Source of the DNA: an uncultured Candidatus Saccharibacteria bacterium
GTDB taxonomy: Bacteria > Patescibacteriota > Minisyncoccia > UBA6257 > Colwellbacteraceae
Direction: 5' to 3'
Length of the DNA stretch: 53,620 bases
Assembly (NCBI GenBank): GCA_964518695.1
Contig: CAZFGN010000002.1
Coordinates: 1 to 53,620 of the forward strand
Positions 1 through 53,620 of this stretch are shown piece by piece. Numbering within the stretch: the stretch's first letter is position 1; the number at the start of each line of letters is the position of its first letter. The notes under the pieces were generated by a model. That model had not been told where the DNA came from. It saw nothing but the letters and a program-made list of their open reading frames with translations, and made no database searches. The translations under genes were made by a program, and so were the position numbers.

Positions 1-330
1 CAGCGGTTCTTGAGCGAACTTCGCCAAATATCTGATCCGCGGCTTACAATACTCAATACCGATGTGCGCTCGGTACTGAAGAATGGATTGAAAAATTCCT
101 CCCCTGTGACCACAGTCGTCTCCGGCATTCCATTCACATTTTTCTCTAAGAATGAGCGAGAAGAAATCATTCAAAAAACGTATGCGCTCCTTGCTCCCGG
201 GGGGAAGTTTTTAGTCTATCAAGTTACTCCCCTTATCTACCCCGTCCTTAAAAAATATTTTGGTGAGGTGAAAATCCGTTTTGAGCCGCTCAACATCCCA
301 CCATATTTCATCATGATCGGGGAGAAATAA
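1..330 (+). CDS. SAM-dependent methyltransferase-like protein, C-terminal part (gene starts upstream of window)
   Basis: Frame 1 is open from the window edge to the TAA at 328-330. The tail (VVSGIPFTFF...LLAPGGKFLVYQV...LNIPPYF) resembles the distal part of small Rossmann-fold N-methyltransferases. Confidence 0.45.
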   Translation, partial: QRFLSELRQISDPRLTILNTDVRSVLKNGLKNSSPVTTVVSGIPFTFFSKNEREEIIQKTYALLAPGGKFLVYQVTPLIYPVLKKYFGEVKIRFEPLNIPPYFIMIGEK

Positions 331-424
331 TTGAATAGTTTCCATTCAAACCACTTGGCGCGTATCTAAAAACAAACTATAATTCCAGATAACAAGCTTA
401 CCATTAGAAAGCTTTTAAAACCCC

Positions 425-862
425 TTGAGAAACGTAAACATTGAACATAAGAAGAGTCTAAACAAGCTTGAACGGATTGCCGTTGCGGTCACTAGTCGTG
501 TTAGCACCATGGGGTTTTTCTTTGTTATTTTAGCATGGACTTTTTTGTGGCTTATTTGGAACGTTACTGCTCCCATAAAGTTTAGGTTTGATCCGTACCC
601 CGCTTTTGTTATCTGGCTTCTCATTTCAAACATGATCCAATTGTTTCTTATGCCTTTAATTATGATTAGTCAAAACCTCCAGGGGAGATATGCCGAAGCA
701 AGAGCCGAGGCAGATTTTGAGTTAAACACAAAAGCAGAACTGGAAATAGAAACAATCATCCAGTGTCTCAATAACCAGGAGAAATTAACCATTCAAATCT
801 TAGACAAAATAAATGGGCCACAAAAAGAAAAGGTGGGAAGCTCTAAAAAACTCCGTTCATAA
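425..862 (+). CDS. DUF1003-type membrane protein
   Basis: Two hydrophobic helices (FFFVILAWTFLWLIW, FVIWLLISNMIQLFLMPLIMI) are followed by QNLQGRYAEARAEADFELNTKAELE, the typical DUF1003 pattern. The TTG start comes from the track and is uncertain. Confidence 0.6.
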   Translation: MRNVNIEHKKSLNKLERIAVAVTSRVSTMGFFFVILAWTFLWLIWNVTAPIKFRFDPYPAFVIWLLISNMIQLFLMPLIMISQNLQGRYAEARAEADFELNTKAELEIETIIQCLNNQEKLTIQILDKINGPQKEKVGSSKKLRS

Positions 863-937
863 AACGTCCAAAAAACCAGCCCCACCCTGCCAAATCTAAA
901 TGTTGCCTTTTTATCTCGTCTAGGCTATTATGGTCCC

Positions 938-1441
938 ATCCAAGAATTAAGATTAAACAACCAAATAACGGCGCCTATTCTTAGAGTCATTGATGAGAAA
1001 GAGGGCAACCTGGGCGTTATGCCATTAAAAGACGCGCTCACTGCCGCGAGCGAGAGAGGGCTAGATTTAATTCTAATTGTCCCTAACGCTTCTCCGCCAG
1101 TTGCTAAAATCATAAGCTTTGACAAGTTCCGTTATGAGAGGGAAAAAGAGTTTAAGAAACATCGAAAGGCTCAGAAGGCCCTTGAGATGAAGCAAATTCA
1201 GATAAGTGTTCGGGAAGCAAAGAATGATCTTTTAACAAAAATCAGGAAATTGGAAAAGTTTTTAGAAGCTGGACACAAGCTAGAAATAGTAGTTACATTG
1301 CGTGGCAGAGAAAAAGGCATGAAAGATTTTGCCAAAGTAAAACTGGAAGATTTCTTGAATATGATTACTGCCCCTTACGGCATTACCCAGGAGATAAAAG
1401 CCGCCGGGAGAGGACTAAGCGTTCAGATAATTAAAAAGTAA
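938..1441 (+). CDS. infC: translation initiation factor IF-3
   Basis: The frame is open upstream of the track ATG (1019) and encodes RLNNQITAPILRVIDEKEGNLGVMPLKDAL, the conserved IF-3 N-terminal domain. IF-3 commonly uses a non-canonical AUU/AUC/AUA start, so ATC at 938 is my best guess. The TAA overlaps the rpmI ATG by 1 nt. Confidence 0.85.
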   Translation: MQELRLNNQITAPILRVIDEKEGNLGVMPLKDALTAASERGLDLILIVPNASPPVAKIISFDKFRYEREKEFKKHRKAQKALEMKQIQISVREAKNDLLTKIRKLEKFLEAGHKLEIVVTLRGREKGMKDFAKVKLEDFLNMITAPYGITQEIKAAGRGLSVQIIKK

Positions 1442-1620
1442 TGATCAGAAAAAGTGTTGTAAAAAGAATACGAGTAACCAAAACCGGTAAATTGATGCGC
1501 AGACGTATGGCCCAAGATCACTTCCGCGCCGGAAAATCAGGTAAACAAATCCAGAATAAGCGGGGTGCTTTGCAGGTGAGCAAACCCGATGAAAAAAGAA
1601 TAATGCAATATTTAAGATAG
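1441..1620 (+). CDS. rpmI: 50S ribosomal protein L35 (59 aa, below ORF-track cutoff)
   Basis: My own translation is MIRKSVVKRIRVTKTGKLMRRRMAQDHFRAGKSGKQIQNKRGALQVSKPDEKRIMQYLR*. It occupies the canonical position between infC and rplT. Confidence 0.9.
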   Translation: MIRKSVVKRIRVTKTGKLMRRRMAQDHFRAGKSGKQIQNKRGALQVSKPDEKRIMQYLR

Positions 1621-1968
1621 ATGCCTAGAGTAAAACGCGGCAAGGTAGCCCACAAAAAAAGAGAAAAAGTATTACGCTACACCAAGGGTTTCAAGTGGGG
1701 TAGAAAGTCAAAGGAGAGAGCCGCCAAAGAAGCCCTACTCCACGCTTGGAGTCACGCTTTCAGGGGTAGAAAAGAAAAGAAGCGCAACTTCCGAAGCGTC
1801 TGGCAAACCAAAATAAACGCGGCCTCCCGTGAGAATGGTTTAATTTACAGTAAATTTATCGGACTCCTTAAAAGGAATGCTATCAAGTTAGATAGAAAAA
1901 CTTTGGCCGGCATTGCCGAACAAAATCCAGAAGTATTTAAGAAGATTGTAGAACAGGCTAAAGCTTAG
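1621..1968 (+). CDS. rplT: 50S ribosomal protein L20
   Basis: MPRVKRGKVAHKKREKVLRYTKGFKWGR... is the typical L20 N-terminus. The gene starts directly after the rpmI stop. Confidence 0.95.
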   Translation: MPRVKRGKVAHKKREKVLRYTKGFKWGRKSKERAAKEALLHAWSHAFRGRKEKKRNFRSVWQTKINAASRENGLIYSKFIGLLKRNAIKLDRKTLAGIAEQNPEVFKKIVEQAKA

Positions 1969-2428
1969 GCTTGTCCTGACCATCTTTCTTCCACTTTCTC
2001 ATCAGGAACCCATGGGCCCTAACAAGCGGGGCGACGTTCCCTTTAAACCTTCCCAAAAATTTCCTCGCTTCAGCATACGAAAGCCAGGCATAACCCTGGT
2101 GTTCGGTTGAGAGCCAAACTTCTCTCTTTTTGGTTTCGGCCAGATATAAAATAACCATCTTTAAGATGGGCTCTCCGGCTCTACGGAAACCAAAACGTTC
2201 GTGAACCCTGAAATTTTCTTCTACTCTTAAGTCCTTATCGGTGAGTCCAGTCTCTTCCTTAGTTTCCCTTAAAGCGGCTTGAAATGCCCGCTCTTCGGTC
2301 TCGACCGTGCCCCTGGGAAAATTCCAATAATTCTTACTTTTATAGAGCAGGAGGTACCTATAGCCCTCTGGACTCACGCGGTAAACTATAATCCCCGCGC
2401 CTAGTTCTCTTTTTGGTTCTGGCGTCAT
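1958..2428 (-). CDS. NUDIX hydrolase
   Basis: A Nudix box is present (GTVETEERAFQAALRETKEETGL, fitting GX5EX7REUXEEXGU). Confidence 0.85.
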   Translation of the reverse strand: MTPEPKRELGAGIIVYRVSPEGYRYLLLYKSKNYWNFPRGTVETEERAFQAALRETKEETGLTDKDLRVEENFRVHERFGFRRAGEPILKMVILYLAETKKREVWLSTEHQGYAWLSYAEARKFLGRFKGNVAPLVRAHGFLMRKWKKDGQDKPKL

Positions 2429-2429
2429 A

Positions 2430-4160
2430 TCATTTAATGAAAGTCTTCATTTTATCCAATGGCCAAGCATTTATAATATCGCTCTTCCCGGCCCAGCCGC
2501 GTCTCGCTTGAGCAATACCGTATTCAAGGTACGAGAAATGGGTTACCGAGTGCGCATCGGAGTCTATCGCCAGTTTAACACCTCTTTGGACACACTTTCT
2601 AATATACTCGTCTTTTAAGTCGGACCTGTCCGGATAAGCATCAATTTCCAAGACAGTACCAGTCTCTTTAGCAACCTCTATAATCTCATCCATATCCATT
2701 TCGTAAGCCGACCTCTTATTTATAATGCGCCCTGTCGGATGAAATAAAATATCCACATTCGGATTTCTCATGGCTTTTACAATCCTTTCAGTCTGTTCCT
2801 GTTTCGAGATATTAAAATAGGAGTGGACTGAAGCTCCCACCACATCTAACCTTGTCAAGGTCTCATCCTTCAGATCTAATGTCCCGTCTCTCAAAATATC
2901 ACACTCGGTACCTTTAAGTATTTTTAGCTTGCTTTTCAGCCTGATATTTAATTTATCGATTTCGGCCATCTGTTTTAAAATAGTTTTATCATCCAACCCG
3001 TGAGTCATCGCCAACCTCTTAGTGTGGTCAGTAATCACAATGTATTCCAGGCCCATCTCTAGAGCGGCGCTAGCAAGATCCTCGATCGAATCAGCACCAT
3101 CAGTCCAATTCGATTGCACCTGCAAATCGCCCCTTAAGTCTCCGTAACCGATAAGTTTGGGCAGTTTATTTTCTCTCGAAGCCAATATCTCCCCGGTCAT
3201 CTCCCGCAGTTCCGGCTCTATATAATGCAAGCCTAAAGTTTTATATATTTCTTCTTCTGTTTTGCCGGCCACCCGCCTCTTACCTTTGAAAAGCCCATAT
3301 TCGTTAAGTTTCAAACCCTTTTCTATGGCAAGCTTTCTCAAGGCTACATTATGATCCTTGCTGCCGGTAAAATAATTTAACGCCGCGCCGTATGACTCCT
3401 CCGGCACCACTCTTAAGTCTATATCCAAGCCACTTTTTATCTTTATAGAGGATTTGGTCTCGCCCTTGGCGTGGACGGTTACCACCCCAGGCATGGTCGT
3501 AAAATAATCCATTATCGGTTTAGACGTATCGGAAACCACTAAAATATCGGCATCGCCGATTGTTTCTTTCCTGCGCCTCGCAGAACCCGCGATAATTACT
3601 TTCTTAACCTCCTTCAATTTGCTGAGCTTATCCTCGATTTCGTGAACCTGTGGCATTATTAAACCCAATACAAACCTGCCGCCTAACCTCCTTAAGAAAC
3701 CAATACCCTTAAATATCTTCTCTTCAGATTTCTCTCCAAAACCTTCCAAATTTCTTATCTTTCCGAGCTTAGCGACTCTCTCTAAGTCATCCAAGTTCTT
3801 AACCTTCAGCTTCTCATAGAGTCTTTTGATGTTCCTCGGTCCCAAACCTTCTACCCGCATAAGTGTTGATAAGTCTACCGGCGTTTTCTTTTTTAACGCC
3901 TCGTGATATTTTATTTTCCCCGTTGTCAAAAACTCTTCAATGCTTTCGGCAATTGAAACCCCTACTCCCGGTATCTCCTGCAAAGCTTTTATGCCACCCT
4001 TCTCATAAATTTCCGAAACGCTCTCCTCCAGCCCATCTATCGTCTGAGCAACCCTCTCGTAAGCTCGCGGCTTAAAGGCTACTTCTTGCATACCTAGGTA
4101 CTCGCCTATCTCCGCTAATATTTTAGCGACTTCACGATTTTTCATTTCTAATATTGACAT
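2430..4160 (-). CDS. family X DNA polymerase with C-terminal PHP domain (PolX)
   Basis: HhH motifs (IPGVGVSIAESI, VEGLGPRNIKRL) and the Pol-beta-type catalytic segment GSARRRKETIGDADILV are present. The PHP region contains ITDHTKR...SVHSYF...HPTGR...DSDAH. Confidence 0.85.
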   Translation of the reverse strand: MSILEMKNREVAKILAEIGEYLGMQEVAFKPRAYERVAQTIDGLEESVSEIYEKGGIKALQEIPGVGVSIAESIEEFLTTGKIKYHEALKKKTPVDLSTLMRVEGLGPRNIKRLYEKLKVKNLDDLERVAKLGKIRNLEGFGEKSEEKIFKGIGFLRRLGGRFVLGLIMPQVHEIEDKLSKLKEVKKVIIAGSARRRKETIGDADILVVSDTSKPIMDYFTTMPGVVTVHAKGETKSSIKIKSGLDIDLRVVPEESYGAALNYFTGSKDHNVALRKLAIEKGLKLNEYGLFKGKRRVAGKTEEEIYKTLGLHYIEPELREMTGEILASRENKLPKLIGYGDLRGDLQVQSNWTDGADSIEDLASAALEMGLEYIVITDHTKRLAMTHGLDDKTILKQMAEIDKLNIRLKSKLKILKGTECDILRDGTLDLKDETLTRLDVVGASVHSYFNISKQEQTERIVKAMRNPNVDILFHPTGRIINKRSAYEMDMDEIIEVAKETGTVLEIDAYPDRSDLKDEYIRKCVQRGVKLAIDSDAHSVTHFSYLEYGIAQARRGWAGKSDIINAWPLDKMKTFIK

Positions 4161-4164
4161 AGCT

Positions 4165-6672
4165 TTAAGGAGGGTTCACGGCAATTTTCAACTTCCCTTT
4201 TTCTAAAGAAACAACTACTCCGTTGCCACGAAGAATTTCCTCTTTCAAGATCATCTCCGAGAGGGGTGATTTTATTTCTTTCGATATCACCCCGCGCAAA
4301 GGCCTCGCTCCATAAGCCGGAGAAAATCCTAATTGGGCAATGTTTTCTAAAGCTTCATCCGTCACTTTTAACTCAATGCCTTGACTTTGAAGTGTTTTCG
4401 CCAAGTCAGCGAACATCAAACCAGTAATCTTTTTAGTGTCTTCTTGGCTCAAATTTTTAAAAACGATTGTCTGTAACCTATTCAAAAGCTCCGGATGAAA
4501 ATAATGAGTGAGTCTTTTTTTAAGTTCTTCGGTAATCGACTCCATGGTATTGCCTTTGTCTATCTCTTCCTTAATAAATTCGGACTCGGCATTAGAAGTG
4601 GCAATAATTATAGTGTTTTTAAAATCTATCGTACGACCCAAGTTATCGGTTAACCTACCATCATCAAAAACTTGGAGAAATAGATTCAAAACATCGGGGT
4701 GCGCTTTTTCAAACTCGTCGAGCAATATCAAACTATAAGGTTTTTCAAGTATCGCGTTGGTCAAGGCACCATTTACCTCGCCGTCAGGCGAACCTATGAA
4801 CCTATAATAGCTCGCCTTATCTTGATACTCTGACATATCAAATCTTACCATCGCATCTTCCGATCCGAACTGGATCCTCGATAAGATCTTTGCAAGTTCG
4901 GTTTTCCCGACGCCTGTTGGACCGACAAATAGGAAACTGCCAATAGGACCGTTCCCGGAAGTTAAGCCGCTTCTATACTCACGCAAAATCATTGAGACGG
5001 CTGAAACCGCGGCGTCTTGATCTATTAAACGCTCGTGGATTAATTGCTCCAAATTGAGAAGCCTCTCCCTTTCTTTGCCGCTAGCTTCATGAAGCGGGAT
5101 ATTTACCCTCCTTTCGGCAACCGAGATAATATTTTCCGCCGACAATATCTTATCTCCACTATGAGCCGCCCCGGCCAACGCTTCTTTTAAAAGATCGTCT
5201 GCTGAAGAAGGCAGTAATTTCTGGCGAAAATATTTATGAGCAATTTCTACGGCTTTTTTAATAGCGCCGTAGGTAATTTTAACTTTGTACTGATCTTCTA
5301 GAATTAAGCTGTCGTAAGCAAGAACTCGTTCGGCATCCGCCAAACTAATTTCCTCGATATGAATAAATTGAAAAGCGTCCGTAAAGGAGCCTTGATTTTC
5401 GATAAACTGCTTAAACTCTTTAGGATAGGTTGAACCGACAGTAGGAAAATCATTAGAAAGAATGAGTGGGATAACCGTATTTACAATATTTAATTCATAA
5501 CGACCGGCAGTACGGGAAAGGTTATGGACATCGGGTATGTAGAGAACAATGTTCCCGGCACGATTCACCTCGTAAAATATGCTTTGAATTCTCGCTTGTT
5601 GCTCACCGGCATCCGCCCCGGCCAGTAGTGAGTTCAGATCTAGAGCCACCAATCTTCTATCAAAAAGCGCGGGTGGCACCCTGTCATGAATTATTTCATA
5701 AGCCAAATGCCCAACAACGGCCTCTTTGCCAGATCCGGCCTCACCGATAAGTAAAGCATTGGGCTTATTTGGACGAGAGAGGATATCCAAAAGTCGGCTG
5801 TATTCTTTTTCGTGACCAATGAGAAACCCAGCCATACCAGCTCTCGCTATATCGGTTAAGTCTACACTGAACCTGTCTAAGGTTGGGGTTGGCTTTGAAG
5901 TCCAAGCTCGATTCATAATCCTATGCCTCAACCTATAAGACTGACTCGTAAATCCCCCTAAACTTGTCGGTATCCGTCCCAGCATGAAACGTCCTCGAAA
6001 TCTACCGAAAATTAAAGCTTTCTCAATGTCGCGGGCGTCCAATTGGAAAAGATTAAAAACTTTCCTTGCGGCCCCTTCCTTTAAATCGGCTACAGCCGCG
6101 AATAAGTCGGCCACACCAATGTCTCTACTTCCACTTTGCAAACCCAAAGTGAGAGCCACTAGGGTCAGTTCATTAATCTTAGAGATAACTTCCTCGCGAC
6201 TCGGCTTGTTCGCGGTAAAACTCTTTTTCAGATGTTCGTTCAGTTTACTGCCTAATTCATCGCTATCTACATCTAACCTTGTGATTGCTTCAATTATTTC
6301 TTTGTGTCTTAACAAATCCTTGGCCAAGTGCAAAGAAAATTCTCCTCCGAAAAGGAGGCACCTATTCTCCGCCCCAGCGAGTGCGTTAACAACCTCCCTA
6401 TTGAGGCAGTGGGCTACATTTATCTTGCCAGATTGCGGCAATTTACCGAATGGCAACTTAGCGGCGTTAAAATGAACAATTCGGTCAATTAAATAAAAGG
6501 CTATGAGCAACCCTGGCCAAAATAACTTTGGCGTAACAGAAATTAGAAAAGCCATAGTCGTTGCTACGAGGATTACATCCCAGATAGCGTAAATTATACC
6601 GATTGTTTTGCGAGAGAGAACCGACATCGCAAACAACGGTTCTTCAAAATAAAATTCCCTTAAAGATTCCAT
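4165..6672 (-). CDS. membrane-anchored Clp/Hsp100-family AAA+ ATPase (two AAA modules, first degenerate)
   Basis: D2 is canonical (GPTGVGKTELAK, LILLDEFEKAHPDV, ATSN). D1 is recognisable but altered (LIGEAGSGKEAVV, VLYIPDVH). The N-terminus has two hydrophobic helices. The start is uncertain: ATG at 6744, 6672 or 6627. Confidence 0.8.
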   Translation of the reverse strand: MESLREFYFEEPLFAMSVLSRKTIGIIYAIWDVILVATTMAFLISVTPKLFWPGLLIAFYLIDRIVHFNAAKLPFGKLPQSGKINVAHCLNREVVNALAGAENRCLLFGGEFSLHLAKDLLRHKEIIEAITRLDVDSDELGSKLNEHLKKSFTANKPSREEVISKINELTLVALTLGLQSGSRDIGVADLFAAVADLKEGAARKVFNLFQLDARDIEKALIFGRFRGRFMLGRIPTSLGGFTSQSYRLRHRIMNRAWTSKPTPTLDRFSVDLTDIARAGMAGFLIGHEKEYSRLLDILSRPNKPNALLIGEAGSGKEAVVGHLAYEIIHDRVPPALFDRRLVALDLNSLLAGADAGEQQARIQSIFYEVNRAGNIVLYIPDVHNLSRTAGRYELNIVNTVIPLILSNDFPTVGSTYPKEFKQFIENQGSFTDAFQFIHIEEISLADAERVLAYDSLILEDQYKVKITYGAIKKAVEIAHKYFRQKLLPSSADDLLKEALAGAAHSGDKILSAENIISVAERRVNIPLHEASGKERERLLNLEQLIHERLIDQDAAVSAVSMILREYRSGLTSGNGPIGSFLFVGPTGVGKTELAKILSRIQFGSEDAMVRFDMSEYQDKASYYRFIGSPDGEVNGALTNAILEKPYSLILLDEFEKAHPDVLNLFLQVFDDGRLTDNLGRTIDFKNTIIIATSNAESEFIKEEIDKGNTMESITEELKKRLTHYFHPELLNRLQTIVFKNLSQEDTKKITGLMFADLAKTLQSQGIELKVTDEALENIAQLGFSPAYGARPLRGVISKEIKSPLSEMILKEEILRGNGVVVSLEKGKLKIAVNPP

Positions 6673-7040
6673 AATGGTAATTGGGTGGTGAATCCGTAAG
6701 CAACTATGGTCTTGTAAACTATGTATGGTAAGAACAATATCCATAAGAAATAAATCGTTACAAAAAAAGAAGTGACCAAAATATAGATTGTAAGTGCCAA
6801 AATCAATCGCAAACTCCTAAATATAAATCCCAGCAGGTAGCCCAGGATGGTTCTATCCTGATAAAGCGGTTCGAAAATATGCCTAAAGGTAACTTGGAGA
6901 GCGAAAGTTCTATCCAAGCGCTCTAGAAATAACACCAAAGAATGGCTTATTATCGTAAAGCCGCCGACATACCAATGTTTCAAGAACTCCTTGATACGAT
7001 AGGCAAACCTTGTTGTAATATATATAGGTATATATGCCAC
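6660..7040 (-). CDS. small polytopic membrane protein, hypothetical
   Basis: The C-terminal half is hydrophobic (LILALTIYILVTSFFVTIYFLWILFLPYIVY). The reading frame overlaps the open frame of the downstream Clp gene. Confidence 0.45.
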   Translation of the reverse strand: MAYIPIYITTRFAYRIKEFLKHWYVGGFTIISHSLVLFLERLDRTFALQVTFRHIFEPLYQDRTILGYLLGFIFRSLRLILALTIYILVTSFFVTIYFLWILFLPYIVYKTIVAYGFTTQLPLWNL

Positions 7041-7687
7041 TGACTAATTATAGCCCAAAAGTCGAGGCGCTCAATAATCTAAAGAGTGAGCTTGAAGAAA
7101 ATAAGTCGTTGCCCCTTCTCGAATCTAATTTAGTTTTCGGAGAAGGTGATCCCGATACTCAAGTATTATTTATCGGGGAAGCACCGGGATTCTACGAAAA
7201 TTTAGAAAGAAGGCCATTTGTAGGTAGGTCTGGGCAACTACTTACGGAACTCATTAATGGTCTGGGTTGGAAACGAGAAGATGTTTACATAACAAACATC
7301 GTGAAACGCCGCCCGCCGGAGAATCGAGATCCCTCCCCTCACGAAATCGCCGCCTACTCGCCTTATTTAATGAGGCAGGTGGAAATCATTAACCCCAAAA
7401 TCATTGCCCCCTTAGGAAGATTTTCCATGAACTTTTTCTTACCAACCGCTAAAATATCCCGCGATCAAGGCAAAATTCTCTGGTGGGAAAATAGGTTAAT
7501 CGTACCCTTATATCATCCAGCTGCCGCGTTACGCTCAATCTCGGTTAAAGAAGAGCTCAAAAAAAGTTTCGCTAAACTGCCGATCATAGAAAAGAAATAC
7601 GAAAAGTTCCTAAAGGATAAACTTATGGCAATAAAGGGCGGTAATTCTAAAATCGCAGAATCTAAAAAACAAGCTGGCCTATTTTAA
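7034..7687 (+). CDS. uracil-DNA glycosylase superfamily protein (family 4-like, cysteine-free)
   Basis: The motif GEAPGFYENLERRPFVGRSGQLL and the distal HPAAALR match the family-4/SPO1-polymerase-associated UDG pattern. Confidence 0.75.
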   Translation: MPLTNYSPKVEALNNLKSELEENKSLPLLESNLVFGEGDPDTQVLFIGEAPGFYENLERRPFVGRSGQLLTELINGLGWKREDVYITNIVKRRPPENRDPSPHEIAAYSPYLMRQVEIINPKIIAPLGRFSMNFFLPTAKISRDQGKILWWENRLIVPLYHPAAALRSISVKEELKKSFAKLPIIEKKYEKFLKDKLMAIKGGNSKIAESKKQAGLF

Positions 7688-7695
7688 CGAAAAAA

Positions 7696-9384
7696 TTAGC
7701 GAGAAAAGAGACCGGAAAAATTACGCATCAAATTTAAATCCCTTTCTTTTAATTCTCTAAGAGAAACAAAACTGTGGTCTTTACCGAGGATATCTACCAG
7801 TTCTCTGCCGCCCAAAAAGTGGGGCAGAATAACATAATCGGCGCCTTCGCTATATAATTCGTTGGCCTCTCTTTCGTTATCAGCGGTTAGAATAATTTTA
7901 GCTTTAGCGTTGAGGCGGCGGACAACTTCTAAAACAGCTAAATTGTCCTTAAGATCGGGCACAGTAGAAATAACCACGTGAGCCTTATCCAAACCAACCG
8001 ATTCTTGGACCGCTTCTTCGGTAATGTCGCCGTAGAAAACGGGGAGTTTCCAACCGCGTAACTGCTTAACGAGCATTGGGTCGAAATCGACTGCTACAAA
8101 ATCTCTCGTGGAGTTGGAAAGGGCCCTCAAGATTGCCTGCCCCATGCGATGAACACCAACCAAGACCAAGTGATTCTTTAAATTAGTCTCTTCACCCAAC
8201 TCTTCTACCACGTTTTTTCTTCTCTCAAATAGTTTGAGACCCGGTTTCACAAACTCATAAATTCTCGCGCTGTAATAAATAAAGTAGGAGGAGATAAAAA
8301 TGGTTATGATGCCGACCAAAGTCACGAGGGATATCTCGGGAGCGCCTAAATGTCCAAGCTTCCCTCCTAGAGCGACGACAATGAAGCTAAACTCGGAGAT
8401 TTGAGCAAATGTGAGACCAGAAAAAAACGCGGTCCTCACGCGGTAACCCATTACACACATTACTATTATGATAATAAGAGGATTACCGATAAGCACGAAA
8501 AGCGAAAGGATGATGGCCGAGCTTATGAGCTCCGGACTAATACCCAATATCATATTAGTTCCCAAGCCAACGAAAAAGAGTATCAGGAAGAAATCTCTCA
8601 AAGGCCTCAACCTTGAAGATATCTGAAAATTTTCGGCTGACCCCGCAAGAGTTAGCCCGGCTAGAAATCCGCCAACCTCCATAGAGAGTCCAATTAAGTT
8701 TGAACCGGCCAAAGCCGCAATGCCCAGTGCCCAAGCGATACTAAAGAGGAACAGAAGTTCTCTCGAGCGCCCTATTAGGTCGATAATCTTCGGCAAGTAC
8801 CTCGAGGCCAAAACCAGGAGAGTCACAAACACGACTCCCTTTAACAAAGTGGTCACAAAACCTACCCCGATTGTATCCGAACCGCTTAATCCAGCTAAGA
8901 CGAGGAGGACTAAAATTGCCACTAAATCTTGGATTAAAAGAGCCCCTAAAACAATGCGTCCATATAAGCTCTTCAAATCTTTTTTTTCTGAAAGTAGTTT
9001 CACGACCACAATCGTGGAAGAAAACGTGAGAGCAATCGAAATATAGAAAGAAACCAAACTGTTGAAACCCAAGCCGTAACAAATTACGTAACCAATAGCG
9101 AAGGTAAAAATGATTTGTCCCAAACCGACCAAAATTGCCGGTCTCCCTACGTGCCGCAACTCTTTCACGTTCATCTCAAGCCCGACAATAAAAAGCAAAA
9201 GCGCCACCCCGATAGATGCCAGACTGTTAATAATCTCAATGTTCTCCTGGGCGAGAATCCCTAGTGAACTAATAATTAAACCGGCAACAATGAAACCGAT
9301 GATGGATGGTTGACGCAAAACATAAAACAAGATACCTATCGCTACCGCAGAAATAATCGCAATGACGATTTCAGTAAAAAGCAT
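7696..9384 (-). CDS. cation:proton antiporter (CPA2/Kef-type) with C-terminal RCK/TrkA-N domain
   Basis: About 12 hydrophobic segments are followed by the Rossmann motif LVLVGVHRMGQAILRAL. Confidence 0.8.
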   Translation of the reverse strand: MLFTEIVIAIISAVAIGILFYVLRQPSIIGFIVAGLIISSLGILAQENIEIINSLASIGVALLLFIVGLEMNVKELRHVGRPAILVGLGQIIFTFAIGYVICYGLGFNSLVSFYISIALTFSSTIVVVKLLSEKKDLKSLYGRIVLGALLIQDLVAILVLLVLAGLSGSDTIGVGFVTTLLKGVVFVTLLVLASRYLPKIIDLIGRSRELLFLFSIAWALGIAALAGSNLIGLSMEVGGFLAGLTLAGSAENFQISSRLRPLRDFFLILFFVGLGTNMILGISPELISSAIILSLFVLIGNPLIIIIVMCVMGYRVRTAFFSGLTFAQISEFSFIVVALGGKLGHLGAPEISLVTLVGIITIFISSYFIYYSARIYEFVKPGLKLFERRKNVVEELGEETNLKNHLVLVGVHRMGQAILRALSNSTRDFVAVDFDPMLVKQLRGWKLPVFYGDITEEAVQESVGLDKAHVVISTVPDLKDNLAVLEVVRRLNAKAKIILTADNEREANELYSEGADYVILPHFLGGRELVDILGKDHSFVSLRELKERDLNLMRNFSGLFSR

Positions 9385-9406
9385 TTATTAGATTATACAG
9401 TAATAG

Positions 9407-9478
9407 TCCCCTCGAGAGGAATCGAACCTCTATCTCAAACTTCGGAGGCTTGCGTCCTGTCCATTGAACGACGAGGGG
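9407..9478 (-). tRNA. tRNA-Arg (anticodon CCG)
   Basis: I folded the cloverleaf by hand. The acceptor is CCCCTCG/CGAGGGG, the D stem GTTC/GGAC, the anticodon stem CAAGC/GTTTG with loop CTCCGAA, and the T arm AGAGG-TTCGATT-CCTCT. No CCA is encoded. Confidence 0.8.
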
Positions 9479-9581
9479 ATTATTGACGTGGAAGCGAGCA
9501 CATGGCACCCCCTTCGGAGAGAAACGCCACACCATAGTCCTCCAAAGGCGGATCCACCTCTATTGGAAACCACTAGGGCAG

Positions 9582-10700
9582 TTAAATATTCCTCACAACT
9601 TCATAAATCAAACCTCCAAGAAAAACTAACACAATAAAGTAACCCCAAATGCCTATCGGGCGCAACTTGCGACGCATAAGAACAACCAATACGCTCTCAA
9701 TGGCCAAGAATATTCCTCCTGCAAGGCTCATGAAACCAAGAAGGTTATCGCTACCGTAAAAATAAAGCCCGAGTGGTAATGTGAGTGCCAAACCGACCGC
9801 AGCCGTACCCGGGAAGTGAAAATCATAGACAAAAATATCTTTTGCCTCCAAGCACAGGAAAAAATAAGAATCCCAAATAGCCACAAAGCCCAATATTCCT
9901 ATTAAGCCAAGGAGCGCCGGTGGTATAAGAGCAAGGCCCGATATGCTCTCTGGGCTCACGCCGTTCGGCGAGAGCCAAAAAACCGAAATAGCAAAAATGA
10001 AGTATATTACGGCTGGAACCACCGTCCCCAAGGTAATTGCTTTGCCGATTTTCCCTTCGTCTAATTTATTCTTCCGATAATAATCCCTGACCGAGGAAAT
10101 GGCGGCTCGCCCCGAGAGCGAGAAAAGAACAACCCCGTAAGGGAGGAGTAGTTTTAGTGGTTCGCTCGATACGCTTGGTAAATTAACAGCCCCGGCCGCA
10201 CCAAGACCAAAGACAAAAAGTAGCAACACGATCCCGATGAGCGCCGGTGTTACTACGGACTCTAAAACGGCTAGCCTCTTCACGGAAAAAAAGATAACCG
10301 CGCTTCCCAGCGACCAGAAAACCAAGGCGGCAGTTGTAGCCGGAACAGTCGGGAACACTAACTTTACAAAGCTGACAGATAAAATAATGTAAATCGCAAG
10401 GGTAAATAATATCCCCATTAGAGTGGTGACTACTGATATTAACTTCGCCTCTGTCCCCAAATAAATCTCGGCGTACCCAACGAAACGATGATTGCCCTTG
10501 GTTCCGAGTATAATCTCGGCATACATTAAATGAACCGTCCCAAAAACCGCAGCGAAAAGCGTTAAATAAAAAAAGCCGGTAACAAAACCAGCCTTGGAAA
10601 AAACGTAAGGCAAGGCAAACATTCCAGCTCCTATTATTAGAGCCGCTAGAAGCCCTGCCGGCAAAGCAACCTCTTTATACCACCTCAAGAACTTCGTCAC
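9582..10700 (-). CDS. amino acid permease (aromatic/hydroxy amino acid transporter-like)
   Basis: The protein has 10-11 TM segments. The N-terminus AALIIGAGMFALPYVFSKAGF is typical of Trp/Tyr-permease-type carriers. Confidence 0.55.
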   Translation of the reverse strand: MTKFLRWYKEVALPAGLLAALIIGAGMFALPYVFSKAGFVTGFFYLTLFAAVFGTVHLMYAEIILGTKGNHRFVGYAEIYLGTEAKLISVVTTLMGILFTLAIYIILSVSFVKLVFPTVPATTAALVFWSLGSAVIFFSVKRLAVLESVVTPALIGIVLLLFVFGLGAAGAVNLPSVSSEPLKLLLPYGVVLFSLSGRAAISSVRDYYRKNKLDEGKIGKAITLGTVVPAVIYFIFAISVFWLSPNGVSPESISGLALIPPALLGLIGILGFVAIWDSYFFLCLEAKDIFVYDFHFPGTAAVGLALTLPLGLYFYGSDNLLGFMSLAGGIFLAIESVLVVLMRRKLRPIGIWGYFIVLVFLGGLIYEVVRNI

Positions 10701-10938
10701 CCTCTCTTACTTTATCGCCTACTTTAATACCGACCTCTTGGCCTTTCTTCGCCGAAACAATATCTTTATGATCAAACTGCATTGAGGTTACCTTTTGAAT
10801 AAAATCGCTTGTAGCCCCCTTAAAATGGATTTCTTCGTTAAGTTTAACCGCTTTGTTAAATTTAACTATCGCTACGCCGACACCGCTGTAGTAGTGGGTA
10901 ACAGCGCCTATGGCTTTTGATCCTTTTTTATTTGGCAT
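10675..10938 (-). CDS. small translation elongation factor-like (EF-Tu domain 2-like beta-barrel) protein
   Basis: AIGAVTHYYSGVGVAIVKF...IHFKGATSDFIQKVTSMQFDHKDIVSAKKGQEVGIKV...REGDEV matches the conserved ~85-aa family found in CPR bacteria and archaea. Confidence 0.6.
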   Translation of the reverse strand: MPNKKGSKAIGAVTHYYSGVGVAIVKFNKAVKLNEEIHFKGATSDFIQKVTSMQFDHKDIVSAKKGQEVGIKVGDKVREGDEVLEVV

Positions 10939-10977
10939 GAGAAGACATATTTGCTTGCGACCTTTATTTATAAAAAC

Positions 10978-11562
10978 CTAAAGATAGTGGTTGTTGTTTT
11001 TCTTTTCTCGCTCTATAGCCTTAACTAAATTATCAAGAAGAGTTTTTGGGTCTTTGGCATAGACTATCTTGTCCTTTCTCTCTTCCGCCCTATGAGATCT
11101 TTCGATAAGGCTCCTTAAAATCTCGTCAGTTTCCCACGAACCTTCTAAAATCCCGATGGGCTTCCCGTCTTCAAACGCTATAGTAAATTCATTTAATGTA
11201 CCCATTCTACCGCACCCAATAATAACGGCGTCGGCAGCGCGCGTGAGTAACAAATTTCTACCAGAGTAATTAAAACCAGTGTAGACAATAATATCGTGGT
11301 AGTCCGTTGGTAATTTATAAACACCGATATGCTCCTTTTCGCTTACAGCCGGAGAAAAACCAACCACAATGCCACCTTCCTCCTTAGCGCCTTTAGCAGC
11401 CCAGAAAGGGAAGCCAGTAGTGGCTCCTTCCACAAGCACACAGTCATGGCGAACTATCTCTCTGCCCAACTCCTCCGCTATGGCGAAGGCATCGGGACCG
11501 CAATGGGGGGTCTCCGCCGCTCCCGACACGCAGATTTTATACCTTGGCTTAATATCCATCAA
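10978..11562 (-). CDS. TIGR00725/LOG-like (SLOG) Rossmann-fold protein
   Basis: KICVSGAAETPHCG...ELGREIVRHDCVLVEGATTG...GGIVVGFSP...GCGRMGTLNEF follows the TIGR00725/lysine-decarboxylase-like pattern. Confidence 0.65.
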   Translation of the reverse strand: MMDIKPRYKICVSGAAETPHCGPDAFAIAEELGREIVRHDCVLVEGATTGFPFWAAKGAKEEGGIVVGFSPAVSEKEHIGVYKLPTDYHDIIVYTGFNYSGRNLLLTRAADAVIIGCGRMGTLNEFTIAFEDGKPIGILEGSWETDEILRSLIERSHRAEERKDKIVYAKDPKTLLDNLVKAIEREKKNNNHYL

Positions 11563-11564
11563 AT

Positions 11565-12917
11565 TTAGTCTAGCACAACCCCCTCTCCTTCTGAAGGAAC
11601 GGAGGTCTCGATCGCCAAACGATCCCTTATCAGAGATGCAAATGTATCGCTTGCACCCAAGTCTCCTTGCACAACAAAAACTTTCTTAAGCGTAGTTCGC
11701 ATCGGCATTAACCACTCTAAAAGCCCTGCTTGATCCGCGTGAGCTGAATACCCGGAAATTTGAGCCACTTTACACCTTATCGGCACTTCTTCCCCTAAGA
11801 TTTTAACGGATTTCGCGCCCTCTAATATCCTCCTACCCAACGAACCGGCCGTCTGATAACCAACAAAGAGTATCGTGCTCTTTGGATCTCTTAAATATTC
11901 CTTCTCGTGGAATAAAATCCTGCCGCCCTGCGACATACCCGAGCCGGCAATAATTACCTTGGGAGAAGGGACGTTTTTTATGGCTTGAGAATCCTCTTTG
12001 GTATAAGAAACTGTGAGCCCCGGGAAACTAAAAAGCGATTTGTCTTTCCCAACCATCCTCCCTGCCTCATCATTAAAATAGCGTTCGTGCCACTTGTACA
12101 CGGCAGTAAGTTTTATCGCTAGCGAACAATCTACAAAAACCGGCACCCGCGGAATGCGGCCATTTTCAACCAACTCATTTAACTGATAAAGAAGGGCTTG
12201 GACGCGCTCCATGGCGAAAGCAGGGATCATAAGTACCCCACCAGCCTTAACGGCACTCTCTATTACATCTTCTAAGATCTCTTCTCTTCTATCAAAGTCG
12301 TCATGTAGCCTGTCTCCGTAAGCGGACTCGATAAGACAATAGTCAGCTCTAATATTCATCGGCTCCCATTCCTTTATAAGCGGTGGTTTGCGGTTGCCGA
12401 TATCACCAGAGAAAACAATTGTTTTGTTTTCGGCTTCTATAATATAAGAGCTCGAACCCAAAATATGGCCAGAGTTCATCGGGGTCACTTTAAATGGACC
12501 TATATTAAACAGCTTGCCATACTCTATTCCTTCCCACAATTTCATCACACCTTCAACGTCTTGGGTGGTATAAAGCGGTCTTATATTTTCTCTTTCGGAC
12601 TCTCTGCGTAGAATATCTTCCGAGTCTAAAAGCAACTCTCTTGCGAAATCCTTTGTAGGCGCAGTTGAATAAACCGTTCCCCTAAAACCATCTCTATAAA
12701 GCTTGGGCAATCGCCCAGTATGATCTATGTGGGCATGCGTTACGAGAACCGCTTTTATTTCTCTTGGATCGTACTGAAAATCGTCAAAATTCTTTCGTTC
12801 GCAGTAATGACTACCCTGATTCAAACCGCAATCTATTATAATCTTCTCGCCTTGCGACTCTAATAAATAGTTAGCTCCCGTCACCATCTTTGCACCTCCA
12901 AAAAAAGTTAACTTCAT
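11565..12917 (-). CDS. MBL-fold beta-CASP RNA-metabolising hydrolase (RNase J/CPSF-like)
   Basis: The HxHxDH motif is present (VTHAHIDHTG). Length and the C-terminal SGYSAHAD segment fit beta-CASP proteins. Confidence 0.75.
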   Translation of the reverse strand: MKLTFFGGAKMVTGANYLLESQGEKIIIDCGLNQGSHYCERKNFDDFQYDPREIKAVLVTHAHIDHTGRLPKLYRDGFRGTVYSTAPTKDFARELLLDSEDILRRESERENIRPLYTTQDVEGVMKLWEGIEYGKLFNIGPFKVTPMNSGHILGSSSYIIEAENKTIVFSGDIGNRKPPLIKEWEPMNIRADYCLIESAYGDRLHDDFDRREEILEDVIESAVKAGGVLMIPAFAMERVQALLYQLNELVENGRIPRVPVFVDCSLAIKLTAVYKWHERYFNDEAGRMVGKDKSLFSFPGLTVSYTKEDSQAIKNVPSPKVIIAGSGMSQGGRILFHEKEYLRDPKSTILFVGYQTAGSLGRRILEGAKSVKILGEEVPIRCKVAQISGYSAHADQAGLLEWLMPMRTTLKKVFVVQGDLGASDTFASLIRDRLAIETSVPSEGEGVVLD

Positions 12918-12942
12918 ATTTTGTTTTTTAACATGCTTGGAA

Positions 12943-14157
12943 TTATAACTTCTTCAACTCTTCTCTTACAGTGCGGCGATCGTCCCAAGCAGTCCTAGAG
13001 CCTTGCGGACCCATAATCCAAGGCTCCGCCCCTTTGCCGGTTACAACAACTACGTCCCCATTCTCTGCCGATCTTAGAGCTTCGCGGATAGCCTCGCGTC
13101 TGTCCAAGATTTTAACAAAACCGTGTCCGCGAGTCACCTCATTCATTATCTCCATCGGGTCTTCATCATACGGATCTTCATTTGTCACAATAACCTTTCT
13201 GCAAAACTCCGCGGCTACATCCCCCAATATTGGCCTTTTATACTTATCCCTACCTCCGCCCGTGGCACCAATCACGCAAACCAAATTTTTAGTTCTCCCT
13301 GCCTGCCGACTTATAGCTAATGTTTCGTAAACCTTCTTTAAAGTTTGCGGTAAAAAGGCATAATCAACCAACACCCTGAAATCTTTTCGTGCGCCAGCCG
13401 GCAAATCTATAAACTCCATCCTGCCCGGCAGGACTTTTACGTCCGTAAGAGCGGCTCTAGCAACTGCAAGCGATATGCCCTCGAGCTTAGCAAAAGCTAG
13501 AGCGGCCACGGCATTCATTTTGTTGAAATCTCCGCTCAAATTAATTTTTAAATCTAGCGGATAATCGCTAGCCTTAAAAACGGTTTTTCTTTCTGCCGGA
13601 ATATTATTAAAGAAAAGGATGCTCTCGTCATCGCCGTTTAACACATGAATTGGAGCAATTTCAAAAAGCTTAGCCTTCGCCAGCCTGTAATTTTCAAAAC
13701 CGCCGTGAGATTCTATGTGTTCAGGAGAAAGATTGGTGAGGATGGCGGCATAGAATTTTATAAACTTGTGCCGAAATTGCGCAATTCCCTCCGAGGTAAC
13801 TTCTAAAAACACATACTCCACTCCCGCGCGCTTGGCATCGCTCAAAAAATCCTGAACACGGAACCTGCCAGGCATAGTCATCTTAAGCATATTCGGCTCC
13901 TCTTCATTCAATACCTTGAAACGCAAACTCGACAAAGAAGCGGTCTTGTAGCCGGCTTTGCTAAAAATAGCGTGAAGGAATTCAACGGTCGTCGTCTTCC
14001 CGCTAGTGCCGGTAATCCCTATTACCTTCATTGTTTGCGAAGGAAAACCAAACCTTAAAGCCGCGGCAAAAGCCAAAAGCCAGTGATAAGACGGGGAAAG
14101 AAATTTAAAAACTCGTTTAGGTATAAATCTTTTTACAGTGATTAACGCCTTATCCAT
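12943..14157 (-). CDS. Mur ligase family protein (short, MurE-like)
   Basis: The P-loop GITGTSGKTTT lies only about 45 aa from the N-terminus. The Mur middle and C-terminal domain patterns follow (NLSPEHIESHG, DYAFLP, TNEDP). Confidence 0.65.
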   Translation of the reverse strand: MDKALITVKRFIPKRVFKFLSPSYHWLLAFAAALRFGFPSQTMKVIGITGTSGKTTTVEFLHAIFSKAGYKTASLSSLRFKVLNEEEPNMLKMTMPGRFRVQDFLSDAKRAGVEYVFLEVTSEGIAQFRHKFIKFYAAILTNLSPEHIESHGGFENYRLAKAKLFEIAPIHVLNGDDESILFFNNIPAERKTVFKASDYPLDLKINLSGDFNKMNAVAALAFAKLEGISLAVARAALTDVKVLPGRMEFIDLPAGARKDFRVLVDYAFLPQTLKKVYETLAISRQAGRTKNLVCVIGATGGGRDKYKRPILGDVAAEFCRKVIVTNEDPYDEDPMEIMNEVTRGHGFVKILDRREAIREALRSAENGDVVVVTGKGAEPWIMGPQGSRTAWDDRRTVREELKKL

Positions 14158-14159
14158 AA

Positions 14160-14741
14160 TTATTCTTTTATTTTCTGCAAAGCGTCTCGCAGTCGCGCGT
14201 CTACTCCCTTCACGTTTGGATCCACTTTGGCGATAGTGTTTTTCGCCTGCCGAGACGAATAACCTAGACTTATGAGCGCTTCGTAAACATCTGAATCTGA
14301 TTCCATAAGACGCAGCGTTTCCTCTCCTTCTTTTTCATCAACTTTGATTTTATCTTTTAATTCAACCACTATGCGCTCTGCGGTTCTTTTGCCAATACCG
14401 TAAGACTTCTGAAGAATTTCTTTTTCTCCTCTCGTAATTGCCGCGGCCAAATGCTCTACCGGTGCCAAACTTAAAATACCCAAGGCCGATTTCGGACCTA
14501 TTCCGGATATAGAAATCAAAGCCTCGAAAAGGCGGATCTCTTTCTCGTGAAGAAACCCATAAAGACTCATACTATCTTCCTTCACCTGGAAATGAGTAAG
14601 GAGACTCGTTTCAACTCCAACTTCAGGCAACTTGTCATAAGTCCCGGAAGAAACGAGCACCTTGAGGCCCAGTCCGTGGACATCCACCACTACATAGCCG
14701 ATTTTCTTCTCTTGTATTTTGCCCTGTACCGAATGAATCAT
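14160..14741 (-). CDS. ruvA: Holliday junction DNA helicase subunit RuvA
   Basis: MIHSVQGKIQEK...YVVVDVHGLGLKV...LISISGIGPKSALGIL...GIGKRTAERIV. The internal ATG at 14741 fits the canonical RuvA N-terminus better than the track start at 14783. Confidence 0.85.
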   Translation of the reverse strand: MIHSVQGKIQEKKIGYVVVDVHGLGLKVLVSSGTYDKLPEVGVETSLLTHFQVKEDSMSLYGFLHEKEIRLFEALISISGIGPKSALGILSLAPVEHLAAAITRGEKEILQKSYGIGKRTAERIVVELKDKIKVDEKEGEETLRLMESDSDVYEALISLGYSSRQAKNTIAKVDPNVKGVDARLRDALQKIKE

Positions 14742-14823
14742 ATTCATTAGTATACACCTAGCGCCTCTTATAGTAATTTCCAATTTGTTTGACTTTTATC
14801 TCTCGAGTTATTAAGATTGGGCT

Positions 14824-15165
14824 ATGATTTCGAAAAAAGATTTGGCTAAGTTAGAATCTATTCTCGAACAAGAGAAAAAGACTATAGAAAAAGAAATCGG
14901 AGACCTTGGGGTGAATGATATGGGGAGCGATACCGATCACGGCGAAGAGGAAGCTGACGAAACGGAAGAGGTTGTTACTCATCAAGGGATGATCTCTCCT
15001 TTAAAAGAGAGATTGAACGACGTGAATCTTGCCTTAGACAAAATCGGCGCGAATGCCTACGGTGTTTGCGAAGATTGCGGCGAAGAGATTTCGTTGGATC
15101 TTCTTAAAGCGGATCCGGAATCTCGTCTTTGTAAAAAATGCAAGCTTAAGCAAAAGAAGGGATAA
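14824..15165 (+). CDS. TraR/DksA-family C4 zinc-finger protein
   Basis: An acidic coiled region is followed by CEDCGEEI...LCKKCK. Confidence 0.75.
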   Translation: MISKKDLAKLESILEQEKKTIEKEIGDLGVNDMGSDTDHGEEEADETEEVVTHQGMISPLKERLNDVNLALDKIGANAYGVCEDCGEEISLDLLKADPESRLCKKCKLKQKKG

Positions 15166-15173
15166 TAGAAGTA

Positions 15174-16697
15174 ATGCGACTTGCTAAGGTTTACTCCGCT
15201 GAATTAGAAGGAGTTAAGGCTAAATTAATAGAAGTGGAGGTCGACCTGAATGTCGGCCTCCATAGTTTTAACATTGTAGGTTTAGCCGACAAAGCACTTT
15301 CCGAGGCCAAAGAGAGGGTCGGCTCCGCCATAAAGAATGCCGGCTTTAAGCCGCCGACTAAAGAAAATAGGAAAATAACCGTAAACTTAGCCCCGGCGGA
15401 CGTGAAAAAGACCGGTTCGCAATATGATTTGGCTATTGCCGTAGGATATCTTTTGGCCACCGGTCAAATTAAAGAATTCGATTCGACTAATAAGTTATTC
15501 CTGGGAGAACTATCTTTAAACGGCGACTTAAGGCCAATGGCTGGCGCCTTAAATTTCGCCACTCTAGCCAAAAAAATCGGTATCAAAGAAATTTTTCTTC
15601 CAGAAGCTAACGCAGGCGAAGCTGGCTTGGTAGAGGGCATTGCTGTTTTCCCAATACCTTCCTTGAGCCAACTCATAAACCACTTAGAAGAAACTAAATT
15701 TGTTGCCTCTTCTCCCAAAACGAAATTCTTGCCGAAGGAAGATAATGATTTCAATATCGATGACGTAAAGGGACAAGAAGCCGCTAAACGCGCGCTTACT
15801 ATTGCAGCCGCCGGCGGTCACAATATCCTGATGAGCGGTCCGCCTGGATCCGGCAAAACTATGCTCGCTAAAGCGCTCACATCAATTCTCCCGCCACTCT
15901 CTCTTGAAGAGTCAATTGAAGTTTCTGAAATATGGAGTGCCGTAGGCCTTTTACAAGGATCGCACCTTGTGACGCGTCCCTTCAGATCACCACACCAAAC
16001 CGCTTCCCCGGTATCAATAGTTGGCGGTGGTCCGAATCCCAGGCCGGGAGAAATAAGCCTAGCTCACCGCGGCATACTTTTCTTAGACGAACTGCCAGAG
16101 TTTAGAAGAGACCTATTAGAGGCTTTAAGACAACCTCTTGAGTCCGGCGAAATGGCCGTCTCCCGCATTAAGGTGAGTTTAATTTTCCCAGCTAGATTTA
16201 CGCTTGTTGCCGCCATGAACCCCTGTCCATGCGGTTACTACGGAGACCCAGAAAAAGAATGTAGCTGCAGCGCCTATGAAGTTTTCAAATACCAGAAGAA
16301 AATTTCAGGGCCATTGCTTGATAGGATAGATATTCAAATAAATGTGCCGCGCGTGAAATTTGAAAATCTAAAAGATAGGAATAGCTCAAGAGCTATAATA
16401 TCCTTTAAAGACTTAGTGCAAAGTGCGAGAGAAATGCAAAAAGAAAGGTTTGGTCAAAATAAGCTAGACATATTAACTAACTCCGAAATGTCGTCTAAGG
16501 ATTGTGAAAAACTAATAAATTTAACAAGAGAAGCCAATGATTTCTTAAAAGAGGTTTTTGATAAAACACTCCTATCAACTCGCGGCTACTACCGCATACT
16601 TAAAACCGCCCGCACAATTGCCGATTTGGAAGAGAACGAAAGAGTAGAGGCTAATCATGTTGCTGAAGCTTTTCAGCTAAGAGTAAGGGAGAAATAA
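15174..16697 (+). CDS. comM: YifB/ComM-family Mg-chelatase-like AAA+ ATPase
   Basis: GPPGSGKTMLAKAL, GILFLDELPEF and a CPCGYYGDPEKECSCS zinc module are present. Confidence 0.85.
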   Translation: MRLAKVYSAELEGVKAKLIEVEVDLNVGLHSFNIVGLADKALSEAKERVGSAIKNAGFKPPTKENRKITVNLAPADVKKTGSQYDLAIAVGYLLATGQIKEFDSTNKLFLGELSLNGDLRPMAGALNFATLAKKIGIKEIFLPEANAGEAGLVEGIAVFPIPSLSQLINHLEETKFVASSPKTKFLPKEDNDFNIDDVKGQEAAKRALTIAAAGGHNILMSGPPGSGKTMLAKALTSILPPLSLEESIEVSEIWSAVGLLQGSHLVTRPFRSPHQTASPVSIVGGGPNPRPGEISLAHRGILFLDELPEFRRDLLEALRQPLESGEMAVSRIKVSLIFPARFTLVAAMNPCPCGYYGDPEKECSCSAYEVFKYQKKISGPLLDRIDIQINVPRVKFENLKDRNSSRAIISFKDLVQSAREMQKERFGQNKLDILTNSEMSSKDCEKLINLTREANDFLKEVFDKTLLSTRGYYRILKTARTIADLEENERVEANHVAEAFQLRVREK

Positions 16698-16704
16698 ATA
16701 CTAC

Positions 16705-18480
16705 TTGCCTATTAGCTCTATGGATGAGTCGGTAAAAAATAAACCTGCCCTTAGCCCGCAACAAGGAGAGGCAGTCCGTTACGGCAAAGGACCACTTCTA
16801 ATTTCCGCGGGCGCCGGGAGCGGAAAAACAAGAACATTGACAGAGAGGCTAATCAAATTGATAGATGATGGGGTCAGCCCAGAAAAAATTATAGCCATTA
16901 CCTTTACTAATAAAGCCGCTAACGAAATTAAGGACCGGGTCAGATCAGGGCTTAAAAACTTGGTGGACCTTCCATTTCTAGGCACTTTTCATTCTTTCGG
17001 GGCAAAAATATTAAGAAATGAGGGGCAACTATTAAGTAGAGATAAGAATTATGTAATTTTTGACAATAGTGACTCTTTACGCCTCATTAAAAAAATCATT
17101 AAGGATCTAGAATTGTCCGAGACAAAATATCCCGCCCCCAAAACGCAGAAACAGGTATCTTCGATAAAAGATGAGTTGGTAAACTCCGATGAACTCGAAG
17201 AACCGATGAAAACTATTTTTGAAACTTACGAGGACAAACTTAAAACGCAAAACGCCTTTGACTTCGACGACTTGATAGAAAAAGTTGTGAGGATTATGCA
17301 AAAAAATCGAGAAGTTCTAGAAAAATATCAGAATAAGTTTGATTACATACTTATAGACGAATTCCAGGACATAAACAGCAGTCAATACGCTTTAGTAAAA
17401 TTATTGGCTGACGTTCACCGCAACTTGAACGTCGTGGGGGACGACAATCAGTCCATATATGGTTTCCGAGGAGCTGATTTTAGAAACTTTTTGAATTTTG
17501 AAAAAGATTGGCCGGAGGCTAAAATCGTGCACCTCGGAGAAAACTACCGATCAACGAGAAATATAGTAGAAGCTTCCGCGCAAGTAGTGAAAAATAATAA
17601 ACTTCAAAGACCCAAAAACCTTTCTACTCCTAACGACGAAGGCGAGTTAATAAAAGTCTTGGCCACCGAGAACTCTGATGACGAAGCTTTTCAGATAGTA
17701 AATGACATTTTGGATCTTTCCCAAAAAACTTATGCCGCTATACTTTACAGAACCAATGCACAATCTCGCCCTTTAGAGCAAACACTCAACTTTAATTCCA
17801 TTCCCTATGAAATATTCGGCGGATTAAAGTTTTATGAACGGAAGGAAATCAAGGATATTATAGCGGGCCTGCGATACGGACTTAATCCCAGAGATGAAAT
17901 GAGTTCGGAGCGTCTTATAAAAACTTTTAGAAAGGCGGAGGCCAAAGAACTAAGAGAACGTCTGCCGGAGCTTGCTAAAAATCTGCCGCCTATAGAAATC
18001 ATAGGGTTCTTTATGAAAACGACTAATTATAAAAATCATTTGAAATCTAAGTTTGATAATTCAGAAGAGAGAATGGAAAACATTATTGAATTAATTAATT
18101 TCGCCGGTAATTTCCCTTCTCTCCAAGAGTTCATTGAGAGGGTCTCTTTATTACAAGCAACCGACGATATTAAATCGCCTAAAGTTTCCCCAAGAGTAAA
18201 ACTTATGACCATCCATCTCTCAAAAGGTTTAGAATTTGATAACGTCTACATTGCTGGCGCAAACGAAGGCGTTTTGCCTCACCAAAGATCATTGTTGTCT
18301 AGTTCTGATGTAGAAGAAGAGAGACGGCTCATGTATGTCGCTATGACTCGAGCTCGCAAGAAACTTACCTTGAGTTTTTACGGCCCCGCTTCCCGTTTCT
18401 TATACGAAATACCCCCGGAGCTTATTAACTTCTCAAGCCCTATGAATTGGAAAGATGAAGACGAAATCCACCTAATCTAG
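16705..18480 (+). CDS. UvrD/PcrA/Rep-family SF1 DNA helicase (compact, 591 aa)
   Basis: GAGSGKTRTL, ILIDEFQD, NYRS, MTIHLSKGLEFD and YVAMTRARKKL are present. The track start is TTG, with an ATG 15 nt downstream. Confidence 0.85.
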   Translation: MPISSMDESVKNKPALSPQQGEAVRYGKGPLLISAGAGSGKTRTLTERLIKLIDDGVSPEKIIAITFTNKAANEIKDRVRSGLKNLVDLPFLGTFHSFGAKILRNEGQLLSRDKNYVIFDNSDSLRLIKKIIKDLELSETKYPAPKTQKQVSSIKDELVNSDELEEPMKTIFETYEDKLKTQNAFDFDDLIEKVVRIMQKNREVLEKYQNKFDYILIDEFQDINSSQYALVKLLADVHRNLNVVGDDNQSIYGFRGADFRNFLNFEKDWPEAKIVHLGENYRSTRNIVEASAQVVKNNKLQRPKNLSTPNDEGELIKVLATENSDDEAFQIVNDILDLSQKTYAAILYRTNAQSRPLEQTLNFNSIPYEIFGGLKFYERKEIKDIIAGLRYGLNPRDEMSSERLIKTFRKAEAKELRERLPELAKNLPPIEIIGFFMKTTNYKNHLKSKFDNSEERMENIIELINFAGNFPSLQEFIERVSLLQATDDIKSPKVSPRVKLMTIHLSKGLEFDNVYIAGANEGVLPHQRSLLSSSDVEEERRLMYVAMTRARKKLTLSFYGPASRFLYEIPPELINFSSPMNWKDEDEIHLI

Positions 18481-18522
18481 GAAGTATACTATAAACCCGA
18501 TCGGATATATAGTATACTTTGG

Positions 18523-19350
18523 GTGAATGTCAAAAATAGTTATCAAATAATCATGAGGGGTAGATTAGGACAACATTTTTTGCACGACGAGGATGCCTTG
18601 CGGAAAATTGCCGATGCCCTAGAAATTAAATCAAATGATATAATTGTGGAAATCGGCCCCGGGCACGGGGAGTTGACTAAGTATTTAGCTGAAGCTGAAC
18701 CAGGAAAAATTATAGCGATTGAGAAAGATAAAAAGTTAGCCTATAAGCTACAACAAAGTATAAAGAATACAGTATACAGTAAAACTTTAGAGGTTATTGA
18801 AGGCGATGTTTTAAAAATTATCCCGTTGCTCCATACTAAATACTCTATACTAAATACTTCCTACAAAATCGTAGGCAACATTCCCTACTACATCACTGGC
18901 TACTTGTTGCGAATCTTAGGAAAACTAGAAAACAAACCGTCTTTGATTGTTTTCACGATGCAAAAAGAAGTGGCCGAAAGAATCTGCGCCAAACCGCCCA
19001 AGATGAATCTTCTGGCGGCGAGCGTTCAATTCTGGGCCAAACCGGAAATCGTTGGTTTTATTAGTAAAAAGTCGTTTAGTCCAGCGCCGGAGGTAGATAG
19101 CGCGATAATAAAAATAGTTCCAAAAACAATTAAGAAGGGCCTTGAGAAACAATATTACCAGTTAATAAAAATCCTTTTTAAGCAACCTAGAAAAATGATA
19201 CTAAACAATTTATCTGCCGAAATAAAAATTTCCAAGGAAGAGATCACAAAAAAACTCACCCGACAAGGCATCAAACCAAACACGAGGCCACAAAACCTTA
19301 CAATGCAAGATTTGACAACTCTTAGTAATGTATTTAGCGACAAAAAGTGA
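18523..19350 (+). CDS. rsmA: 16S rRNA (adenine1518/1519-N6)-dimethyltransferase
   Basis: GQHFL, VEIGPGHGELT and GNIPYYIT are present. The start may instead be the ATG at 18553. Confidence 0.85.
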   Translation: MNVKNSYQIIMRGRLGQHFLHDEDALRKIADALEIKSNDIIVEIGPGHGELTKYLAEAEPGKIIAIEKDKKLAYKLQQSIKNTVYSKTLEVIEGDVLKIIPLLHTKYSILNTSYKIVGNIPYYITGYLLRILGKLENKPSLIVFTMQKEVAERICAKPPKMNLLAASVQFWAKPEIVGFISKKSFSPAPEVDSAIIKIVPKTIKKGLEKQYYQLIKILFKQPRKMILNNLSAEIKISKEEITKKLTRQGIKPNTRPQNLTMQDLTTLSNVFSDKK

Positions 19351-19366
19351 TATTATTTAGTAAATA

Positions 19367-21808
19367 ATGGAGAAGAAAAAGATACTGGCGATACTGGTAG
19401 TGGTTGTCTTGGTTCCACGCTTATTTTATGGCATAGCATCAGCACAAACTACTCCTACGGGCCGTTTTAGTATTGAGAGCAATCCTTCATCGGGTCCTCT
19501 TCTATTTAACCCCACCAACCTTTTTAATACCGCCGCATCCACCCCAGCATTTACACCGTCAACTGGCTCTGGTAGTAATATAGGCTCTGGATCTATCTGT
19601 TCTGACTCCGGCTCTGGCTCTCCCTGGCTTAATTTTTTTGGAGACGCAGCTAAAGTAGGGTTGCCTATATTTCTTATCAACATTATCACCAGCACCTTAG
19701 CTGACCCACCGTCTGGTGGTGGGAGCATTCTTGGGTTCGGCTTTAATTTCAACCCTGGGGGAATGCTTGAACCCTTAGATGAAGCAAGTGACTTTCTGTT
19801 CAATAAATGGCTACAAGTGGTTTTCTACGGCTTTCTCGCTTCAATTGCTGTATGGGTAGCAAGCTATTTATTGGAAATCGGTATAGCGCTCAACCTATCT
19901 TTGTCCCAAAGTGCAGTCATCACAACAGGATACGGAATAATTATGGCGTTAACAAATATTAGTTTTGTGATTGGTATAGTGGTAATAGCTTTCGCCACTA
20001 TGTTCAGAAAGGCGGGTTGGGACGCTCAGTCAATACTCATGCGTCTTATTATTGCGGTACTTCTGGTAAACTTTAGCTTGTTCCTCGCACTGGGCGTTGC
20101 TAATGTGGGTACGAGACTCACTGAAGCTTTTGTAAACGGCGGTACTCCCTTGGGGGCCACTTTTGCCAAGACTTATAACGTTGCCACAATATACTGCAAC
20201 GTGGCCAAGTTCATGAACGCCACTAGTGTAAACGGAGTAAATCCGAGTCAACTAGATCCGTCAGATCCGAAGAACATTAACAAAATAAGCATAGACGAGC
20301 AAAAATCACGGTCTTTTTGGGATAAGTATGTAATTGGTCCTATGCAGTCTTACTTTATTATGGTGGTGGGCATTATTCTCGCAGTGATACTTACTATAAT
20401 AGGAGCGCTTACCCTAATCGCTATCTTCCTATTCCTTGTTGTGCGCTATGTGGCGCTTACCATACTGCTTATATTCGCACCCCTCGCCTGGCTGGGATTT
20501 GCTTTCCCTAAATTAAACTTGCCTATAATAGGCAATGCCTGGAGCGGATGGTGGACTATATTTCTTAGGTGGACATTCTTGGGACCGCTACTTGCCTTCC
20601 TACTATATCTGACAACGGAGATGGTTAAACACCTCGGAGACCCTGCTACTATAAAGCAGGTCGCCGGGCTTGGTTTAGCACAGGGCCTTGTCCAAATGAT
20701 CGTAATTACCATCTTCAGCTTAGCGGGTTTATACGCGGCCAATAAACTAAGCGCAGCCGGAGCCACTGTTGCTTATGGATTAGCTTCTAAAATGGGGGGG
20801 ATGGCCTTGGCGAAACTTAAAACTACTGGCAAAGAAGCTGGGATAAGACTTAGTAACTCGGTCCTTGGATCAGAGAAGGTAAGAGGGCTGACCGCAAAGA
20901 TACAAAAAACATCGATACCAATACTTAAACCTTTAGGAAAACAACTCAACGTCCTTGGGGCAAAAACAGAGAAACTTGTCAGTGAGGACAAGTTTAAAGA
21001 CTTATCACCTCAAAGATTAGCCGCATTAGTACCCACGCTTCATGGTCCCGATCGCGTAGCCGCACTCTTGAAACTCGCGAAAGGCGGCGACGTGAACGAC
21101 CTCAAAGACCTTGATAAGCATCTTAATAAAGAAACTGAGGCTCTCTTTAAGAGTTATGGCAAAAAATTTGATGAGGTTGAAAAAACCATTGGCATGAATA
21201 TTGCAACTTACCAAGCTCTAAAGAAAGGCACTAAGGAGGGCAGAGAGGAGGCCAAAAAGGCGTCTGAAGAATTCTTCAGGGGATTCAATCAGAAGGACTT
21301 CTCTAAACTGCGCATCAGCGATTCGTACAACGATAAGAAAGTTAAGGTTCTCTATGGTCTCAATGAGAGTATGAATAGAGCTATGCGAGAAGCCATAGCT
21401 GCTGGTTTAGTAGACAATTCCGGCTACATTAATAAGGCCGCATCCGGCATTAAGTCTGAAAGCTTCTCTAACTACACCAATGAAATACTTAAATCAAAAC
21501 TTCCAGACAGTATCTCCATAGAAATTGAAAAGAGAGTAACCTACAAAGGCACAAACCAACCAGCTATCGGGGTGTCGTTTAAAGAAGCAGAGAAGGATCC
21601 TGAAAAATACACAATTTCGTCAGAGCGGGCATCTATGTCAAAAGAAGAAGTGCTTCAAGAACTCAAAACCAACAAGGAATTCAAGGAAACACTAATGAAA
21701 TCCCTCGAACAATCAGATCCTACGTTTAAAAAATCTTTTGAGAGGATGACAGCGAACCGAGAGGTCGGGACAATGACTTTCGATACGGATACCCAACCTC
21801 CAATCTAA
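19367..21808 (+). CDS. TrbL/VirB6-like polytopic membrane protein with secreted low-complexity N-terminus and long charged C-terminal tail
   Basis: It has a signal-like N-terminus, an S/G/T/P-rich stretch, at least 6 TM helices in the centre and a roughly 300-aa K/E-rich tail. It sits immediately upstream of the VirB3/VirB4-like genes. The family call is by architecture and context only. Confidence 0.5.
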   Translation: MEKKKILAILVVVVLVPRLFYGIASAQTTPTGRFSIESNPSSGPLLFNPTNLFNTAASTPAFTPSTGSGSNIGSGSICSDSGSGSPWLNFFGDAAKVGLPIFLINIITSTLADPPSGGGSILGFGFNFNPGGMLEPLDEASDFLFNKWLQVVFYGFLASIAVWVASYLLEIGIALNLSLSQSAVITTGYGIIMALTNISFVIGIVVIAFATMFRKAGWDAQSILMRLIIAVLLVNFSLFLALGVANVGTRLTEAFVNGGTPLGATFAKTYNVATIYCNVAKFMNATSVNGVNPSQLDPSDPKNINKISIDEQKSRSFWDKYVIGPMQSYFIMVVGIILAVILTIIGALTLIAIFLFLVVRYVALTILLIFAPLAWLGFAFPKLNLPIIGNAWSGWWTIFLRWTFLGPLLAFLLYLTTEMVKHLGDPATIKQVAGLGLAQGLVQMIVITIFSLAGLYAANKLSAAGATVAYGLASKMGGMALAKLKTTGKEAGIRLSNSVLGSEKVRGLTAKIQKTSIPILKPLGKQLNVLGAKTEKLVSEDKFKDLSPQRLAALVPTLHGPDRVAALLKLAKGGDVNDLKDLDKHLNKETEALFKSYGKKFDEVEKTIGMNIATYQALKKGTKEGREEAKKASEEFFRGFNQKDFSKLRISDSYNDKKVKVLYGLNESMNRAMREAIAAGLVDNSGYINKAASGIKSESFSNYTNEILKSKLPDSISIEIEKRVTYKGTNQPAIGVSFKEAEKDPEKYTISSERASMSKEEVLQELKTNKEFKETLMKSLEQSDPTFKKSFERMTANREVGTMTFDTDTQPPI

Positions 21809-21819
21809 AACTACAAAAC

Positions 21820-22638
21820 ATGCTTACAATTCCACAAAAAGAAGTAATTGAACGATGGGATAAACTTCCATATAGCATTAGAGAAGCTATCTTCTCGGAA
21901 GAAAACGCCGATATGCTTGAGAACATCGCCCAAGCTCATAACTTTGACGAAGAAAAACTTCGAGTATTCTCCACCAACGTAGGCGATGTCTTACGAGGAT
22001 TTATACACCCCAATGATTTAACCAAAGAGCTAATAGACGACTTAAAAATTAAGGAAGAAATCGCAAAGGCGATAGTAAGTGAGATTGAGTCAAAAATATT
22101 TAAACCCGTCCGCGTTGATCTTAAAGATGTATACAAGCCACTCGTGAACACTAGCGAAGTAAACGCAACTGTCTCCGTTTCGCAAGAATACCAAGGCGAG
22201 CCTATAAAGCCCCGAGTTAATGTACAAAATGAGGAGACGACTCGTCTTCAAAACCAACCGTTTATCCTCCACAACGAGGAAGAGGTTGAACCGACAAAAG
22301 AAGAACCTTTCCGATCTGTAACCCAGAGACCCATGTTTTATAAACCAATATTCAGCGAAGAATATAAAAAGTCTGTTTTAGAAAAAAAGGCCGCGAGGAT
22401 AGAGTTAGGAGAAGAAACCGAAAAGAAGAAACAGTCGGAAAGCTTTAAAACGCCCATGAAGGAAGGGAGGATTGTTCACTATTCAGAATTTAGAACTCCC
22501 CTTGGGCCATTCGAAAATCAGGAAATAAGAGGACTGGACCAAACAGCGCCGGAAAAAGCGCCGCAGAGCGTACAATCCAAAACCCCAGAAGTTCATCCCA
22601 ATAACGTCGTGGACCTCAAAGACTTGCCATTGGAATAG
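21820..22638 (+). CDS. hypothetical soluble charged protein inside the T4SS-like module
   Basis: The frame is long and open and follows the upstream gene after an 11-nt gap. There is no TM segment and I recognise no motif. Confidence 0.5.
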   Translation: MLTIPQKEVIERWDKLPYSIREAIFSEENADMLENIAQAHNFDEEKLRVFSTNVGDVLRGFIHPNDLTKELIDDLKIKEEIAKAIVSEIESKIFKPVRVDLKDVYKPLVNTSEVNATVSVSQEYQGEPIKPRVNVQNEETTRLQNQPFILHNEEEVEPTKEEPFRSVTQRPMFYKPIFSEEYKKSVLEKKAARIELGEETEKKKQSESFKTPMKEGRIVHYSEFRTPLGPFENQEIRGLDQTAPEKAPQSVQSKTPEVHPNNVVDLKDLPLE

Positions 22639-22639
22639 G

Positions 22640-23155
22640 ATGCAATTTCAAGTTCCGCAGTTCATAGAAACCGAAGACAAAATTGTAGGGCCATTCACCT
22701 TGCGACAATTCCTTTATATCGCCGGGGGCGGGGTTGCAAGTTTCGTGTTGTTTTTTATTCTGCGGCCATGGCTGTGGCTCGTAATCACGCTCTTTTTGGG
22801 ATCTATCAGTGTAGTTATGGCCTTTATCAAAATCAACGGCAGACCAATGAGCGTGTTTATCCCGGCAACATTCAATTACATATGGAGTCCTAGGATATAT
22901 ACATTAAAACCGAAGGTGCAAGAGCAACACATCGAGACAGAAGCAATCTCGCGAACTAAGAAAGGGTCTGTTTTCACCGGCATTAAGAGTCTCTTGGAAA
23001 AGATGGCAACCTCGAAAAACGCGATCCCGAAAAGAGAACAAACTATCGCGGCGGGCAACTTTGATATCCCCCAACGCGAGATTAAAGAGAGGTACGAAGT
23101 TATAAGACGCATAACTGGTGACAGACAAATGGCGAGAAGAATAGATTATAGATAG
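22640..23155 (+). CDS. PrgI-family / VirB3-like membrane protein
   Basis: MQFQVPQFIETEDKIVGPFTLRQFLYIAGGG followed by two TM helices is the characteristic PrgI-family N-terminus. The gene lies directly upstream of the VirB4-like ATPase. Confidence 0.7.
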   Translation: MQFQVPQFIETEDKIVGPFTLRQFLYIAGGGVASFVLFFILRPWLWLVITLFLGSISVVMAFIKINGRPMSVFIPATFNYIWSPRIYTLKPKVQEQHIETEAISRTKKGSVFTGIKSLLEKMATSKNAIPKREQTIAAGNFDIPQREIKERYEVIRRITGDRQMARRIDYR

Positions 23156-23190
23156 CTTATTAATTTTAAGTTTTAAGCTATAATTAGGAT

Positions 23191-25563
23191 ATGTCAGAAA
23201 CTCGCGAGCTAGCTCGCGCGCAAGAACTCGTTAAGGTAAAGGATATTAAAGAAGGTGTGGTGGTTCTGAAAAACGGCGGTCTACGTCGTGTTATTTTGGT
23301 TGATGGCTTAAATTTTGATCTTAAATCAGAAGAAGAACAAAACAGTATAACCTATGCCTACCAAAACTTTTTAAATTCCCTGGACTTTTCTATACAAATA
23401 ATAATCCACTCCCGTAAGTTGAACATCGAAGACTACATAGAAAAATTGGAAAAGCGCGAAACCGCGGAAGAGAGCGAACTATTAAAAACGCAAATTGCCG
23501 AATATAGAGAGTTCGTGAGGGCTTTTGTTGAAACGAACGCCGTAATGACTAAGAGTTTTTTTGTGATTGTCCCTTACGACCCCATCTCCATCCCCGGGTC
23601 CACCAATTCGCTTATGCCAAAGTTTCTCGGCGGAAAGATTGCAAAAGAAGAAAATTCTAAAGAGTCCTCTATCTCACCGAGTCATCGCGAACAGCTACAC
23701 CAAAGAGCGGAACAGGTGATAACCGGCTTGCGCCAGGTCGGCCTGCGAGCCATAAGCCTGGAAGACCAGGAACTACTTGAACTTTTCTTCAACTTCTACA
23801 ACCCGACCACTGTAGAGAAGAGTGAAGCGAAAAGAAGCCGAGAAGAAATAAGCGGCAGTATAGAAGATGTTATTGCCCCATCGTCTGTAGAAATAAACGC
23901 CACCAATCTAAAACTAGGTGACAAATTCGCTAAAACCTTATTCGTCTTAAGTTATCCAAGATATTTATCAAGCGGGTGGTTCTCGCCGATAATTAACTTA
24001 CCGGAACTGACAGACGTCTCTATATTTGTTCATCCGGTGGATACCGGCATAGCATTGAGAAATTTAAGAAAAAAGGCTACCCAAATAGAGTCTCAAATGT
24101 CCTCGAATCAAGAAAAAGGGTTGGTCCGCGATCCGATGCTTGAGATCGCCCTTCAAGATGTCGAATCTCTCCGAGACACTCTTTTACAAGCCACAGAAAA
24201 ACTTTTCAATGTGGGCGTTTACGTAACAATTTACGCTGATTCAGAAAAAGACTTAACGAGACTCGAAGTCGAGATTACCAATCTAATGGATGCGAAACTT
24301 ATTAGTATGAAACCGGCTAATTTCGAGCAAGTCAAAGGATTGGGTTCCGTAATCCCCTTGTGTTCAGACGAGATGTCTATACACGCTCCACTAAACTCTG
24401 GGCCAGTTTCCTCATTTTTCCCCTTTGTCTCTCTTGATCTCACTTCTGAAAATGGCATCTTGTATGGGATTAATAGACATAATAATACGCTTGTAATTTT
24501 CGATAGATTCTCCCTTGAGAACGCCAATATGGTCGTGTTCGCGAAAGCGGGTGCCGGAAAATCATACGCCACCAAACTCGAAGTCGCGAGGTCGCTTATG
24601 ATGGGCACCGACGTACTCATAATAGACCCAGAAAATGAGTATATCTCCTTGGCCGAGGCTGTAAACGGCAGTGTATTTAAAATATCGCTCGATTCTCAAA
24701 ACCATGTGAACCCCTTTGATATACCTATCATCCCGGAAGATGAAGAACCGGGTGAGGTTCTTAAATCCCACATTGTGAACTTAACTGGCCTGCTAAAACT
24801 TATGCTAGGGGCGATATCGCCGGAGGAAGAAGCTATGCTAGACAGAGCCATAACAGAAACTTACGCCTCAAGGGACATTACTCCGGAGAGAGACTTCTCT
24901 AAAACAACTCCACCGCTCTTGGAAGATCTAGAGGCTATACTTGCCGGCATGGAAGGTGGCAAAGGAATGGCTGAACGCCTCTATAGATTCACCAAGGGAA
25001 GCTACGCCGGTTTTACTAATAAACCGACGAACGTTAACATAGCTAATCGTTTGATTGTTTTCTCCATAAGAGATCTAGAAGACGAGTTGAGGCCCATAGC
25101 TATGTATATCATCTTAAACTTCATCTGGAATCTGGTGAGGGCCCAACTAAGAAAGAGGATTATGATAATTGATGAGGCTTGGTGGATGATGAAATATCCG
25201 GACTCCGCTTCTTTTCTTTTTGGCTTGGCTAAAAGGGCTAGGAAATATTATTTAGGAATTTCTACTATCACCCAGGATGTCGAAGATTTTTTAACCTCTC
25301 CTTATGGGAAACCCATTATTACAAACTCGTCTTTACAGCTTCTCCTTAAACAAGCGCCGGCTACCGTTGATATTACCGCCAAAGCTTTCAACTTAACCGA
25401 TGTTGAAAAAAATTATCTTTTGGAAGCCGATGTGGGTCAAGGTCTGTTTGTCGCCGGACTCAAAAGAGTAGCCATACAGATTGTGCCTTCGTATTTCGAG
25501 GACAAACTCATAACGACAAATCCAAAGCAGATATTGGAAATGAAGGAAAAAGAGGGGTTATAA
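23191..25563 (+). CDS. virB4: VirB4/TrbE/PrgJ-class type IV secretion ATPase
   Basis: The size is 790 aa, with Walker A FAKAGAGKSYATK and Walker B RIMIIDEAWWMM. The N-terminal domain layout is typical of VirB4. Confidence 0.8.
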   Translation: MSETRELARAQELVKVKDIKEGVVVLKNGGLRRVILVDGLNFDLKSEEEQNSITYAYQNFLNSLDFSIQIIIHSRKLNIEDYIEKLEKRETAEESELLKTQIAEYREFVRAFVETNAVMTKSFFVIVPYDPISIPGSTNSLMPKFLGGKIAKEENSKESSISPSHREQLHQRAEQVITGLRQVGLRAISLEDQELLELFFNFYNPTTVEKSEAKRSREEISGSIEDVIAPSSVEINATNLKLGDKFAKTLFVLSYPRYLSSGWFSPIINLPELTDVSIFVHPVDTGIALRNLRKKATQIESQMSSNQEKGLVRDPMLEIALQDVESLRDTLLQATEKLFNVGVYVTIYADSEKDLTRLEVEITNLMDAKLISMKPANFEQVKGLGSVIPLCSDEMSIHAPLNSGPVSSFFPFVSLDLTSENGILYGINRHNNTLVIFDRFSLENANMVVFAKAGAGKSYATKLEVARSLMMGTDVLIIDPENEYISLAEAVNGSVFKISLDSQNHVNPFDIPIIPEDEEPGEVLKSHIVNLTGLLKLMLGAISPEEEAMLDRAITETYASRDITPERDFSKTTPPLLEDLEAILAGMEGGKGMAERLYRFTKGSYAGFTNKPTNVNIANRLIVFSIRDLEDELRPIAMYIILNFIWNLVRAQLRKRIMIIDEAWWMMKYPDSASFLFGLAKRARKYYLGISTITQDVEDFLTSPYGKPIITNSSLQLLLKQAPATVDITAKAFNLTDVEKNYLLEADVGQGLFVAGLKRVAIQIVPSYFEDKLITTNPKQILEMKEKEGL

Positions 25564-25569
25564 TGTGAA

Positions 25570-25875
25570 TTGACTATGATTAAAACAGTTTTAGCGGCGA
25601 GCGAATCGCTTGACTTGGTTCAAGCAATCTCCACAATAGATTTCGGCGGCGGCTTTACCATCAATAACATCTTTACTTGGTCATTAGGAATAGGAGGCGT
25701 AGCGGCCCTTGGAATCATCATCTATGGCGGAATATTGTATATTGCTTCCGCTGGTAACTCCTCAAGGCAAGGAGAAGCCAAAGAGTGGATTAAAGCCGCC
25801 GTCTATGGCCTTATACTACTAACTATCGGTTATCTAATATTATACGTAATTAACCCAGCAGTTCTTGGTAAATAA
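25570..25875 (+). CDS. TrbC/VirB2-like two-TM pilin candidate
   Basis: This 101-aa protein has two hydrophobic helices (WSLGIGGVAALGIIIYGGILYI, AVYGLILLTIGYLILYV) separated by a short polar loop. It starts 6 nt after virB4. The track start is TTG, with an ATG at 25576. Confidence 0.6.
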   Translation: MTMIKTVLAASESLDLVQAISTIDFGGGFTINNIFTWSLGIGGVAALGIIIYGGILYIASAGNSSRQGEAKEWIKAAVYGLILLTIGYLILYVINPAVLGK

Positions 25876-25883
25876 GAACGCGC

Positions 25884-26321
25884 TTAGTCTAGGTTTGTAA
25901 TCTTAACCACAACGTAACGATCTTTCGTTTCGCCAACGCTTTCGGTTGTAACGTCCGGCCTCATAGAAAGCTCCGCGTGTACAAGCCTCCTCTCGTAAGC
26001 GTTCATTGTAGGCAATTTAACAGGCTCTTTGGTTGCTACCGCTCTCCTAGCCGCCGCCTTGGCAAGCTCAAGAATCAACCTTTCTCTTTCTCTGCGGTAG
26101 TTGTTAATATCAACGACGACCGGGTAAATATTTCCCCTCTTTGCTATTAATCTCACTATCCTATTAATGTTCGAGACCAGATCCGGCAAACGCTCCGCAG
26201 TAAGAGCGTCGTCATCAATGGTTACAGAAAAGACTTTGGCGTCCGGGCCCGTCTCTACTCGGAACTTGGTAAATCCCATTAATTCTACTAATCTAACTAA
26301 TTGTTCTTTCAAGTTTTCCAT
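25884..26321 (-). CDS. jag: Jag/KhpB-like KH + R3H RNA-binding protein
   Basis: The R3H motif is LPTMNAYERRLVHAEL. The gene sits in the conserved position downstream of yidC. Confidence 0.8.
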   Translation of the reverse strand: MENLKEQLVRLVELMGFTKFRVETGPDAKVFSVTIDDDALTAERLPDLVSNINRIVRLIAKRGNIYPVVVDINNYRRERERLILELAKAAARRAVATKEPVKLPTMNAYERRLVHAELSMRPDVTTESVGETKDRYVVVKITNLD

Positions 26322-27012
26322 GGCTAAACATTTTGTTTATAACAACCTGTTGAAATATAGAAAATACGCTACTTGTAAGCCAATAGACGCCAAGCGCCGC
26401 CGGGAGAGTAACGAGAAACACAGCCGTAATGGCTGGCCCTATATAGACCATGTTCCGACCCATTCTTTCCGTCTGATTTAACTCTTCGCCAGCCTTCAAT
26501 TTAGGTAAAGAGAGTTTCGATTGCGCGTATTGTGCCACAGTAGCTAAAACCGCGATAATAATACTTCTTTTACTTAGATCTAAACCCAATAATGTGTGAT
26601 TTATAACTTCCGGTTTGTGAATAATCGAATACAATAAATTAAACGAGCTTTCGTTCAACCCACCTTTAAAAATACTAAACAGGACAAAGAGGATTGGCAG
26701 TTGGGCTAATATTAGAATTATAGGAGTTAGTGGGTTGGCTTTGTGATCCGCATAAAGCGCGAGTACCGCTTTTGTCTGCGCTTCCCGATCATCTTTGTAT
26801 TTCTCTTGAATCTTTTTGATGTGGGGTTGTAGCTCTTGAGCTAATCGCTGATGCCGCAGGGAGGCATGAAACAACGGGAAAAGGATTATTCTTATTAAAA
26901 TGGTTAATAAAATTATAGCCAGGCCCAAATCTTCAAGGGCTATTGAGTTATAGAGCAGCACCAAAACGTTGAAGAGCGGCCTATACAGAATCTCATTAAA
27001 CAAACTTGCCAT
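26293..27012 (-). CDS. yidC: membrane protein insertase YidC (short form)
   Basis: ILLTILIRIILFPL...QPHIKKIQEKYKDD...NPL is present, and the gene follows the rpmH-rnpA-yidC-jag order. Confidence 0.85.
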   Translation of the reverse strand: MASLFNEILYRPLFNVLVLLYNSIALEDLGLAIILLTILIRIILFPLFHASLRHQRLAQELQPHIKKIQEKYKDDREAQTKAVLALYADHKANPLTPIILILAQLPILFVLFSIFKGGLNESSFNLLYSIIHKPEVINHTLLGLDLSKRSIIIAVLATVAQYAQSKLSLPKLKAGEELNQTERMGRNMVYIGPAITAVFLVTLPAALGVYWLTSSVFSIFQQVVINKMFSHGKLERTIS

Positions 27013-27331
27013 ATCTTTGAAAACGGTTTTTTAATTCCTCTTTAGTAAGGTTTATCATAGGCGCTTTTGCGATTATAAGCAAATCATTGGGCGCTTTTAT
27101 AGACTCGTTCTTTGTAGATAAAAAAGGCTCGCTTAAATAGCTTAAAACTCTTCTCCTTAGTTTATTCCTCGAAACCGAACCCTTAAGGACGCGTTTGCCC
27201 AAGAGGACTCCTAAGCGGCTGTAAGGCAAATTATTAGGACTAGCCTTGATGAGAACACAACTATCGGAAAATACAGTTTTTGAGTTTTTTGGGAAAAGGT
27301 TTATTGGAACTCTTAGCTTCTTTGGGAACAT
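26996..27331 (-). CDS. rnpA: ribonuclease P protein component
   Basis: A basic RNR-like segment (SVSRNKLRRRV) is present. The ATG shares one base with the rpmH stop (TAATG). Confidence 0.75.
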   Translation of the reverse strand: MFPKKLRVPINLFPKNSKTVFSDSCVLIKASPNNLPYSRLGVLLGKRVLKGSVSRNKLRRRVLSYLSEPFLSTKNESIKAPNDLLIIAKAPMINLTKEELKNRFQRYGKFV

Positions 27332-27465
27332 TAAGCCGTAACCCTGGCTCTCCCTTTGGCAATTCTCCTCTTTATAACATTTCTACCCCCCACAGTCCTC
27401 TTCCTTTTTAGGAATCCGTGAGTCCTGGCCCTTTTCCTCTTTTTTGGTTGATAAGTTAAAGACAT
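27331..27465 (-). CDS. rpmH: 50S ribosomal protein L34 (44 aa, below ORF-track cutoff)
   Basis: My own translation is [44 protein letters not shown]. Confidence 0.9.
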
Positions 27466-27485
27466 TTATATGGGATTGTATCTTC

Positions 27486-27494
27486 TTATCCACA
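27486..27494. promoter_or_regulatory. perfect DnaA box TTATCCACA in the rpmH-dnaA gap (a 7/9 box TAATCAACA follows at 27497-27505)
   Basis: This is an exact match to the TTATCCACA consensus, 68 nt upstream of the dnaA ATG. Confidence 0.7.
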
Positions 27495-27561
27495 ATTAAT
27501 CAACACCTTGCTAGACTTTACGGCATTTGACTCTTGTTTTCTGGCAATCAATAATTAAGCA

Positions 27562-28920
27562 ATGCAGAACGATGAACTTTGGCAATCCGTTTTATCGGAA
27601 ATGGAATTGCAAGTCTCAAGAGCAAATTTTCTCACTTGGCTTAAGAATAGCCGCCTCGTAGAAAACACGGAAGACGCCGTCATGATAGCCTTGCCGAACC
27701 ACTTCGCTAAAGAATGGGTAGAAACAAAATACGACAAGCTGATACTTGGAATAGTAAGAAACTTCATCACGTCTGTTAAAAAAGTTGAATATGTTGTTGA
27801 GGGCGGTTTAATAAAAACCTCAAGCCTCCACAAGCCTCGTGAGATTTCAAATGATAAACAGTTGGTCATAGAAGAATTCAAGGTTGACCCAGAAACTAAT
27901 CTTAATCCGCGTTATACCTTAAATTCTTTTATTGTCGGCCCATCAAATGAGTTGGCTCATTCGGCGGCATCCGCAATCATCCAAAGCGTAGGCATAAAAT
28001 ATAACCCGCTTTTTATTTATGGTGGCGTAGGGTTGGGGAAAACTCATCTTATCCAAGGTATGGGCAATGAAATTAAAAATCTCTATAAGAACAAAATAAA
28101 AGTTAAGTATGTAACTTCTGAAAAATTCACCAACGATGTGGTTTGGGCAATAAGGAATAGGCGCACCGAAGATATTAAAAACACTTATAGGCACGTGGAT
28201 GTTTTAATTATCGACGACATCCAATTCATAGGCGGCAAAGAAAAAACGGAGGAAGAATTTTTCCATACTTTCAATGCCCTTCATGAAAACAATAAACAGA
28301 TTATTATTTCTTCAGACAGGCCCCCCAAAGCAATCCCCATACTAGAGGAAAGGTTAAGATCGAGGTTTGAGGGTGGAATGATAGCGGATATAAGTTATCC
28401 GGAATATGAAACAAGGGTAGCTATTATAAAAACCAAGATTCAGGAAAGGGGCGCCTCAATCGATGATGAATCAATCGATTTTATTGCCAAGAAGCTACAA
28501 AAGAATATTAGAGAAATTGAAGGTATTCTAAATAAGGTTGTTTTTTACCAAACAAATTATCAGAAACCAGTAACTTCAAATCAAGTAGAAAAGATTATTG
28601 CCGAATTTACAGAGAGGTCTAGGGCAAGTGTCAGCCCCAACCAGATAATTAAGGTTGTCGCTGATTTTTTTGAAATTCCCGCGAGCGATTTAACTGGTAA
28701 ATCAAGAAATAAAGAGTTTATTGAACCACGACAAATAACCATGTACTTACTAAGAGATCTATTAGATATGTCATATCCTTTTATTGCCAATAAGATAGGC
28801 AAAAGAGACCACACAACCGTAATTTATGCCTGTAAAAAATTATCAAAAGACATGGAAAAAAATCAATCACTAAATGAAAAGTTGTCAGAAATTAAAGAAC
28901 TAATTAACAAGATGGGGTAA
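27562..28920 (+). CDS. dnaA: chromosomal replication initiator DnaA
   Basis: The N-terminus is LWQSVLSEMELQVSRANFLTWL, with Walker A GGVGLGKTHL and Walker B LIIDDIQF. The domain IV HTH contains RDHTTVIYA. Confidence 0.95.
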   Translation: MQNDELWQSVLSEMELQVSRANFLTWLKNSRLVENTEDAVMIALPNHFAKEWVETKYDKLILGIVRNFITSVKKVEYVVEGGLIKTSSLHKPREISNDKQLVIEEFKVDPETNLNPRYTLNSFIVGPSNELAHSAASAIIQSVGIKYNPLFIYGGVGLGKTHLIQGMGNEIKNLYKNKIKVKYVTSEKFTNDVVWAIRNRRTEDIKNTYRHVDVLIIDDIQFIGGKEKTEEEFFHTFNALHENNKQIIISSDRPPKAIPILEERLRSRFEGGMIADISYPEYETRVAIIKTKIQERGASIDDESIDFIAKKLQKNIREIEGILNKVVFYQTNYQKPVTSNQVEKIIAEFTERSRASVSPNQIIKVVADFFEIPASDLTGKSRNKEFIEPRQITMYLLRDLLDMSYPFIANKIGKRDHTTVIYACKKLSKDMEKNQSLNEKLSEIKELINKMG

Positions 28921-29092
28921 TTATGTTTATAGGCTGTGGAATGACTTTTAATTTCACTTGCTTTACCATTTAATAATCACTATTTATTCATAACTTATTA
29001 ACAACTATAAAAACTAAGCGAATTGAGTAAATAAAGGGCGCTATCAATGTCTCTGTAGGGTTATCCACACACCTAAAACAACAATACATATT
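28921..29092. other. candidate oriC segment (AT-rich dnaA-dnaN spacer with DnaA box)
   Basis: The 172-nt spacer is visibly AT-rich (for example TTTAATAATCACTATTTATTCATAACTTATTAACAACTATAAAAAC) and carries a perfect DnaA box at 29061-29069. Confidence 0.5.
29061..29069. promoter_or_regulatory. perfect DnaA box TTATCCACA
   Basis: This is an exact consensus match, 24 nt upstream of dnaN. Confidence 0.7.
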
Positions 29093-30199
29093 ATGAAATT
29101 AATAGTACTTAGAAGTCATTTAAAGTCTGGTTTGGATGCGATTGGTCGAGCGACGGTTTCTAATTTAAACTTACCAGTTTTGGGGAATGTTTTAATAAAA
29201 GCAACAAACAATCAAATCAAATTATGCGCTACTAATCTGGAAATCGCGATAACGAAAATTGTTTACGGGAAAATATTAGAAGAAGGAAGCGTAACAGTTC
29301 CTTATGGTGTCATTTCGAGTATTATAAATAACACCACGAGCGAGAGAATTAATTTAGAAAGTAAGCAAAACAACCTGATTCTCACAACTGACAACTACGA
29401 AGCGAAAATATCTGGAATCGCGGAGAGTGAATTTCCTATAGTCCCTAAAATTAAAGAGGAAAAAGAACACTTAGAAATTGTCTTAAGCACTTTAAAAGAG
29501 AGGCTTGAAAAAGTGATTCTCGCGGCCGGTATATCAGATTTGAGGCCGGAGATAAGTGGCGCGTTTTTTATCCTTGAGTCTTCAGAGATAAAATTAGTCG
29601 CCACTGATACTTTTAGGCTTGCCGAAGGGAAAATCCTCGGATCTCAAATTAAAAACACCTTTCACCACGGCTTAGAAATGATCATACCGCTAAAAACCGC
29701 TCAAGAGTTAACAAGAATTGTCTCAACAGAAGAAATGGTTAGCGTTTATCTTGATAACAACCAAATACTTTTTAAAACACAAGATCTAGAAATTATTTCT
29801 AGGCTTATTGAGGGAAAATTCCCCGACTATAATTCGATCGTTCCAAAAGAATTTGACGTGCAGATATTGGTTAATAAAGACGACCTTATAAACGCCCTTA
29901 AGCTCACCGGCTCCCTAAGTAATCGGATAAATGAGGTAAGGCTTAAAATTAAAGACAAAAAAGTACTTGAAGTTTATTCAAGCGATAACGCTTTAGGGGA
30001 GAACAACTATCTTGTTCCCGCAAAGATAAACGGAGCGGATTGTGAAGTAACTTTTAATTGGAAATATTTACTGGATGGCGTTAAAGCTATTGCCGGAGAG
30101 CAAGTGTTTGTTGGTCTAAACGGCGAGAATAAACCAGCCATCATAAATACCCCGGGGGACTTATTATACTTTTATGTGCTAATGCCTATTAAACCGTAG
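29093..30199 (+). CDS. dnaN: DNA polymerase III beta sliding clamp
   Basis: The 368-aa protein has a three-domain clamp pattern (LEIAITK..., ATDTFRLA, FPDYNSIVP, MPIKP C-terminus) and lies directly after dnaA. Confidence 0.9.
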   Translation: MKLIVLRSHLKSGLDAIGRATVSNLNLPVLGNVLIKATNNQIKLCATNLEIAITKIVYGKILEEGSVTVPYGVISSIINNTTSERINLESKQNNLILTTDNYEAKISGIAESEFPIVPKIKEEKEHLEIVLSTLKERLEKVILAAGISDLRPEISGAFFILESSEIKLVATDTFRLAEGKILGSQIKNTFHHGLEMIIPLKTAQELTRIVSTEEMVSVYLDNNQILFKTQDLEIISRLIEGKFPDYNSIVPKEFDVQILVNKDDLINALKLTGSLSNRINEVRLKIKDKKVLEVYSSDNALGENNYLVPAKINGADCEVTFNWKYLLDGVKAIAGEQVFVGLNGENKPAIINTPGDLLYFYVLMPIKP

Positions 30200-30209
30200 G
30201 CCCATACTA

Positions 30210-32630
30210 CTACTTCTTGAATAGTATTATGCTTTTACTAGCCTTAGAGCCGCTTTCGTTAGTGATTCTTATAACCATAATGTTTTGAGTGTCCAATTTT
30301 GGCTTAAGAGTTGACTTGTAATCATAAGACGTGCCTAAATCATTTATGACATTTTCAATAAGTTGGTCATTGAGGTAAATTTCTAATTTAGTAATCTTGC
30401 TTGGAGAAGATGCGCGAACCTCTACGCCCACTTCTTCGCTCACAAAATCACCGTTTTTCGGACTCGCGACGCTTAGTGTGATGTCCCCAGCACTTACGTT
30501 TGGTGAGGACAAAAAGTCAAAAGATCGCCCCGAAACGGCGGTTTTGAATTTATTTAAGTCTACCTTATTGGCTAATAGCCAATTTTTTACGCCCTCTTCC
30601 CAGTTGTTAAATTGAGGATCGTTGATTCTCCCTAGATAATAAAGAATGTTATGATACTCGCCTTCCACAAACTCTCCTCTTATAATCGGGTTCTCGCTTA
30701 GTATTGGTTCTGGTTTTGGGAACGTGTTTAATGTCCTACTCGCTAAAGCTTTCGATATAAAATCGTGCCACATAGGAACGGCCGCTAGAATGCTACCACC
30801 TTTGCTCGTTAATGGTGCGCGGTTGTTGTTTCCAACCCACACGCCAACAACCAAATTAGGTGTAAACCCTAACGTCCAAGCGTCCCTATACTCATTGGTT
30901 GTTCCGGTCTTTAGCGCAACTTGATGTCCCGGTACTTGAGTTAATTTCAAACTCGCAGAATATAACGGGGCCCTAAGATCAACATCAGACAAAACATCAT
31001 TGATTAATCTCGCAAGATTCTCTTCGATAACCCGACTGTTCGTGTCGCTATACTCTTCCAGGGTATTACCTTTGCCATCCTCAACCCTAAGAACGACCGC
31101 TTGGGGGTGGTGAATTCCATCGTTAGCCAAAGAAGAATATGCGCCCACCAATTCAGTTAATTTTACTTCTCCACCGCCCAGCACCAAAGATAAACCAAAT
31201 CTACTTTTATCGCTTAGGGTTGTTACGCCAAGCAACTCTAGATTTTTAATAACATTATCAAGTCCAGCGAGATACAAGGTTTTCACCGCCGGTACATTAA
31301 CTGATTGGGCGAGAGCCTCCTTCATTGCCATAGGACCCCTAAAAATACCATCAAAATTTTCAGGATGGTAACAAGTCTTATTGTTATTTCTTAGATCGAC
31401 TATGGGCGGACAATCGCTATTACCTGTTGTAAATTCGGTAGGAACATCCCACAGTATCGTCTCTGGCGTAAATCCTTTTGTGAGGGCCGTTAGATAAACG
31501 AAGGGCTTTAGGGCCGAACCCGGCTGCCTTAATCCTTGCGCGGCCACATTAAAATTACCCTCGAACTTACAATTTTCCCCCGTGGAACACCCCTTAGGGA
31601 CGGGTGGATCAAAATAGTTTTTAGAACCAACCATAGCTAGTATTTGGCCAGTCGTCGGATCTTCTGCTACCAAAGCACCATTTTCCCCGCCGTAAAGATC
31701 ACTATTTCTCTTAACGCCCACCCCCACCGCTTCTTCGGCCAACTTTTGAAGTTCCCAATCTAGAGTAGTGATTATTTTAAGTCCTCCAGCTTCAAGCAAA
31801 TCCTCGCCGTACCTCTCCCTTAGATAATCCTGAACGTAAAAGACAAAGTGCGGCGCTTTAATACTAGAGGTAGGCCGGGCGACTACTTTAGGTAAATTGA
31901 CTTCTGCATACGCTAATTGCTGTTCGTCAATAAACCCGAGCTCCCTCATTCTTTTTAAGACGAATTTCCTTCTTTCCTCGAGCTCATCAGTATGGCTACC
32001 CCATGGTGAATAGTAACTCGGGGCATTAGGGAGTGTAGCGAGAAGCGCGGCCTCGCCTAAATTCAGATCTTGGGCTCTCTTCTCGAAATAAGCTTGGGAG
32101 GCCGCTTCTATACCGTAAGCATTTGCCCCGTAGGGCACTTGATTGAGATAGAGGTTTAATATTTCGTCCTTTGTATAATATTGTTCGAGTCTCCAGGCCA
32201 AAGCCAGCTCTTTCGCTTTTCTCACGATTGTTCTTTCGGAAGTGAGGAAAGCGGTTTTGGCCAACTGCTGGGTTATAGTTGATCCGCCTTGAACCACTCG
32301 ACCTTTCAATAAATCAACAGTTAGGGCTCGCAGTATTCCACGCCAGTCAAAGGCTGGATGGCTGTAGAAAGCATTATCCTCAATACCGACGGTGGCATAT
32401 TTAACGAAATCGGGGATCTGCTCGAATGGAATTACTGTTCTTTTTTCCTCTCCGTGGATTTCATGGAGAAGGACTTGGCCCGTGCGGTCGTAAATCTTTG
32501 TGGATTCAACTACTTTCCTCTGGGTTATCTCTTCGGCGTTAGGTAGGTTATAGGTAACATAAAAAAAGCCCCCCGTGCTTATTGCAACTATAATTGTTAT
32601 TACTAATAAGATTTTTCTGATAAATCTCAT
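30210..32630 (-). CDS. bifunctional class A penicillin-binding protein (PBP1A-type)
   Basis: The glycosyltransferase motifs are EDNAFYSH, GGSTITQQ and RKAKELALA. The transpeptidase motifs are SALKP (SxxK), SVN (SxN) and KTGT. There is an N-terminal TM anchor. Confidence 0.9.
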   Translation of the reverse strand: MRFIRKILLVITIIVAISTGGFFYVTYNLPNAEEITQRKVVESTKIYDRTGQVLLHEIHGEEKRTVIPFEQIPDFVKYATVGIEDNAFYSHPAFDWRGILRALTVDLLKGRVVQGGSTITQQLAKTAFLTSERTIVRKAKELALAWRLEQYYTKDEILNLYLNQVPYGANAYGIEAASQAYFEKRAQDLNLGEAALLATLPNAPSYYSPWGSHTDELEERRKFVLKRMRELGFIDEQQLAYAEVNLPKVVARPTSSIKAPHFVFYVQDYLRERYGEDLLEAGGLKIITTLDWELQKLAEEAVGVGVKRNSDLYGGENGALVAEDPTTGQILAMVGSKNYFDPPVPKGCSTGENCKFEGNFNVAAQGLRQPGSALKPFVYLTALTKGFTPETILWDVPTEFTTGNSDCPPIVDLRNNNKTCYHPENFDGIFRGPMAMKEALAQSVNVPAVKTLYLAGLDNVIKNLELLGVTTLSDKSRFGLSLVLGGGEVKLTELVGAYSSLANDGIHHPQAVVLRVEDGKGNTLEEYSDTNSRVIEENLARLINDVLSDVDLRAPLYSASLKLTQVPGHQVALKTGTTNEYRDAWTLGFTPNLVVGVWVGNNNRAPLTSKGGSILAAVPMWHDFISKALASRTLNTFPKPEPILSENPIIRGEFVEGEYHNILYYLGRINDPQFNNWEEGVKNWLLANKVDLNKFKTAVSGRSFDFLSSPNVSAGDITLSVASPKNGDFVSEEVGVEVRASSPSKITKLEIYLNDQLIENVINDLGTSYDYKSTLKPKLDTQNIMVIRITNESGSKASKSIILFKK

Positions 32631-32686
32631 ATTGTAGAAACGATTTTACTATACCCCATTCGCTCTTTGCCCGAAAGTAAACAAAC

Positions 32687-32716
32687 CCCCCTTAATCAGG
32701 CAAGATATAAAGGGGG
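32687..32716 (-). terminator. hairpin (CCCCCTT/AAGGGGG) followed on the minus strand by TTTGTTTAC
   Basis: I read the stem by eye. It lies about 20 nt downstream of the stop of the small acidic ORF. Confidence 0.4.
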
Positions 32717-32737
32717 CTTAAGTTAATTATTTAGGGC

Positions 32738-32911
32738 CTATATAATCTCTTCACCATCCTCGTCCTCTTCACTCTTCGTATCGTTAGACTCCTCCTCATC
32801 ATTGTCGTCGTCTTCCGCATCGCCTAACTGATCGCCTCTCTCTTCAATCTCTTCGTCAGGTTCTTCACCCTCGAGAGCAAGACGAGGAACAAACTCCTTT
32901 TCTATAACCAT
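32738..32911 (-). CDS. 57-aa highly acidic small protein (hypothetical; below ORF-track cutoff)
   Basis: My own translation is MVIEKEFVPRLALEGEEPDEEIEERGDQLGDAEDDDNDEEESNDTKSEEDEDGEEII*, with 28 of 57 residues D or E. A terminator-like hairpin follows. Confidence 0.35.
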   Translation of the reverse strand: MVIEKEFVPRLALEGEEPDEEIEERGDQLGDAEDDDNDEEESNDTKSEEDEDGEEII

Positions 32912-33020
32912 ATTTATTTTTTTATTTTAACCGACCTTTACTTATTCAACTTTATTCCCAGACAATACGTTCTAATAGGCGCTACTGGGCGAAAGTATAT
33001 ACAAAGATTTTTATGTGTCA

Positions 33021-33103
33021 ACCCCGCACCTTTATAAATGCGAACACCGACTTTGATCTATGAGAAGCGTTGTGGAAAACAGTGTCCTATAAAGGTGCGG
33101 GGT
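33021..33103. repeat. 16-bp perfect inverted repeat ACCCCGCACCTTTATA / TATAAAGGTGCGGGGT with 51-nt spacer
   Basis: The arms lie at 33021-33036 and 33088-33103. The right arm encodes the last codons and the stop of ruvC. Confidence 0.8.
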
Positions 33104-33599
33104 CAACCCCTCTCTCAAAAGCGGCTCTTATGGCTACGGCTAAAGCATCTGAAGCGTCGTCGTGACCCGCGATTTTATTGATACCTAGGGTGAAACAAAC
33201 GTATTTGGATACGGTTTTTTTATCGCTATTCCCCATCCCAGTGACAACCAGCTTGATATCATTAGGGTTAAACTCCAGAACCTTAAGTGCCTTCTTATTC
33301 AAGATGAAAAGTATAATACCCCTGTATTCCGCCACCGACATCGCCGTTTTTTTGTTCTTGGAAAAATAGATTTTTTCAACGGCAGCCAAAGAAGGTTTAT
33401 ATTTTTTAATCACTAAGTTAAGAGATTTCTCTAAAGTCCTAAAATGGTCATCGTTTTTCCCCGGTTCTATAACCCCGTAATCTAATAATTTTATGACACC
33501 GCCTGATTTTTTGATTACCCCATAACCAACCCTCGTTGTTCCGGGATCAATTCCTAAAATGACAGTTTCAGATATTGGTCGTAACCTTTTGTACGTCAT
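33087..33599 (-). CDS. ruvC: crossover junction endodeoxyribonuclease RuvC
   Basis: ILGIDPGTTRVGYGVI is present, with catalytic acidic residues in the E...D...DASDALA pattern. Confidence 0.85.
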   Translation of the reverse strand: MTYKRLRPISETVILGIDPGTTRVGYGVIKKSGGVIKLLDYGVIEPGKNDDHFRTLEKSLNLVIKKYKPSLAAVEKIYFSKNKKTAMSVAEYRGIILFILNKKALKVLEFNPNDIKLVVTGMGNSDKKTVSKYVCFTLGINKIAGHDDASDALAVAIRAAFERGVDPAPL

Positions 33600-34095
33600 C
33601 GTGATTTTCTAAAACCTCAACCAATTCTTGTAACCTATATTTGTCTTTATCGTTTAAAGACTGCCTAAACTTTGGCTGCCAGTCTGTTCCGTAAGACGTT
33701 GGGACATTAAATACCCACCTCACACCGCCTGGTTCGGCAAACTTAGCCCCAGAAACGCTTAAGATATTTCTAACTTCTCTTACCGTTCTGTTCCTATTAT
33801 CTGTTATCGCCTCTATTATCAGGGCCGACCCGGCCGGACCATAAGCCTCGATTATAACTTCTTCTAGATTTTTATTGTCACTCTGTTTCAATGCCCTTTC
33901 TATATTCTCTTGTGGGACATGCGCTTCTTTAGCCTTTTCTATAGTTGTCCTCAAACGAGGATTAAATTCAGGATTAATATCCTCTTTGGCGGCCACTCTT
34001 ATTGCTCGTAAGAGTTTTGCGAAAAGTTGAGACCGCTTTTTATCCGTGGCTTCTTTCTTATGCTTTATTTGTTTCCACTTACTGTGTCCAGACAT
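33568..34095 (-). CDS. yebC: YebC/PmpR-family transcriptional regulator (compact 175-aa form)
   Basis: MSGHSKWKQIKHKKEATDKKRSQLFAKL...NPRLRTTIEKAK...DNRNRTVREVR...DDVQKV are present. Confidence 0.85.
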   Translation of the reverse strand: MSGHSKWKQIKHKKEATDKKRSQLFAKLLRAIRVAAKEDINPEFNPRLRTTIEKAKEAHVPQENIERALKQSDNKNLEEVIIEAYGPAGSALIIEAITDNRNRTVREVRNILSVSGAKFAEPGGVRWVFNVPTSYGTDWQPKFRQSLNDKDKYRLQELVEVLENHDDVQKVTTNI

Positions 34096-34163
34096 GGTGT
34101 AAGTATATAGTATTTAAGTATGTAGTATGGAGCAGACGGGATGTAGTATGATTATAGTAAATA

Positions 34164-35837
34164 ATGGATTTGTCTCAAGGGAAAAATATCGGTGAAGAAC
34201 TGAAACGGCTAAGGCGGGAAGCTGAAGAAAGAGATGCTCGAAGACGAGCAGAGAAAACAGGGCTACCCTACGTTGATCTTGGTTCCACCTCGGTGAACCT
34301 CGATGTTTTGAAGATCATTGGGGAGGACGAAGCCAAAGAGGCCGAGGCGGCTACCATAAGTTCTAAGGGCAAGGAGTTAGCTTTAGCCGTTCACGACGCT
34401 GACAAACCAGAGACAAAAAAACTTATAAACAAGTTAAAAGAAAAAGGCTTTGCGATAAATATTTTTACCTCTTCGTTAAGGGGTCTTACGAGGGTATGGG
34501 AGCGCTACCGTGAAATAAAATTAGCCCCAGAAAAAGGGGCGCTTACGGGGGTAGAACTAGAAGACATTAAAACCTTTGAAGGACTGAAATTTGATGACCT
34601 CACCGTAAAGATTAAGGAGCTCGAAAACAAAAAACTAGTCTCCACGACCGAGATGTTGGATTTAGTCTTGGGATCGGCAATAACTCTTCATGTTTCTGAT
34701 ATTCATTTTGAAACAGAGAAAAGCGCGGTTCTCTTGAGATTCAGGATGGATGGATTGCTCTATGATGTTTACAGATTAGAAACCAAGAGCTACCCACCTA
34801 TTCTTAACCGATTGAAACTAATCTCCGGGTTGAAAATTAACATTACCAATATTCCACAAGACGGTAGATTTACCATAAAGTTCGGCCACGACTACGTAGA
34901 AATGAGAAGCTCGATAATACCAGCAGAGCATGGAGAAACGGTCGTTATGAGAGTTTTGGATCCACATACGATTGCGCTTACCCTAACGGACTTAGGTTTG
35001 CGGCCGAACGACGAAGAAATTGTAAACACGGAACTTAAAAAACCCAACGGAACAATTTTGGTTACGGGGCCTACTGGTAGCGGCAAAACGACGACGCTAT
35101 ACACCTTTTTAAAAACAGTGCGCAGTTCGGAGTTGAAAGTTATAACAATTGAAGACCCGATAGAATACCATTTAGACGGCTTAGAACAAACCCAAGTCAA
35201 TCCTAAAAGCGGCTACACATTTGCCTCTGGGTTGAGATCCATCTTAAGGCAAGACCCAGATATATTACTTATCGGCGAAATTAGAGACTTAGAAACGGCC
35301 CAAATAGGTATGCAGGCGGCCTTAACCGGGCACTTAGTCTTTTCGAGTTTACACACCAACGATGCCGCTGGTGCCATACCAAGGTTAATTGATTTAGGAG
35401 TAAAACCCTCGATTATAGGACCGGCCCTTAACCTTATAATCGCCCAAAGATTAGTGAGAAAACTCTGCGAAAATTGTAAAACAGAGGTTGGGATTGCCCC
35501 AGAAATAAAAAAGAAAATAGAAATTTTCCTAAGCGAATTACCCCCCGAAGTGAGTAAGCCCTACATCGGAAAAGAAATTAGAGCTCATGAAGCTAAAGGT
35601 TGTGATAAATGCCATAACGGTTTCAAAGGACGAGTAGGCGTCTTTGAACTCCTTAGGTGTGGAGACGACTTGGAGTCTCTTATCGGGAAAGTTGCCACAG
35701 AAGAGGCAATAAAGAAACTAGCCAGAAAACAGGGCATGGTCGAAATACAGGCTGACGGAGTCTTAAAAGTGCTGGATAGTACAACAACCTTTAAAGAAGT
35801 AGAGAGAACAACCGGGCCAATAAATTGGTTATACTAA
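34164..35837 (+). CDS. GspE/PilB-family type II/IV secretion (type IV pilus assembly) ATPase
   Basis: There is a T2SSE N-terminal domain, Walker A GPTGSGKTTT, an Asp box and Walker B (ILLIGEIRD), a His box (SSLHTND) and the tetracysteine CENC...CDKC. Confidence 0.85.
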   Translation: MDLSQGKNIGEELKRLRREAEERDARRRAEKTGLPYVDLGSTSVNLDVLKIIGEDEAKEAEAATISSKGKELALAVHDADKPETKKLINKLKEKGFAINIFTSSLRGLTRVWERYREIKLAPEKGALTGVELEDIKTFEGLKFDDLTVKIKELENKKLVSTTEMLDLVLGSAITLHVSDIHFETEKSAVLLRFRMDGLLYDVYRLETKSYPPILNRLKLISGLKINITNIPQDGRFTIKFGHDYVEMRSSIIPAEHGETVVMRVLDPHTIALTLTDLGLRPNDEEIVNTELKKPNGTILVTGPTGSGKTTTLYTFLKTVRSSELKVITIEDPIEYHLDGLEQTQVNPKSGYTFASGLRSILRQDPDILLIGEIRDLETAQIGMQAALTGHLVFSSLHTNDAAGAIPRLIDLGVKPSIIGPALNLIIAQRLVRKLCENCKTEVGIAPEIKKKIEIFLSELPPEVSKPYIGKEIRAHEAKGCDKCHNGFKGRVGVFELLRCGDDLESLIGKVATEEAIKKLARKQGMVEIQADGVLKVLDSTTTFKEVERTTGPINWLY

Positions 35838-35845
35838 AAAGCATG

Positions 35846-35978
35846 GGTCTGCGGGCAATTCCTTGGAGGGAAGCACACTCTTTTAAATTAAATATAAAAG
35901 AGTTTAGAATCTATTAAGGGGAATAATCCAGGGTAAACCAAATTGTCCTACGCCTAATAGTTTCGCTGCCCGCAGGCC
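35846..35978 (+). other. 133-nt element closed by a 12-bp stem (candidate structured small RNA or MITE-like inverted-repeat element)
   Basis: GGTCTGCGGGCA (35846-35857) pairs with TGCCCGCAGGCC (35967-35978), giving 11 Watson-Crick pairs and 1 G-U. An internal 9-bp hairpin is ACTCTTTTA/TAAAAGAGT (35877-35903) and a possible 6-bp helix is CTATTA/TAATAG (35911-16/35955-60). A weak hairpin plus T-run follows at 35981-36003. Confidence 0.3.
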
Positions 35979-36028
35979 TACACTTTCAAGTGTTGTTTAT
36001 TGTAACATAAACCATATAGTTTGTCAAT

Positions 36029-37078
36029 ATGCCATTAAAGACCGCTGATAATAAGGGCAATAAGAAAAAAGAGATCATCAAAGGCGTTTTAAGGAACGGG
36101 AATGATGATGACCAAACCATAGATACTATTCTTAGACCGACACAGTGGAATGATTATATAGGTCAGAAGAGTTTAAAGAGAAATCTAAAGATCATAATCG
36201 ACGCGGCTAAATCAAGATCCGAAGTCGCGGACCACCTCCTTTTCTATGGCCAAGCAGGATTAGGGAAAACCACTCTAGCTAAATTGGTGGCGCAGGAAAT
36301 GAATGCGGCTATCAAAGTTACTTCCGGGCCGGCCATAGAGAAGATGGGAGATCTTGCATCCATTCTAAGCAACCTGGAATCGGGAGACATTCTCTTTATA
36401 GACGAAGCCCATAGGTTGAACAGGACGGTTGAAGAAGTCTTATACCCAGCGATGGAAAGTAGGAAATTGCACATAATCATAGGCAAAGGAGCGGGCGCGA
36501 GAGCCATATCTTTAGACGTACCACCTTTTACGCTGATTGCCGCTACAACAAGGATGGATCTTTTGTCAGAACCATTGAGATCAAGATTTGGAGCCGTTTT
36601 CAGGTTGGATTATTATGATGAAAGTGACATAGGGGCCATAATTAAGCGTTCAGCTTCTATACTGGGCATAGAAACATCGGAAGGAGGGATAAAGACCTTA
36701 GCGGAAGCTTCACGCTTTACTCCGCGTGTGGCCAACAGGTTGCTTAAACGGGCTAGGGATTATATGGAGGTTCATAAAAAAGGTTCTATCACCGAGGAGG
36801 TAGCTCTAAATACTTTAGAGACTCTAGAAATAGATAATCTAGGTCTAGAAGCTCATGATAGGCTCTTATTAGACACTATAATCGATAAATTTGCCGGTGG
36901 CCCGGTCGGTGCGGGTACTATAGCTGCTTCAATCAATGAGGATCGCGGCATTGTAGAAAACGTTTACGAACCATATCTATTAAAAATGGGGCTCATCCGC
37001 AGGACTGCCTCTGGGCGGATAGTGGAACCATTGGCTTATTCCCACCTTGGTAAAAAACCCAAAGAAAGGCTCTTGTGA
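36029..37078 (+). CDS. ruvB: Holliday junction DNA helicase RuvB
   Basis: GQAGLGKTTLA, ILFIDEAHRL and the winged-helix C-terminus are present. Confidence 0.95.
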   Translation: MPLKTADNKGNKKKEIIKGVLRNGNDDDQTIDTILRPTQWNDYIGQKSLKRNLKIIIDAAKSRSEVADHLLFYGQAGLGKTTLAKLVAQEMNAAIKVTSGPAIEKMGDLASILSNLESGDILFIDEAHRLNRTVEEVLYPAMESRKLHIIIGKGAGARAISLDVPPFTLIAATTRMDLLSEPLRSRFGAVFRLDYYDESDIGAIIKRSASILGIETSEGGIKTLAEASRFTPRVANRLLKRARDYMEVHKKGSITEEVALNTLETLEIDNLGLEAHDRLLLDTIIDKFAGGPVGAGTIAASINEDRGIVENVYEPYLLKMGLIRRTASGRIVEPLAYSHLGKKPKERLL

Positions 37079-37566
37079 TCTACATTAAAGAGGTTTTGCC
37101 CAACCCTGTGGGGCGGGACACTGAAGGAGAATGGATAAAGTTAATTAACACCGGCAACGAAATTGTAAGCCTTGATGGTTGGTACATAAAAGACGAAGGC
37201 GGAAAAATTTTCAACCTAACAGGCAAGAAAGTCAATTCATTAGCTGAAATAACATTGAATTCTGTGGAGACAAAAATCTCTTTGAATAATACCAAAGAGC
37301 TGATCGCTCTCTATAATAGTGATGGCGGGGTTGTCGATCAACTTACTTATGACGGGGTAAGCGAGGGCGAAGTTATTGTGGCTAAAGCATTTCAGGGAGA
37401 AAAAATAGATAAATCCCAAGCCATGGTTACTACTCCCCAAGTTTTTAAAGACATATCTATTAACACGAACTACGAATGGTGGCCACTGTTTCTAGGAATA
37501 TTTTTATCGGTTGCCGCGGGCATTGTCGGCAGTCTAATTTTTAAGAAAATTAATACGCCTTTGTGA
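37075..37566 (+). CDS. lamin tail domain (LTD) protein with C-terminal TM anchor
   Basis: VLPNPVGRDTEGEWIKLINTGNEIVSLDGWYIKDEGG is the LTD signature, and the C-terminal helix is WWPLFLGIFLSVAAGIVGSLIF. The GTG start overlaps the ruvB stop. Confidence 0.7.
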   Translation: MIYIKEVLPNPVGRDTEGEWIKLINTGNEIVSLDGWYIKDEGGKIFNLTGKKVNSLAEITLNSVETKISLNNTKELIALYNSDGGVVDQLTYDGVSEGEVIVAKAFQGEKIDKSQAMVTTPQVFKDISINTNYEWWPLFLGIFLSVAAGIVGSLIFKKINTPL

Positions 37567-37994
37567 AATTTCTATCCGAAAGCGCAAAAGCAACCACTCG
37601 CGCCGCTAAGATAATAGCTCGCGAAATCTCAAGCACCAATTCCTTGGTGGTTATAGGCTTTATTGGAAATCTTGGGGTTGGCAAAACAACTTTTATTAAA
37701 AGTCTAATTAAGGGCCTCGGTTATAAAAAGAGAGTTACAAGCTCCACTTTTCTCGTTATGAGAAGATTTTCTATTAATAAGGGCGCAAGAAATATTTATC
37801 ACATTGATGCTTATCGGGTTCTGTCCCAAGATCTAATAGAACTAGGTTTTAGAAAGATTTTGAAATCTCCTAATATTGTGCTTATTGAGTGGGCCGATCG
37901 GATAAAAAGAATTCTGCCCCCAAAGTCTACTTATATAAAGTTTGAACACGGCCAATATGAAAATGAAAGATATATTACTTTTAATAGACGCTAA
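37563..37994 (+). CDS. tsaE: tRNA t6A37 biosynthesis ATPase TsaE
   Basis: The P-loop GNLGVGKTTFIKSL and HIDAYR are present. The GTG start overlaps the upstream stop (GTGA). Confidence 0.75.
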   Translation: MKFLSESAKATTRAAKIIAREISSTNSLVVIGFIGNLGVGKTTFIKSLIKGLGYKKRVTSSTFLVMRRFSINKGARNIYHIDAYRVLSQDLIELGFRKILKSPNIVLIEWADRIKRILPPKSTYIKFEHGQYENERYITFNRR

Positions 37995-38862
37995 CTCTCT
38001 CGTTCACCGAGCTTACCATGCTCTACCGCCGTTTACCGCGCCAGACGGAAGACCTACCGGGGCACTTTTCGGTTTATCAAGCATACTTATAAAAATTTTT
38101 AGGGAAGGGCTGCTAAATGGCGAAGTACCGAAATACATCGCCGCGGCCTTCGATACCCCCGAACCGACCTTGAGGCAAAAAGAGTATAAAGAATATAAAG
38201 CTACGCGCGCGAGAGCAGCAGAAGATTTAATTGATCAACTTAAGGAAGCTCGTAAGCTCTTGGGGATATTCGACATTAAATTCTTTGAATTGCCCGGCTG
38301 GGAAGCAGACGACCTTATAGCAACTTTAGGTAATAGATTGAAGGTTGAACAAGCTGTCTCGAAAGTCATTGTTCTTTCCGGAGACCTAGACTTACTCCAA
38401 ATGGTAGATAACGACAAAATCACAGTTCTCACTCCCCTAAAAGGTATAAGCAATACAGTTGCTTATAACGAAGAGGCCGTGATTAAGAGGTTCGGAATCT
38501 TGCCGAAATTTTTAGCTGACTACAAAGGGTTCGTTGGTGATAAGTCTGACAATATTCCCGGCGTTCCCGGCGTAGGACCTAAGTCAGCCGCGACCCTTAT
38601 TAATAAATACGGCATTCTGGAAAATACATATAAAGAGATAGATGAATTGGGGCTGTCAGACATTAAGTTACAGGAGAGGCTAACCACCTTTAAAAACCAA
38701 GCCTTTTTATCTAAAAAACTAGCAACCCTAGATTACGATGCGCCTATTAGCGTTACTCTGAAAGAGCTAGAAGTTTCTCGTAAACTCAACACGGCCAAGA
38801 TTCACGATTATTTCAGCGACTTAGGTTTCAGTAGTTTAATTGAAAGGGTTGCCAAGTTATAA
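37942..38862 (+). CDS. stand-alone 5'-3' exonuclease / flap endonuclease (Pol I N-terminal domain homologue)
   Basis: LLLIDANSLVHRAYHA, GWEADD, SGDLDLLQ and GDKSDNIPGVPGVGPKSA are present. The true start is probably an internal ATG at 37957 or 37963. Confidence 0.85.
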   Translation: MNTANMKMKDILLLIDANSLVHRAYHALPPFTAPDGRPTGALFGLSSILIKIFREGLLNGEVPKYIAAAFDTPEPTLRQKEYKEYKATRARAAEDLIDQLKEARKLLGIFDIKFFELPGWEADDLIATLGNRLKVEQAVSKVIVLSGDLDLLQMVDNDKITVLTPLKGISNTVAYNEEAVIKRFGILPKFLADYKGFVGDKSDNIPGVPGVGPKSAATLINKYGILENTYKEIDELGLSDIKLQERLTTFKNQAFLSKKLATLDYDAPISVTLKELEVSRKLNTAKIHDYFSDLGFSSLIERVAKL

Positions 38863-38872
38863 TTAAACGTAA

Positions 38873-40213
38873 ATGGCATCACAGACTAAACGTACCCCAA
38901 AACTTTCACTCGCCGTACTTAAGTCCCCAGAGATGAGCTTGTTATGGATTTTTCTCCTATTAATCGTTTCATTTTTTACTCTCGATTACATTCTTGTTTC
39001 GTTAAGGGGCTTCATAAAACCAGTTGTCTTCTTGATTCTAGGCGCGTTCATTTTAGAAAACAGCCTCAAGCTCGTAAGATCAAACAAAGAAACTAAAACT
39101 ACATACAGGCTCCTTAATGAAATCATCGCTAATTTAGATGATAGTGTCATAGCTTACGACGCGGATTTCAAGATGCTCGTTGTTAATAACGCCGCCGAAA
39201 GATTGTTCGGGGTAAACAGAGCAGATGTTATAAATCAATACTTCGGTCCGGAGCGGGCCCGAGAGCCCCAGTTTAAACTTTTAACCCAAGTACTTTTTCC
39301 GTCGCTCGCTCCAGTTGTCTTAAAAAGAAGCTCCGGAGACGATTATCCACAAACTATCGATGTTTCGTTTAATGAGCCTAGCTTAGACCTTGTAATTACA
39401 ACTCTAAAAACATCCCTTTCTCCTACCGAAACAAGCGGCTTCGTGAAAATTATTCACGACCGCACAAGAGAACTGCAACTTTATAAATCCAAATCAGAAT
39501 TTATTACTATCGCGGCTCACCAGTTGAGAACACCGCTCACCGCTATCAACTGGACCATGGATGTTATAAATAAAGACTCCTCTGTTAATCCCGAAAACAA
39601 AGAGTTGGTCGTAAACGCCTCAATCGCTTCTCACAAGGCCCTAAAAATAGTGAACGATTTACTAGACGTTGCCAAAATAGAAGAGGGGCTTTTTGGTTAC
39701 AACTTCGAGAATCTGGATATTATTAAATTTTTGTCGGAACTGTTAGAGGGCGTTAATCCCCTTGTCAAAGAGTACGGCCTAAACCTTTATTTTGATAAAG
39801 GAGCGGAACCATCCATTTTCTTAAAGGCGGATCCCAATAGGTTGGGATTCGCCCTATCTAATGTTTTAGATAACGCTATCAAATATAACGTTAAAAACGG
39901 AAGTATAACAGTCAAGGTGGAAAGATTGGAGGGCCGACCGTACATCCAAATTAGCGTTGTGGATACTGGTATGGGGATACCAAGAGAGGCAATTCCGAAA
40001 TTATTCACTAAGTTTTTCAGGGCCGAGAACGCTATCAAATTCAGGCCAGAAGGGTCTGGGTTCGGACTCTATATCACGAGAAACATTATTAACCGGCACG
40101 GTGGCACTGTTTTGGTAGAATCAACACTAGGAAGAAGCACGGGCGTTTATATTGCTTTGCCAATAGATCCGACCCTGATTCCTCCTAAGGAAGTTGCTCG
40201 CGAAGAATACTAA
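38873..40213 (+). CDS. sensor histidine kinase (2 TM, PAS-like, HisKA, HATPase_c)
   Basis: The H box is AAHQLRTPLTAI, the N box DNAIKYN and the G boxes DTGMGIP and GSGFGLYI. No adjacent response regulator is present. Confidence 0.85.
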   Translation: MASQTKRTPKLSLAVLKSPEMSLLWIFLLLIVSFFTLDYILVSLRGFIKPVVFLILGAFILENSLKLVRSNKETKTTYRLLNEIIANLDDSVIAYDADFKMLVVNNAAERLFGVNRADVINQYFGPERAREPQFKLLTQVLFPSLAPVVLKRSSGDDYPQTIDVSFNEPSLDLVITTLKTSLSPTETSGFVKIIHDRTRELQLYKSKSEFITIAAHQLRTPLTAINWTMDVINKDSSVNPENKELVVNASIASHKALKIVNDLLDVAKIEEGLFGYNFENLDIIKFLSELLEGVNPLVKEYGLNLYFDKGAEPSIFLKADPNRLGFALSNVLDNAIKYNVKNGSITVKVERLEGRPYIQISVVDTGMGIPREAIPKLFTKFFRAENAIKFRPEGSGFGLYITRNIINRHGGTVLVESTLGRSTGVYIALPIDPTLIPPKEVAREEY

Positions 40214-40215
40214 AA

Positions 40216-41046
40216 ATGCCAGAATTACCAGAAGTGGAGACGATGGTAAACGATCTTAAAAAGAAAATCGTTGGCCTTAGAATCACTCGCGTCTCGCTTG
40301 ACTGGGAAAGACATTTAAAAAATGTAACCCCCTCTCACTTTAAAAAGAACATTAAAGGCGCTCAGATTTTGGGCGTAACTAGACGCGCCAAAAACATCTT
40401 AGTGAGTTTGGATAAAAACCGATTACTCGTTATCCATCCGAAGATGACTGGCAACATTCTTATTACAAGAGACGCCAAAATAAAAGATCAAAAACACGTT
40501 CATATAGTTTTTTATTTAACCAAAGGAAAGGCAATGGCTTTTTCAGACGTGCGTAAGTTCGGCAAGGTTTTATTTGGCAACACAAGAGACATCTTAAATT
40601 TGTCGGACCTTAAAGAAATCGGACCAGAGCCCCTTCATTCCACATTTTCGTTTAAAGAGTTTAGCGACACCATCTCTAAAAGAAAACGAAAAATAAAGCC
40701 GGTTCTCATGGATCAAAAGGTTTTGGCCGGGATAGGCAATATATATGCCGATGAAATTCTTTGGTCAGCCAAAATTTATCCAGGGAGACTAACCAATAGG
40801 TTAACCAAGCACGAATTGCGTAGAATATACGAACGAATGCGCTCTATTTTATCTAACGCCGTACGTTTCCGAGGCACTTCTATCTCCGATTTCAAGGATA
40901 CCGCTGGACGGCCCGGTAGATACGCGGGTAAACTTATGGTTTATGGGCGGGCTCACTTGCCCTGCAAACGTTGCGGTGCGCCTATTAAGAGAACCAAGCT
41001 TAATAGTCGATCGACACATTATTGTCCTAATTGCCAGAAGAACTGA
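40216..41046 (+). CDS. mutM: formamidopyrimidine-DNA glycosylase
   Basis: The N-terminus is MPELPEVE, the H2TH region contains QKVLAGIGNIYADE and the zinc finger is CKRCGAPI...HYCPNC. Confidence 0.9.
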   Translation: MPELPEVETMVNDLKKKIVGLRITRVSLDWERHLKNVTPSHFKKNIKGAQILGVTRRAKNILVSLDKNRLLVIHPKMTGNILITRDAKIKDQKHVHIVFYLTKGKAMAFSDVRKFGKVLFGNTRDILNLSDLKEIGPEPLHSTFSFKEFSDTISKRKRKIKPVLMDQKVLAGIGNIYADEILWSAKIYPGRLTNRLTKHELRRIYERMRSILSNAVRFRGTSISDFKDTAGRPGRYAGKLMVYGRAHLPCKRCGAPIKRTKLNSRSTHYCPNCQKN

Positions 41047-41049
41047 ATC

Positions 41050-41823
41050 ATGATTATTTTTTTGTACGGCCCAGACTCATATCGTCGTCTTCAAAAGCAG
41101 TTGGAGATAGAAAGGGTGTATCGAAATAAACGCGGCAATATGAACGAGGAACACTTTGATTTATCGGGAGAAGGTGAACTAGACAAGTTTAAAAATTTCA
41201 TCGTGAACAGATCCATGTTTGGAGGGGTGAGAATGGCTGTCTTAGAGAACATCTACGAAGTAACTGATGATAAGAGTTTTATAGAAATCCTTAAAAACGA
41301 AGTTGCTTCAAAAGATTCGGCGGTCATCGCAAACGCGAACGGTGAGCCCCCAAGTAAGCTTAAGTTTCTATTAGAAAAACCGGCTCAAAGCCAACATTTT
41401 CAAACCTTAGAAAGTTCCAAGCTTGAATTTTTTATCAATAAAGAGGCTCAAGGTCGTGGAATAAAGCTTACGGAGGCAATAACGAAATCAATTAAAAGTA
41501 CTTTTGGCAATGATACTTGGGGTATAGCTACCGAACTCGACAAAATCGCTTTAATGAGCAATTACATCACTCGCGAAAGGCCCAAAATAGATTATTTCAT
41601 TTTGATGAGCACCTTAAAGGCTGCAAAGAACATAAAACAAGGATTGGTAGCTCTCGAGACTATTCTAAGCGAGAGAAGAGACGATCCCGCGAGAGTATTC
41701 AACAGTCTAAGTTACGGGCTTAACAGCAAAAAAGAAGCTAAGCTTTTTGCGGACTACGATGTTGCGGTTAAGTCCGGAAAATTAGACTACGAAGAAATCT
41801 TGGTTGATTTAACGTTAAGTTGA
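41050..41823 (+). CDS. holA: DNA polymerase III delta subunit-like protein
   Basis: The start is MIIFLYGPDSYRR, and the size and helical C-terminus are typical of compact HolA. The call is weak without a profile search. Confidence 0.5.
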   Translation: MIIFLYGPDSYRRLQKQLEIERVYRNKRGNMNEEHFDLSGEGELDKFKNFIVNRSMFGGVRMAVLENIYEVTDDKSFIEILKNEVASKDSAVIANANGEPPSKLKFLLEKPAQSQHFQTLESSKLEFFINKEAQGRGIKLTEAITKSIKSTFGNDTWGIATELDKIALMSNYITRERPKIDYFILMSTLKAAKNIKQGLVALETILSERRDDPARVFNSLSYGLNSKKEAKLFADYDVAVKSGKLDYEEILVDLTLS

Positions 41824-42065
41824 TGAGAGAGACGCGATTTAAGACGAGAGGCTTTATTCTTCTTTATAAGCTTTGTCTTGGCCGCTTTATCAAGAGACTT
41901 ATAGACGGTAGGTAAATACTTATCTGCTTCTTCAAGTTTGCCGCTTCCGGTTAGTTTTTTGTACTGCTTGATCGCGGCTTTCAATTTCCTACTTTCACTT
42001 AAATTTTTCTTTCTTCGACGAACAGTCTGTCTTAAAGCCTTCTTGGCTGATTTGGTTACTGGCAT
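41787..42065 (-). CDS. rpsT: 30S ribosomal protein S20
   Basis: MPVTKSAKKALRQTVRRRKKN... The internal ATG at 42065 fits S20 better than the track start. Confidence 0.8.
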   Translation of the reverse strand: MPVTKSAKKALRQTVRRRKKNLSESRKLKAAIKQYKKLTGSGKLEEADKYLPTVYKSLDKAAKTKLIKKNKASRLKSRLSHQLNVKSTKISS

Positions 42066-42106
42066 GAATCCATTCTCATACAAATCAACCATTATGTCAA
42101 AGATTT

Positions 42107-42493
42107 CTATCCAATATTTTCATAATGTTTCACAAGACAATCTTTTTCTGATATTGTCAAGGCGAGGAGGTCAATTCTCCATCCCTTCTCATCAGAAATC
42201 TTTTCAGAAATTTCACATGCGTATAAAGAGGCCGTACGCTTTAGCTTTCTAAGCTTCGCGCCAGTCAGCTGATTTTCTGCGGTTATCAACAAGTTGTCCA
42301 CACCTTTAACATTATGCGACGTAACCGTTTTAACCTCCACAAAAACCAAAGTTTTGTCTGGCGCCCACGCTATTATGTCTAACTCCCCCCAAGGCTTAAG
42401 ATAATTTCTTGCTATTATCTTGTAACCCTTCTTTACAATATATCTACAGGCGAGATCCTCTCCCAACCTCCCAGTTTCAGATTTTGTTGTCAT
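42107..42493 (-). CDS. yraN: YraN-family (UPF0102) endonuclease-like protein
   Basis: GRLGEDLACRYIVKKGYKIIARNY...GELDIIA...LVFVEVKT is present. Confidence 0.75.
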   Translation of the reverse strand: MTTKSETGRLGEDLACRYIVKKGYKIIARNYLKPWGELDIIAWAPDKTLVFVEVKTVTSHNVKGVDNLLITAENQLTGAKLRKLKRTASLYACEISEKISDEKGWRIDLLALTISEKDCLVKHYENIG

Positions 42494-42563
42494 TGTTTCA
42501 CAATTTACAAACATTACAATAACGATATGTTACATCGAGCAACATCAAAACGAAAGTTTGCTA

Positions 42564-42579
42564 TGTAAAACGTGAAACA
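42564..42579. promoter_or_regulatory. parS-like 16-mer TGTAAAACGTGAAACA
   Basis: It matches the widely conserved parS palindrome TGTTNCACGTGAAACA at 14 of 16 positions, and the right half CGTGAAACA is perfect. Confidence 0.3.
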
Positions 42580-42868
42580 ATGCATACAAAACTTATGGTA
42601 CACGATTACATAAGAGGTTTGGTAGAAGAAGAGGGTTGTTTTGTCTTCACTTCAAACGGTCAAAAAAAAGAGAATAGGAGCGCCTCGTTCCAGCTTAGAA
42701 TGCATAATAGTTCCACTGTTGCATAACAACCTGATAGGGCACAAGTCCATTCAATTTAATAGCTGGCTGGAAAAAATTGGCAGCAATCCTGATATACCGG
42801 AAAGTTACAAGCTACTTTACCGTCTACATAGATCTGGTTTCTATAACGCTAACAATAAATTTCTTTAA
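42580..42868 (+). pseudogene. LAGLIDADG homing endonuclease remnant (frameshifted, internally deleted)
   Basis: Frame 1 reads MHTKLMVHDYIRGLVEEEGCFVFTS...ASFQLRMH and then stops at 42724-42726. The frame of the track ORF (42641-42868) continues with PLLHNNLIGHKSIQFNSWLEKIG, resembling the distal PL.g.K...F..W segment of LAGLIDADG enzymes. Confidence 0.55.
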
Positions 42869-42901
42869 ATTCTCTAAAATACGAAACATCTATTTTCGAA
42901 A

Positions 42902-42929
42902 ATAGAATTGCCGATTGCCGGATAGAATT
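42902..42929. repeat. ATAGAATT / TTGCCGR repeat cluster B
   Basis: The sequence is ATAGAATTGCCGATTGCCGGATAGAATT. The heptamers are TTGCCGA (42908-42914) and TTGCCGG (42915-42921). The 13-mer ATAGAATTGCCGA recurs at 43236-43248. Confidence 0.8.
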
Positions 42930-43068
42930 ACAGAATGACATCAATCAACTAATTTCTAGTAAACACAGGCATCGTTATAAAAATGGATTTTACAAAAAGG
43001 AGAGTTATTTTAGCGATTAGTCGTCGTTATAAATGTTTCACGTACACACAAGCTTTTTTAAAAATCCA

Positions 43069-43178
43069 AAAAACGCAGTATCCATGCACTTATCGGGCTA
43101 TGCCATGTTTGCAATGTTTTACGCTTGTGTCAAATGTTTTACAAAAGACCGCAAAAACTGAAAAACGCAGTATCCATG
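43069..43178. repeat. 18-nt direct repeat AAAAACGCAGTATCCATG (two copies, 92 nt apart)
   Basis: Exact copies lie at 43069-43086 and 43161-43178. Two AATGTTTTAC motifs lie between them. Confidence 0.85.
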
Positions 43179-43207
43179 AGGTTTCCAGATAACCGCATAA
43201 ATACTAA

Positions 43208-43290
43208 TTCGGCAATCATTTCAAATAGTTGCCGAATAGAATTGCCGACTGTTGCCGGTTGCCGAATCCGCCAGCTGGCGGATTGCCGAA
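43208..43290. repeat. TTGCCGR heptamer array (5 direct + 1 inverted) with embedded 20-bp perfect palindrome
   Basis: The direct copies start at 43229, 43242, 43252, 43259 and 43283. The inverted copy TTCGGCAA is at 43208-43215. The palindrome AATCCGCCAGCTGGCGGATT is at 43265-43284. Confidence 0.85.
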
Positions 43291-43307
43291 TTAAATTTGA
43301 TCAACTA

Positions 43308-43695
43308 CTAAACACCGAGCCTGCGTTCTAGGCTCATGTAATAATTGAGAGCGTCCTCAAGATCGGTATCCGTAAAGTCAGGCCATAATTTTTTGATAAA
43401 GTAGAGCCGTAGGTACCTAGTGTCCCGCATCATAAACCCAGCGCTTAGATGTGATTCGGCGCCCGTCATTTAAATTTTATTAACAGCGTAAAGCATTTCC
43501 CTGTCTCCATTGTAACCGATGAGCAAGGTGAGATTATAACTATTATAATTCTGCTAAAGCCGCTTTTATTATGCTAATAGTTCTCTCGCCAGCCTTATGC
43601 CCCTGCCAGGCTAAAAACTTGTGCTGTATTGCCCAACGCCTGTTACCGTCAGGAGTGATAGCTAGATGGCCTATTTTCTTCTCCGTATTCTGCAA
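43308..43695 (-). pseudogene. uppS: undecaprenyl-diphosphate synthase (UppS-family) pseudogene with large internal deletions, a frameshift and in-frame stops
   Basis: The N-terminal fragment (43543-43695) reads KKIGHLAITPDGNRRWAIQHKFLAWQGHKAGERT, then stops. In the +1 frame come LTLLIGYNGDREMLYAVNKI, a stop, then TGAESHLSAGFMMRDTRYLRLYFIKKLWPDFTDTDLEDALNYYMSLERRLG. These match the UppS blocks H.AIIMDGNGRWA, GH.aG, NYGGR, RTGGE.RISNFLLWQ..YaElyF...WPDF and RERRFG. Only about 125 of roughly 240 residues remain. Confidence 0.7.
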
Positions 43696-44191
43696 AGAAT
43701 TTTATATAAATCTCTTTTAATAATTTCGCGTCTTCCAGGGCATTATGCTTTTTATATTTAGTTGGATCAATACCCAAGTCGTTCAAGAACTCTTGATTAG
43801 TGGAAAATCTTGGATTCGTGCCTGCGCCGAAGAGTATTGAAGCGAAATCTATCGGTATCCAATAAGCCGGGTGATTATCCATGCCGAAAAGTTTGTACCA
43901 GTAGATGGCATCGAATTGGTTCACGTAAGAGACTAGATAGGGCGTGGTGGGGCCCACAAAGTCTCTGATTCTCTCTTTGGCCTCTTCTCGGGAAACCCTA
44001 GGTCCTGTGAAATAAGGAATTACATTTTCTTTCACCCAATCACTTACTTCTCCATCGTGTTGTATTTCTATATAAAATTCCTCGCCGTTCGGCTTAACAA
44101 GCCCAACAGATAAAAGCTCTCCCTTATACGGGTCCAAATCGGAAAACTCCGTGTCGAAAAATATAATGTTTTCTGAAAATGGTTTTAACAT
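43649..44191 (-). CDS. DEDDh-type 3'-5' exonuclease
   Basis: The Exo I motif is FFDTEFSDL and the Exo III motif is HNALEDAKLL. Confidence 0.6.
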   Translation of the reverse strand: MLKPFSENIIFFDTEFSDLDPYKGELLSVGLVKPNGEEFYIEIQHDGEVSDWVKENVIPYFTGPRVSREEAKERIRDFVGPTTPYLVSYVNQFDAIYWYKLFGMDNHPAYWIPIDFASILFGAGTNPRFSTNQEFLNDLGIDPTKYKKHNALEDAKLLKEIYIKFFAEYGEENRPSSYHS

Positions 44192-44193
44192 TC

Positions 44194-45285
44194 TTAATCT
44201 CTTAATTGAATCAATTCTTTGGGCGCAGCTTTATGCAAATTGATGCTACCATTTTTTGTAATTATAAGCGCGTCCTCTATCCGTACCCCGCCAAGGCCTT
44301 GAATATATATTCCTGGTTCAACAGTGACAACCGAGTTAATCGGCAAGGGTTTTATATTTAGAGCAGTGATAGCTGGGAGCTCGTGAACACTCATACCTAA
44401 TCCGTGCCCGGTAGAATGCAAAAAATACCTGCCGTAGCCGTTTTCAGTAATATGTTCCCGGCAAATCCCATCAATATACTTACCGGCCATTCCTGCCTTA
44501 ACACTTCTACAGCCGCGTTCCTGTGCCTCCCGGACAATTTCATAGATTTCTCTTAATTTTGGAGGAACTTTGCCAACCGCCACCGTACGAGTGATGTCCG
44601 ACATATAACCATTATAACTTGCTCCGAAGTCTATGGTTATCAGTTCACCCTTTTTAATCTTTTTGGCCGTTGGTTTTGCGTGGGGAAGCGCGCCATTTTT
44701 CCCGGAAGCCACAATCGTATCAAAGGCAATCTTTGGACTCCCAGCTTCTTTAATTAAGAATTCCAATCGAGCCGCGAGCCATTGCTCGGTCACGCCAGGC
44801 TTAATTAGCGGCAACAATCCCTTAAACGCTTTTACGGAAATGTCTGCGGCTTTCCGCAAATGCTTTAACTCTTGGTTATCTTTGACGATACGGATACTGT
44901 GAAGTAACTCCTGGTCATTTATTACAGCCACTTTAGCCGCGCGCTTTAAACTCTCGATGAATGAATAGTATGTATGCGACCCGTCTACCAATACGGATTT
45001 TATCTTCTCTCTTTCAAACAAATTCTTGAGAATTTCTCCTGAACCTTTCTCTCGCTTAACCAAAATGAAATCACTGGACTCGGCCCGCGCCTGCAGATAA
45101 TATCGACTATCAGCAATAATAAAGCGTTTCGCCTTCGTAATAACTAGAATTGATTCAGTGCCGCTGAATCCGGAAAGATAACGCGTGCTTGGTTGACCCG
45201 AGAGTTCGTAATTAACCAGTAAAAACGCGTCAGCTTTACGAAGTTTTAACGCGTCGCGGATATTATTGAGCCTTGCTTTCATCAT
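44194..45285 (-). CDS. pepP: Xaa-Pro aminopeptidase (M24B)
   Basis: The metal-ligand pattern is DFGASYNGYMSDITRT, HSTGHGLGMSVHE, VEPGIY and GGVRIED. Confidence 0.85.
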   Translation of the reverse strand: MMKARLNNIRDALKLRKADAFLLVNYELSGQPSTRYLSGFSGTESILVITKAKRFIIADSRYYLQARAESSDFILVKREKGSGEILKNLFEREKIKSVLVDGSHTYYSFIESLKRAAKVAVINDQELLHSIRIVKDNQELKHLRKAADISVKAFKGLLPLIKPGVTEQWLAARLEFLIKEAGSPKIAFDTIVASGKNGALPHAKPTAKKIKKGELITIDFGASYNGYMSDITRTVAVGKVPPKLREIYEIVREAQERGCRSVKAGMAGKYIDGICREHITENGYGRYFLHSTGHGLGMSVHELPAITALNIKPLPINSVVTVEPGIYIQGLGGVRIEDALIITKNGSINLHKAAPKELIQLRD

Positions 45286-45288
45286 CGG

Positions 45289-45360
45289 TGGGCGCTGGGG
45301 GGATCGAACCCTCGGCCTACTCGGTGTAAACGAGTCGCTCTACCACTGAGCTAAGCGCCC
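45289..45360 (-). tRNA. tRNA-Val (anticodon UAC)
   Basis: GGGCGCTTAGCTCAGTGGTAGAGCGACTCGTTTACACCGAGTAGGCCGAGGGTTCGATCCCCCCAGCGCCCA, folded by hand. The anticodon loop is TTTACAC. There is one A-C mismatch in the T stem. Confidence 0.8.
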
Positions 45361-45565
45361 TTAAACTAAACGGTACTTTATCAAAAACAAACATAAATTA
45401 CTATCTATAATCTCGGCATGCGTAATTTTGGGATTATTGCTTGAGACGCCCCGCCCGCAATATATTTGACTAATAGAATAGAACATGGTCTAATAGAGCC
45501 GTTCGTTGACAATGCAAATTTAGGCACTGGAACATTTGGGAGGATGAGTTAATCAGATCAATTTT

Positions 45566-45961
45566 ATGAAAAAATTTGGTAACACTATAATTGCACTGTT
45601 TATACTCACAGCCTTGTGGTACTTAGTCATCTTTATTGGCTGGGCGGAAAACTATTCCGACGGAAAAAGAACAGGAGACATTTATAAGCTTTCCCAAAAA
45701 GGTCTAATCTATAAATCTTGGGAAGGAGAAATGTATCTGGGGGGTATTCGCCAAACAGGTGGCAAGGCTCCAACGCTCGAGCTAGATAGATTTTATTTTT
45801 CCATTCCTGGGGGGCAAGCAAAAGAAAAACAAGAGCTGATTGATAAAATAAATAAGTGTTCGGAAGAAAGAATTCTCTGTACAATCAAATACAAGCAATG
45901 GCTCAAGCGTCCAATCTACATAAGTTCTGACTATGTTGTAGTCGGCGTAGAAATTCAATAA
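45566..45961 (+). CDS. hypothetical N-terminally anchored protein
   Basis: A single N-terminal TM (IIALFILTALWYLVIFIGW) is followed by a soluble domain (YSDGKRTGDIYKLSQKGLIYKSWEGEMYLGG). I recognise no family with certainty. Confidence 0.5.
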   Translation: MKKFGNTIIALFILTALWYLVIFIGWAENYSDGKRTGDIYKLSQKGLIYKSWEGEMYLGGIRQTGGKAPTLELDRFYFSIPGGQAKEKQELIDKINKCSEERILCTIKYKQWLKRPIYISSDYVVVGVEIQ

Positions 45962-46023
45962 TTAAACAACCGTCTCATCTTCCCAAATATCCCGTGCTTA
46001 CACTGCGCAAGTGGCGCAAAATC

Positions 46024-46066
46024 ATAGCGGACAACCTTCAAAAAGTTGTCCGCTATCTTTTTATTT
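46024..46066 (+). terminator. Rho-independent terminator
   Basis: A 12-bp perfect stem ATAGCGGACAAC / GTTGTCCGCTAT with a 9-nt loop is followed by CTTTTTATTT. Confidence 0.75.
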
Positions 46067-46121
46067 GCGCACACCTTCAATCTGAGTTCGTCCACAGGTA
46101 GATTTGTTTCGGTTTATATAA

Positions 46122-46550
46122 TTGCTTAGAATAAAAGGGACCATGAACAGGATACTAACGTTCAAAATTATTGGTTTTGGAGTTCTTAATTTTTTGGGCC
46201 GGTTTATTGTAGGGGGTATTTTATATAAGGGCATCGTAGGAGGCGTTTCGAAAGGCGTTCAACTGGATCCTACTGGGTTTACATATGGAGCGGCACTGAC
46301 AGTTGCGGCATTTGTGTTCACTTATCTTTTAATGAAGTTTGTTATTAAGCCTGCTTCAATTAATGAAGCCTTTATGGTCGCGATACTATGGACCATAATA
46401 TCACTCATTCTCGATGTACTTGCCGCGGCCCCTATATATGGGATACCTGCCACATACTTACTGGGAGAAGTTGCGACATGGACGAGACTTTTGGTGATTT
46501 TTGCCGCTGTTCCTTTTGTTGTACGTAAATCCGGACAAGAGCAAGTGTAA
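46122..46550 (+). CDS. hypothetical 4-TM membrane protein
   Basis: The protein is hydrophobic throughout. The track start is TTG, with an ATG at 46143. Confidence 0.5.
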   Translation: MLRIKGTMNRILTFKIIGFGVLNFLGRFIVGGILYKGIVGGVSKGVQLDPTGFTYGAALTVAAFVFTYLLMKFVIKPASINEAFMVAILWTIISLILDVLAAAPIYGIPATYLLGEVATWTRLLVIFAAVPFVVRKSGQEQV

Positions 46551-46560
46551 TATTTAATTG

Positions 46561-46633
46561 TGCGCCTGCTTGGATTCGAACCAAGGACCCTGCGCTTATA
46601 AGACGCATGCTCTAACCGCTGAGCTACAGGCGC
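46561..46633 (-). tRNA. tRNA-Ile (anticodon UAU)
   Basis: GCGCCTGTAGCTCAGCGGTTAGAGCATGCGTCTTATAAGCGCAGGGTCCTTGGTTCGAATCCAAGCAGGCGCA. The anticodon stem is TGCGT/GCGCA and the loop CTTATAA, which puts TAT at positions 34-36. Confidence 0.8.
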
Positions 46634-46654
46634 GGTATCAAAAATGATTTTAGC

Positions 46655-48493
46655 TTAAGCGCTTACTGGTTTCAAATTGAACTCTTTCAAGAGTTCATAG
46701 AATTCTTCCTGTTCTAAAGTTTCTTTTTCTACCAGAGCTTTCACGGTTTTCTTGACAGCGCCTTTATAGCTGGAAAGAATTTTAGTCGCTGTTTTGTAAG
46801 CATTGTCTATAAATTTTTTAACCTCTGCGTCAATCCTAGCGGCAGTCGTCTCGGAATAATTTCTTTCTGTGGTCATCTCTCTTCCCAAAAATATCATTTC
46901 CTCCGCCTTACCGAAAGTCATAGGTCCCAAATCACTCATGCCGAATCTGGTTACTAGCGCTCTTGCTAAAGAAGACGCTTGTTTTAAATCATCAGAAGCA
47001 CCGGTTGACACATCCCCATAGTTTAACTGCTCAGAAGCATGCCCACCCATCATTACGGCCAAATCAGCCAAGAATTGCGACTTAGTTTTGAGCCTCTCTT
47101 CTTCAAGCGGAAGTTTTAAGGTGTACCCGCCGGCTTGCCCGCGGCTAATAATGGATATCTTGTGCACCGGGTCAGAGTCTTTTAATCCGGCAGCGACTAA
47201 GGCGTGGCCGGCCTCATGATAAGCTATTTTTTCTTTTTCCTTGGGAGATATAGCCTTACTTTTTCTTTCCGCTCCAAGCATCGTTTTCTCTATGGATTTA
47301 TAGAAGTGCTCTTGGGAAATTATTTTCTCCCCTTCTTTAGCCGCTAGTATCGCGGCCTCATTAACGGCATTCGCTATATCAGCTCCAGAAAATCCGGGCG
47401 TTCTCGCGGCCACCCTTCTCAAGTCAACGCTTTTCTCGAGCTGTTTATTCTTGCAATGTATCTTTAAAATTTCTTCCCTTTCATTAATATCGGGCAAATC
47501 TAAAGTTACCCTACGGTCAAATCTGCCTGGTCTCAAAAGAGCCCGATCAAGCACATCTGGTCTATTGGTCGCCGCTAGCACTATGACTCTCGTGTCCCTT
47601 TCGAAGCCGTCCATTTCTACCAGTATTTGGTTCAAAGTTTGTTCTCTCTCGTCATGCCCACCCCCTATGCCAGCACCCCTTTCACGCCCCACCGCGTCTA
47701 TTTCATCTATAAACATTATCGCGGGGGCGGACTTTTTAGCAGTTGCAAATGCGTCTCTAGTTCTCGCGGCGCCGACGCCCACGAACATTTCCACGAATTC
47801 CGAGGCCGACATATGGAAAAAAGGAACTCCCGCCTCTCCGGCAACCGCTCTCGCAAGTAAAGTCTTGCCCGTTCCCGGATGTCCCATCAAAAGCACACCG
47901 CGCGGAATTTTAGCTCCGATATCCAAATATTTTTTGGGGTTTTTCAAAAAATCAACGATTTCCGAGAGCTCCTCTTTAGCTTCTTTTAATCCGGCGACAT
48001 CCGCGAAAGTAATTCTGTCTTTGAAACTGGCAAAAGGTTTGATGTTCGCCTTGCCAAAAGTAAAGGCCTGGCTGATACCGCCCTTAGCCTGGCGCGTTAT
48101 ATACCAAAATATGCCGATAATAATAATAAGGGGAAGAAGTGTCGGTATAAGTATGGCAAGCCAGAAATTTAAGCCAGATTCTTCCTTTATCGAAAGGGCA
48201 ATGCTTGCGAGTTTTTCTGGCGTTACGCCATAGTTAACAAGAGTTTCAGTGATCCCGACCCCAGACTCTTTCTTTGAGGATAATTTTTCACCGCTACCGA
48301 GGATAATCTCTAAGTTGTCACCGGATACAGAAATACTCCCTACTTCAGTCGCATTTATTTTCTTAACTAACTCGCTTATATCGATTTCTCTTACGGGTTG
48401 CTGGATTCGGTAAGCGACAGAGACGAGGAGGGTAAAGGACATAAGTATTGCTACAACCCCAAAAAAGTTTTTATACAAATTTAACTTGTTCAA
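46655..48493 (-). CDS. ftsH: ATP-dependent zinc metalloprotease FtsH
   Basis: There are two TM segments, GHPGTGKTLLARAV, IMFIDEIDAV, an SRH region and the zinc motif HEAGHAL. Confidence 0.95.
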   Translation of the reverse strand: MNKLNLYKNFFGVVAILMSFTLLVSVAYRIQQPVREIDISELVKKINATEVGSISVSGDNLEIILGSGEKLSSKKESGVGITETLVNYGVTPEKLASIALSIKEESGLNFWLAILIPTLLPLIIIIGIFWYITRQAKGGISQAFTFGKANIKPFASFKDRITFADVAGLKEAKEELSEIVDFLKNPKKYLDIGAKIPRGVLLMGHPGTGKTLLARAVAGEAGVPFFHMSASEFVEMFVGVGAARTRDAFATAKKSAPAIMFIDEIDAVGRERGAGIGGGHDEREQTLNQILVEMDGFERDTRVIVLAATNRPDVLDRALLRPGRFDRRVTLDLPDINEREEILKIHCKNKQLEKSVDLRRVAARTPGFSGADIANAVNEAAILAAKEGEKIISQEHFYKSIEKTMLGAERKSKAISPKEKEKIAYHEAGHALVAAGLKDSDPVHKISIISRGQAGGYTLKLPLEEERLKTKSQFLADLAVMMGGHASEQLNYGDVSTGASDDLKQASSLARALVTRFGMSDLGPMTFGKAEEMIFLGREMTTERNYSETTAARIDAEVKKFIDNAYKTATKILSSYKGAVKKTVKALVEKETLEQEEFYELLKEFNLKPVSA

Positions 48494-49584
48494 ATTTTTA
48501 GCTTAAGAACAATTCTTTTGTCTTCCGGTTTGATTGAGTCAATCGTAAATTCGTGCGTTGAGTCTTTCTCCAACTTTTTCTTTAGCTCTTCGAGTGAACC
48601 AAATTCGGAAACATGAATAAGGCCGATGATGTCTTCGGTAAGCTTAATAAAGGCCCCGAAAGGAGTTATCTTGTAAACACTGCCGGATACGTTTGTCCCA
48701 GTCTTAAACTTACCCTCTACATTCTCCCATGGATCAGGTTTAAGAGCCTTCAGAGAAAGCGTTACTCGTCCCTCCTTTATTTCTAGTATCTTCGCACTTA
48801 CCAAATCGCCCACCATGACTACTTCTTTTGGATTATCTATCAAGCGATGATCTAGTTCCGATATATGAATTAACCCTTCTATTTCCGGGGTATCCGCAAA
48901 GCGGACAAAAGCGCCAAAGTTAGCGACCCCGGATATGATACCGGGCACAATATCCCCCAGTTTGTACTTAACAAGCAAATCCTTTACATTAGCGCTTGTT
49001 GCTTCACGTTCAGAAATTATCAACTTATTGGTTCGCGGGTTTAAGTTCAACACCTTTACCGTAAGTTCTTGCCCCACGAATTTCTTAAATTCCTCGATCA
49101 TCTTTGCGCGGTCGCCTTCCGCAACTTTAGGATAGTGTTCACTCGACAGTTGTGAACCCGGTAGAAAGGCTGATAATCCTTTCAGTTCGGCAATTAACCC
49201 GCCGGCATTGGCATCTGTAATCTTAATTTTAAAAGCTTCGTCCTTTTCTTTAAGTTCTTTCAGTTCTTGCCAAACTTTTTGTGTGCCTGCCTCCGCGATA
49301 GACAACTCCACGAAGCCGTTTTCATTTTCAAGGTTCACAACTTTGGCCGAAATCTCATCGCCTATATTCAATTTTTTGAGTGCGTCTCTCGCGTTTGAAA
49401 GCTCTACCCCATAGATTATGCCGGTACCTACTCTTGGGATATCAAAATGAGCGGCGCGTGTTGCCTTTTCTAACAACTTAACTTGGATAAGATCACCAAT
49501 CTTTAAGATTGGCATGAGAGTGGGGTCAGACTTTAAAATCTGGAGCTCAATCGGCTCCTGTGTTTTTGGGGCAACTTGTTGCAT
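48490..49584 (-). CDS. S1 RNA-binding domain protein (four S1 repeats; ribosomal protein S1-like)
   Basis: S1 OB-fold segments recur (for example VPGIISGVANFGAFVRF, VSGSVYKITPFGAFIKL). The gene overlaps the ftsH start by 4 nt. Confidence 0.75.
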   Translation of the reverse strand: MQQVAPKTQEPIELQILKSDPTLMPILKIGDLIQVKLLEKATRAAHFDIPRVGTGIIYGVELSNARDALKKLNIGDEISAKVVNLENENGFVELSIAEAGTQKVWQELKELKEKDEAFKIKITDANAGGLIAELKGLSAFLPGSQLSSEHYPKVAEGDRAKMIEEFKKFVGQELTVKVLNLNPRTNKLIISEREATSANVKDLLVKYKLGDIVPGIISGVANFGAFVRFADTPEIEGLIHISELDHRLIDNPKEVVMVGDLVSAKILEIKEGRVTLSLKALKPDPWENVEGKFKTGTNVSGSVYKITPFGAFIKLTEDIIGLIHVSEFGSLEELKKKLEKDSTHEFTIDSIKPEDKRIVLKLKI

Positions 49585-49611
49585 ATGAAGGAAATTATAG
49601 AAAAATATTAA

Positions 49612-50226
49612 TTGAAAATCAACCTCGGGTCTGATAAAGTGGTAATAATGGTTATAAAAGCCTCTAAATCATCAGGTATTATTTGTGAGTCCCGCTCGTC
49701 CGCCCAAGCCCACGAGTTCCGACTTTTTGTAGATCCCGCTTCCTTGGACGGTAAGGCAGACCTGGTCTTAATCTCGAAAACACCACTTCCCGTTTCTTCA
49801 ACCTCCCCAATGGAACTGATTGCCGGACCGGGAGAATACGAAGTTATGGGCATAAAAGTTCGAGGCATTGCTTCGGTGAAAGGGGTCGATGGGAAATATC
49901 TCCACACGGTTTATCTTGTTGAGATGGATGGTTTGCGGCTCTGTTTTTTGGGCGAAACAGAGAAAATGTTAGATGATGATTTTATAGAAGACGCGGGGCC
50001 GATAGACGTTCTGTTTATTAACGCGGATCACGACTCAAGAGGTATTATATCCTTGATTAAAGACATTGATCCCAGAATAGTGGTATGCGGCACAAAAGAG
50101 GAAGCCGCCTTATTGTCTAAGGAATTGGGACGGGCCATTGAACCGCGAGACAAAGAGACTATTAAGAAAAAAGATTTAGAAGCCGAAGAGATTAAATTAA
50201 TATGGCTGACCTCAAAAGAAAAATAG
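49612..50226 (+). CDS. MBL-fold-like protein without recognisable HxHxDH motif
   Basis: The overall pattern (LISKTPL..., [27 protein letters not shown]) resembles the UPF0173/MBL superfamily, but I see no metal-binding histidine cluster. The track start is TTG. Confidence 0.4.
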
Positions 50227-52625
50227 GCAAGAGAGAAATAACCACAGAGCTTAGGGAATCATACTTAGATTATGCGATGTCGGTTATTGTCGGTCGCGCC
50301 CTGCCTGATGTCCGCGACGGCCTAAAACCTGTACACAGGAGAATTTTATGGGCTATGTGGGACTCCGGACTTACTCATTCCGCTAAGTTGAGAAAATCCG
50401 CAAACGTTGTTGGCGAGGTTTTAGGTCGTTACCACCCTCACGGCGATATAGCTGTTTACGACGCTTTGGCTAGAATGGCGCAGGATTTCTCTTTAAGGTA
50501 TCCACTGATTGAAGGACAAGGAAACTGGGGAAGTATTGACGGCGACAGTCCGGCGGCAATGCGGTATACAGAATGCAGGCTTTCCGCCCTAGCCGAGGAA
50601 CTACTCACGGACATTGAAAAAGAAACGGTTGATTTTATGCCTAATTATGATGCTTCCCGCAACGAACCAAAAGTTCTCCCCGCGAAATTGCCTAACTTAT
50701 TGCTCAACGGCTCTTCCGGTATCGCTGTAGGTATGGCTACTAATATACCGCCGCATAATCTGGGAGAGGTGGTTGATGCAACTGGACATCTGATAGAGAA
50801 CCCAGACGCTTCTTCCGAAGACCTTATGAAATTTATTCAAGGTCCGGATTTTCCAACGGGAGGAATTATCTACAACAAGAAAGAAATTGCAGAGGCTTAT
50901 TTAGCCGGCCGTGGCGGGATAACTGTACGGGGTGTCGCGGAAGTTCAAGATAAAAAAATAATTATCACCGAAATTCCTTACCAAGTTAATAAATCAGAAC
51001 TCATCATAAAAATTGCCGAGCTGGTGCAGGAAAAAAGAATCGAAGGTATTCGCGACCTTCGCGATGAGTCTGACAAAGACGGACTGCGTATCGCGATTGA
51101 TTTAAAGTCAGATGCCATACCGCAGAAAGTGTTAAATCAGCTTTGGAACTGGACCGATCTTCAAAAGAGCTTCCACCTTAATATGCTTGCTATTACAGAT
51201 GGTCTGAAACCTCGGATAATGTCTATCAAAGATGTTTTATCAAGCTTTATTGTGCACAGGCAGGAGGTGGTTAAGCGCCGCGCGGAGTTCGATCTGAAAA
51301 AAGCGAGAGAGCGAGCCCACATATTAGAGGGCCTCGCGAAGGCGCTTTCTATGATAGATGAGATCATTGCCACTATTAAAAAATCTGCCGATAAAGAGGA
51401 GGCACACGGGAAGCTTGTCAAAAATTTCAAACTTAGCGACCTTCAAGCTATCGCCATACTGGAAATGAGACTTCAAACTCTGGCCGATCTGGAGCGCAAG
51501 AAAATAGAAGATGAACTAAAAGAGAAACAAAAACTCATTAAGGATTTAACAATTCTTCTTGGTAGCCCAGAGAAGATCTTGGGTGTTATTAAATCAGAAC
51601 TTAGCGATTTGAAATCTAGATTCGGAGACGCAAGAAGGACCAAGATACACGTTACTGGTCTTAAAGAATTTAACGTTGAAGATTTAATACCTTCTGAAGA
51701 TACGATTGTCACCATGTCCGCTGATGGCTACATCAAGCGTTTACCTCCAGCCACTTTTAAAAAGCAGAAACGCGGCGGGAAAGGCCTTATTGGTACGGAG
51801 GTGGGCGAAGAAGATATGGTTGGTTATTTCTTCAGGGCTAATACGCACGACAACATATTGTTTTTCACTGCCTTGGGCAAGGTTTATCAGACAAAAGTTT
51901 ATGAGATACCTGTTGGCGGTCGGGTAAGTAAGGGCAAGGCCATACATAATTTCCTAGAGATTTCCCCGCAAGACAAAATCAATGCCATTATTGCTTATTC
52001 TGCCGACAAAAATAAAATCCCGGGATATCTCGTTATAGCTACCGAGAGAGGTGTTATTAAAAAGACGGAATTATCTGAATTCGTCAGTGTCCGCAAGAGC
52101 GGCATAATAGCCGTGAACTTGAAAAAAGGAGATAGTCTAAAGTGGGCAAAACTTTCTTCAGGCAAAGACGAAGTGATCCTAACGACAGCTTTAGGTCAGG
52201 CAATCCGCTTCAGAGAAAGAGAGGTAAGACCTATGAGTCGTACGGCATCAGGGGTTAGGGCGATTTCTTTAAAGAAAGGCGATTCGGTAAGCGCTTTCGA
52301 CATTATAAACCCCGAAAAAACGGCCGACCATAAGGTACTTGCGGTAATGTCTAATGGTTTTGCGAAGGTCACGCCTCTTAAAGAATACAAAGTTCAGAAA
52401 CGCGGCGGTAAGGGAATCTTGACCGCTAAGATTAATTCAAAAACCGGCCAGCTTGTTTCCTCGCACGTTATTTTTGAGGAACAGGAACTGCTCGCGATTT
52501 CAGTTAAGGGACAGATTTTAAGAACGGAGTTGAAGAGTGTTAGAGATACCGGAAGAGCATCTCAAGGCGTGAGAATTATGCGGCTTAAAGCGGGTGATAA
52601 AATTGCCGGAACAGTTTGTTTATAG
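50202..52625 (+). CDS. gyrA: DNA gyrase subunit A
   Basis: [27 protein letters not shown], the active-site AAMRYTE and C-terminal beta-pinwheel repeats are present. Confidence 0.95.
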
Positions 52626-52649
52626 TAAATAACGTATAATCCAATTTCA

Positions 52650-53620
52650 ATGAATCAATTTACTAAACCACAATTAATAATTCTAGGAACCATCGGGTTT
52701 ATAATCTTATTTTTCTCGCTTGTATTCTTAGGTGTCATACCCGGCCTAAGAAAGGATATTGGCGGGTCCAGGGCAAAACTGGAATTCTGGGGCGTGGGCG
52801 ACGAGCCTGGGGTTTGGCAAGAGTCTATAAGCAAATTCGAAAGTGCTTACCCCAATGTAAGTGTTAAATACACGGAGTTAGACACGCTAAATTATGAGAA
52901 ACAACTTTTGGACGCCCTAGCCGCCGATAAGGGGCCGGATATTTTTATGTTTCATAACACTTGGCTTTCCAAGCATAACAACAAAATCTTCCCGAGCTTG
53001 CCCGAGCAAATCCCGCTTTCCACTTTTCGCAACCTTTTCCCTGTGGTAGCCGAACAGGATTTCATAAATGGTGGCCAAATTTTCGCTTTACCTATCTACA
53101 TTGACACTTTAGCATTGTTCTACAACCGCGATGTTTTCGATAACAAGAAAATCGCTCTAACTCCCGCTACTTGGGACGAAGTTAAAACAACGATCTTGAA
53201 AACGAGAGAATTTAATTCCAAGGGCGGCATAATGAAGGCCGGGCTCTCTATTGGGGGGACCATAAGGACTATCCCGAATGCCGCTGATATTTTGAGCCTA
53301 TTAATGCTTCAGTTCAAAACCCCGATGATAAATGAGTTCGGCCGAGGTATAGCCATCGCTAATTCCCAAGGGGTTGGAGCTTTAAGTTTTTATTCCCAAT
53401 TCTCTAAACCCGGCAGTCCCTACTACACTTGGACTGATTCCCTGAAGCCATCAATAGATTCCTTTGCCACGAAACAAACCGCTATGATTTTCGGCCTAGC
53501 TTCTGAAATCCCAGAGATCAAGGCCAAGAATCCAGCCTTGAATTTTGCCGTTGCTCCGGCGCCGCAGTTTAACAAAAACGAGGCCATTAACTTTCCTAAC
53601 TACTGGGGGCTTTCGGTTTC
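52650..53620 (+). CDS. ABC transporter extracellular solute-binding protein (3' end beyond window; absent from ORF track)
   Basis: The ATG is at 52650 and the frame stays open to the window edge. An N-terminal TM anchor is followed by LEFWGVGDE...YEKQLLDALAADKGPDIFMFHNTW...ALPIYIDTLALFYNRD, typical of family-1 sugar-type SBPs. Confidence 0.7.
   Translation, partial: MNQFTKPQLIILGTIGFIILFFSLVFLGVIPGLRKDIGGSRAKLEFWGVGDEPGVWQESISKFESAYPNVSVKYTELDTLNYEKQLLDALAADKGPDIFMFHNTWLSKHNNKIFPSLPEQIPLSTFRNLFPVVAEQDFINGGQIFALPIYIDTLALFYNRDVFDNKKIALTPATWDEVKTTILKTREFNSKGGIMKAGLSIGGTIRTIPNAADILSLLMLQFKTPMINEFGRGIAIANSQGVGALSFYSQFSKPGSPYYTWTDSLKPSIDSFATKQTAMIFGLASEIPEIKAKNPALNFAVAPAPQFNKNEAINFPNYWGLSV

Follow-up and report, generated by a model that had tools for sequence, protein, structure and literature searches.

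The five-gene T4SS cluster at positions 19367–25875 of the 53.6 kb window (the whole stretch of DNA analysed here), first noted in an inspection of the letters alone (the sequence-only reading), is confirmed as real and is a further member of a kind of system described in 2023–2025. Its membership of the Patescibacteria-clade class of chromosomal T4SSs is almost certain and the apparatus is likely to be non-conjugative. By analogy with model systems, the module may well be a pilus-assembly core, a reading that we favour with some reserve. It is also probable that the fuller description applies, namely a chromosomal, vertically inherited T4SS of the 'Patescibacteria clade' in a Colwellbacteria-like host (Parcubacteria/Paceibacteria). 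The host genome is an ultrasmall Patescibacteria (Parcubacteria) genome, in which the cluster adjoins the replication origin. The nearest named relatives are Candidatus Colwellbacteria and other Patescibacteria (Parcubacteria/Patescibacteria group), in agreement with the small-genome episymbiont lineage initially proposed.

The module consists of five co-directional ORFs on the + strand with intergenic gaps of 11, 1, 35 and 6 nt (Table 1); the positions, lengths and spacing (1–35 nt) given in the sequence-only reading are all reproduced, and the peptides that it quoted for the start of the PrgI-like protein (MQFQVPQFIETEDKIVGPFTLRQFLYI), Walker A (FAKAGAGKSYATK) and Walker B (RIMIIDEAWWMM) were found in the sequence. 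Profile-HMM searches gave matches above cut-off to PF12666, NCBIfam conju_CD1110 and PF18895, so that three of the four family assignments (PrgI, VirB4 and pilin) exceed curated cut-offs, VirB6 being the remaining one. Given the profile E-values and these scores, we judge these matches to be far beyond chance.

Table 1. Features of the T4SS locus and its surroundings (window coordinates).
Feature	Position	Strand	Basis or remark
dksA-like, comM/yifB, pcrA/uvrD, ksgA (housekeeping context, outside the machine)	14824–19350	+	Gene families
Extended VirB6-like polytopic membrane protein, 813 aa	19367–21808	+	Family Pfam matches, fold, hydropathy
Conserved cytoplasmic accessory protein without assigned family, 272 aa	21820–22638	+	Homologues, synteny, AF2
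C-terminal peptide of accessory protein (aa 258–271)	22591–22632	+	Invariant
PrgI/VirB3-like small membrane protein, 171 aa	22640–23155	+	PF12666, hydropathy, synteny
VirB4-class ATPase, MPF_FATA/CD1110 type, 790 aa	23191–25563	+	NCBIfam, Pfam, PDB, Walker motifs
TrsD-like region of VirB4 (~aa 1–215)	23191–23835	+	TrsD model
Walker A (aa 451–458)	24541–24564	+	
Walker B (aa 656–664)	25156–25182	+	
Minimal VirB2-like pilin candidate, 101 aa	25570–25875	+	PF18895, hydropathy
jag (R3H), yidC, rnpA, rpmH on −, then dnaA on + (context)	25884–28920		Gene families
rpmH	27331–27465	−	With dnaA, 1.5–1.7 kb past pilin gene end
dnaA	27562–28920	+	With rpmH, 1.5–1.7 kb past pilin gene end

Gene products of the cluster

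The 790-residue protein is a VirB4-class ATPase, as proposed. It matches NCBIfam conju_CD1110 (E = 1.8e-121, 406.8 bits, cut-off 325), the Pfam families TraC_F_IV, AAA_10 and P-loop_TraG and the VirB4 C-terminal domain in PDB entry 4ag5 (E = 8.8e-42), while the second-ranked NCBIfam VirB4 model, Mbov_0397 of a Mycoplasma ICE, scored 326 bits, below its curated cut-off of 590. Both Walker motifs have invariant residues, more than 7,900 relatives were found with E <1e-30, and hydropathy indicates no TM segment. The TrsD-like N-terminal region (TrsD model against residues 17–127, E = 4.7e-8) is fused to the VirB4 core (residues 224–790). Synteny was analysed in 83 loci from species representatives, with flanking counts restricted to loci having sufficient flank (55 upstream, 61 downstream). 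In 72 of the 83, TrsD-like and VirB4 are two separate genes; they are a single gene here and in close relatives, and the fused forms, the window's VirB4 among them, make one clade.

The PrgI/VirB3-like assignment of the 171-residue protein is borne out by PF12666 (E = 8.4e-10, 39.5 bits, cut-off 27) and by two TM segments at approximately residues 23–63 in the hydropathy profile; in 54 of 55 loci prgI directly precedes the VirB4 gene. The 101-residue candidate for a two-TM VirB2/TrbC-like pilin likewise exceeds the cut-off for PF18895 T4SS_pilin (E = 2.9e-11, 43.7 bits, cut-off 26.6) and weakly matches the Mbov_0395 pilin-like protein (23.5 bits, cut-off 40). Hydropathy gives it two TM helices; it has a short polar loop and no C-terminal extension. 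There is one pilin copy in the window, and a pilin-domain gene is found downstream of VirB4 in 39 of 61 loci. Many related lineages have much larger proteins that carry this 'pilin' domain at the N-terminus, some of them together with peptidase domains; the domain may accordingly serve to anchor proteins in the membrane instead of building a filament.

The 813-residue protein begins with a signal peptide (residues 1–26) and a G/S/T/P-rich low-complexity segment (approximately residues 27–85), followed by a TM core (approximately 130–470) and a charged helical C-terminal domain (471–813); hydropathy suggests about 6–7 TM segments in addition to the signal peptide. Directly after the last TM segment K+R residues outnumber D+E by 10 to 2, which suggests that the C-terminus is inside the cell and that the C-terminal domain is probably cytoplasmic. 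A Pfam search with this protein alone gave no match and reached no VirB6 threshold. The family profile retrieved 24,913 representative clusters, and PF04610 TrbL/VirB6 is matched by 13 of 57 family members, with no other recurrent family. The AF2 model has pLDDT values of 85–98 in the TM core, and its top three Foldseek matches are TrwI/VirB6 of R388 (8rtd_L, 7o3v_G and 8rt9_F), with probabilities of 0.99–1.00 and target-normalized TM scores of 0.46–0.55 but E-values of 0.13–0.2. The VirB6 assignment thus rests on the PF04610 matches of its relatives and on the fold, which lend indirect support to the original VirB6/TrbL-like label. A VirB6-like gene is located upstream of PrgI–VirB4 in 51 of 55 loci.

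The 272-residue protein was initially described as a charged soluble orphan. It is charged (33% charged residues) and has no TM segments, but it is not an orphan: it has 22 database relatives that share conserved motifs, and in 44 of 55 loci an accessory gene separates the VirB6-like gene from prgI. Neither Pfam nor NCBIfam gave a match. An N-terminal helical domain (residues 1–110; pLDDT >90 in the AF2 model) is followed by a disordered linker with short conserved motifs and the C-terminal peptide VHPNNVVDLKDLPL; C-terminal motif classes of the family are strongly enriched versus background. A fold search of the model against the PDB and BFVD gave no match.

Comparison with known systems

Quinonero-Coronel et al. 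(2025; PMC12102498) already reported the composition, missing relaxase and origin-proximal position of such systems: the Patescibacteria VirB4 proteins form a clade within MPF_FATA and are accompanied by TrsD, PrgI, VirB6 and VirB2-like genes without a relaxase, near dnaA, dnaN, rnpA, rpmH and ksgA, a location reported for Paceibacteria. The clade is derived from the machinery with which monoderm bacteria conjugate (MPF_FATA). In Southlakia epibionticum, a cultured Saccharibacterium, T4SS and pilins are essential for epibiotic growth by Tn-seq, and neither a coupling protein nor a relaxase was recognized (Wang et al., 2023; PMC10633639). The view that such modules are essentially uncharacterized is thus outdated for composition, phylogeny and location (PMC12102498) and for essentiality (PMC10633639). 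The functions put forward (DNA uptake, host contact and effector delivery) are speculative, both for this locus and in the literature.

The closest known system is the Patescibacteria-clade T4SS (PMC12102498), including SEML1_0006–0019 of S. epibionticum ML1 (PMC10633639). The window shares with it a VirB4 of MPF_FATA ancestry, a TrsD-like element, PrgI/VirB3, VirB6-like and PF18895 VirB2-like pilin genes adjoining virB4, the lack of a nearby relaxase or coupling protein and the site beside dnaA, dnaN, rnpA, rpmH and ksgA. It differs in the fusion of the TrsD-like part to VirB4 and in its single minimal pilin, in place of the arrays of 5–7 pilins in Saccharimonadia-like loci or of pilin-domain proteins with long extensions; unlike ML1, it has no peptidase or lysozyme gene downstream of virB4.

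The Gram-positive MPF_FATA systems (C. difficile CTn2/CD1110, pCF10 Prg and pIP501/pGO1 Tra/Trs) resemble the window in the CD1110-family VirB4, the PrgI family protein, the TrsD-like region (paralleling pGO1 TrsD and pIP501 TraD), the monoderm envelope and the absence of a VirB7, VirB9 and VirB10 outer-membrane core. Unlike them, the window has no relaxase, VirD4/TcpA, VirB1-type hydrolase, VirB8-like protein or surface adhesin, and it has a VirB2-like pilin, which to our knowledge those systems lack; they reside on plasmids or ICEs, whereas the window system is chromosomal, syntenic and vertical. R388 Trw and Agrobacterium VirB share the best fold match of the 813-residue protein (TrwI/VirB6) and the set VirB2, VirB3, VirB4 and VirB6, the inner-membrane core that has been linked with pilus biogenesis in these systems. 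In contrast to them, the window lacks VirB1, B5, B7, B8, B9, B10, B11 and D4, and its VirB6 is extended by the hydrophilic C-terminal domain (~340 residues) and the N-terminal low-complexity segment; Pfam PF04610, PF05101 and PF04956 detected no similarity of the window proteins to diderm VirB6, VirB3 and VirB2. Mycoplasma ICEs (Mbov_0397 VirB4 and Mbov_0395) also place VirB4 beside a small two-TM protein in wall-poor or monoderm small-genome lineages, a likeness in which both scores lie under the curated cut-offs; these ICEs are mobile, with a DDE transposase and a coupling protein of their own, whereas the window locus is fixed. Archaeal Ced, in which a VirB4-family ATPase is used to import instead of export and works together with a type IV pilus, is a conceptual precedent for a 'reversed' T4SS, although the window's VirB4 gives weak P-loop-level matches only (CedB, 32 bits, cut-off 700; CedD, 14 bits, cut-off 600) and no CedA-like proteins were identified.

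Genomic context and inheritance

When every called ORF of at least 75 residues in the window was scanned with Pfam, neither a relaxase nor a VirD4/TraG-type coupling protein, integrase, transposase, VirB1 or VirB8 came up, and the remainder of the window consists of housekeeping genes. These absences had been claimed previously, together with that of VirB11, which needs correction: a T2SSE-superfamily ATPase, from the superfamily that includes VirB11, is present at 34164–35837. It was rejected as a VirB11, scoring 433–438 bits as PilB/GspE-type versus 44 bits as VirB11. The VirD4 result covers the 53.6 kb contig, and VirD4-like genes, which are common in Patescibacteria, are usually distant from virB4 (PMC12102498); a coupling protein may therefore be encoded elsewhere in the genome.

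The upstream housekeeping run is co-directional with the module, with gaps of at most 42 nt, and the rpmH–dnaA region lies within the 2 kb first estimated; perfect DnaA boxes occur at 27486 and 29061. The order KsgA, T4SS, Jag–YidC–RnpA–RpmH, DnaA–DnaN is repeated in dozens of species-level Patescibacteria genomes, with YidC downstream of the module in 43 and DnaA in 41 of 61 loci. In the two related loci L003 and L001 the synteny is identical, upstream genes included, and identities to the window are 80 and 70% for VirB4, 78 and 67% for DnaA, 69 and 47% for DnaN and 68 and 52% for PBP1, respectively. Purifying selection on the T4SS locus equals that on DnaA in strength. The shared gene order and a VirB4 as conserved as DnaA argue for a vertically inherited chromosomal apparatus and not an integrated conjugative element; with no mobility genes in the window, this supports the chromosomally fixed, non-conjugative module originally suggested.

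An ordinary or decaying integrated conjugative element that had recently lost its relaxase, coupling protein and integrase, or had them immediately beyond the window ends, would accord with a VirB4 family named for a conjugative transposon (CD1110), with the conjugative ancestry of the system (PMC12102498) and with the tRNA genes in the window (9406, 45287 and 46560), albeit all at least 10 kb from the module. It is largely refuted and very improbable: 19 kb upstream and 27 kb downstream are free of mobility genes, the synteny with ksgA and jag–yidC–rnpA–rpmH–dnaA is insertion-free in dozens of species, VirB4 divergence follows that of DnaA, the GC content of the module (0.42–0.435) does not differ from its flanks, and the five ORFs are intact with a highly conserved VirB4. 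That the ORFs arose by chance and were misread as a system, or are relics without function, has a negligible probability and is refuted by the conservation data, namely E-values down to 1e-121, invariant Walker A and B residues, a VirB4 80% identical where DnaN is 69%, and an operon order kept in more than 50 species-level genomes.

Functional interpretation

Two other functions bear on a fixed module. One is the export of effectors or other proteins, recruited by a VirD4-type coupling protein encoded elsewhere in the genome and delivered either by injection into the host bacterium or by release onto it. Wang et al. suggested protein export as an alternative to DNA transfer (PMC10633639); 2,918 of 3,035 Patescibacteria genomes have VirD4-like genes, for the most part distant from virB4 (PMC12102498), and the conserved C-terminal peptide of the 272-residue protein is readable as a secretion signal or adaptor motif. 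The distal T4CP of S. epibionticum is, however, non-essential where the T4SS genes are essential (PMC12102498), and there is no candidate effector gene in the module and no T4CP on the contig, so that we regard export as unlikely; it is not exclusive of a pilus-assembly mechanism. A reversed import machine (cf. archaeal Ced and H. pylori ComB), feeding host DNA, nucleotides or macromolecules to a cell unable to synthesize them, appears rather improbable. The authors of the 2025 survey favour uptake of DNA or other macromolecules (PMC12102498), VirB4 weakly matches the archaeal DNA-import ATPases CedB and CedD, comM and pcrA/uvrD are directly upstream in the same gene run and ruvA, ruvB and ruvC are nearby. 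Against this, the CedB and CedD scores fall far under their cut-offs, competence in S. epibionticum needs ComEC and type IV pili, and loss of comEC leaves it viable whereas the T4SS is essential (PMC12102498, PMC12857230); the helicase genes upstream belong to the housekeeping set, and their linkage may reflect no more than conserved origin-region synteny.

For the pilus-assembly core that we favour, a pilus/conduit hypothesis has been stated in a review (PMC12857230). By analogy with R388 and Agrobacterium, VirB4 hexamers would dock onto VirB3 and VirB6 at the cytoplasmic membrane and, driven by ATP, extract the two-helix pilin from the membrane; stacking of the subunits onto VirB6 as a platform could then build a short pilus or tube across the thin monoderm envelope. 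The lack of a classical signal peptide in the pilin candidate counts against this reading, as does the absence from the window of equivalents of VirB5, VirB8 and VirB1, all of which participate in pilus biogenesis in model systems. We know of no pilus or assembled machine observed in any Patescibacterium, and the mechanism is for this reason drawn by analogy.

The locus adds incrementally to the published picture in two respects: a VirB4 that is a fusion of normally separate TrsD-like and VirB4 genes, and a conserved accessory family with C-terminal peptide motifs that is not named in the published survey (PMC12102498). The 272-residue member is probably a cytoplasmic adaptor or regulator, in which the N-terminal domain may bind one partner and the linker-tethered C-terminal peptide a second, e.g. 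VirB4 or the cytoplasmic domain of VirB6. If the cluster acts as a pilus-assembly core, the pilus or tube would touch the host bacterium and, by analogy, serve as an attachment or exchange conduit for episymbiotic growth rather than for conjugation.

Organization of the five-gene module

The five co-directional open reading frames (ORFs) of the module were found with the coordinates and lengths assigned by a sequence-only reading, contain the peptide strings quoted there and are separated by gaps of 11, 1, 35 (PrgI to virB4) and 6 nt (virB4 to pilin). A crude hydropathy scan gives two transmembrane (TM) helices in each of the 171-aa and 101-aa proteins and zero in the 272-aa and 790-aa proteins. 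The PrgI, VirB4 and pilin identities of that reading were borne out by profile-HMM searches, in which all three proteins score above the curated cut-offs. By search, the VirB6-like, accessory, PrgI and pilin genes each occur once in the window.

The module is the last part of a run of nine genes that share one direction: the dksA-like gene, comM/yifB, pcrA/uvrD and ksgA, followed by those of the T4SS. Gaps within this run are at most 42 nt, which suggests a single long transcription unit. Promoter and terminator scans of positions 14000–27800 gave counts not above those for shuffled sequence and are uninformative on operon boundaries. The nine-gene block points towards dnaA and, provided that oriC is located there, would meet a leftward replication fork head-on, an orientation that fits poorly with the published gene-dosage/high-expression idea; the GC skew is flat over this region.

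Positions of the module genes and of other features discussed in the text. Coordinates are those of the window unless a related locus around a VirB4 homologue (L number) is named.
Feature	Position	Strand	Basis or remark
VirB6-like protein, 813 aa	19367-21808	+	Pfam matches of the family and fold
Accessory protein, 272 aa	21820-22638	+	Conserved family in the same operon position
C-terminal motif of the accessory protein	22591-22632		Invariant C-terminus in close relatives
PrgI/VirB3, 171 aa	22640-23155	+	PF12666
VirB4 ATPase with TrsD-like N-terminal part, 790 aa	23191-25563	+	NCBIfam CD1110 family
VirB2-like pilin, 101 aa	25570-25875	+	PF18895
Nine-gene run	14824-25875		Gaps of at most 42 nt
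RpmH	27331-27465		
Perfect DnaA boxes flanking dnaA	27486; 29061		
PilB/GspE-type ATPase	34164-35837		T2SSE superfamily
Lamin Tail Domain protein, 163 aa	37075-37566		PF00932, E = 2e-12
Interval of ~780 nt	42868-43649		No ORF of at least 70 aa and no Rfam match
Small ORFs	45566-45961; 46122-46550; 42641-42868		No Pfam or NCBIfam family
Small ORF	10675-10938	-	No Pfam or NCBIfam family
tRNA-Ile, anticodon TAT (UAU)	46560-46633	-	ARAGORN
LysM + Peptidase_M23 gene	L001:4634-5656	-	Between comM and ksgA
Split TrsD-like/VirB4 genes	L006:2754-5192; L008:9962-12406		
Pilin domain + C-terminal Peptidase_M23	L011:12731-13543		Peptidase_M23, E = 2e-33
Pilin domain + Peptidase_C39-like domain	L016:13806-15440		
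Large pilin-domain proteins	L045:12495-15620; L067:2346-6041		

Genomic context and conservation

All remaining window ORFs with assigned families are housekeeping genes. Those upstream of the module encode IF3, L20, PolX, ClpB, UDG, a Mur ligase, RuvA, the DksA-like protein, ComM/YifB, PcrA/UvrD and KsgA; those downstream encode Jag, YidC, RnpA, RpmH, DnaA, DnaN, PBP1, RuvC and YebC, followed by the PilB/GspE-type ATPase, RuvB, TsaE, Fpg, S20, FtsH, S1 and GyrA. Pfam models run against every called window ORF of at least 75 aa detected no relaxase of any family, integrase, transposase, VirB1 or VirB8, as the sequence-only reading had maintained. No coupling protein (VirD4/TraG/TcpA) was found in the 53.6-kb window, nor in the 10 kb to each side of virB4 in two related loci on long contigs, L001 and L003. 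The GC content of the module equals that of its flanks. Three perfect DnaA boxes are present in the window, two of them flanking dnaA, and an Rfam search over the window returned three tRNAs only, so that the module has neither a riboswitch nor an sRNA nearby.

The gene order of the window is shared by L001 and L003 (VirB4 70% and 80% identical, respectively): DksA-ComM-(UvrD)-KsgA, VirB6-like, accessory, PrgI, VirB4 and pilin, continuing with Jag-YidC-RnpA-RpmH, DnaA-DnaN, PBP1-RuvC-YebC and PilB. The adjacency of the module to Jag-YidC-RnpA-RpmH holds in these relatives too. Local profile searches were extended to 80 further GTDB species-representative loci and counted only where the flank was sufficient. 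Upstream of VirB4, PrgI was found in 54 of 55 loci and the VirB6-like gene in 51; downstream, YidC, DnaA and a pilin-domain gene were found in 43, 41 and 39 of 61 loci, respectively. The conserved order and the identities tabulated below mark the module as a core locus that is inherited vertically and strongly constrained, and not as an integrated conjugative element.

Amino-acid sequence identity (%) between proteins of the window and of two relatives.
Protein	L003	L001
VirB4	80	70
DnaA	78	67
DnaN	69	47
PBP1	68	52
PrgI	62	50
Pilin	61	no hit
VirB6-like	44 (residues 1-475 only)	30
Accessory	30	24

The sole T2SSE-superfamily ATPase of the window was considered as a VirB11 and rejected because it is of the PilB/GspE type (433–438 bits versus 44 bits for VirB11), in agreement with the earlier statement that VirB11 is absent. 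It stands alone between yebC and ruvB, with no adjoining PilC, PilM or pilin genes, and occupies this place in L001 and L003 as well. In L001, the spot taken by pcrA/uvrD in the window is filled by a gene for a LysM + Peptidase_M23 protein, possibly a VirB1-like wall hydrolase, which has no counterpart in the window. Elsewhere in the window, the Lamin Tail Domain protein is encoded between ruvB and tsaE, and several small ORFs and one longer interval have no family assignment. The AUA codon of bacteria is usually read by a lysidine-modified CAU tRNA, and a UAU anticodon such as that of the tRNA-Ile is uncommon. Many of the loci L004–L083 are titled 'uncultured Candidatus Saccharibacteria', yet group with Parcubacteria/Paceibacteria by VirB4 and synteny, and L024 is titled 'Bdellovibrionales'; organism names on such MAG records look unreliable.

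VirB4 and PrgI

The 790-aa protein matches the NCBIfam model conju_CD1110 ('VirB4-like conjugal transfer ATPase, CD1110 family') with 406.8 bits (cut-off 325), the Pfam models TraC_F_IV, AAA_10 and P-loop_TraG, and the solved VirB4 C-terminal domain (PDB entry 4ag5; E = 8.8e-42). An alignment of relatives shows no variation at the Walker A and Walker B residues. Related sequences with E values below 1e-30 number more than 7,900; the best 120 of these are 63–100% identical, the named ones being Candidatus Colwellbacteria, Parcubacteria and Patescibacteria. By profile score and these best 120 matches, the protein is a VirB4 of the monoderm conjugation class MPF_FATA with patescibacterial closest relatives, and all 80 species-representative loci are of the Patescibacteria type. 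The 171-aa protein matches PF12666 (PrgI) with 39.5 bits (cut-off 27).

The N-terminal part of VirB4 (approximately residues 10–210) is TrsD-like; the NCBIfam TrsD model covers residues 17–127 with an E value of 4.7e-8, under its full-length cut-off. The VirB4 homologue consists of two adjacent genes in 72 of 83 loci, with either a stop codon in frame or a shift of frame between them: a TrsD-like gene of ~215 aa equivalent to residues 10–210 of the window VirB4 and a core gene of ~600 aa equivalent to residues 224–786. The fusion junction lies at approximately residues 211–223. A single ORF of 768–790 aa is present in the window, L001–L005, L009, L011 and L052. When the core region is analysed by neighbour joining, fused forms group in one clade nested among the split forms, with L005 apart, which points to a derived re-fusion; L005 apparently fused independently. 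The fusion supports the view that TrsD is a detached N-terminal domain of VirB4 and argues that the two would act in a 1:1 ratio.

The VirB6-like protein

Hydropathy analysis of the 813-aa protein indicates a signal peptide followed by a segment rich in G, S, T and P, about six or seven TM helices (residues 150–450) and a charged C-terminal third. It has no direct Pfam or NCBIfam match (none to PF04610 at E ≤ 1), and searches of PDB-chain sequences, with the protein itself and then with a 103-sequence profile, returned coiled-coil noise and no VirB6. A word-indexed search found 17 relatives, and a profile built from these matches 24,913 representative clusters at E ≤ 0.001 (13,763 at E ≤ 1e-30), indicating that the family is very large but fast-diverging, and not an orphan one. 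PF04610 (TrbL/VirB6) is matched by 13 of 57 scanned members at E ≤ 0.01 (best 5.8e-7), and no other Pfam family recurs among these 57.

An AlphaFold2 model from the 103-sequence alignment is confident in the TM core (pLDDT 85–98) and in a helical C-terminal domain. The top three matches in a Foldseek search of the PDB (8rtd_L, 7o3v_G and 8rt9_F) are all TrwI/VirB6 of R388, with probabilities of 0.99–1.00 and target-normalized TM scores of 0.46–0.55 over 311–319 aligned columns, but E values of only 0.13–0.2. The model has a TrwI-like polytopic helical fold. Together, the family matches to PF04610, the confident model and the TrwI fold matches tie the family to VirB6 and provide indirect evidence that the 813-aa protein is an 'extended VirB6'; the VirB6/TrbL identity read from its architecture stands at the level of family and fold, but the window sequence by itself matches no Pfam model. 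The segment after the last TM helix contains ten Lys and Arg residues versus two Asp and Glu residues, from which, by the positive-inside rule, the C-terminal domain of 340 aa would be cytoplasmic.

The accessory protein and the pilin

The 272-aa protein had been described as a charged soluble orphan. It is charged (33% of residues) and has no predicted TM helix, but is not an orphan, since a gene of its family lies upstream of VirB4 in 44 of 55 loci. It has no direct Pfam or NCBIfam match. In the AlphaFold model, a confident N-terminal helical domain (pLDDT above 90) is followed by a disordered region, and a fold search gave nothing significant in the PDB (best E = 1.4) or the viral BFVD (0.31). 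Close relatives share the motifs PFILHxEEE, RPxFYKPxFSEEYK, AARLELGEE and RIVHYSEFRTPL and end in the invariant NVVDLKDLPL. The type of C-terminal motif varies by lineage (e.g. DPYREP instead of NVVDLKDLPL): within the last 25 residues, an 'hhDL(K/R)'-type motif is present in 22 of 55 family members versus eight of 1,980 other ORFs; for the 'DxY(R/K/H)E' motif the counts are 17 and two. Other proteins were searched for the exact C-terminal motif in case it is a shared secretion signal, and orthologues alone carry it. The overall pattern suggests an adaptor bearing a tethered C-terminal peptide.

The 101-aa protein matches PF18895 (T4SS_pilin) with 43.7 bits (cut-off 26.6) and has no match to PF04956 (TrbC/VirB2) at E ≤ 1; with its two TM segments it is, by profile, a candidate filament subunit. 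The pilin of this clade is minimal (99–105 aa), and the pilin-domain gene 3′ of virB4 in other lineages encodes 130–1,231 aa. PF18895 was confirmed on five of eight scanned large pilin-domain proteins. The joining of the domain to peptidase domains in L011 and L016 suggests that the 'pilin' module may anchor or display cell-wall hydrolases.

Assignment and functional implications

A survey of 3,035 Patescibacteria genomes (Quinonero-Coronel et al., Microb Genom 2025; PMC12102498) describes a VirB4 clade of Patescibacteria that is monophyletic, lies within MPF_FATA and is accompanied by TrsD, PrgI/VirB3, VirB6 and VirB2-like (PF18895) genes. Relaxases are nearly absent, VirD4-like genes are mostly distant from virB4 and, in Paceibacteria and Microgenomatia, the T4SS lies near dnaA, dnaN, rnpA, rpmH and ksgA (PMC12102498). 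The window arrangement, with no relaxase and this Paceibacteria-typical position, matches the published one exactly, and judged by its sequence the module is almost certainly a Patescibacteria-clade chromosomal T4SS. In the cultured Saccharibacterium Southlakia epibionticum, Tn-seq showed that the T4SS and pilins are essential for epibiotic growth, and no coupling protein or relaxase was recognized (Wang et al., Cell 2023; PMC10633639); this requirement has been demonstrated solely in strain ML1 (PMC10633639). The sequence-only reading of a reduced, chromosomally fixed, non-conjugative T4SS-like module was right, but its phrase 'essentially uncharacterised' needs tempering: this category of system is already in the literature (PMC12102498, PMC10633639).

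An integrated conjugative element or conjugative T4SS was rejected because relaxase, coupling protein, integrase and transposase are absent from the window and the position is fixed across species; a non-conjugative role is probable. Membership of the Ced/ComB-type DNA-uptake T4SSs is not supported: the archaeal CedB and CedD models match the window VirB4 far under their cut-offs (32.4 bits versus 700 and 13.7 versus 600, respectively), and no partner families occur in the window. By analogy with R388 and Agrobacterium, VirB4 would dock on VirB3 and VirB6, draw the two-helix pilin out of the membrane and, with VirB6 as platform, polymerize it into a short tube through the monoderm envelope, which would be used at the host interface. 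A pilus-like conduit was proposed in a 2025 review (PMC12857230). We consider it moderately probable that the module is such a pilus-assembly core; however, VirB5, VirB8 and VirB1 are missing from the window, a classical signal peptide is lacking in the pilin and the pilin domain heads far larger proteins in other lineages.

Alternatively, the module may export proteins via a distal coupling protein or may import macromolecules. A coupling-protein-independent T4SS acting as a feeding conduit seems improbable; here, a VirB2-like tube on the extended VirB6 would carry host macromolecules inward and the 272-aa protein would act as gatekeeper or adaptor in place of VirD4, with its N-terminal helical domain binding one component and its C-terminal peptide ('hhDL(K/R)' or 'DxYRE', by lineage) the ATPase or the VirB6 cytoplasmic domain.

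Patescibacteria make up a big part of bacterial diversity and are apparently attached to other microbes. The window adds no new category of system, but the T4SS class itself is an active open problem, of which the window is a clean minimal case: one gene each for the VirB6-like protein, accessory protein, PrgI, unsplit VirB4 and 101-aa pilin, free of pilin arrays, hydrolase genes or extensions. It could serve as a handy template for structures or heterologous reconstitution. The 272-aa accessory family is a candidate missing T4SS component and, if the feeding-conduit reading were true, would be a previously unrecognized core component of this T4SS class.

Follow-up and report, generated by a model that had tools for sequence, protein, structure and literature searches.

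Arrays of short words around a parS-like spacer in a Patescibacteriota genome: candidate sites of a conserved winged-helix protein

What purpose is served by the clustered TTGCCGR words in the long non-coding gap near 43 kb of the window, the whole 53,620-nt stretch of contig CAZFGN010000002.1 that was analysed here (assembly GCA_964518695.1, genome G000 in the comparisons)? A sequence-only reading had left several options, among which an iteron-type replication origin, the scar of a lost mobile element, and a still-functional protein-binding array, partition site or multi-site operator. Chromosome organisation in CPR/Patescibacteria is essentially unstudied, and a literature search for work on parS in these bacteria yielded no paper. 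From the comparisons described here we propose, at a probability of roughly 0.6, that the words are the cognate sites of a conserved winged-helix (wHTH) protein encoded on contig C37 of the same assembly, that their arrays bracket the core of a parS spacer, and that a third array lies in the gene of the protein itself.

The locus is the spacer between uppS and an exonuclease gene on one side and yraN on the other (Table 1). The two gene remnants that had been suspected at its edges are real. One derives from a LAGLIDADG homing-endonuclease gene: a tblastn query with the intact G011 protein finds its residues 2-43 and 89-145 in frames 1 and 2 (the intact homologue matches PF00961, E 5e-9). The other derives from uppS, for which the assembly holds no other copy and which is intact in G023, G044, G003 and G019, where it adjoins the same arrays. 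The open reading frames within 3 kb are rpsT, yraN, the two remnants, the exonuclease gene and pepP. That no convincing ORF covers the gap was also borne out, as its short ORFs have no conserved frame; conservation with relatives takes the form of motif blocks, and the indels between these blocks are not multiples of three.

Table 1 Features of the spacer, its neighbours and the gene of the candidate binder (window positions unless a contig is given)
Feature	Position	Strand	Remarks
yraN (UPF0102)	42107..42514	-	Pfam PF02021, E 2.8e-20
Best parS-like site TGTAAAACGTGAAACA	42564..42579	.	13/16 to consensus, best in assembly (genome mismatch scan)
LAGLIDADG homing-endonuclease gene remnant, two frames	42580..42868	+	~45 codons missing
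Array 1, ATAGAATTGCCGATTGCCGGATAGAATT	42902..42929	+	Two words
parS half-site TGTTTCACGT	43034..43043	.	G044 shares the site and its flanks, G011 and G009 the core
26-nt direct repeat, copy 1	43061..43086	+	Core AAAAACGCAGTATCCATG, equal to CATGRATACTRC on the - strand; conserved in G011, G009 and G044
Three spaced GTRAAACAT boxes (parS-half-like)	43105..43142	-	Block GTAAAACATTTGAC-ACAAGCGTAAAACATTGCAAACAT nearly invariant in four genera
26-nt repeat, copy 2, with imperfect palindrome ATGAGGTTTCCAGATAACCGCAT	43153..43198	+	Sequence
Array 2	43205..43293	.	Six words
Perfect 20-bp palindrome AATCCGCCAGCTGGCGGATT	43265..43284	.	Sole copy in this genome, within array 2
uppS pseudogene, two frames	43308..43701	-	Residues 1-50 and 128-236 survive; middle third missing
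RNase_T-like exonuclease gene	43649..44191	-	Far spacer boundary in relatives without uppS
wHTH protein gene, 215 aa	C37:1730-2377		HTH_DeoR and structure model

The words themselves are where they had been reported. Seven direct copies of TTGCCGA/TTGCCGG start on the forward strand at 42908, 42915, 43229, 43242, 43252, 43259 and 43283 (coordinates re-checked), an inverted copy lies at 43209-43215 (TTCGGCAA being 43208-43215), and the 13-mer ATAGAATTGCCGA occurs at both 42902-42914 and 43236-43248. Within array 2, a convergent pair ATTCGGCAA-N13-TTGCCGAAT is found at 43207-43237, and 13-nt outer inverted arms are formed by TAATTCGGCAATC and GATTGCCGAATTA. As a single word the heptamer is common, with 394 copies in the 674-kb, 64-contig assembly (0.58 per kb) and 46 in the window as compared to 14 expected from shuffles, so that the distinctive feature is the clustering. 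The core CGGCAA/TTGCCG occurs at 1.12 per kb genome-wide, whereas the eight word copies in the two arrays reach about 100 times the genome density, with Poisson probabilities of 1e-9 for six cores within 86 nt and 5e-8 for eight cores within 439 nt. Three or more TTGCCGR heptamers per 100 nt are encountered at only two places in the 674 kb, the present locus and C37:1994-2225; when hexamer cores are counted per 150 nt, C50:1844 and C15:7552 reach three, and nothing beyond the two main loci exceeds three. The objection foreseen in the earlier reading, a common genome-wide word at similar density, thus holds for the single word and not for its clustering.

Alignment of 19 sites from both loci gives the full motif A[T/A]TCGGCAA[T/C], with A at position -3 in all 19. 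The words are 7-10 nt long, occur in both orientations and are spaced by 1, 4, 7, 13 and 18 nt; their basic unit may be the convergent pair CGGCAA-N9-13-TTGCCG. The two-locus pattern is repeated in contig C2 of G011, and with the word CCGGAA it is present in G055 and likewise in G008, which has one further locus. A wider regulon in G000 was considered and dropped, as isolated word pairs elsewhere (7, against about 4.4 expected per arrangement) are at chance level. Contigs tend to break at word repeats.

The identity of the spacer follows from its relatives. Within the family the gene order exonuclease(-uppS)-spacer-yraN-rpsT is kept, about 250 nt of the relatives' spacer align to the window in exact blocks, and 17 of the 53 family genomes have their only cluster of TGTTTCACGTGAAACA in this spacer (2-8 perfect copies, 40-80 nt apart). 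This sequence is the consensus ParB-binding parS site (PMC7383237). ParB is encoded in nearly all genomes of the spacer comparison, including the present one (ParB_N at C3:15910-16215), and dnaA is located 15 kb from the spacer both in the window and in G011. Because of the parS cluster in relatives, the encoded ParB and the distance to dnaA, the locus can be identified as the chromosomal centromere spacer. Across the order yraN is its conserved neighbour, as seen in G011, G058, G053, G075, G026, G111 and G348. A mismatch scan of the G000 assembly found no canonical parS anywhere, the best site being that at 42564 (13/16), and neither the words nor the 20-bp palindrome match the 16-bp parS palindrome TGTTNCACGTGAAACA. 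The G000 spacer does retain half-sites and GTRAAACAT boxes, and shares them with G011, G009 and G044; the imperfect palindrome within 43153-43198 has a perfect form in G008, ATGCGGTTATC-G-GATAACCGCAT. With no canonical parS and with pseudogenes for two of its neighbours, the locus may have partly decayed in G000, and the arrays could be relics.

The conservation of some 250 nt between genera, along with several inverted repeats, might also be expected of a structured non-coding RNA in which the words are parts of helices. This is scarcely probable, as there is no Rfam match at E <= 1 between 41.5 and 44.5 kb, RNAalifold with four genera returned a weak energy and a positive (penalising) covariation term, and the conservation resides in exact blocks matching known DNA sites (parS).

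Comparison with related genomes, one of the checks suggested with the original description, places arrays at the same syntenic position across genera and families. In ten genomes (G011, G009, G044, G023, G003, G055, G013, G058, G056 and G008) arrays of short words are present in the exonuclease/uppS-yraN spacer between the flanking gene and the parS cluster, adjoining 2-8 perfect copies of TGTTTCACGTGAAACA. Words on both sides of the parS core are found in G000, G003, G024/G064, G026 and G348; in the window it is arrays 1 and 2 that bracket the parS-like core. The parS cluster abuts yraN in four further families as well (G075, G026, G111 and G348). Clean convergent pairs AATYCGGCAA-N9-11-TTGCCGRATT lie by parS/yraN in the first three of these, and G348 has single words on both sides of parS and no pair in the N9-11 spacing. 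Pairs homologous to that at 43207-43237 occur in G011, G009, G044, G075, G026 and G111.

These observations bear on the possibility of an iteron-type replication origin, or of an origin or regulatory scar left by a lost plasmid or phage, which would account for clustered short repeats and palindromes in a long non-coding gap and would agree with the position of the region within a broad GC-skew minimum of G011 contig C2. We nevertheless consider it highly improbable. The ORFs read within 3 kb include no Rep-like gene or other initiator; iterons would be repeats of about 17-22 bp in regular helical phasing, and the words are shorter, vary in spacing and face both ways; perfect DnaA boxes TTATCCACA flank dnaA 15 kb away (27486 and 29061) and none is found at 42.9-43.3 kb; the GC skew does not turn at 43 kb; and the locus is chromosomal, syntenic and conserved across families. 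Plasmid iterons with an autoregulating Rep do resemble the arrays in having several short direct repeats, some of them in or near the gene of the protein, but here no initiator is seen, a DnaA-box/AT-rich module and regular 22-bp phasing are lacking, and the arrangement is chromosomal and syntenic across the order. The idea of a mobile-element scar between two gene remnants is not supported either: the remnants are those of a homing-endonuclease gene and of uppS, and relatives with the same arrays have both genes intact.

Of the Rep-, ParB- and HTH-type proteins among which a partner of the motif had been proposed earlier, an HTH protein that co-varies with it is encoded by the wHTH gene on C37, which itself is rich in words. 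In G000 this gene contains 11 cores, as compared to 0.72 expected from the genome density and 1.8 +/- 1.2 in synonymous-codon shuffles that leave protein sequence and codon usage unchanged (none of 2000 shuffles reaches the observed number); the same excess over such shuffles is found in about 30 homologues. The cores occur in all three frames and on both strands, and are read as RQ or LP, as SAI, IAE, FAA or SAT, or as IGN, NGN or GCR. Arg-Gln is encoded by CGG-CAA in 60 of 71 cases among 28 homologues from several families, versus 12% in the other long ORFs of G000. Of 42 wHTH homologues that were looked at, about 28 have CGGCAA as their most frequent 6-mer; G021, G060 and G039 have a wHTH gene without a clear intragenic array. 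As judged from the shuffles, the spread over frames and strands, and this codon choice, the word is under selection at the DNA level inside the gene. The wHTH gene is a clear example from nature of a DNA motif shaping a coding sequence, with synonymous sites frozen across the order, which is relevant to annotation, to the assumptions of codon models and to overlapping codes.

The words could alternatively be functionless debris, either a slippage minisatellite or pseudogene fragments copied from the wHTH gene. A possible trace of copying exists in positions 42903-42920, all 18 nt of which recur in reverse complement at C37:2171-2188 within the wHTH gene, and tandem 7-nt units and decaying neighbouring genes would also suit such an origin. 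It is very unlikely all the same: tblastn reveals no protein-level similarity between the spacer and the wHTH gene, clean palindromic pairs occupy the same position in five families, the extended consensus including the invariant A at -3 is kept at both loci, and the codon freezing affects a conserved, non-repetitive part of the wHTH gene. A pseudogene of the wHTH gene was separately rejected, as tblastn of the protein against the genome matches C37 only.

The wHTH gene is single-copy. It is present in 37 of the 53 genomes of the bacterial family and in 200 of the 401 of the order, and the annotation of its products in Candidatus Colwellbacteria and related groups does not go beyond hypothetical or 'DeoR family'. 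DeoR-family regulators have an N-terminal DeoR-type HTH and a C-terminal sugar-phosphate sensor domain. The C37 protein does not have this layout, as its match to Pfam HTH_DeoR is at the C-terminus (residues 148-196, 26 bits versus a cut-off of 21), a sensor domain is missing, and the N-terminal part forms a four-helix bundle. In an AF2 model built from 50 homologues (mean pLDDT 81), the bundle comprises residues 7-97 (pLDDT 98) and is followed by a disordered linker (115-138) and a canonical winged helix (143-206). According to Foldseek, the bundle resembles S23p-type structures 2gsc and 2rld (E 0.01-0.16, which are weak values; target TM 0.63-0.69), and structures similar to the winged helix include those of many repressors and of the archaeal centromere-binding protein AspA, also at weak E-values. 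S23p/bAvd-type bundles share the fold of the N-terminal domain of the putative binder but not a sequence family: residues 1-101 have no Pfam match, the family profile had no match below E 0.03 among PDB sequences, and NCBIfam searches of the protein gave weak HTH matches only. As far as could be found, a bundle-winged-helix fusion is not a described architecture. A stand-alone S23p gene is positioned divergently upstream of the wHTH gene in G000 and G017. Downstream, a large surface-protein gene is present in all seven checked genomes that retain the flank (three families), and its product combines a signal peptide and a coiled coil with a peptidoglycan-binding-like segment. The array in the wHTH gene is about 40-55 kb from the parS arrays and, where it can be placed (G011), across dnaA.

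A further argument for a link between protein and words is that they change together. The top 6-mer of the wHTH gene is also the top non-parS 6-mer of the parS flank of the same genome, and three classes can be distinguished: CGGCAA (G000, G011, G009 and G044), CCGGAA or ATCCGG/GCCGGA (G055, G058, G008 and G013) and CGGCCA/GGCCAA (G063 and G064). The matrix of gene-flank similarities is block-diagonal by class, and none of 20000 permutations reaches the observed diagonal. The recognition helix reads SERTLR[N/Y]DLQ with CGGCAA (in at least eight families), SDRTLRNDIR with CCGGAA and S[D/S]RTLRR[A/V]IE with CGGCCA; since word classes follow clades, the covariation rests on about 3-4 independent switches. 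With their matching helices, the three specificity classes may offer a natural system for studying the switching of a recognition code. There is a phyletic link as well. Convergent pairs are present at yraN/parS in eight of nine CGGCAA-class genomes that have the wHTH gene, whereas none occurs in 25 yraN loci (80 kb) from 25 complete genomes of six families without the gene, where word density is at background and six loci have parS-like clusters. The wHTH gene was not found in G023, G003, G056 and G057 despite their arrays; all four are fragmented MAGs.

Real binding sites could also belong to another binder, be it YraN, a paralogue of the ParB kind or a factor as yet unknown, with the wHTH gene as a second target, for instance as regulatory region of the surface-protein gene. 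The intragenic array indeed lies 250-700 nt upstream of that conserved gene, yraN is an invariant neighbour of the parS spacer and has words inside its insertions in G111 and G063, and some genomes possess a second ParB_N gene. However, yraN and parS clusters exist without words in families that lack the wHTH gene, the second ParB_N genes do not track word class, and it is the wHTH recognition helix that changes where the word changes. We therefore regard a different binder as unlikely, although it deserves more weight than an origin, an RNA or debris. The comparisons show that the arrays are non-random, syntenically conserved, confined to two loci, co-varying and phyletically tied to the wHTH gene, and binding of the words by the wHTH protein is the most likely explanation. 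Of the options left by the sequence-only reading, that of a still-functional protein-binding array, partition site or multi-site operator is thus the one that survives, in view of the same syntenic position, the location beside the parS cluster and the covariation with the intragenic array. The pairing of wHTH protein and word has not been described previously, and the comparative support for it is strong.

If the C37 protein binds the arrays, it may do so multivalently, provided that the bundle oligomerises like its S23p/Avd-type structural relatives. Flexible linkers that carry several winged helices to irregularly spaced words in either orientation would explain the architecture of the arrays. 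Arrays bound at the centromere could form boundaries to sliding ParB-CTP clamps or help, in an accessory role, to organise the origin-proximal region, and the intragenic array could serve autoregulation and/or control of the downstream surface-protein gene. A DNA-bound regulator next to parS can block ParB spreading on one side, as found with TetR-tetO in vitro (PMC7053999). The known roadblocks to ParB-CTP (TetR-tetO in vitro, transcription factors in vivo) are incidental, and a dedicated, conserved boundary array would be new. A boundary role of the arrays is purely inferred; if it is correct, they would be the first instance of dedicated insulation of a bacterial centromere.

The likeness to known centromere systems is partial. 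As in ParB-parS systems, the locus is the syntenic home of a parS cluster, is origin-proximal and is accompanied by an encoded ParB, and the putative binder has sites within its own gene, just as in B. subtilis a parS site lies inside the spo0J/parB gene. In contrast, the words do not match TGTTTCAC-GTGAAACA, they are of 7-10 nt in dense arrays and not a 16-bp palindrome, G000 has no canonical parS, and the putative binder is a winged-helix protein and not a ParB/CTPase. In Bacillus, RacA-ram organises the origin-proximal region. RacA-ram and Noc-NBS are similar to the present case in that a second type of short site, separate from parS and near the origin, is recognised by a dedicated DNA-binding protein. 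They differ in that ram and NBS sites are spread over hundreds of kb instead of being concentrated in two compact arrays, in the absence of homology to the wHTH protein (RacA has a MerR-like HTH and Noc is a ParB paralogue), and in a membrane or pole function that has no known counterpart here. A further likeness is that specificity evolves by few helix changes, as in Noc (PMC7383237). Taken in full, the possibility that we put forward only tentatively, and consider rather doubtful in its entirety, is that of a so far unrecognised centromere-accessory system in this CPR order, in which an oligomeric bundle-winged-helix protein would act on parS-bracketing arrays and on an array in its own gene, would keep ParB-CTP clamps within a centromere of less than a kilobase and/or link two loci near the origin, and would have a specificity that co-evolves in lock-step with both arrays. 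The locus provides a sequence-defined, testable handle in which a compact parS centromere is joined by a candidate accessory protein and the sites of that protein.

The 20-bp palindrome at 43265-43284 is exact, as had been described, but it cannot be maintained as part of the logic of the arrays, being an independent element of 16-20 bp. Its 16-bp form TCCGCCAGCTGGCGGA is present in 134 of 401 order genomes (110 genera) with 1-20 copies each, mostly intergenic and in unrelated contexts, and the reversed control sequence has no copies in the 401 order genomes. A regulon for it was considered and discarded, the neighbouring genes being unrelated (secY/adk, ftsK, mraZ, transketolase, helicase), and a literature search revealed no paper that contains the palindrome. 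Many dispersed, mostly intergenic copies would be expected of a REP/MITE-like palindrome, and REPs do not typically keep one identical 16-mer in as many as 110 genera. We treat the palindrome as an element apart from the arrays, dispersed across the order. Its half-site AATCCGCCA is one mismatch away from the G013 word AATCCGGCA, and in G017 one of its two copies is located inside the word array of the wHTH gene.

The assembly of the source genome is 98% complete and carries a ParB gene, and no canonical parS, the ParB-binding centromere site, was found in it, the top site matching at 13 of 16 positions; parS-like sites in the window are included in the table below. A perfect 14-bp parS core is likewise missing from 36 of the 53 family genomes and from several closed genomes of the order, and either the site has diverged, or the cluster has been lost or was not assembled. 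Ends of MAG contigs often fall exactly within the parS cluster or within arrays of the word (in the source genome, the CGGCAA/TTGCCG core). Therefore, array and parS loci, as well as the small contigs bearing the wHTH gene (the putative word binder), are systematically under-assembled in metagenomes.

A single-motif LAGLIDADG gene is flanked by parS sites in two relatives (G011 and G019), and in G019 its ATG lies immediately 3' of a parS; in the window a remnant is spread over two frames. It looks like a homing-endonuclease gene that resides within the centromere cluster, and its target may be the palindromic parS or the parS spacer. The window also holds a uppS pseudogene that has lost residues 51-127 and of which the two remaining pieces are in different frames. 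No second uppS copy was detected by tblastn in the source assembly, and the gene at the same position is intact in G023, G044, G003 and G019. The 26-nt direct repeat, the copies of which are 92 nt apart, is adjoined by an imperfect palindrome, ATGCGGTTATC..GAAACCTCAT. Together with the box CATGRATACTRC this palindrome is kept in G011, G009, G044, G008 and G013, and the region is probably a site for a further factor. In some genomes, their own word (CGGCAA or GGCCA) also packs an insertion within the yraN coding sequence adjoining the parS cluster.

The 16-bp palindrome TCCGCCAGCTGGCGGA is a dispersed, order-wide element, present in 134 of 401 order genomes (110 of 251 genera) at 1-20 copies per genome, with zero occurrences of the reversed control. 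The copies are for the most part intergenic and their contexts are unrelated to each other; examples are the secY/adk gap, a site immediately past a stop codon and ahead of a terminator, and a site 5' of mraZ.

Within the 3' spacer of the wHTH gene on contig C37 lie a long hairpin, GC-closed (GAGGCGAG...CTCGCCTC), and a stem resembling a terminator. The gene that follows encodes a protein in which a signal peptide and a coiled coil are accompanied by a peptidoglycan-binding-like segment, and the pairing of the wHTH gene with such a signal-peptide coiled-coil gene is kept in G011, G017, G145, G312, G064 and G055. Upstream of the wHTH gene, in divergent orientation, both the source genome and G017 carry a stand-alone S23p-type gene, the four-helix bundle of which shares its fold with the N-terminal domain of the wHTH protein.

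Perfect DnaA boxes (TTATCCACA) occur three times within 40 nt on contig C1, and one perfect box lies close on either side of dnaA, upstream and downstream, in a stretch of the window with 35-37% GC. These boxes are candidate oriC or DnaA-titration sites.

Features in the source genome (window, or contig C1, C3 or C37) and in relatives (G, genomes; L, comparison loci extracted from them)
Feature	Source genome	Relatives
DnaA boxes	C1:22641-22681; window 27486, 29061	
ParB gene	C3:15910-16215	
parS-like sites	window 42564-42579, 43034-43043	
LAGLIDADG gene or remnant	window 42580-42868	L003:1717-2154; L085:1394-1847
26-nt direct repeat (minus strand CATGGATACTGCGTTTTT), with imperfect palindrome at second copy	window 43061-43086, 43153-43198	
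16-bp palindrome	window 43265-43284	L097-L108, L006, L007
uppS pseudogene	window 43308-43701	
yraN insertions with word		L140:1800-1900 (G111); L088 (G063); L089/L096 (G024/G064)
S23p-type gene	C37:1278-1646, minus strand	L070:970-1329
Spacer 3' of wHTH gene, 300 nt	C37:2386-2693	
Gene for >700-aa protein	C37:2694-4800	
Contig ends at arrays/parS		G023:C64:1, G044:C10:1, G057:C28:1, G008:C65:1, G019:C5:1 and C13 end, G068:C11:1
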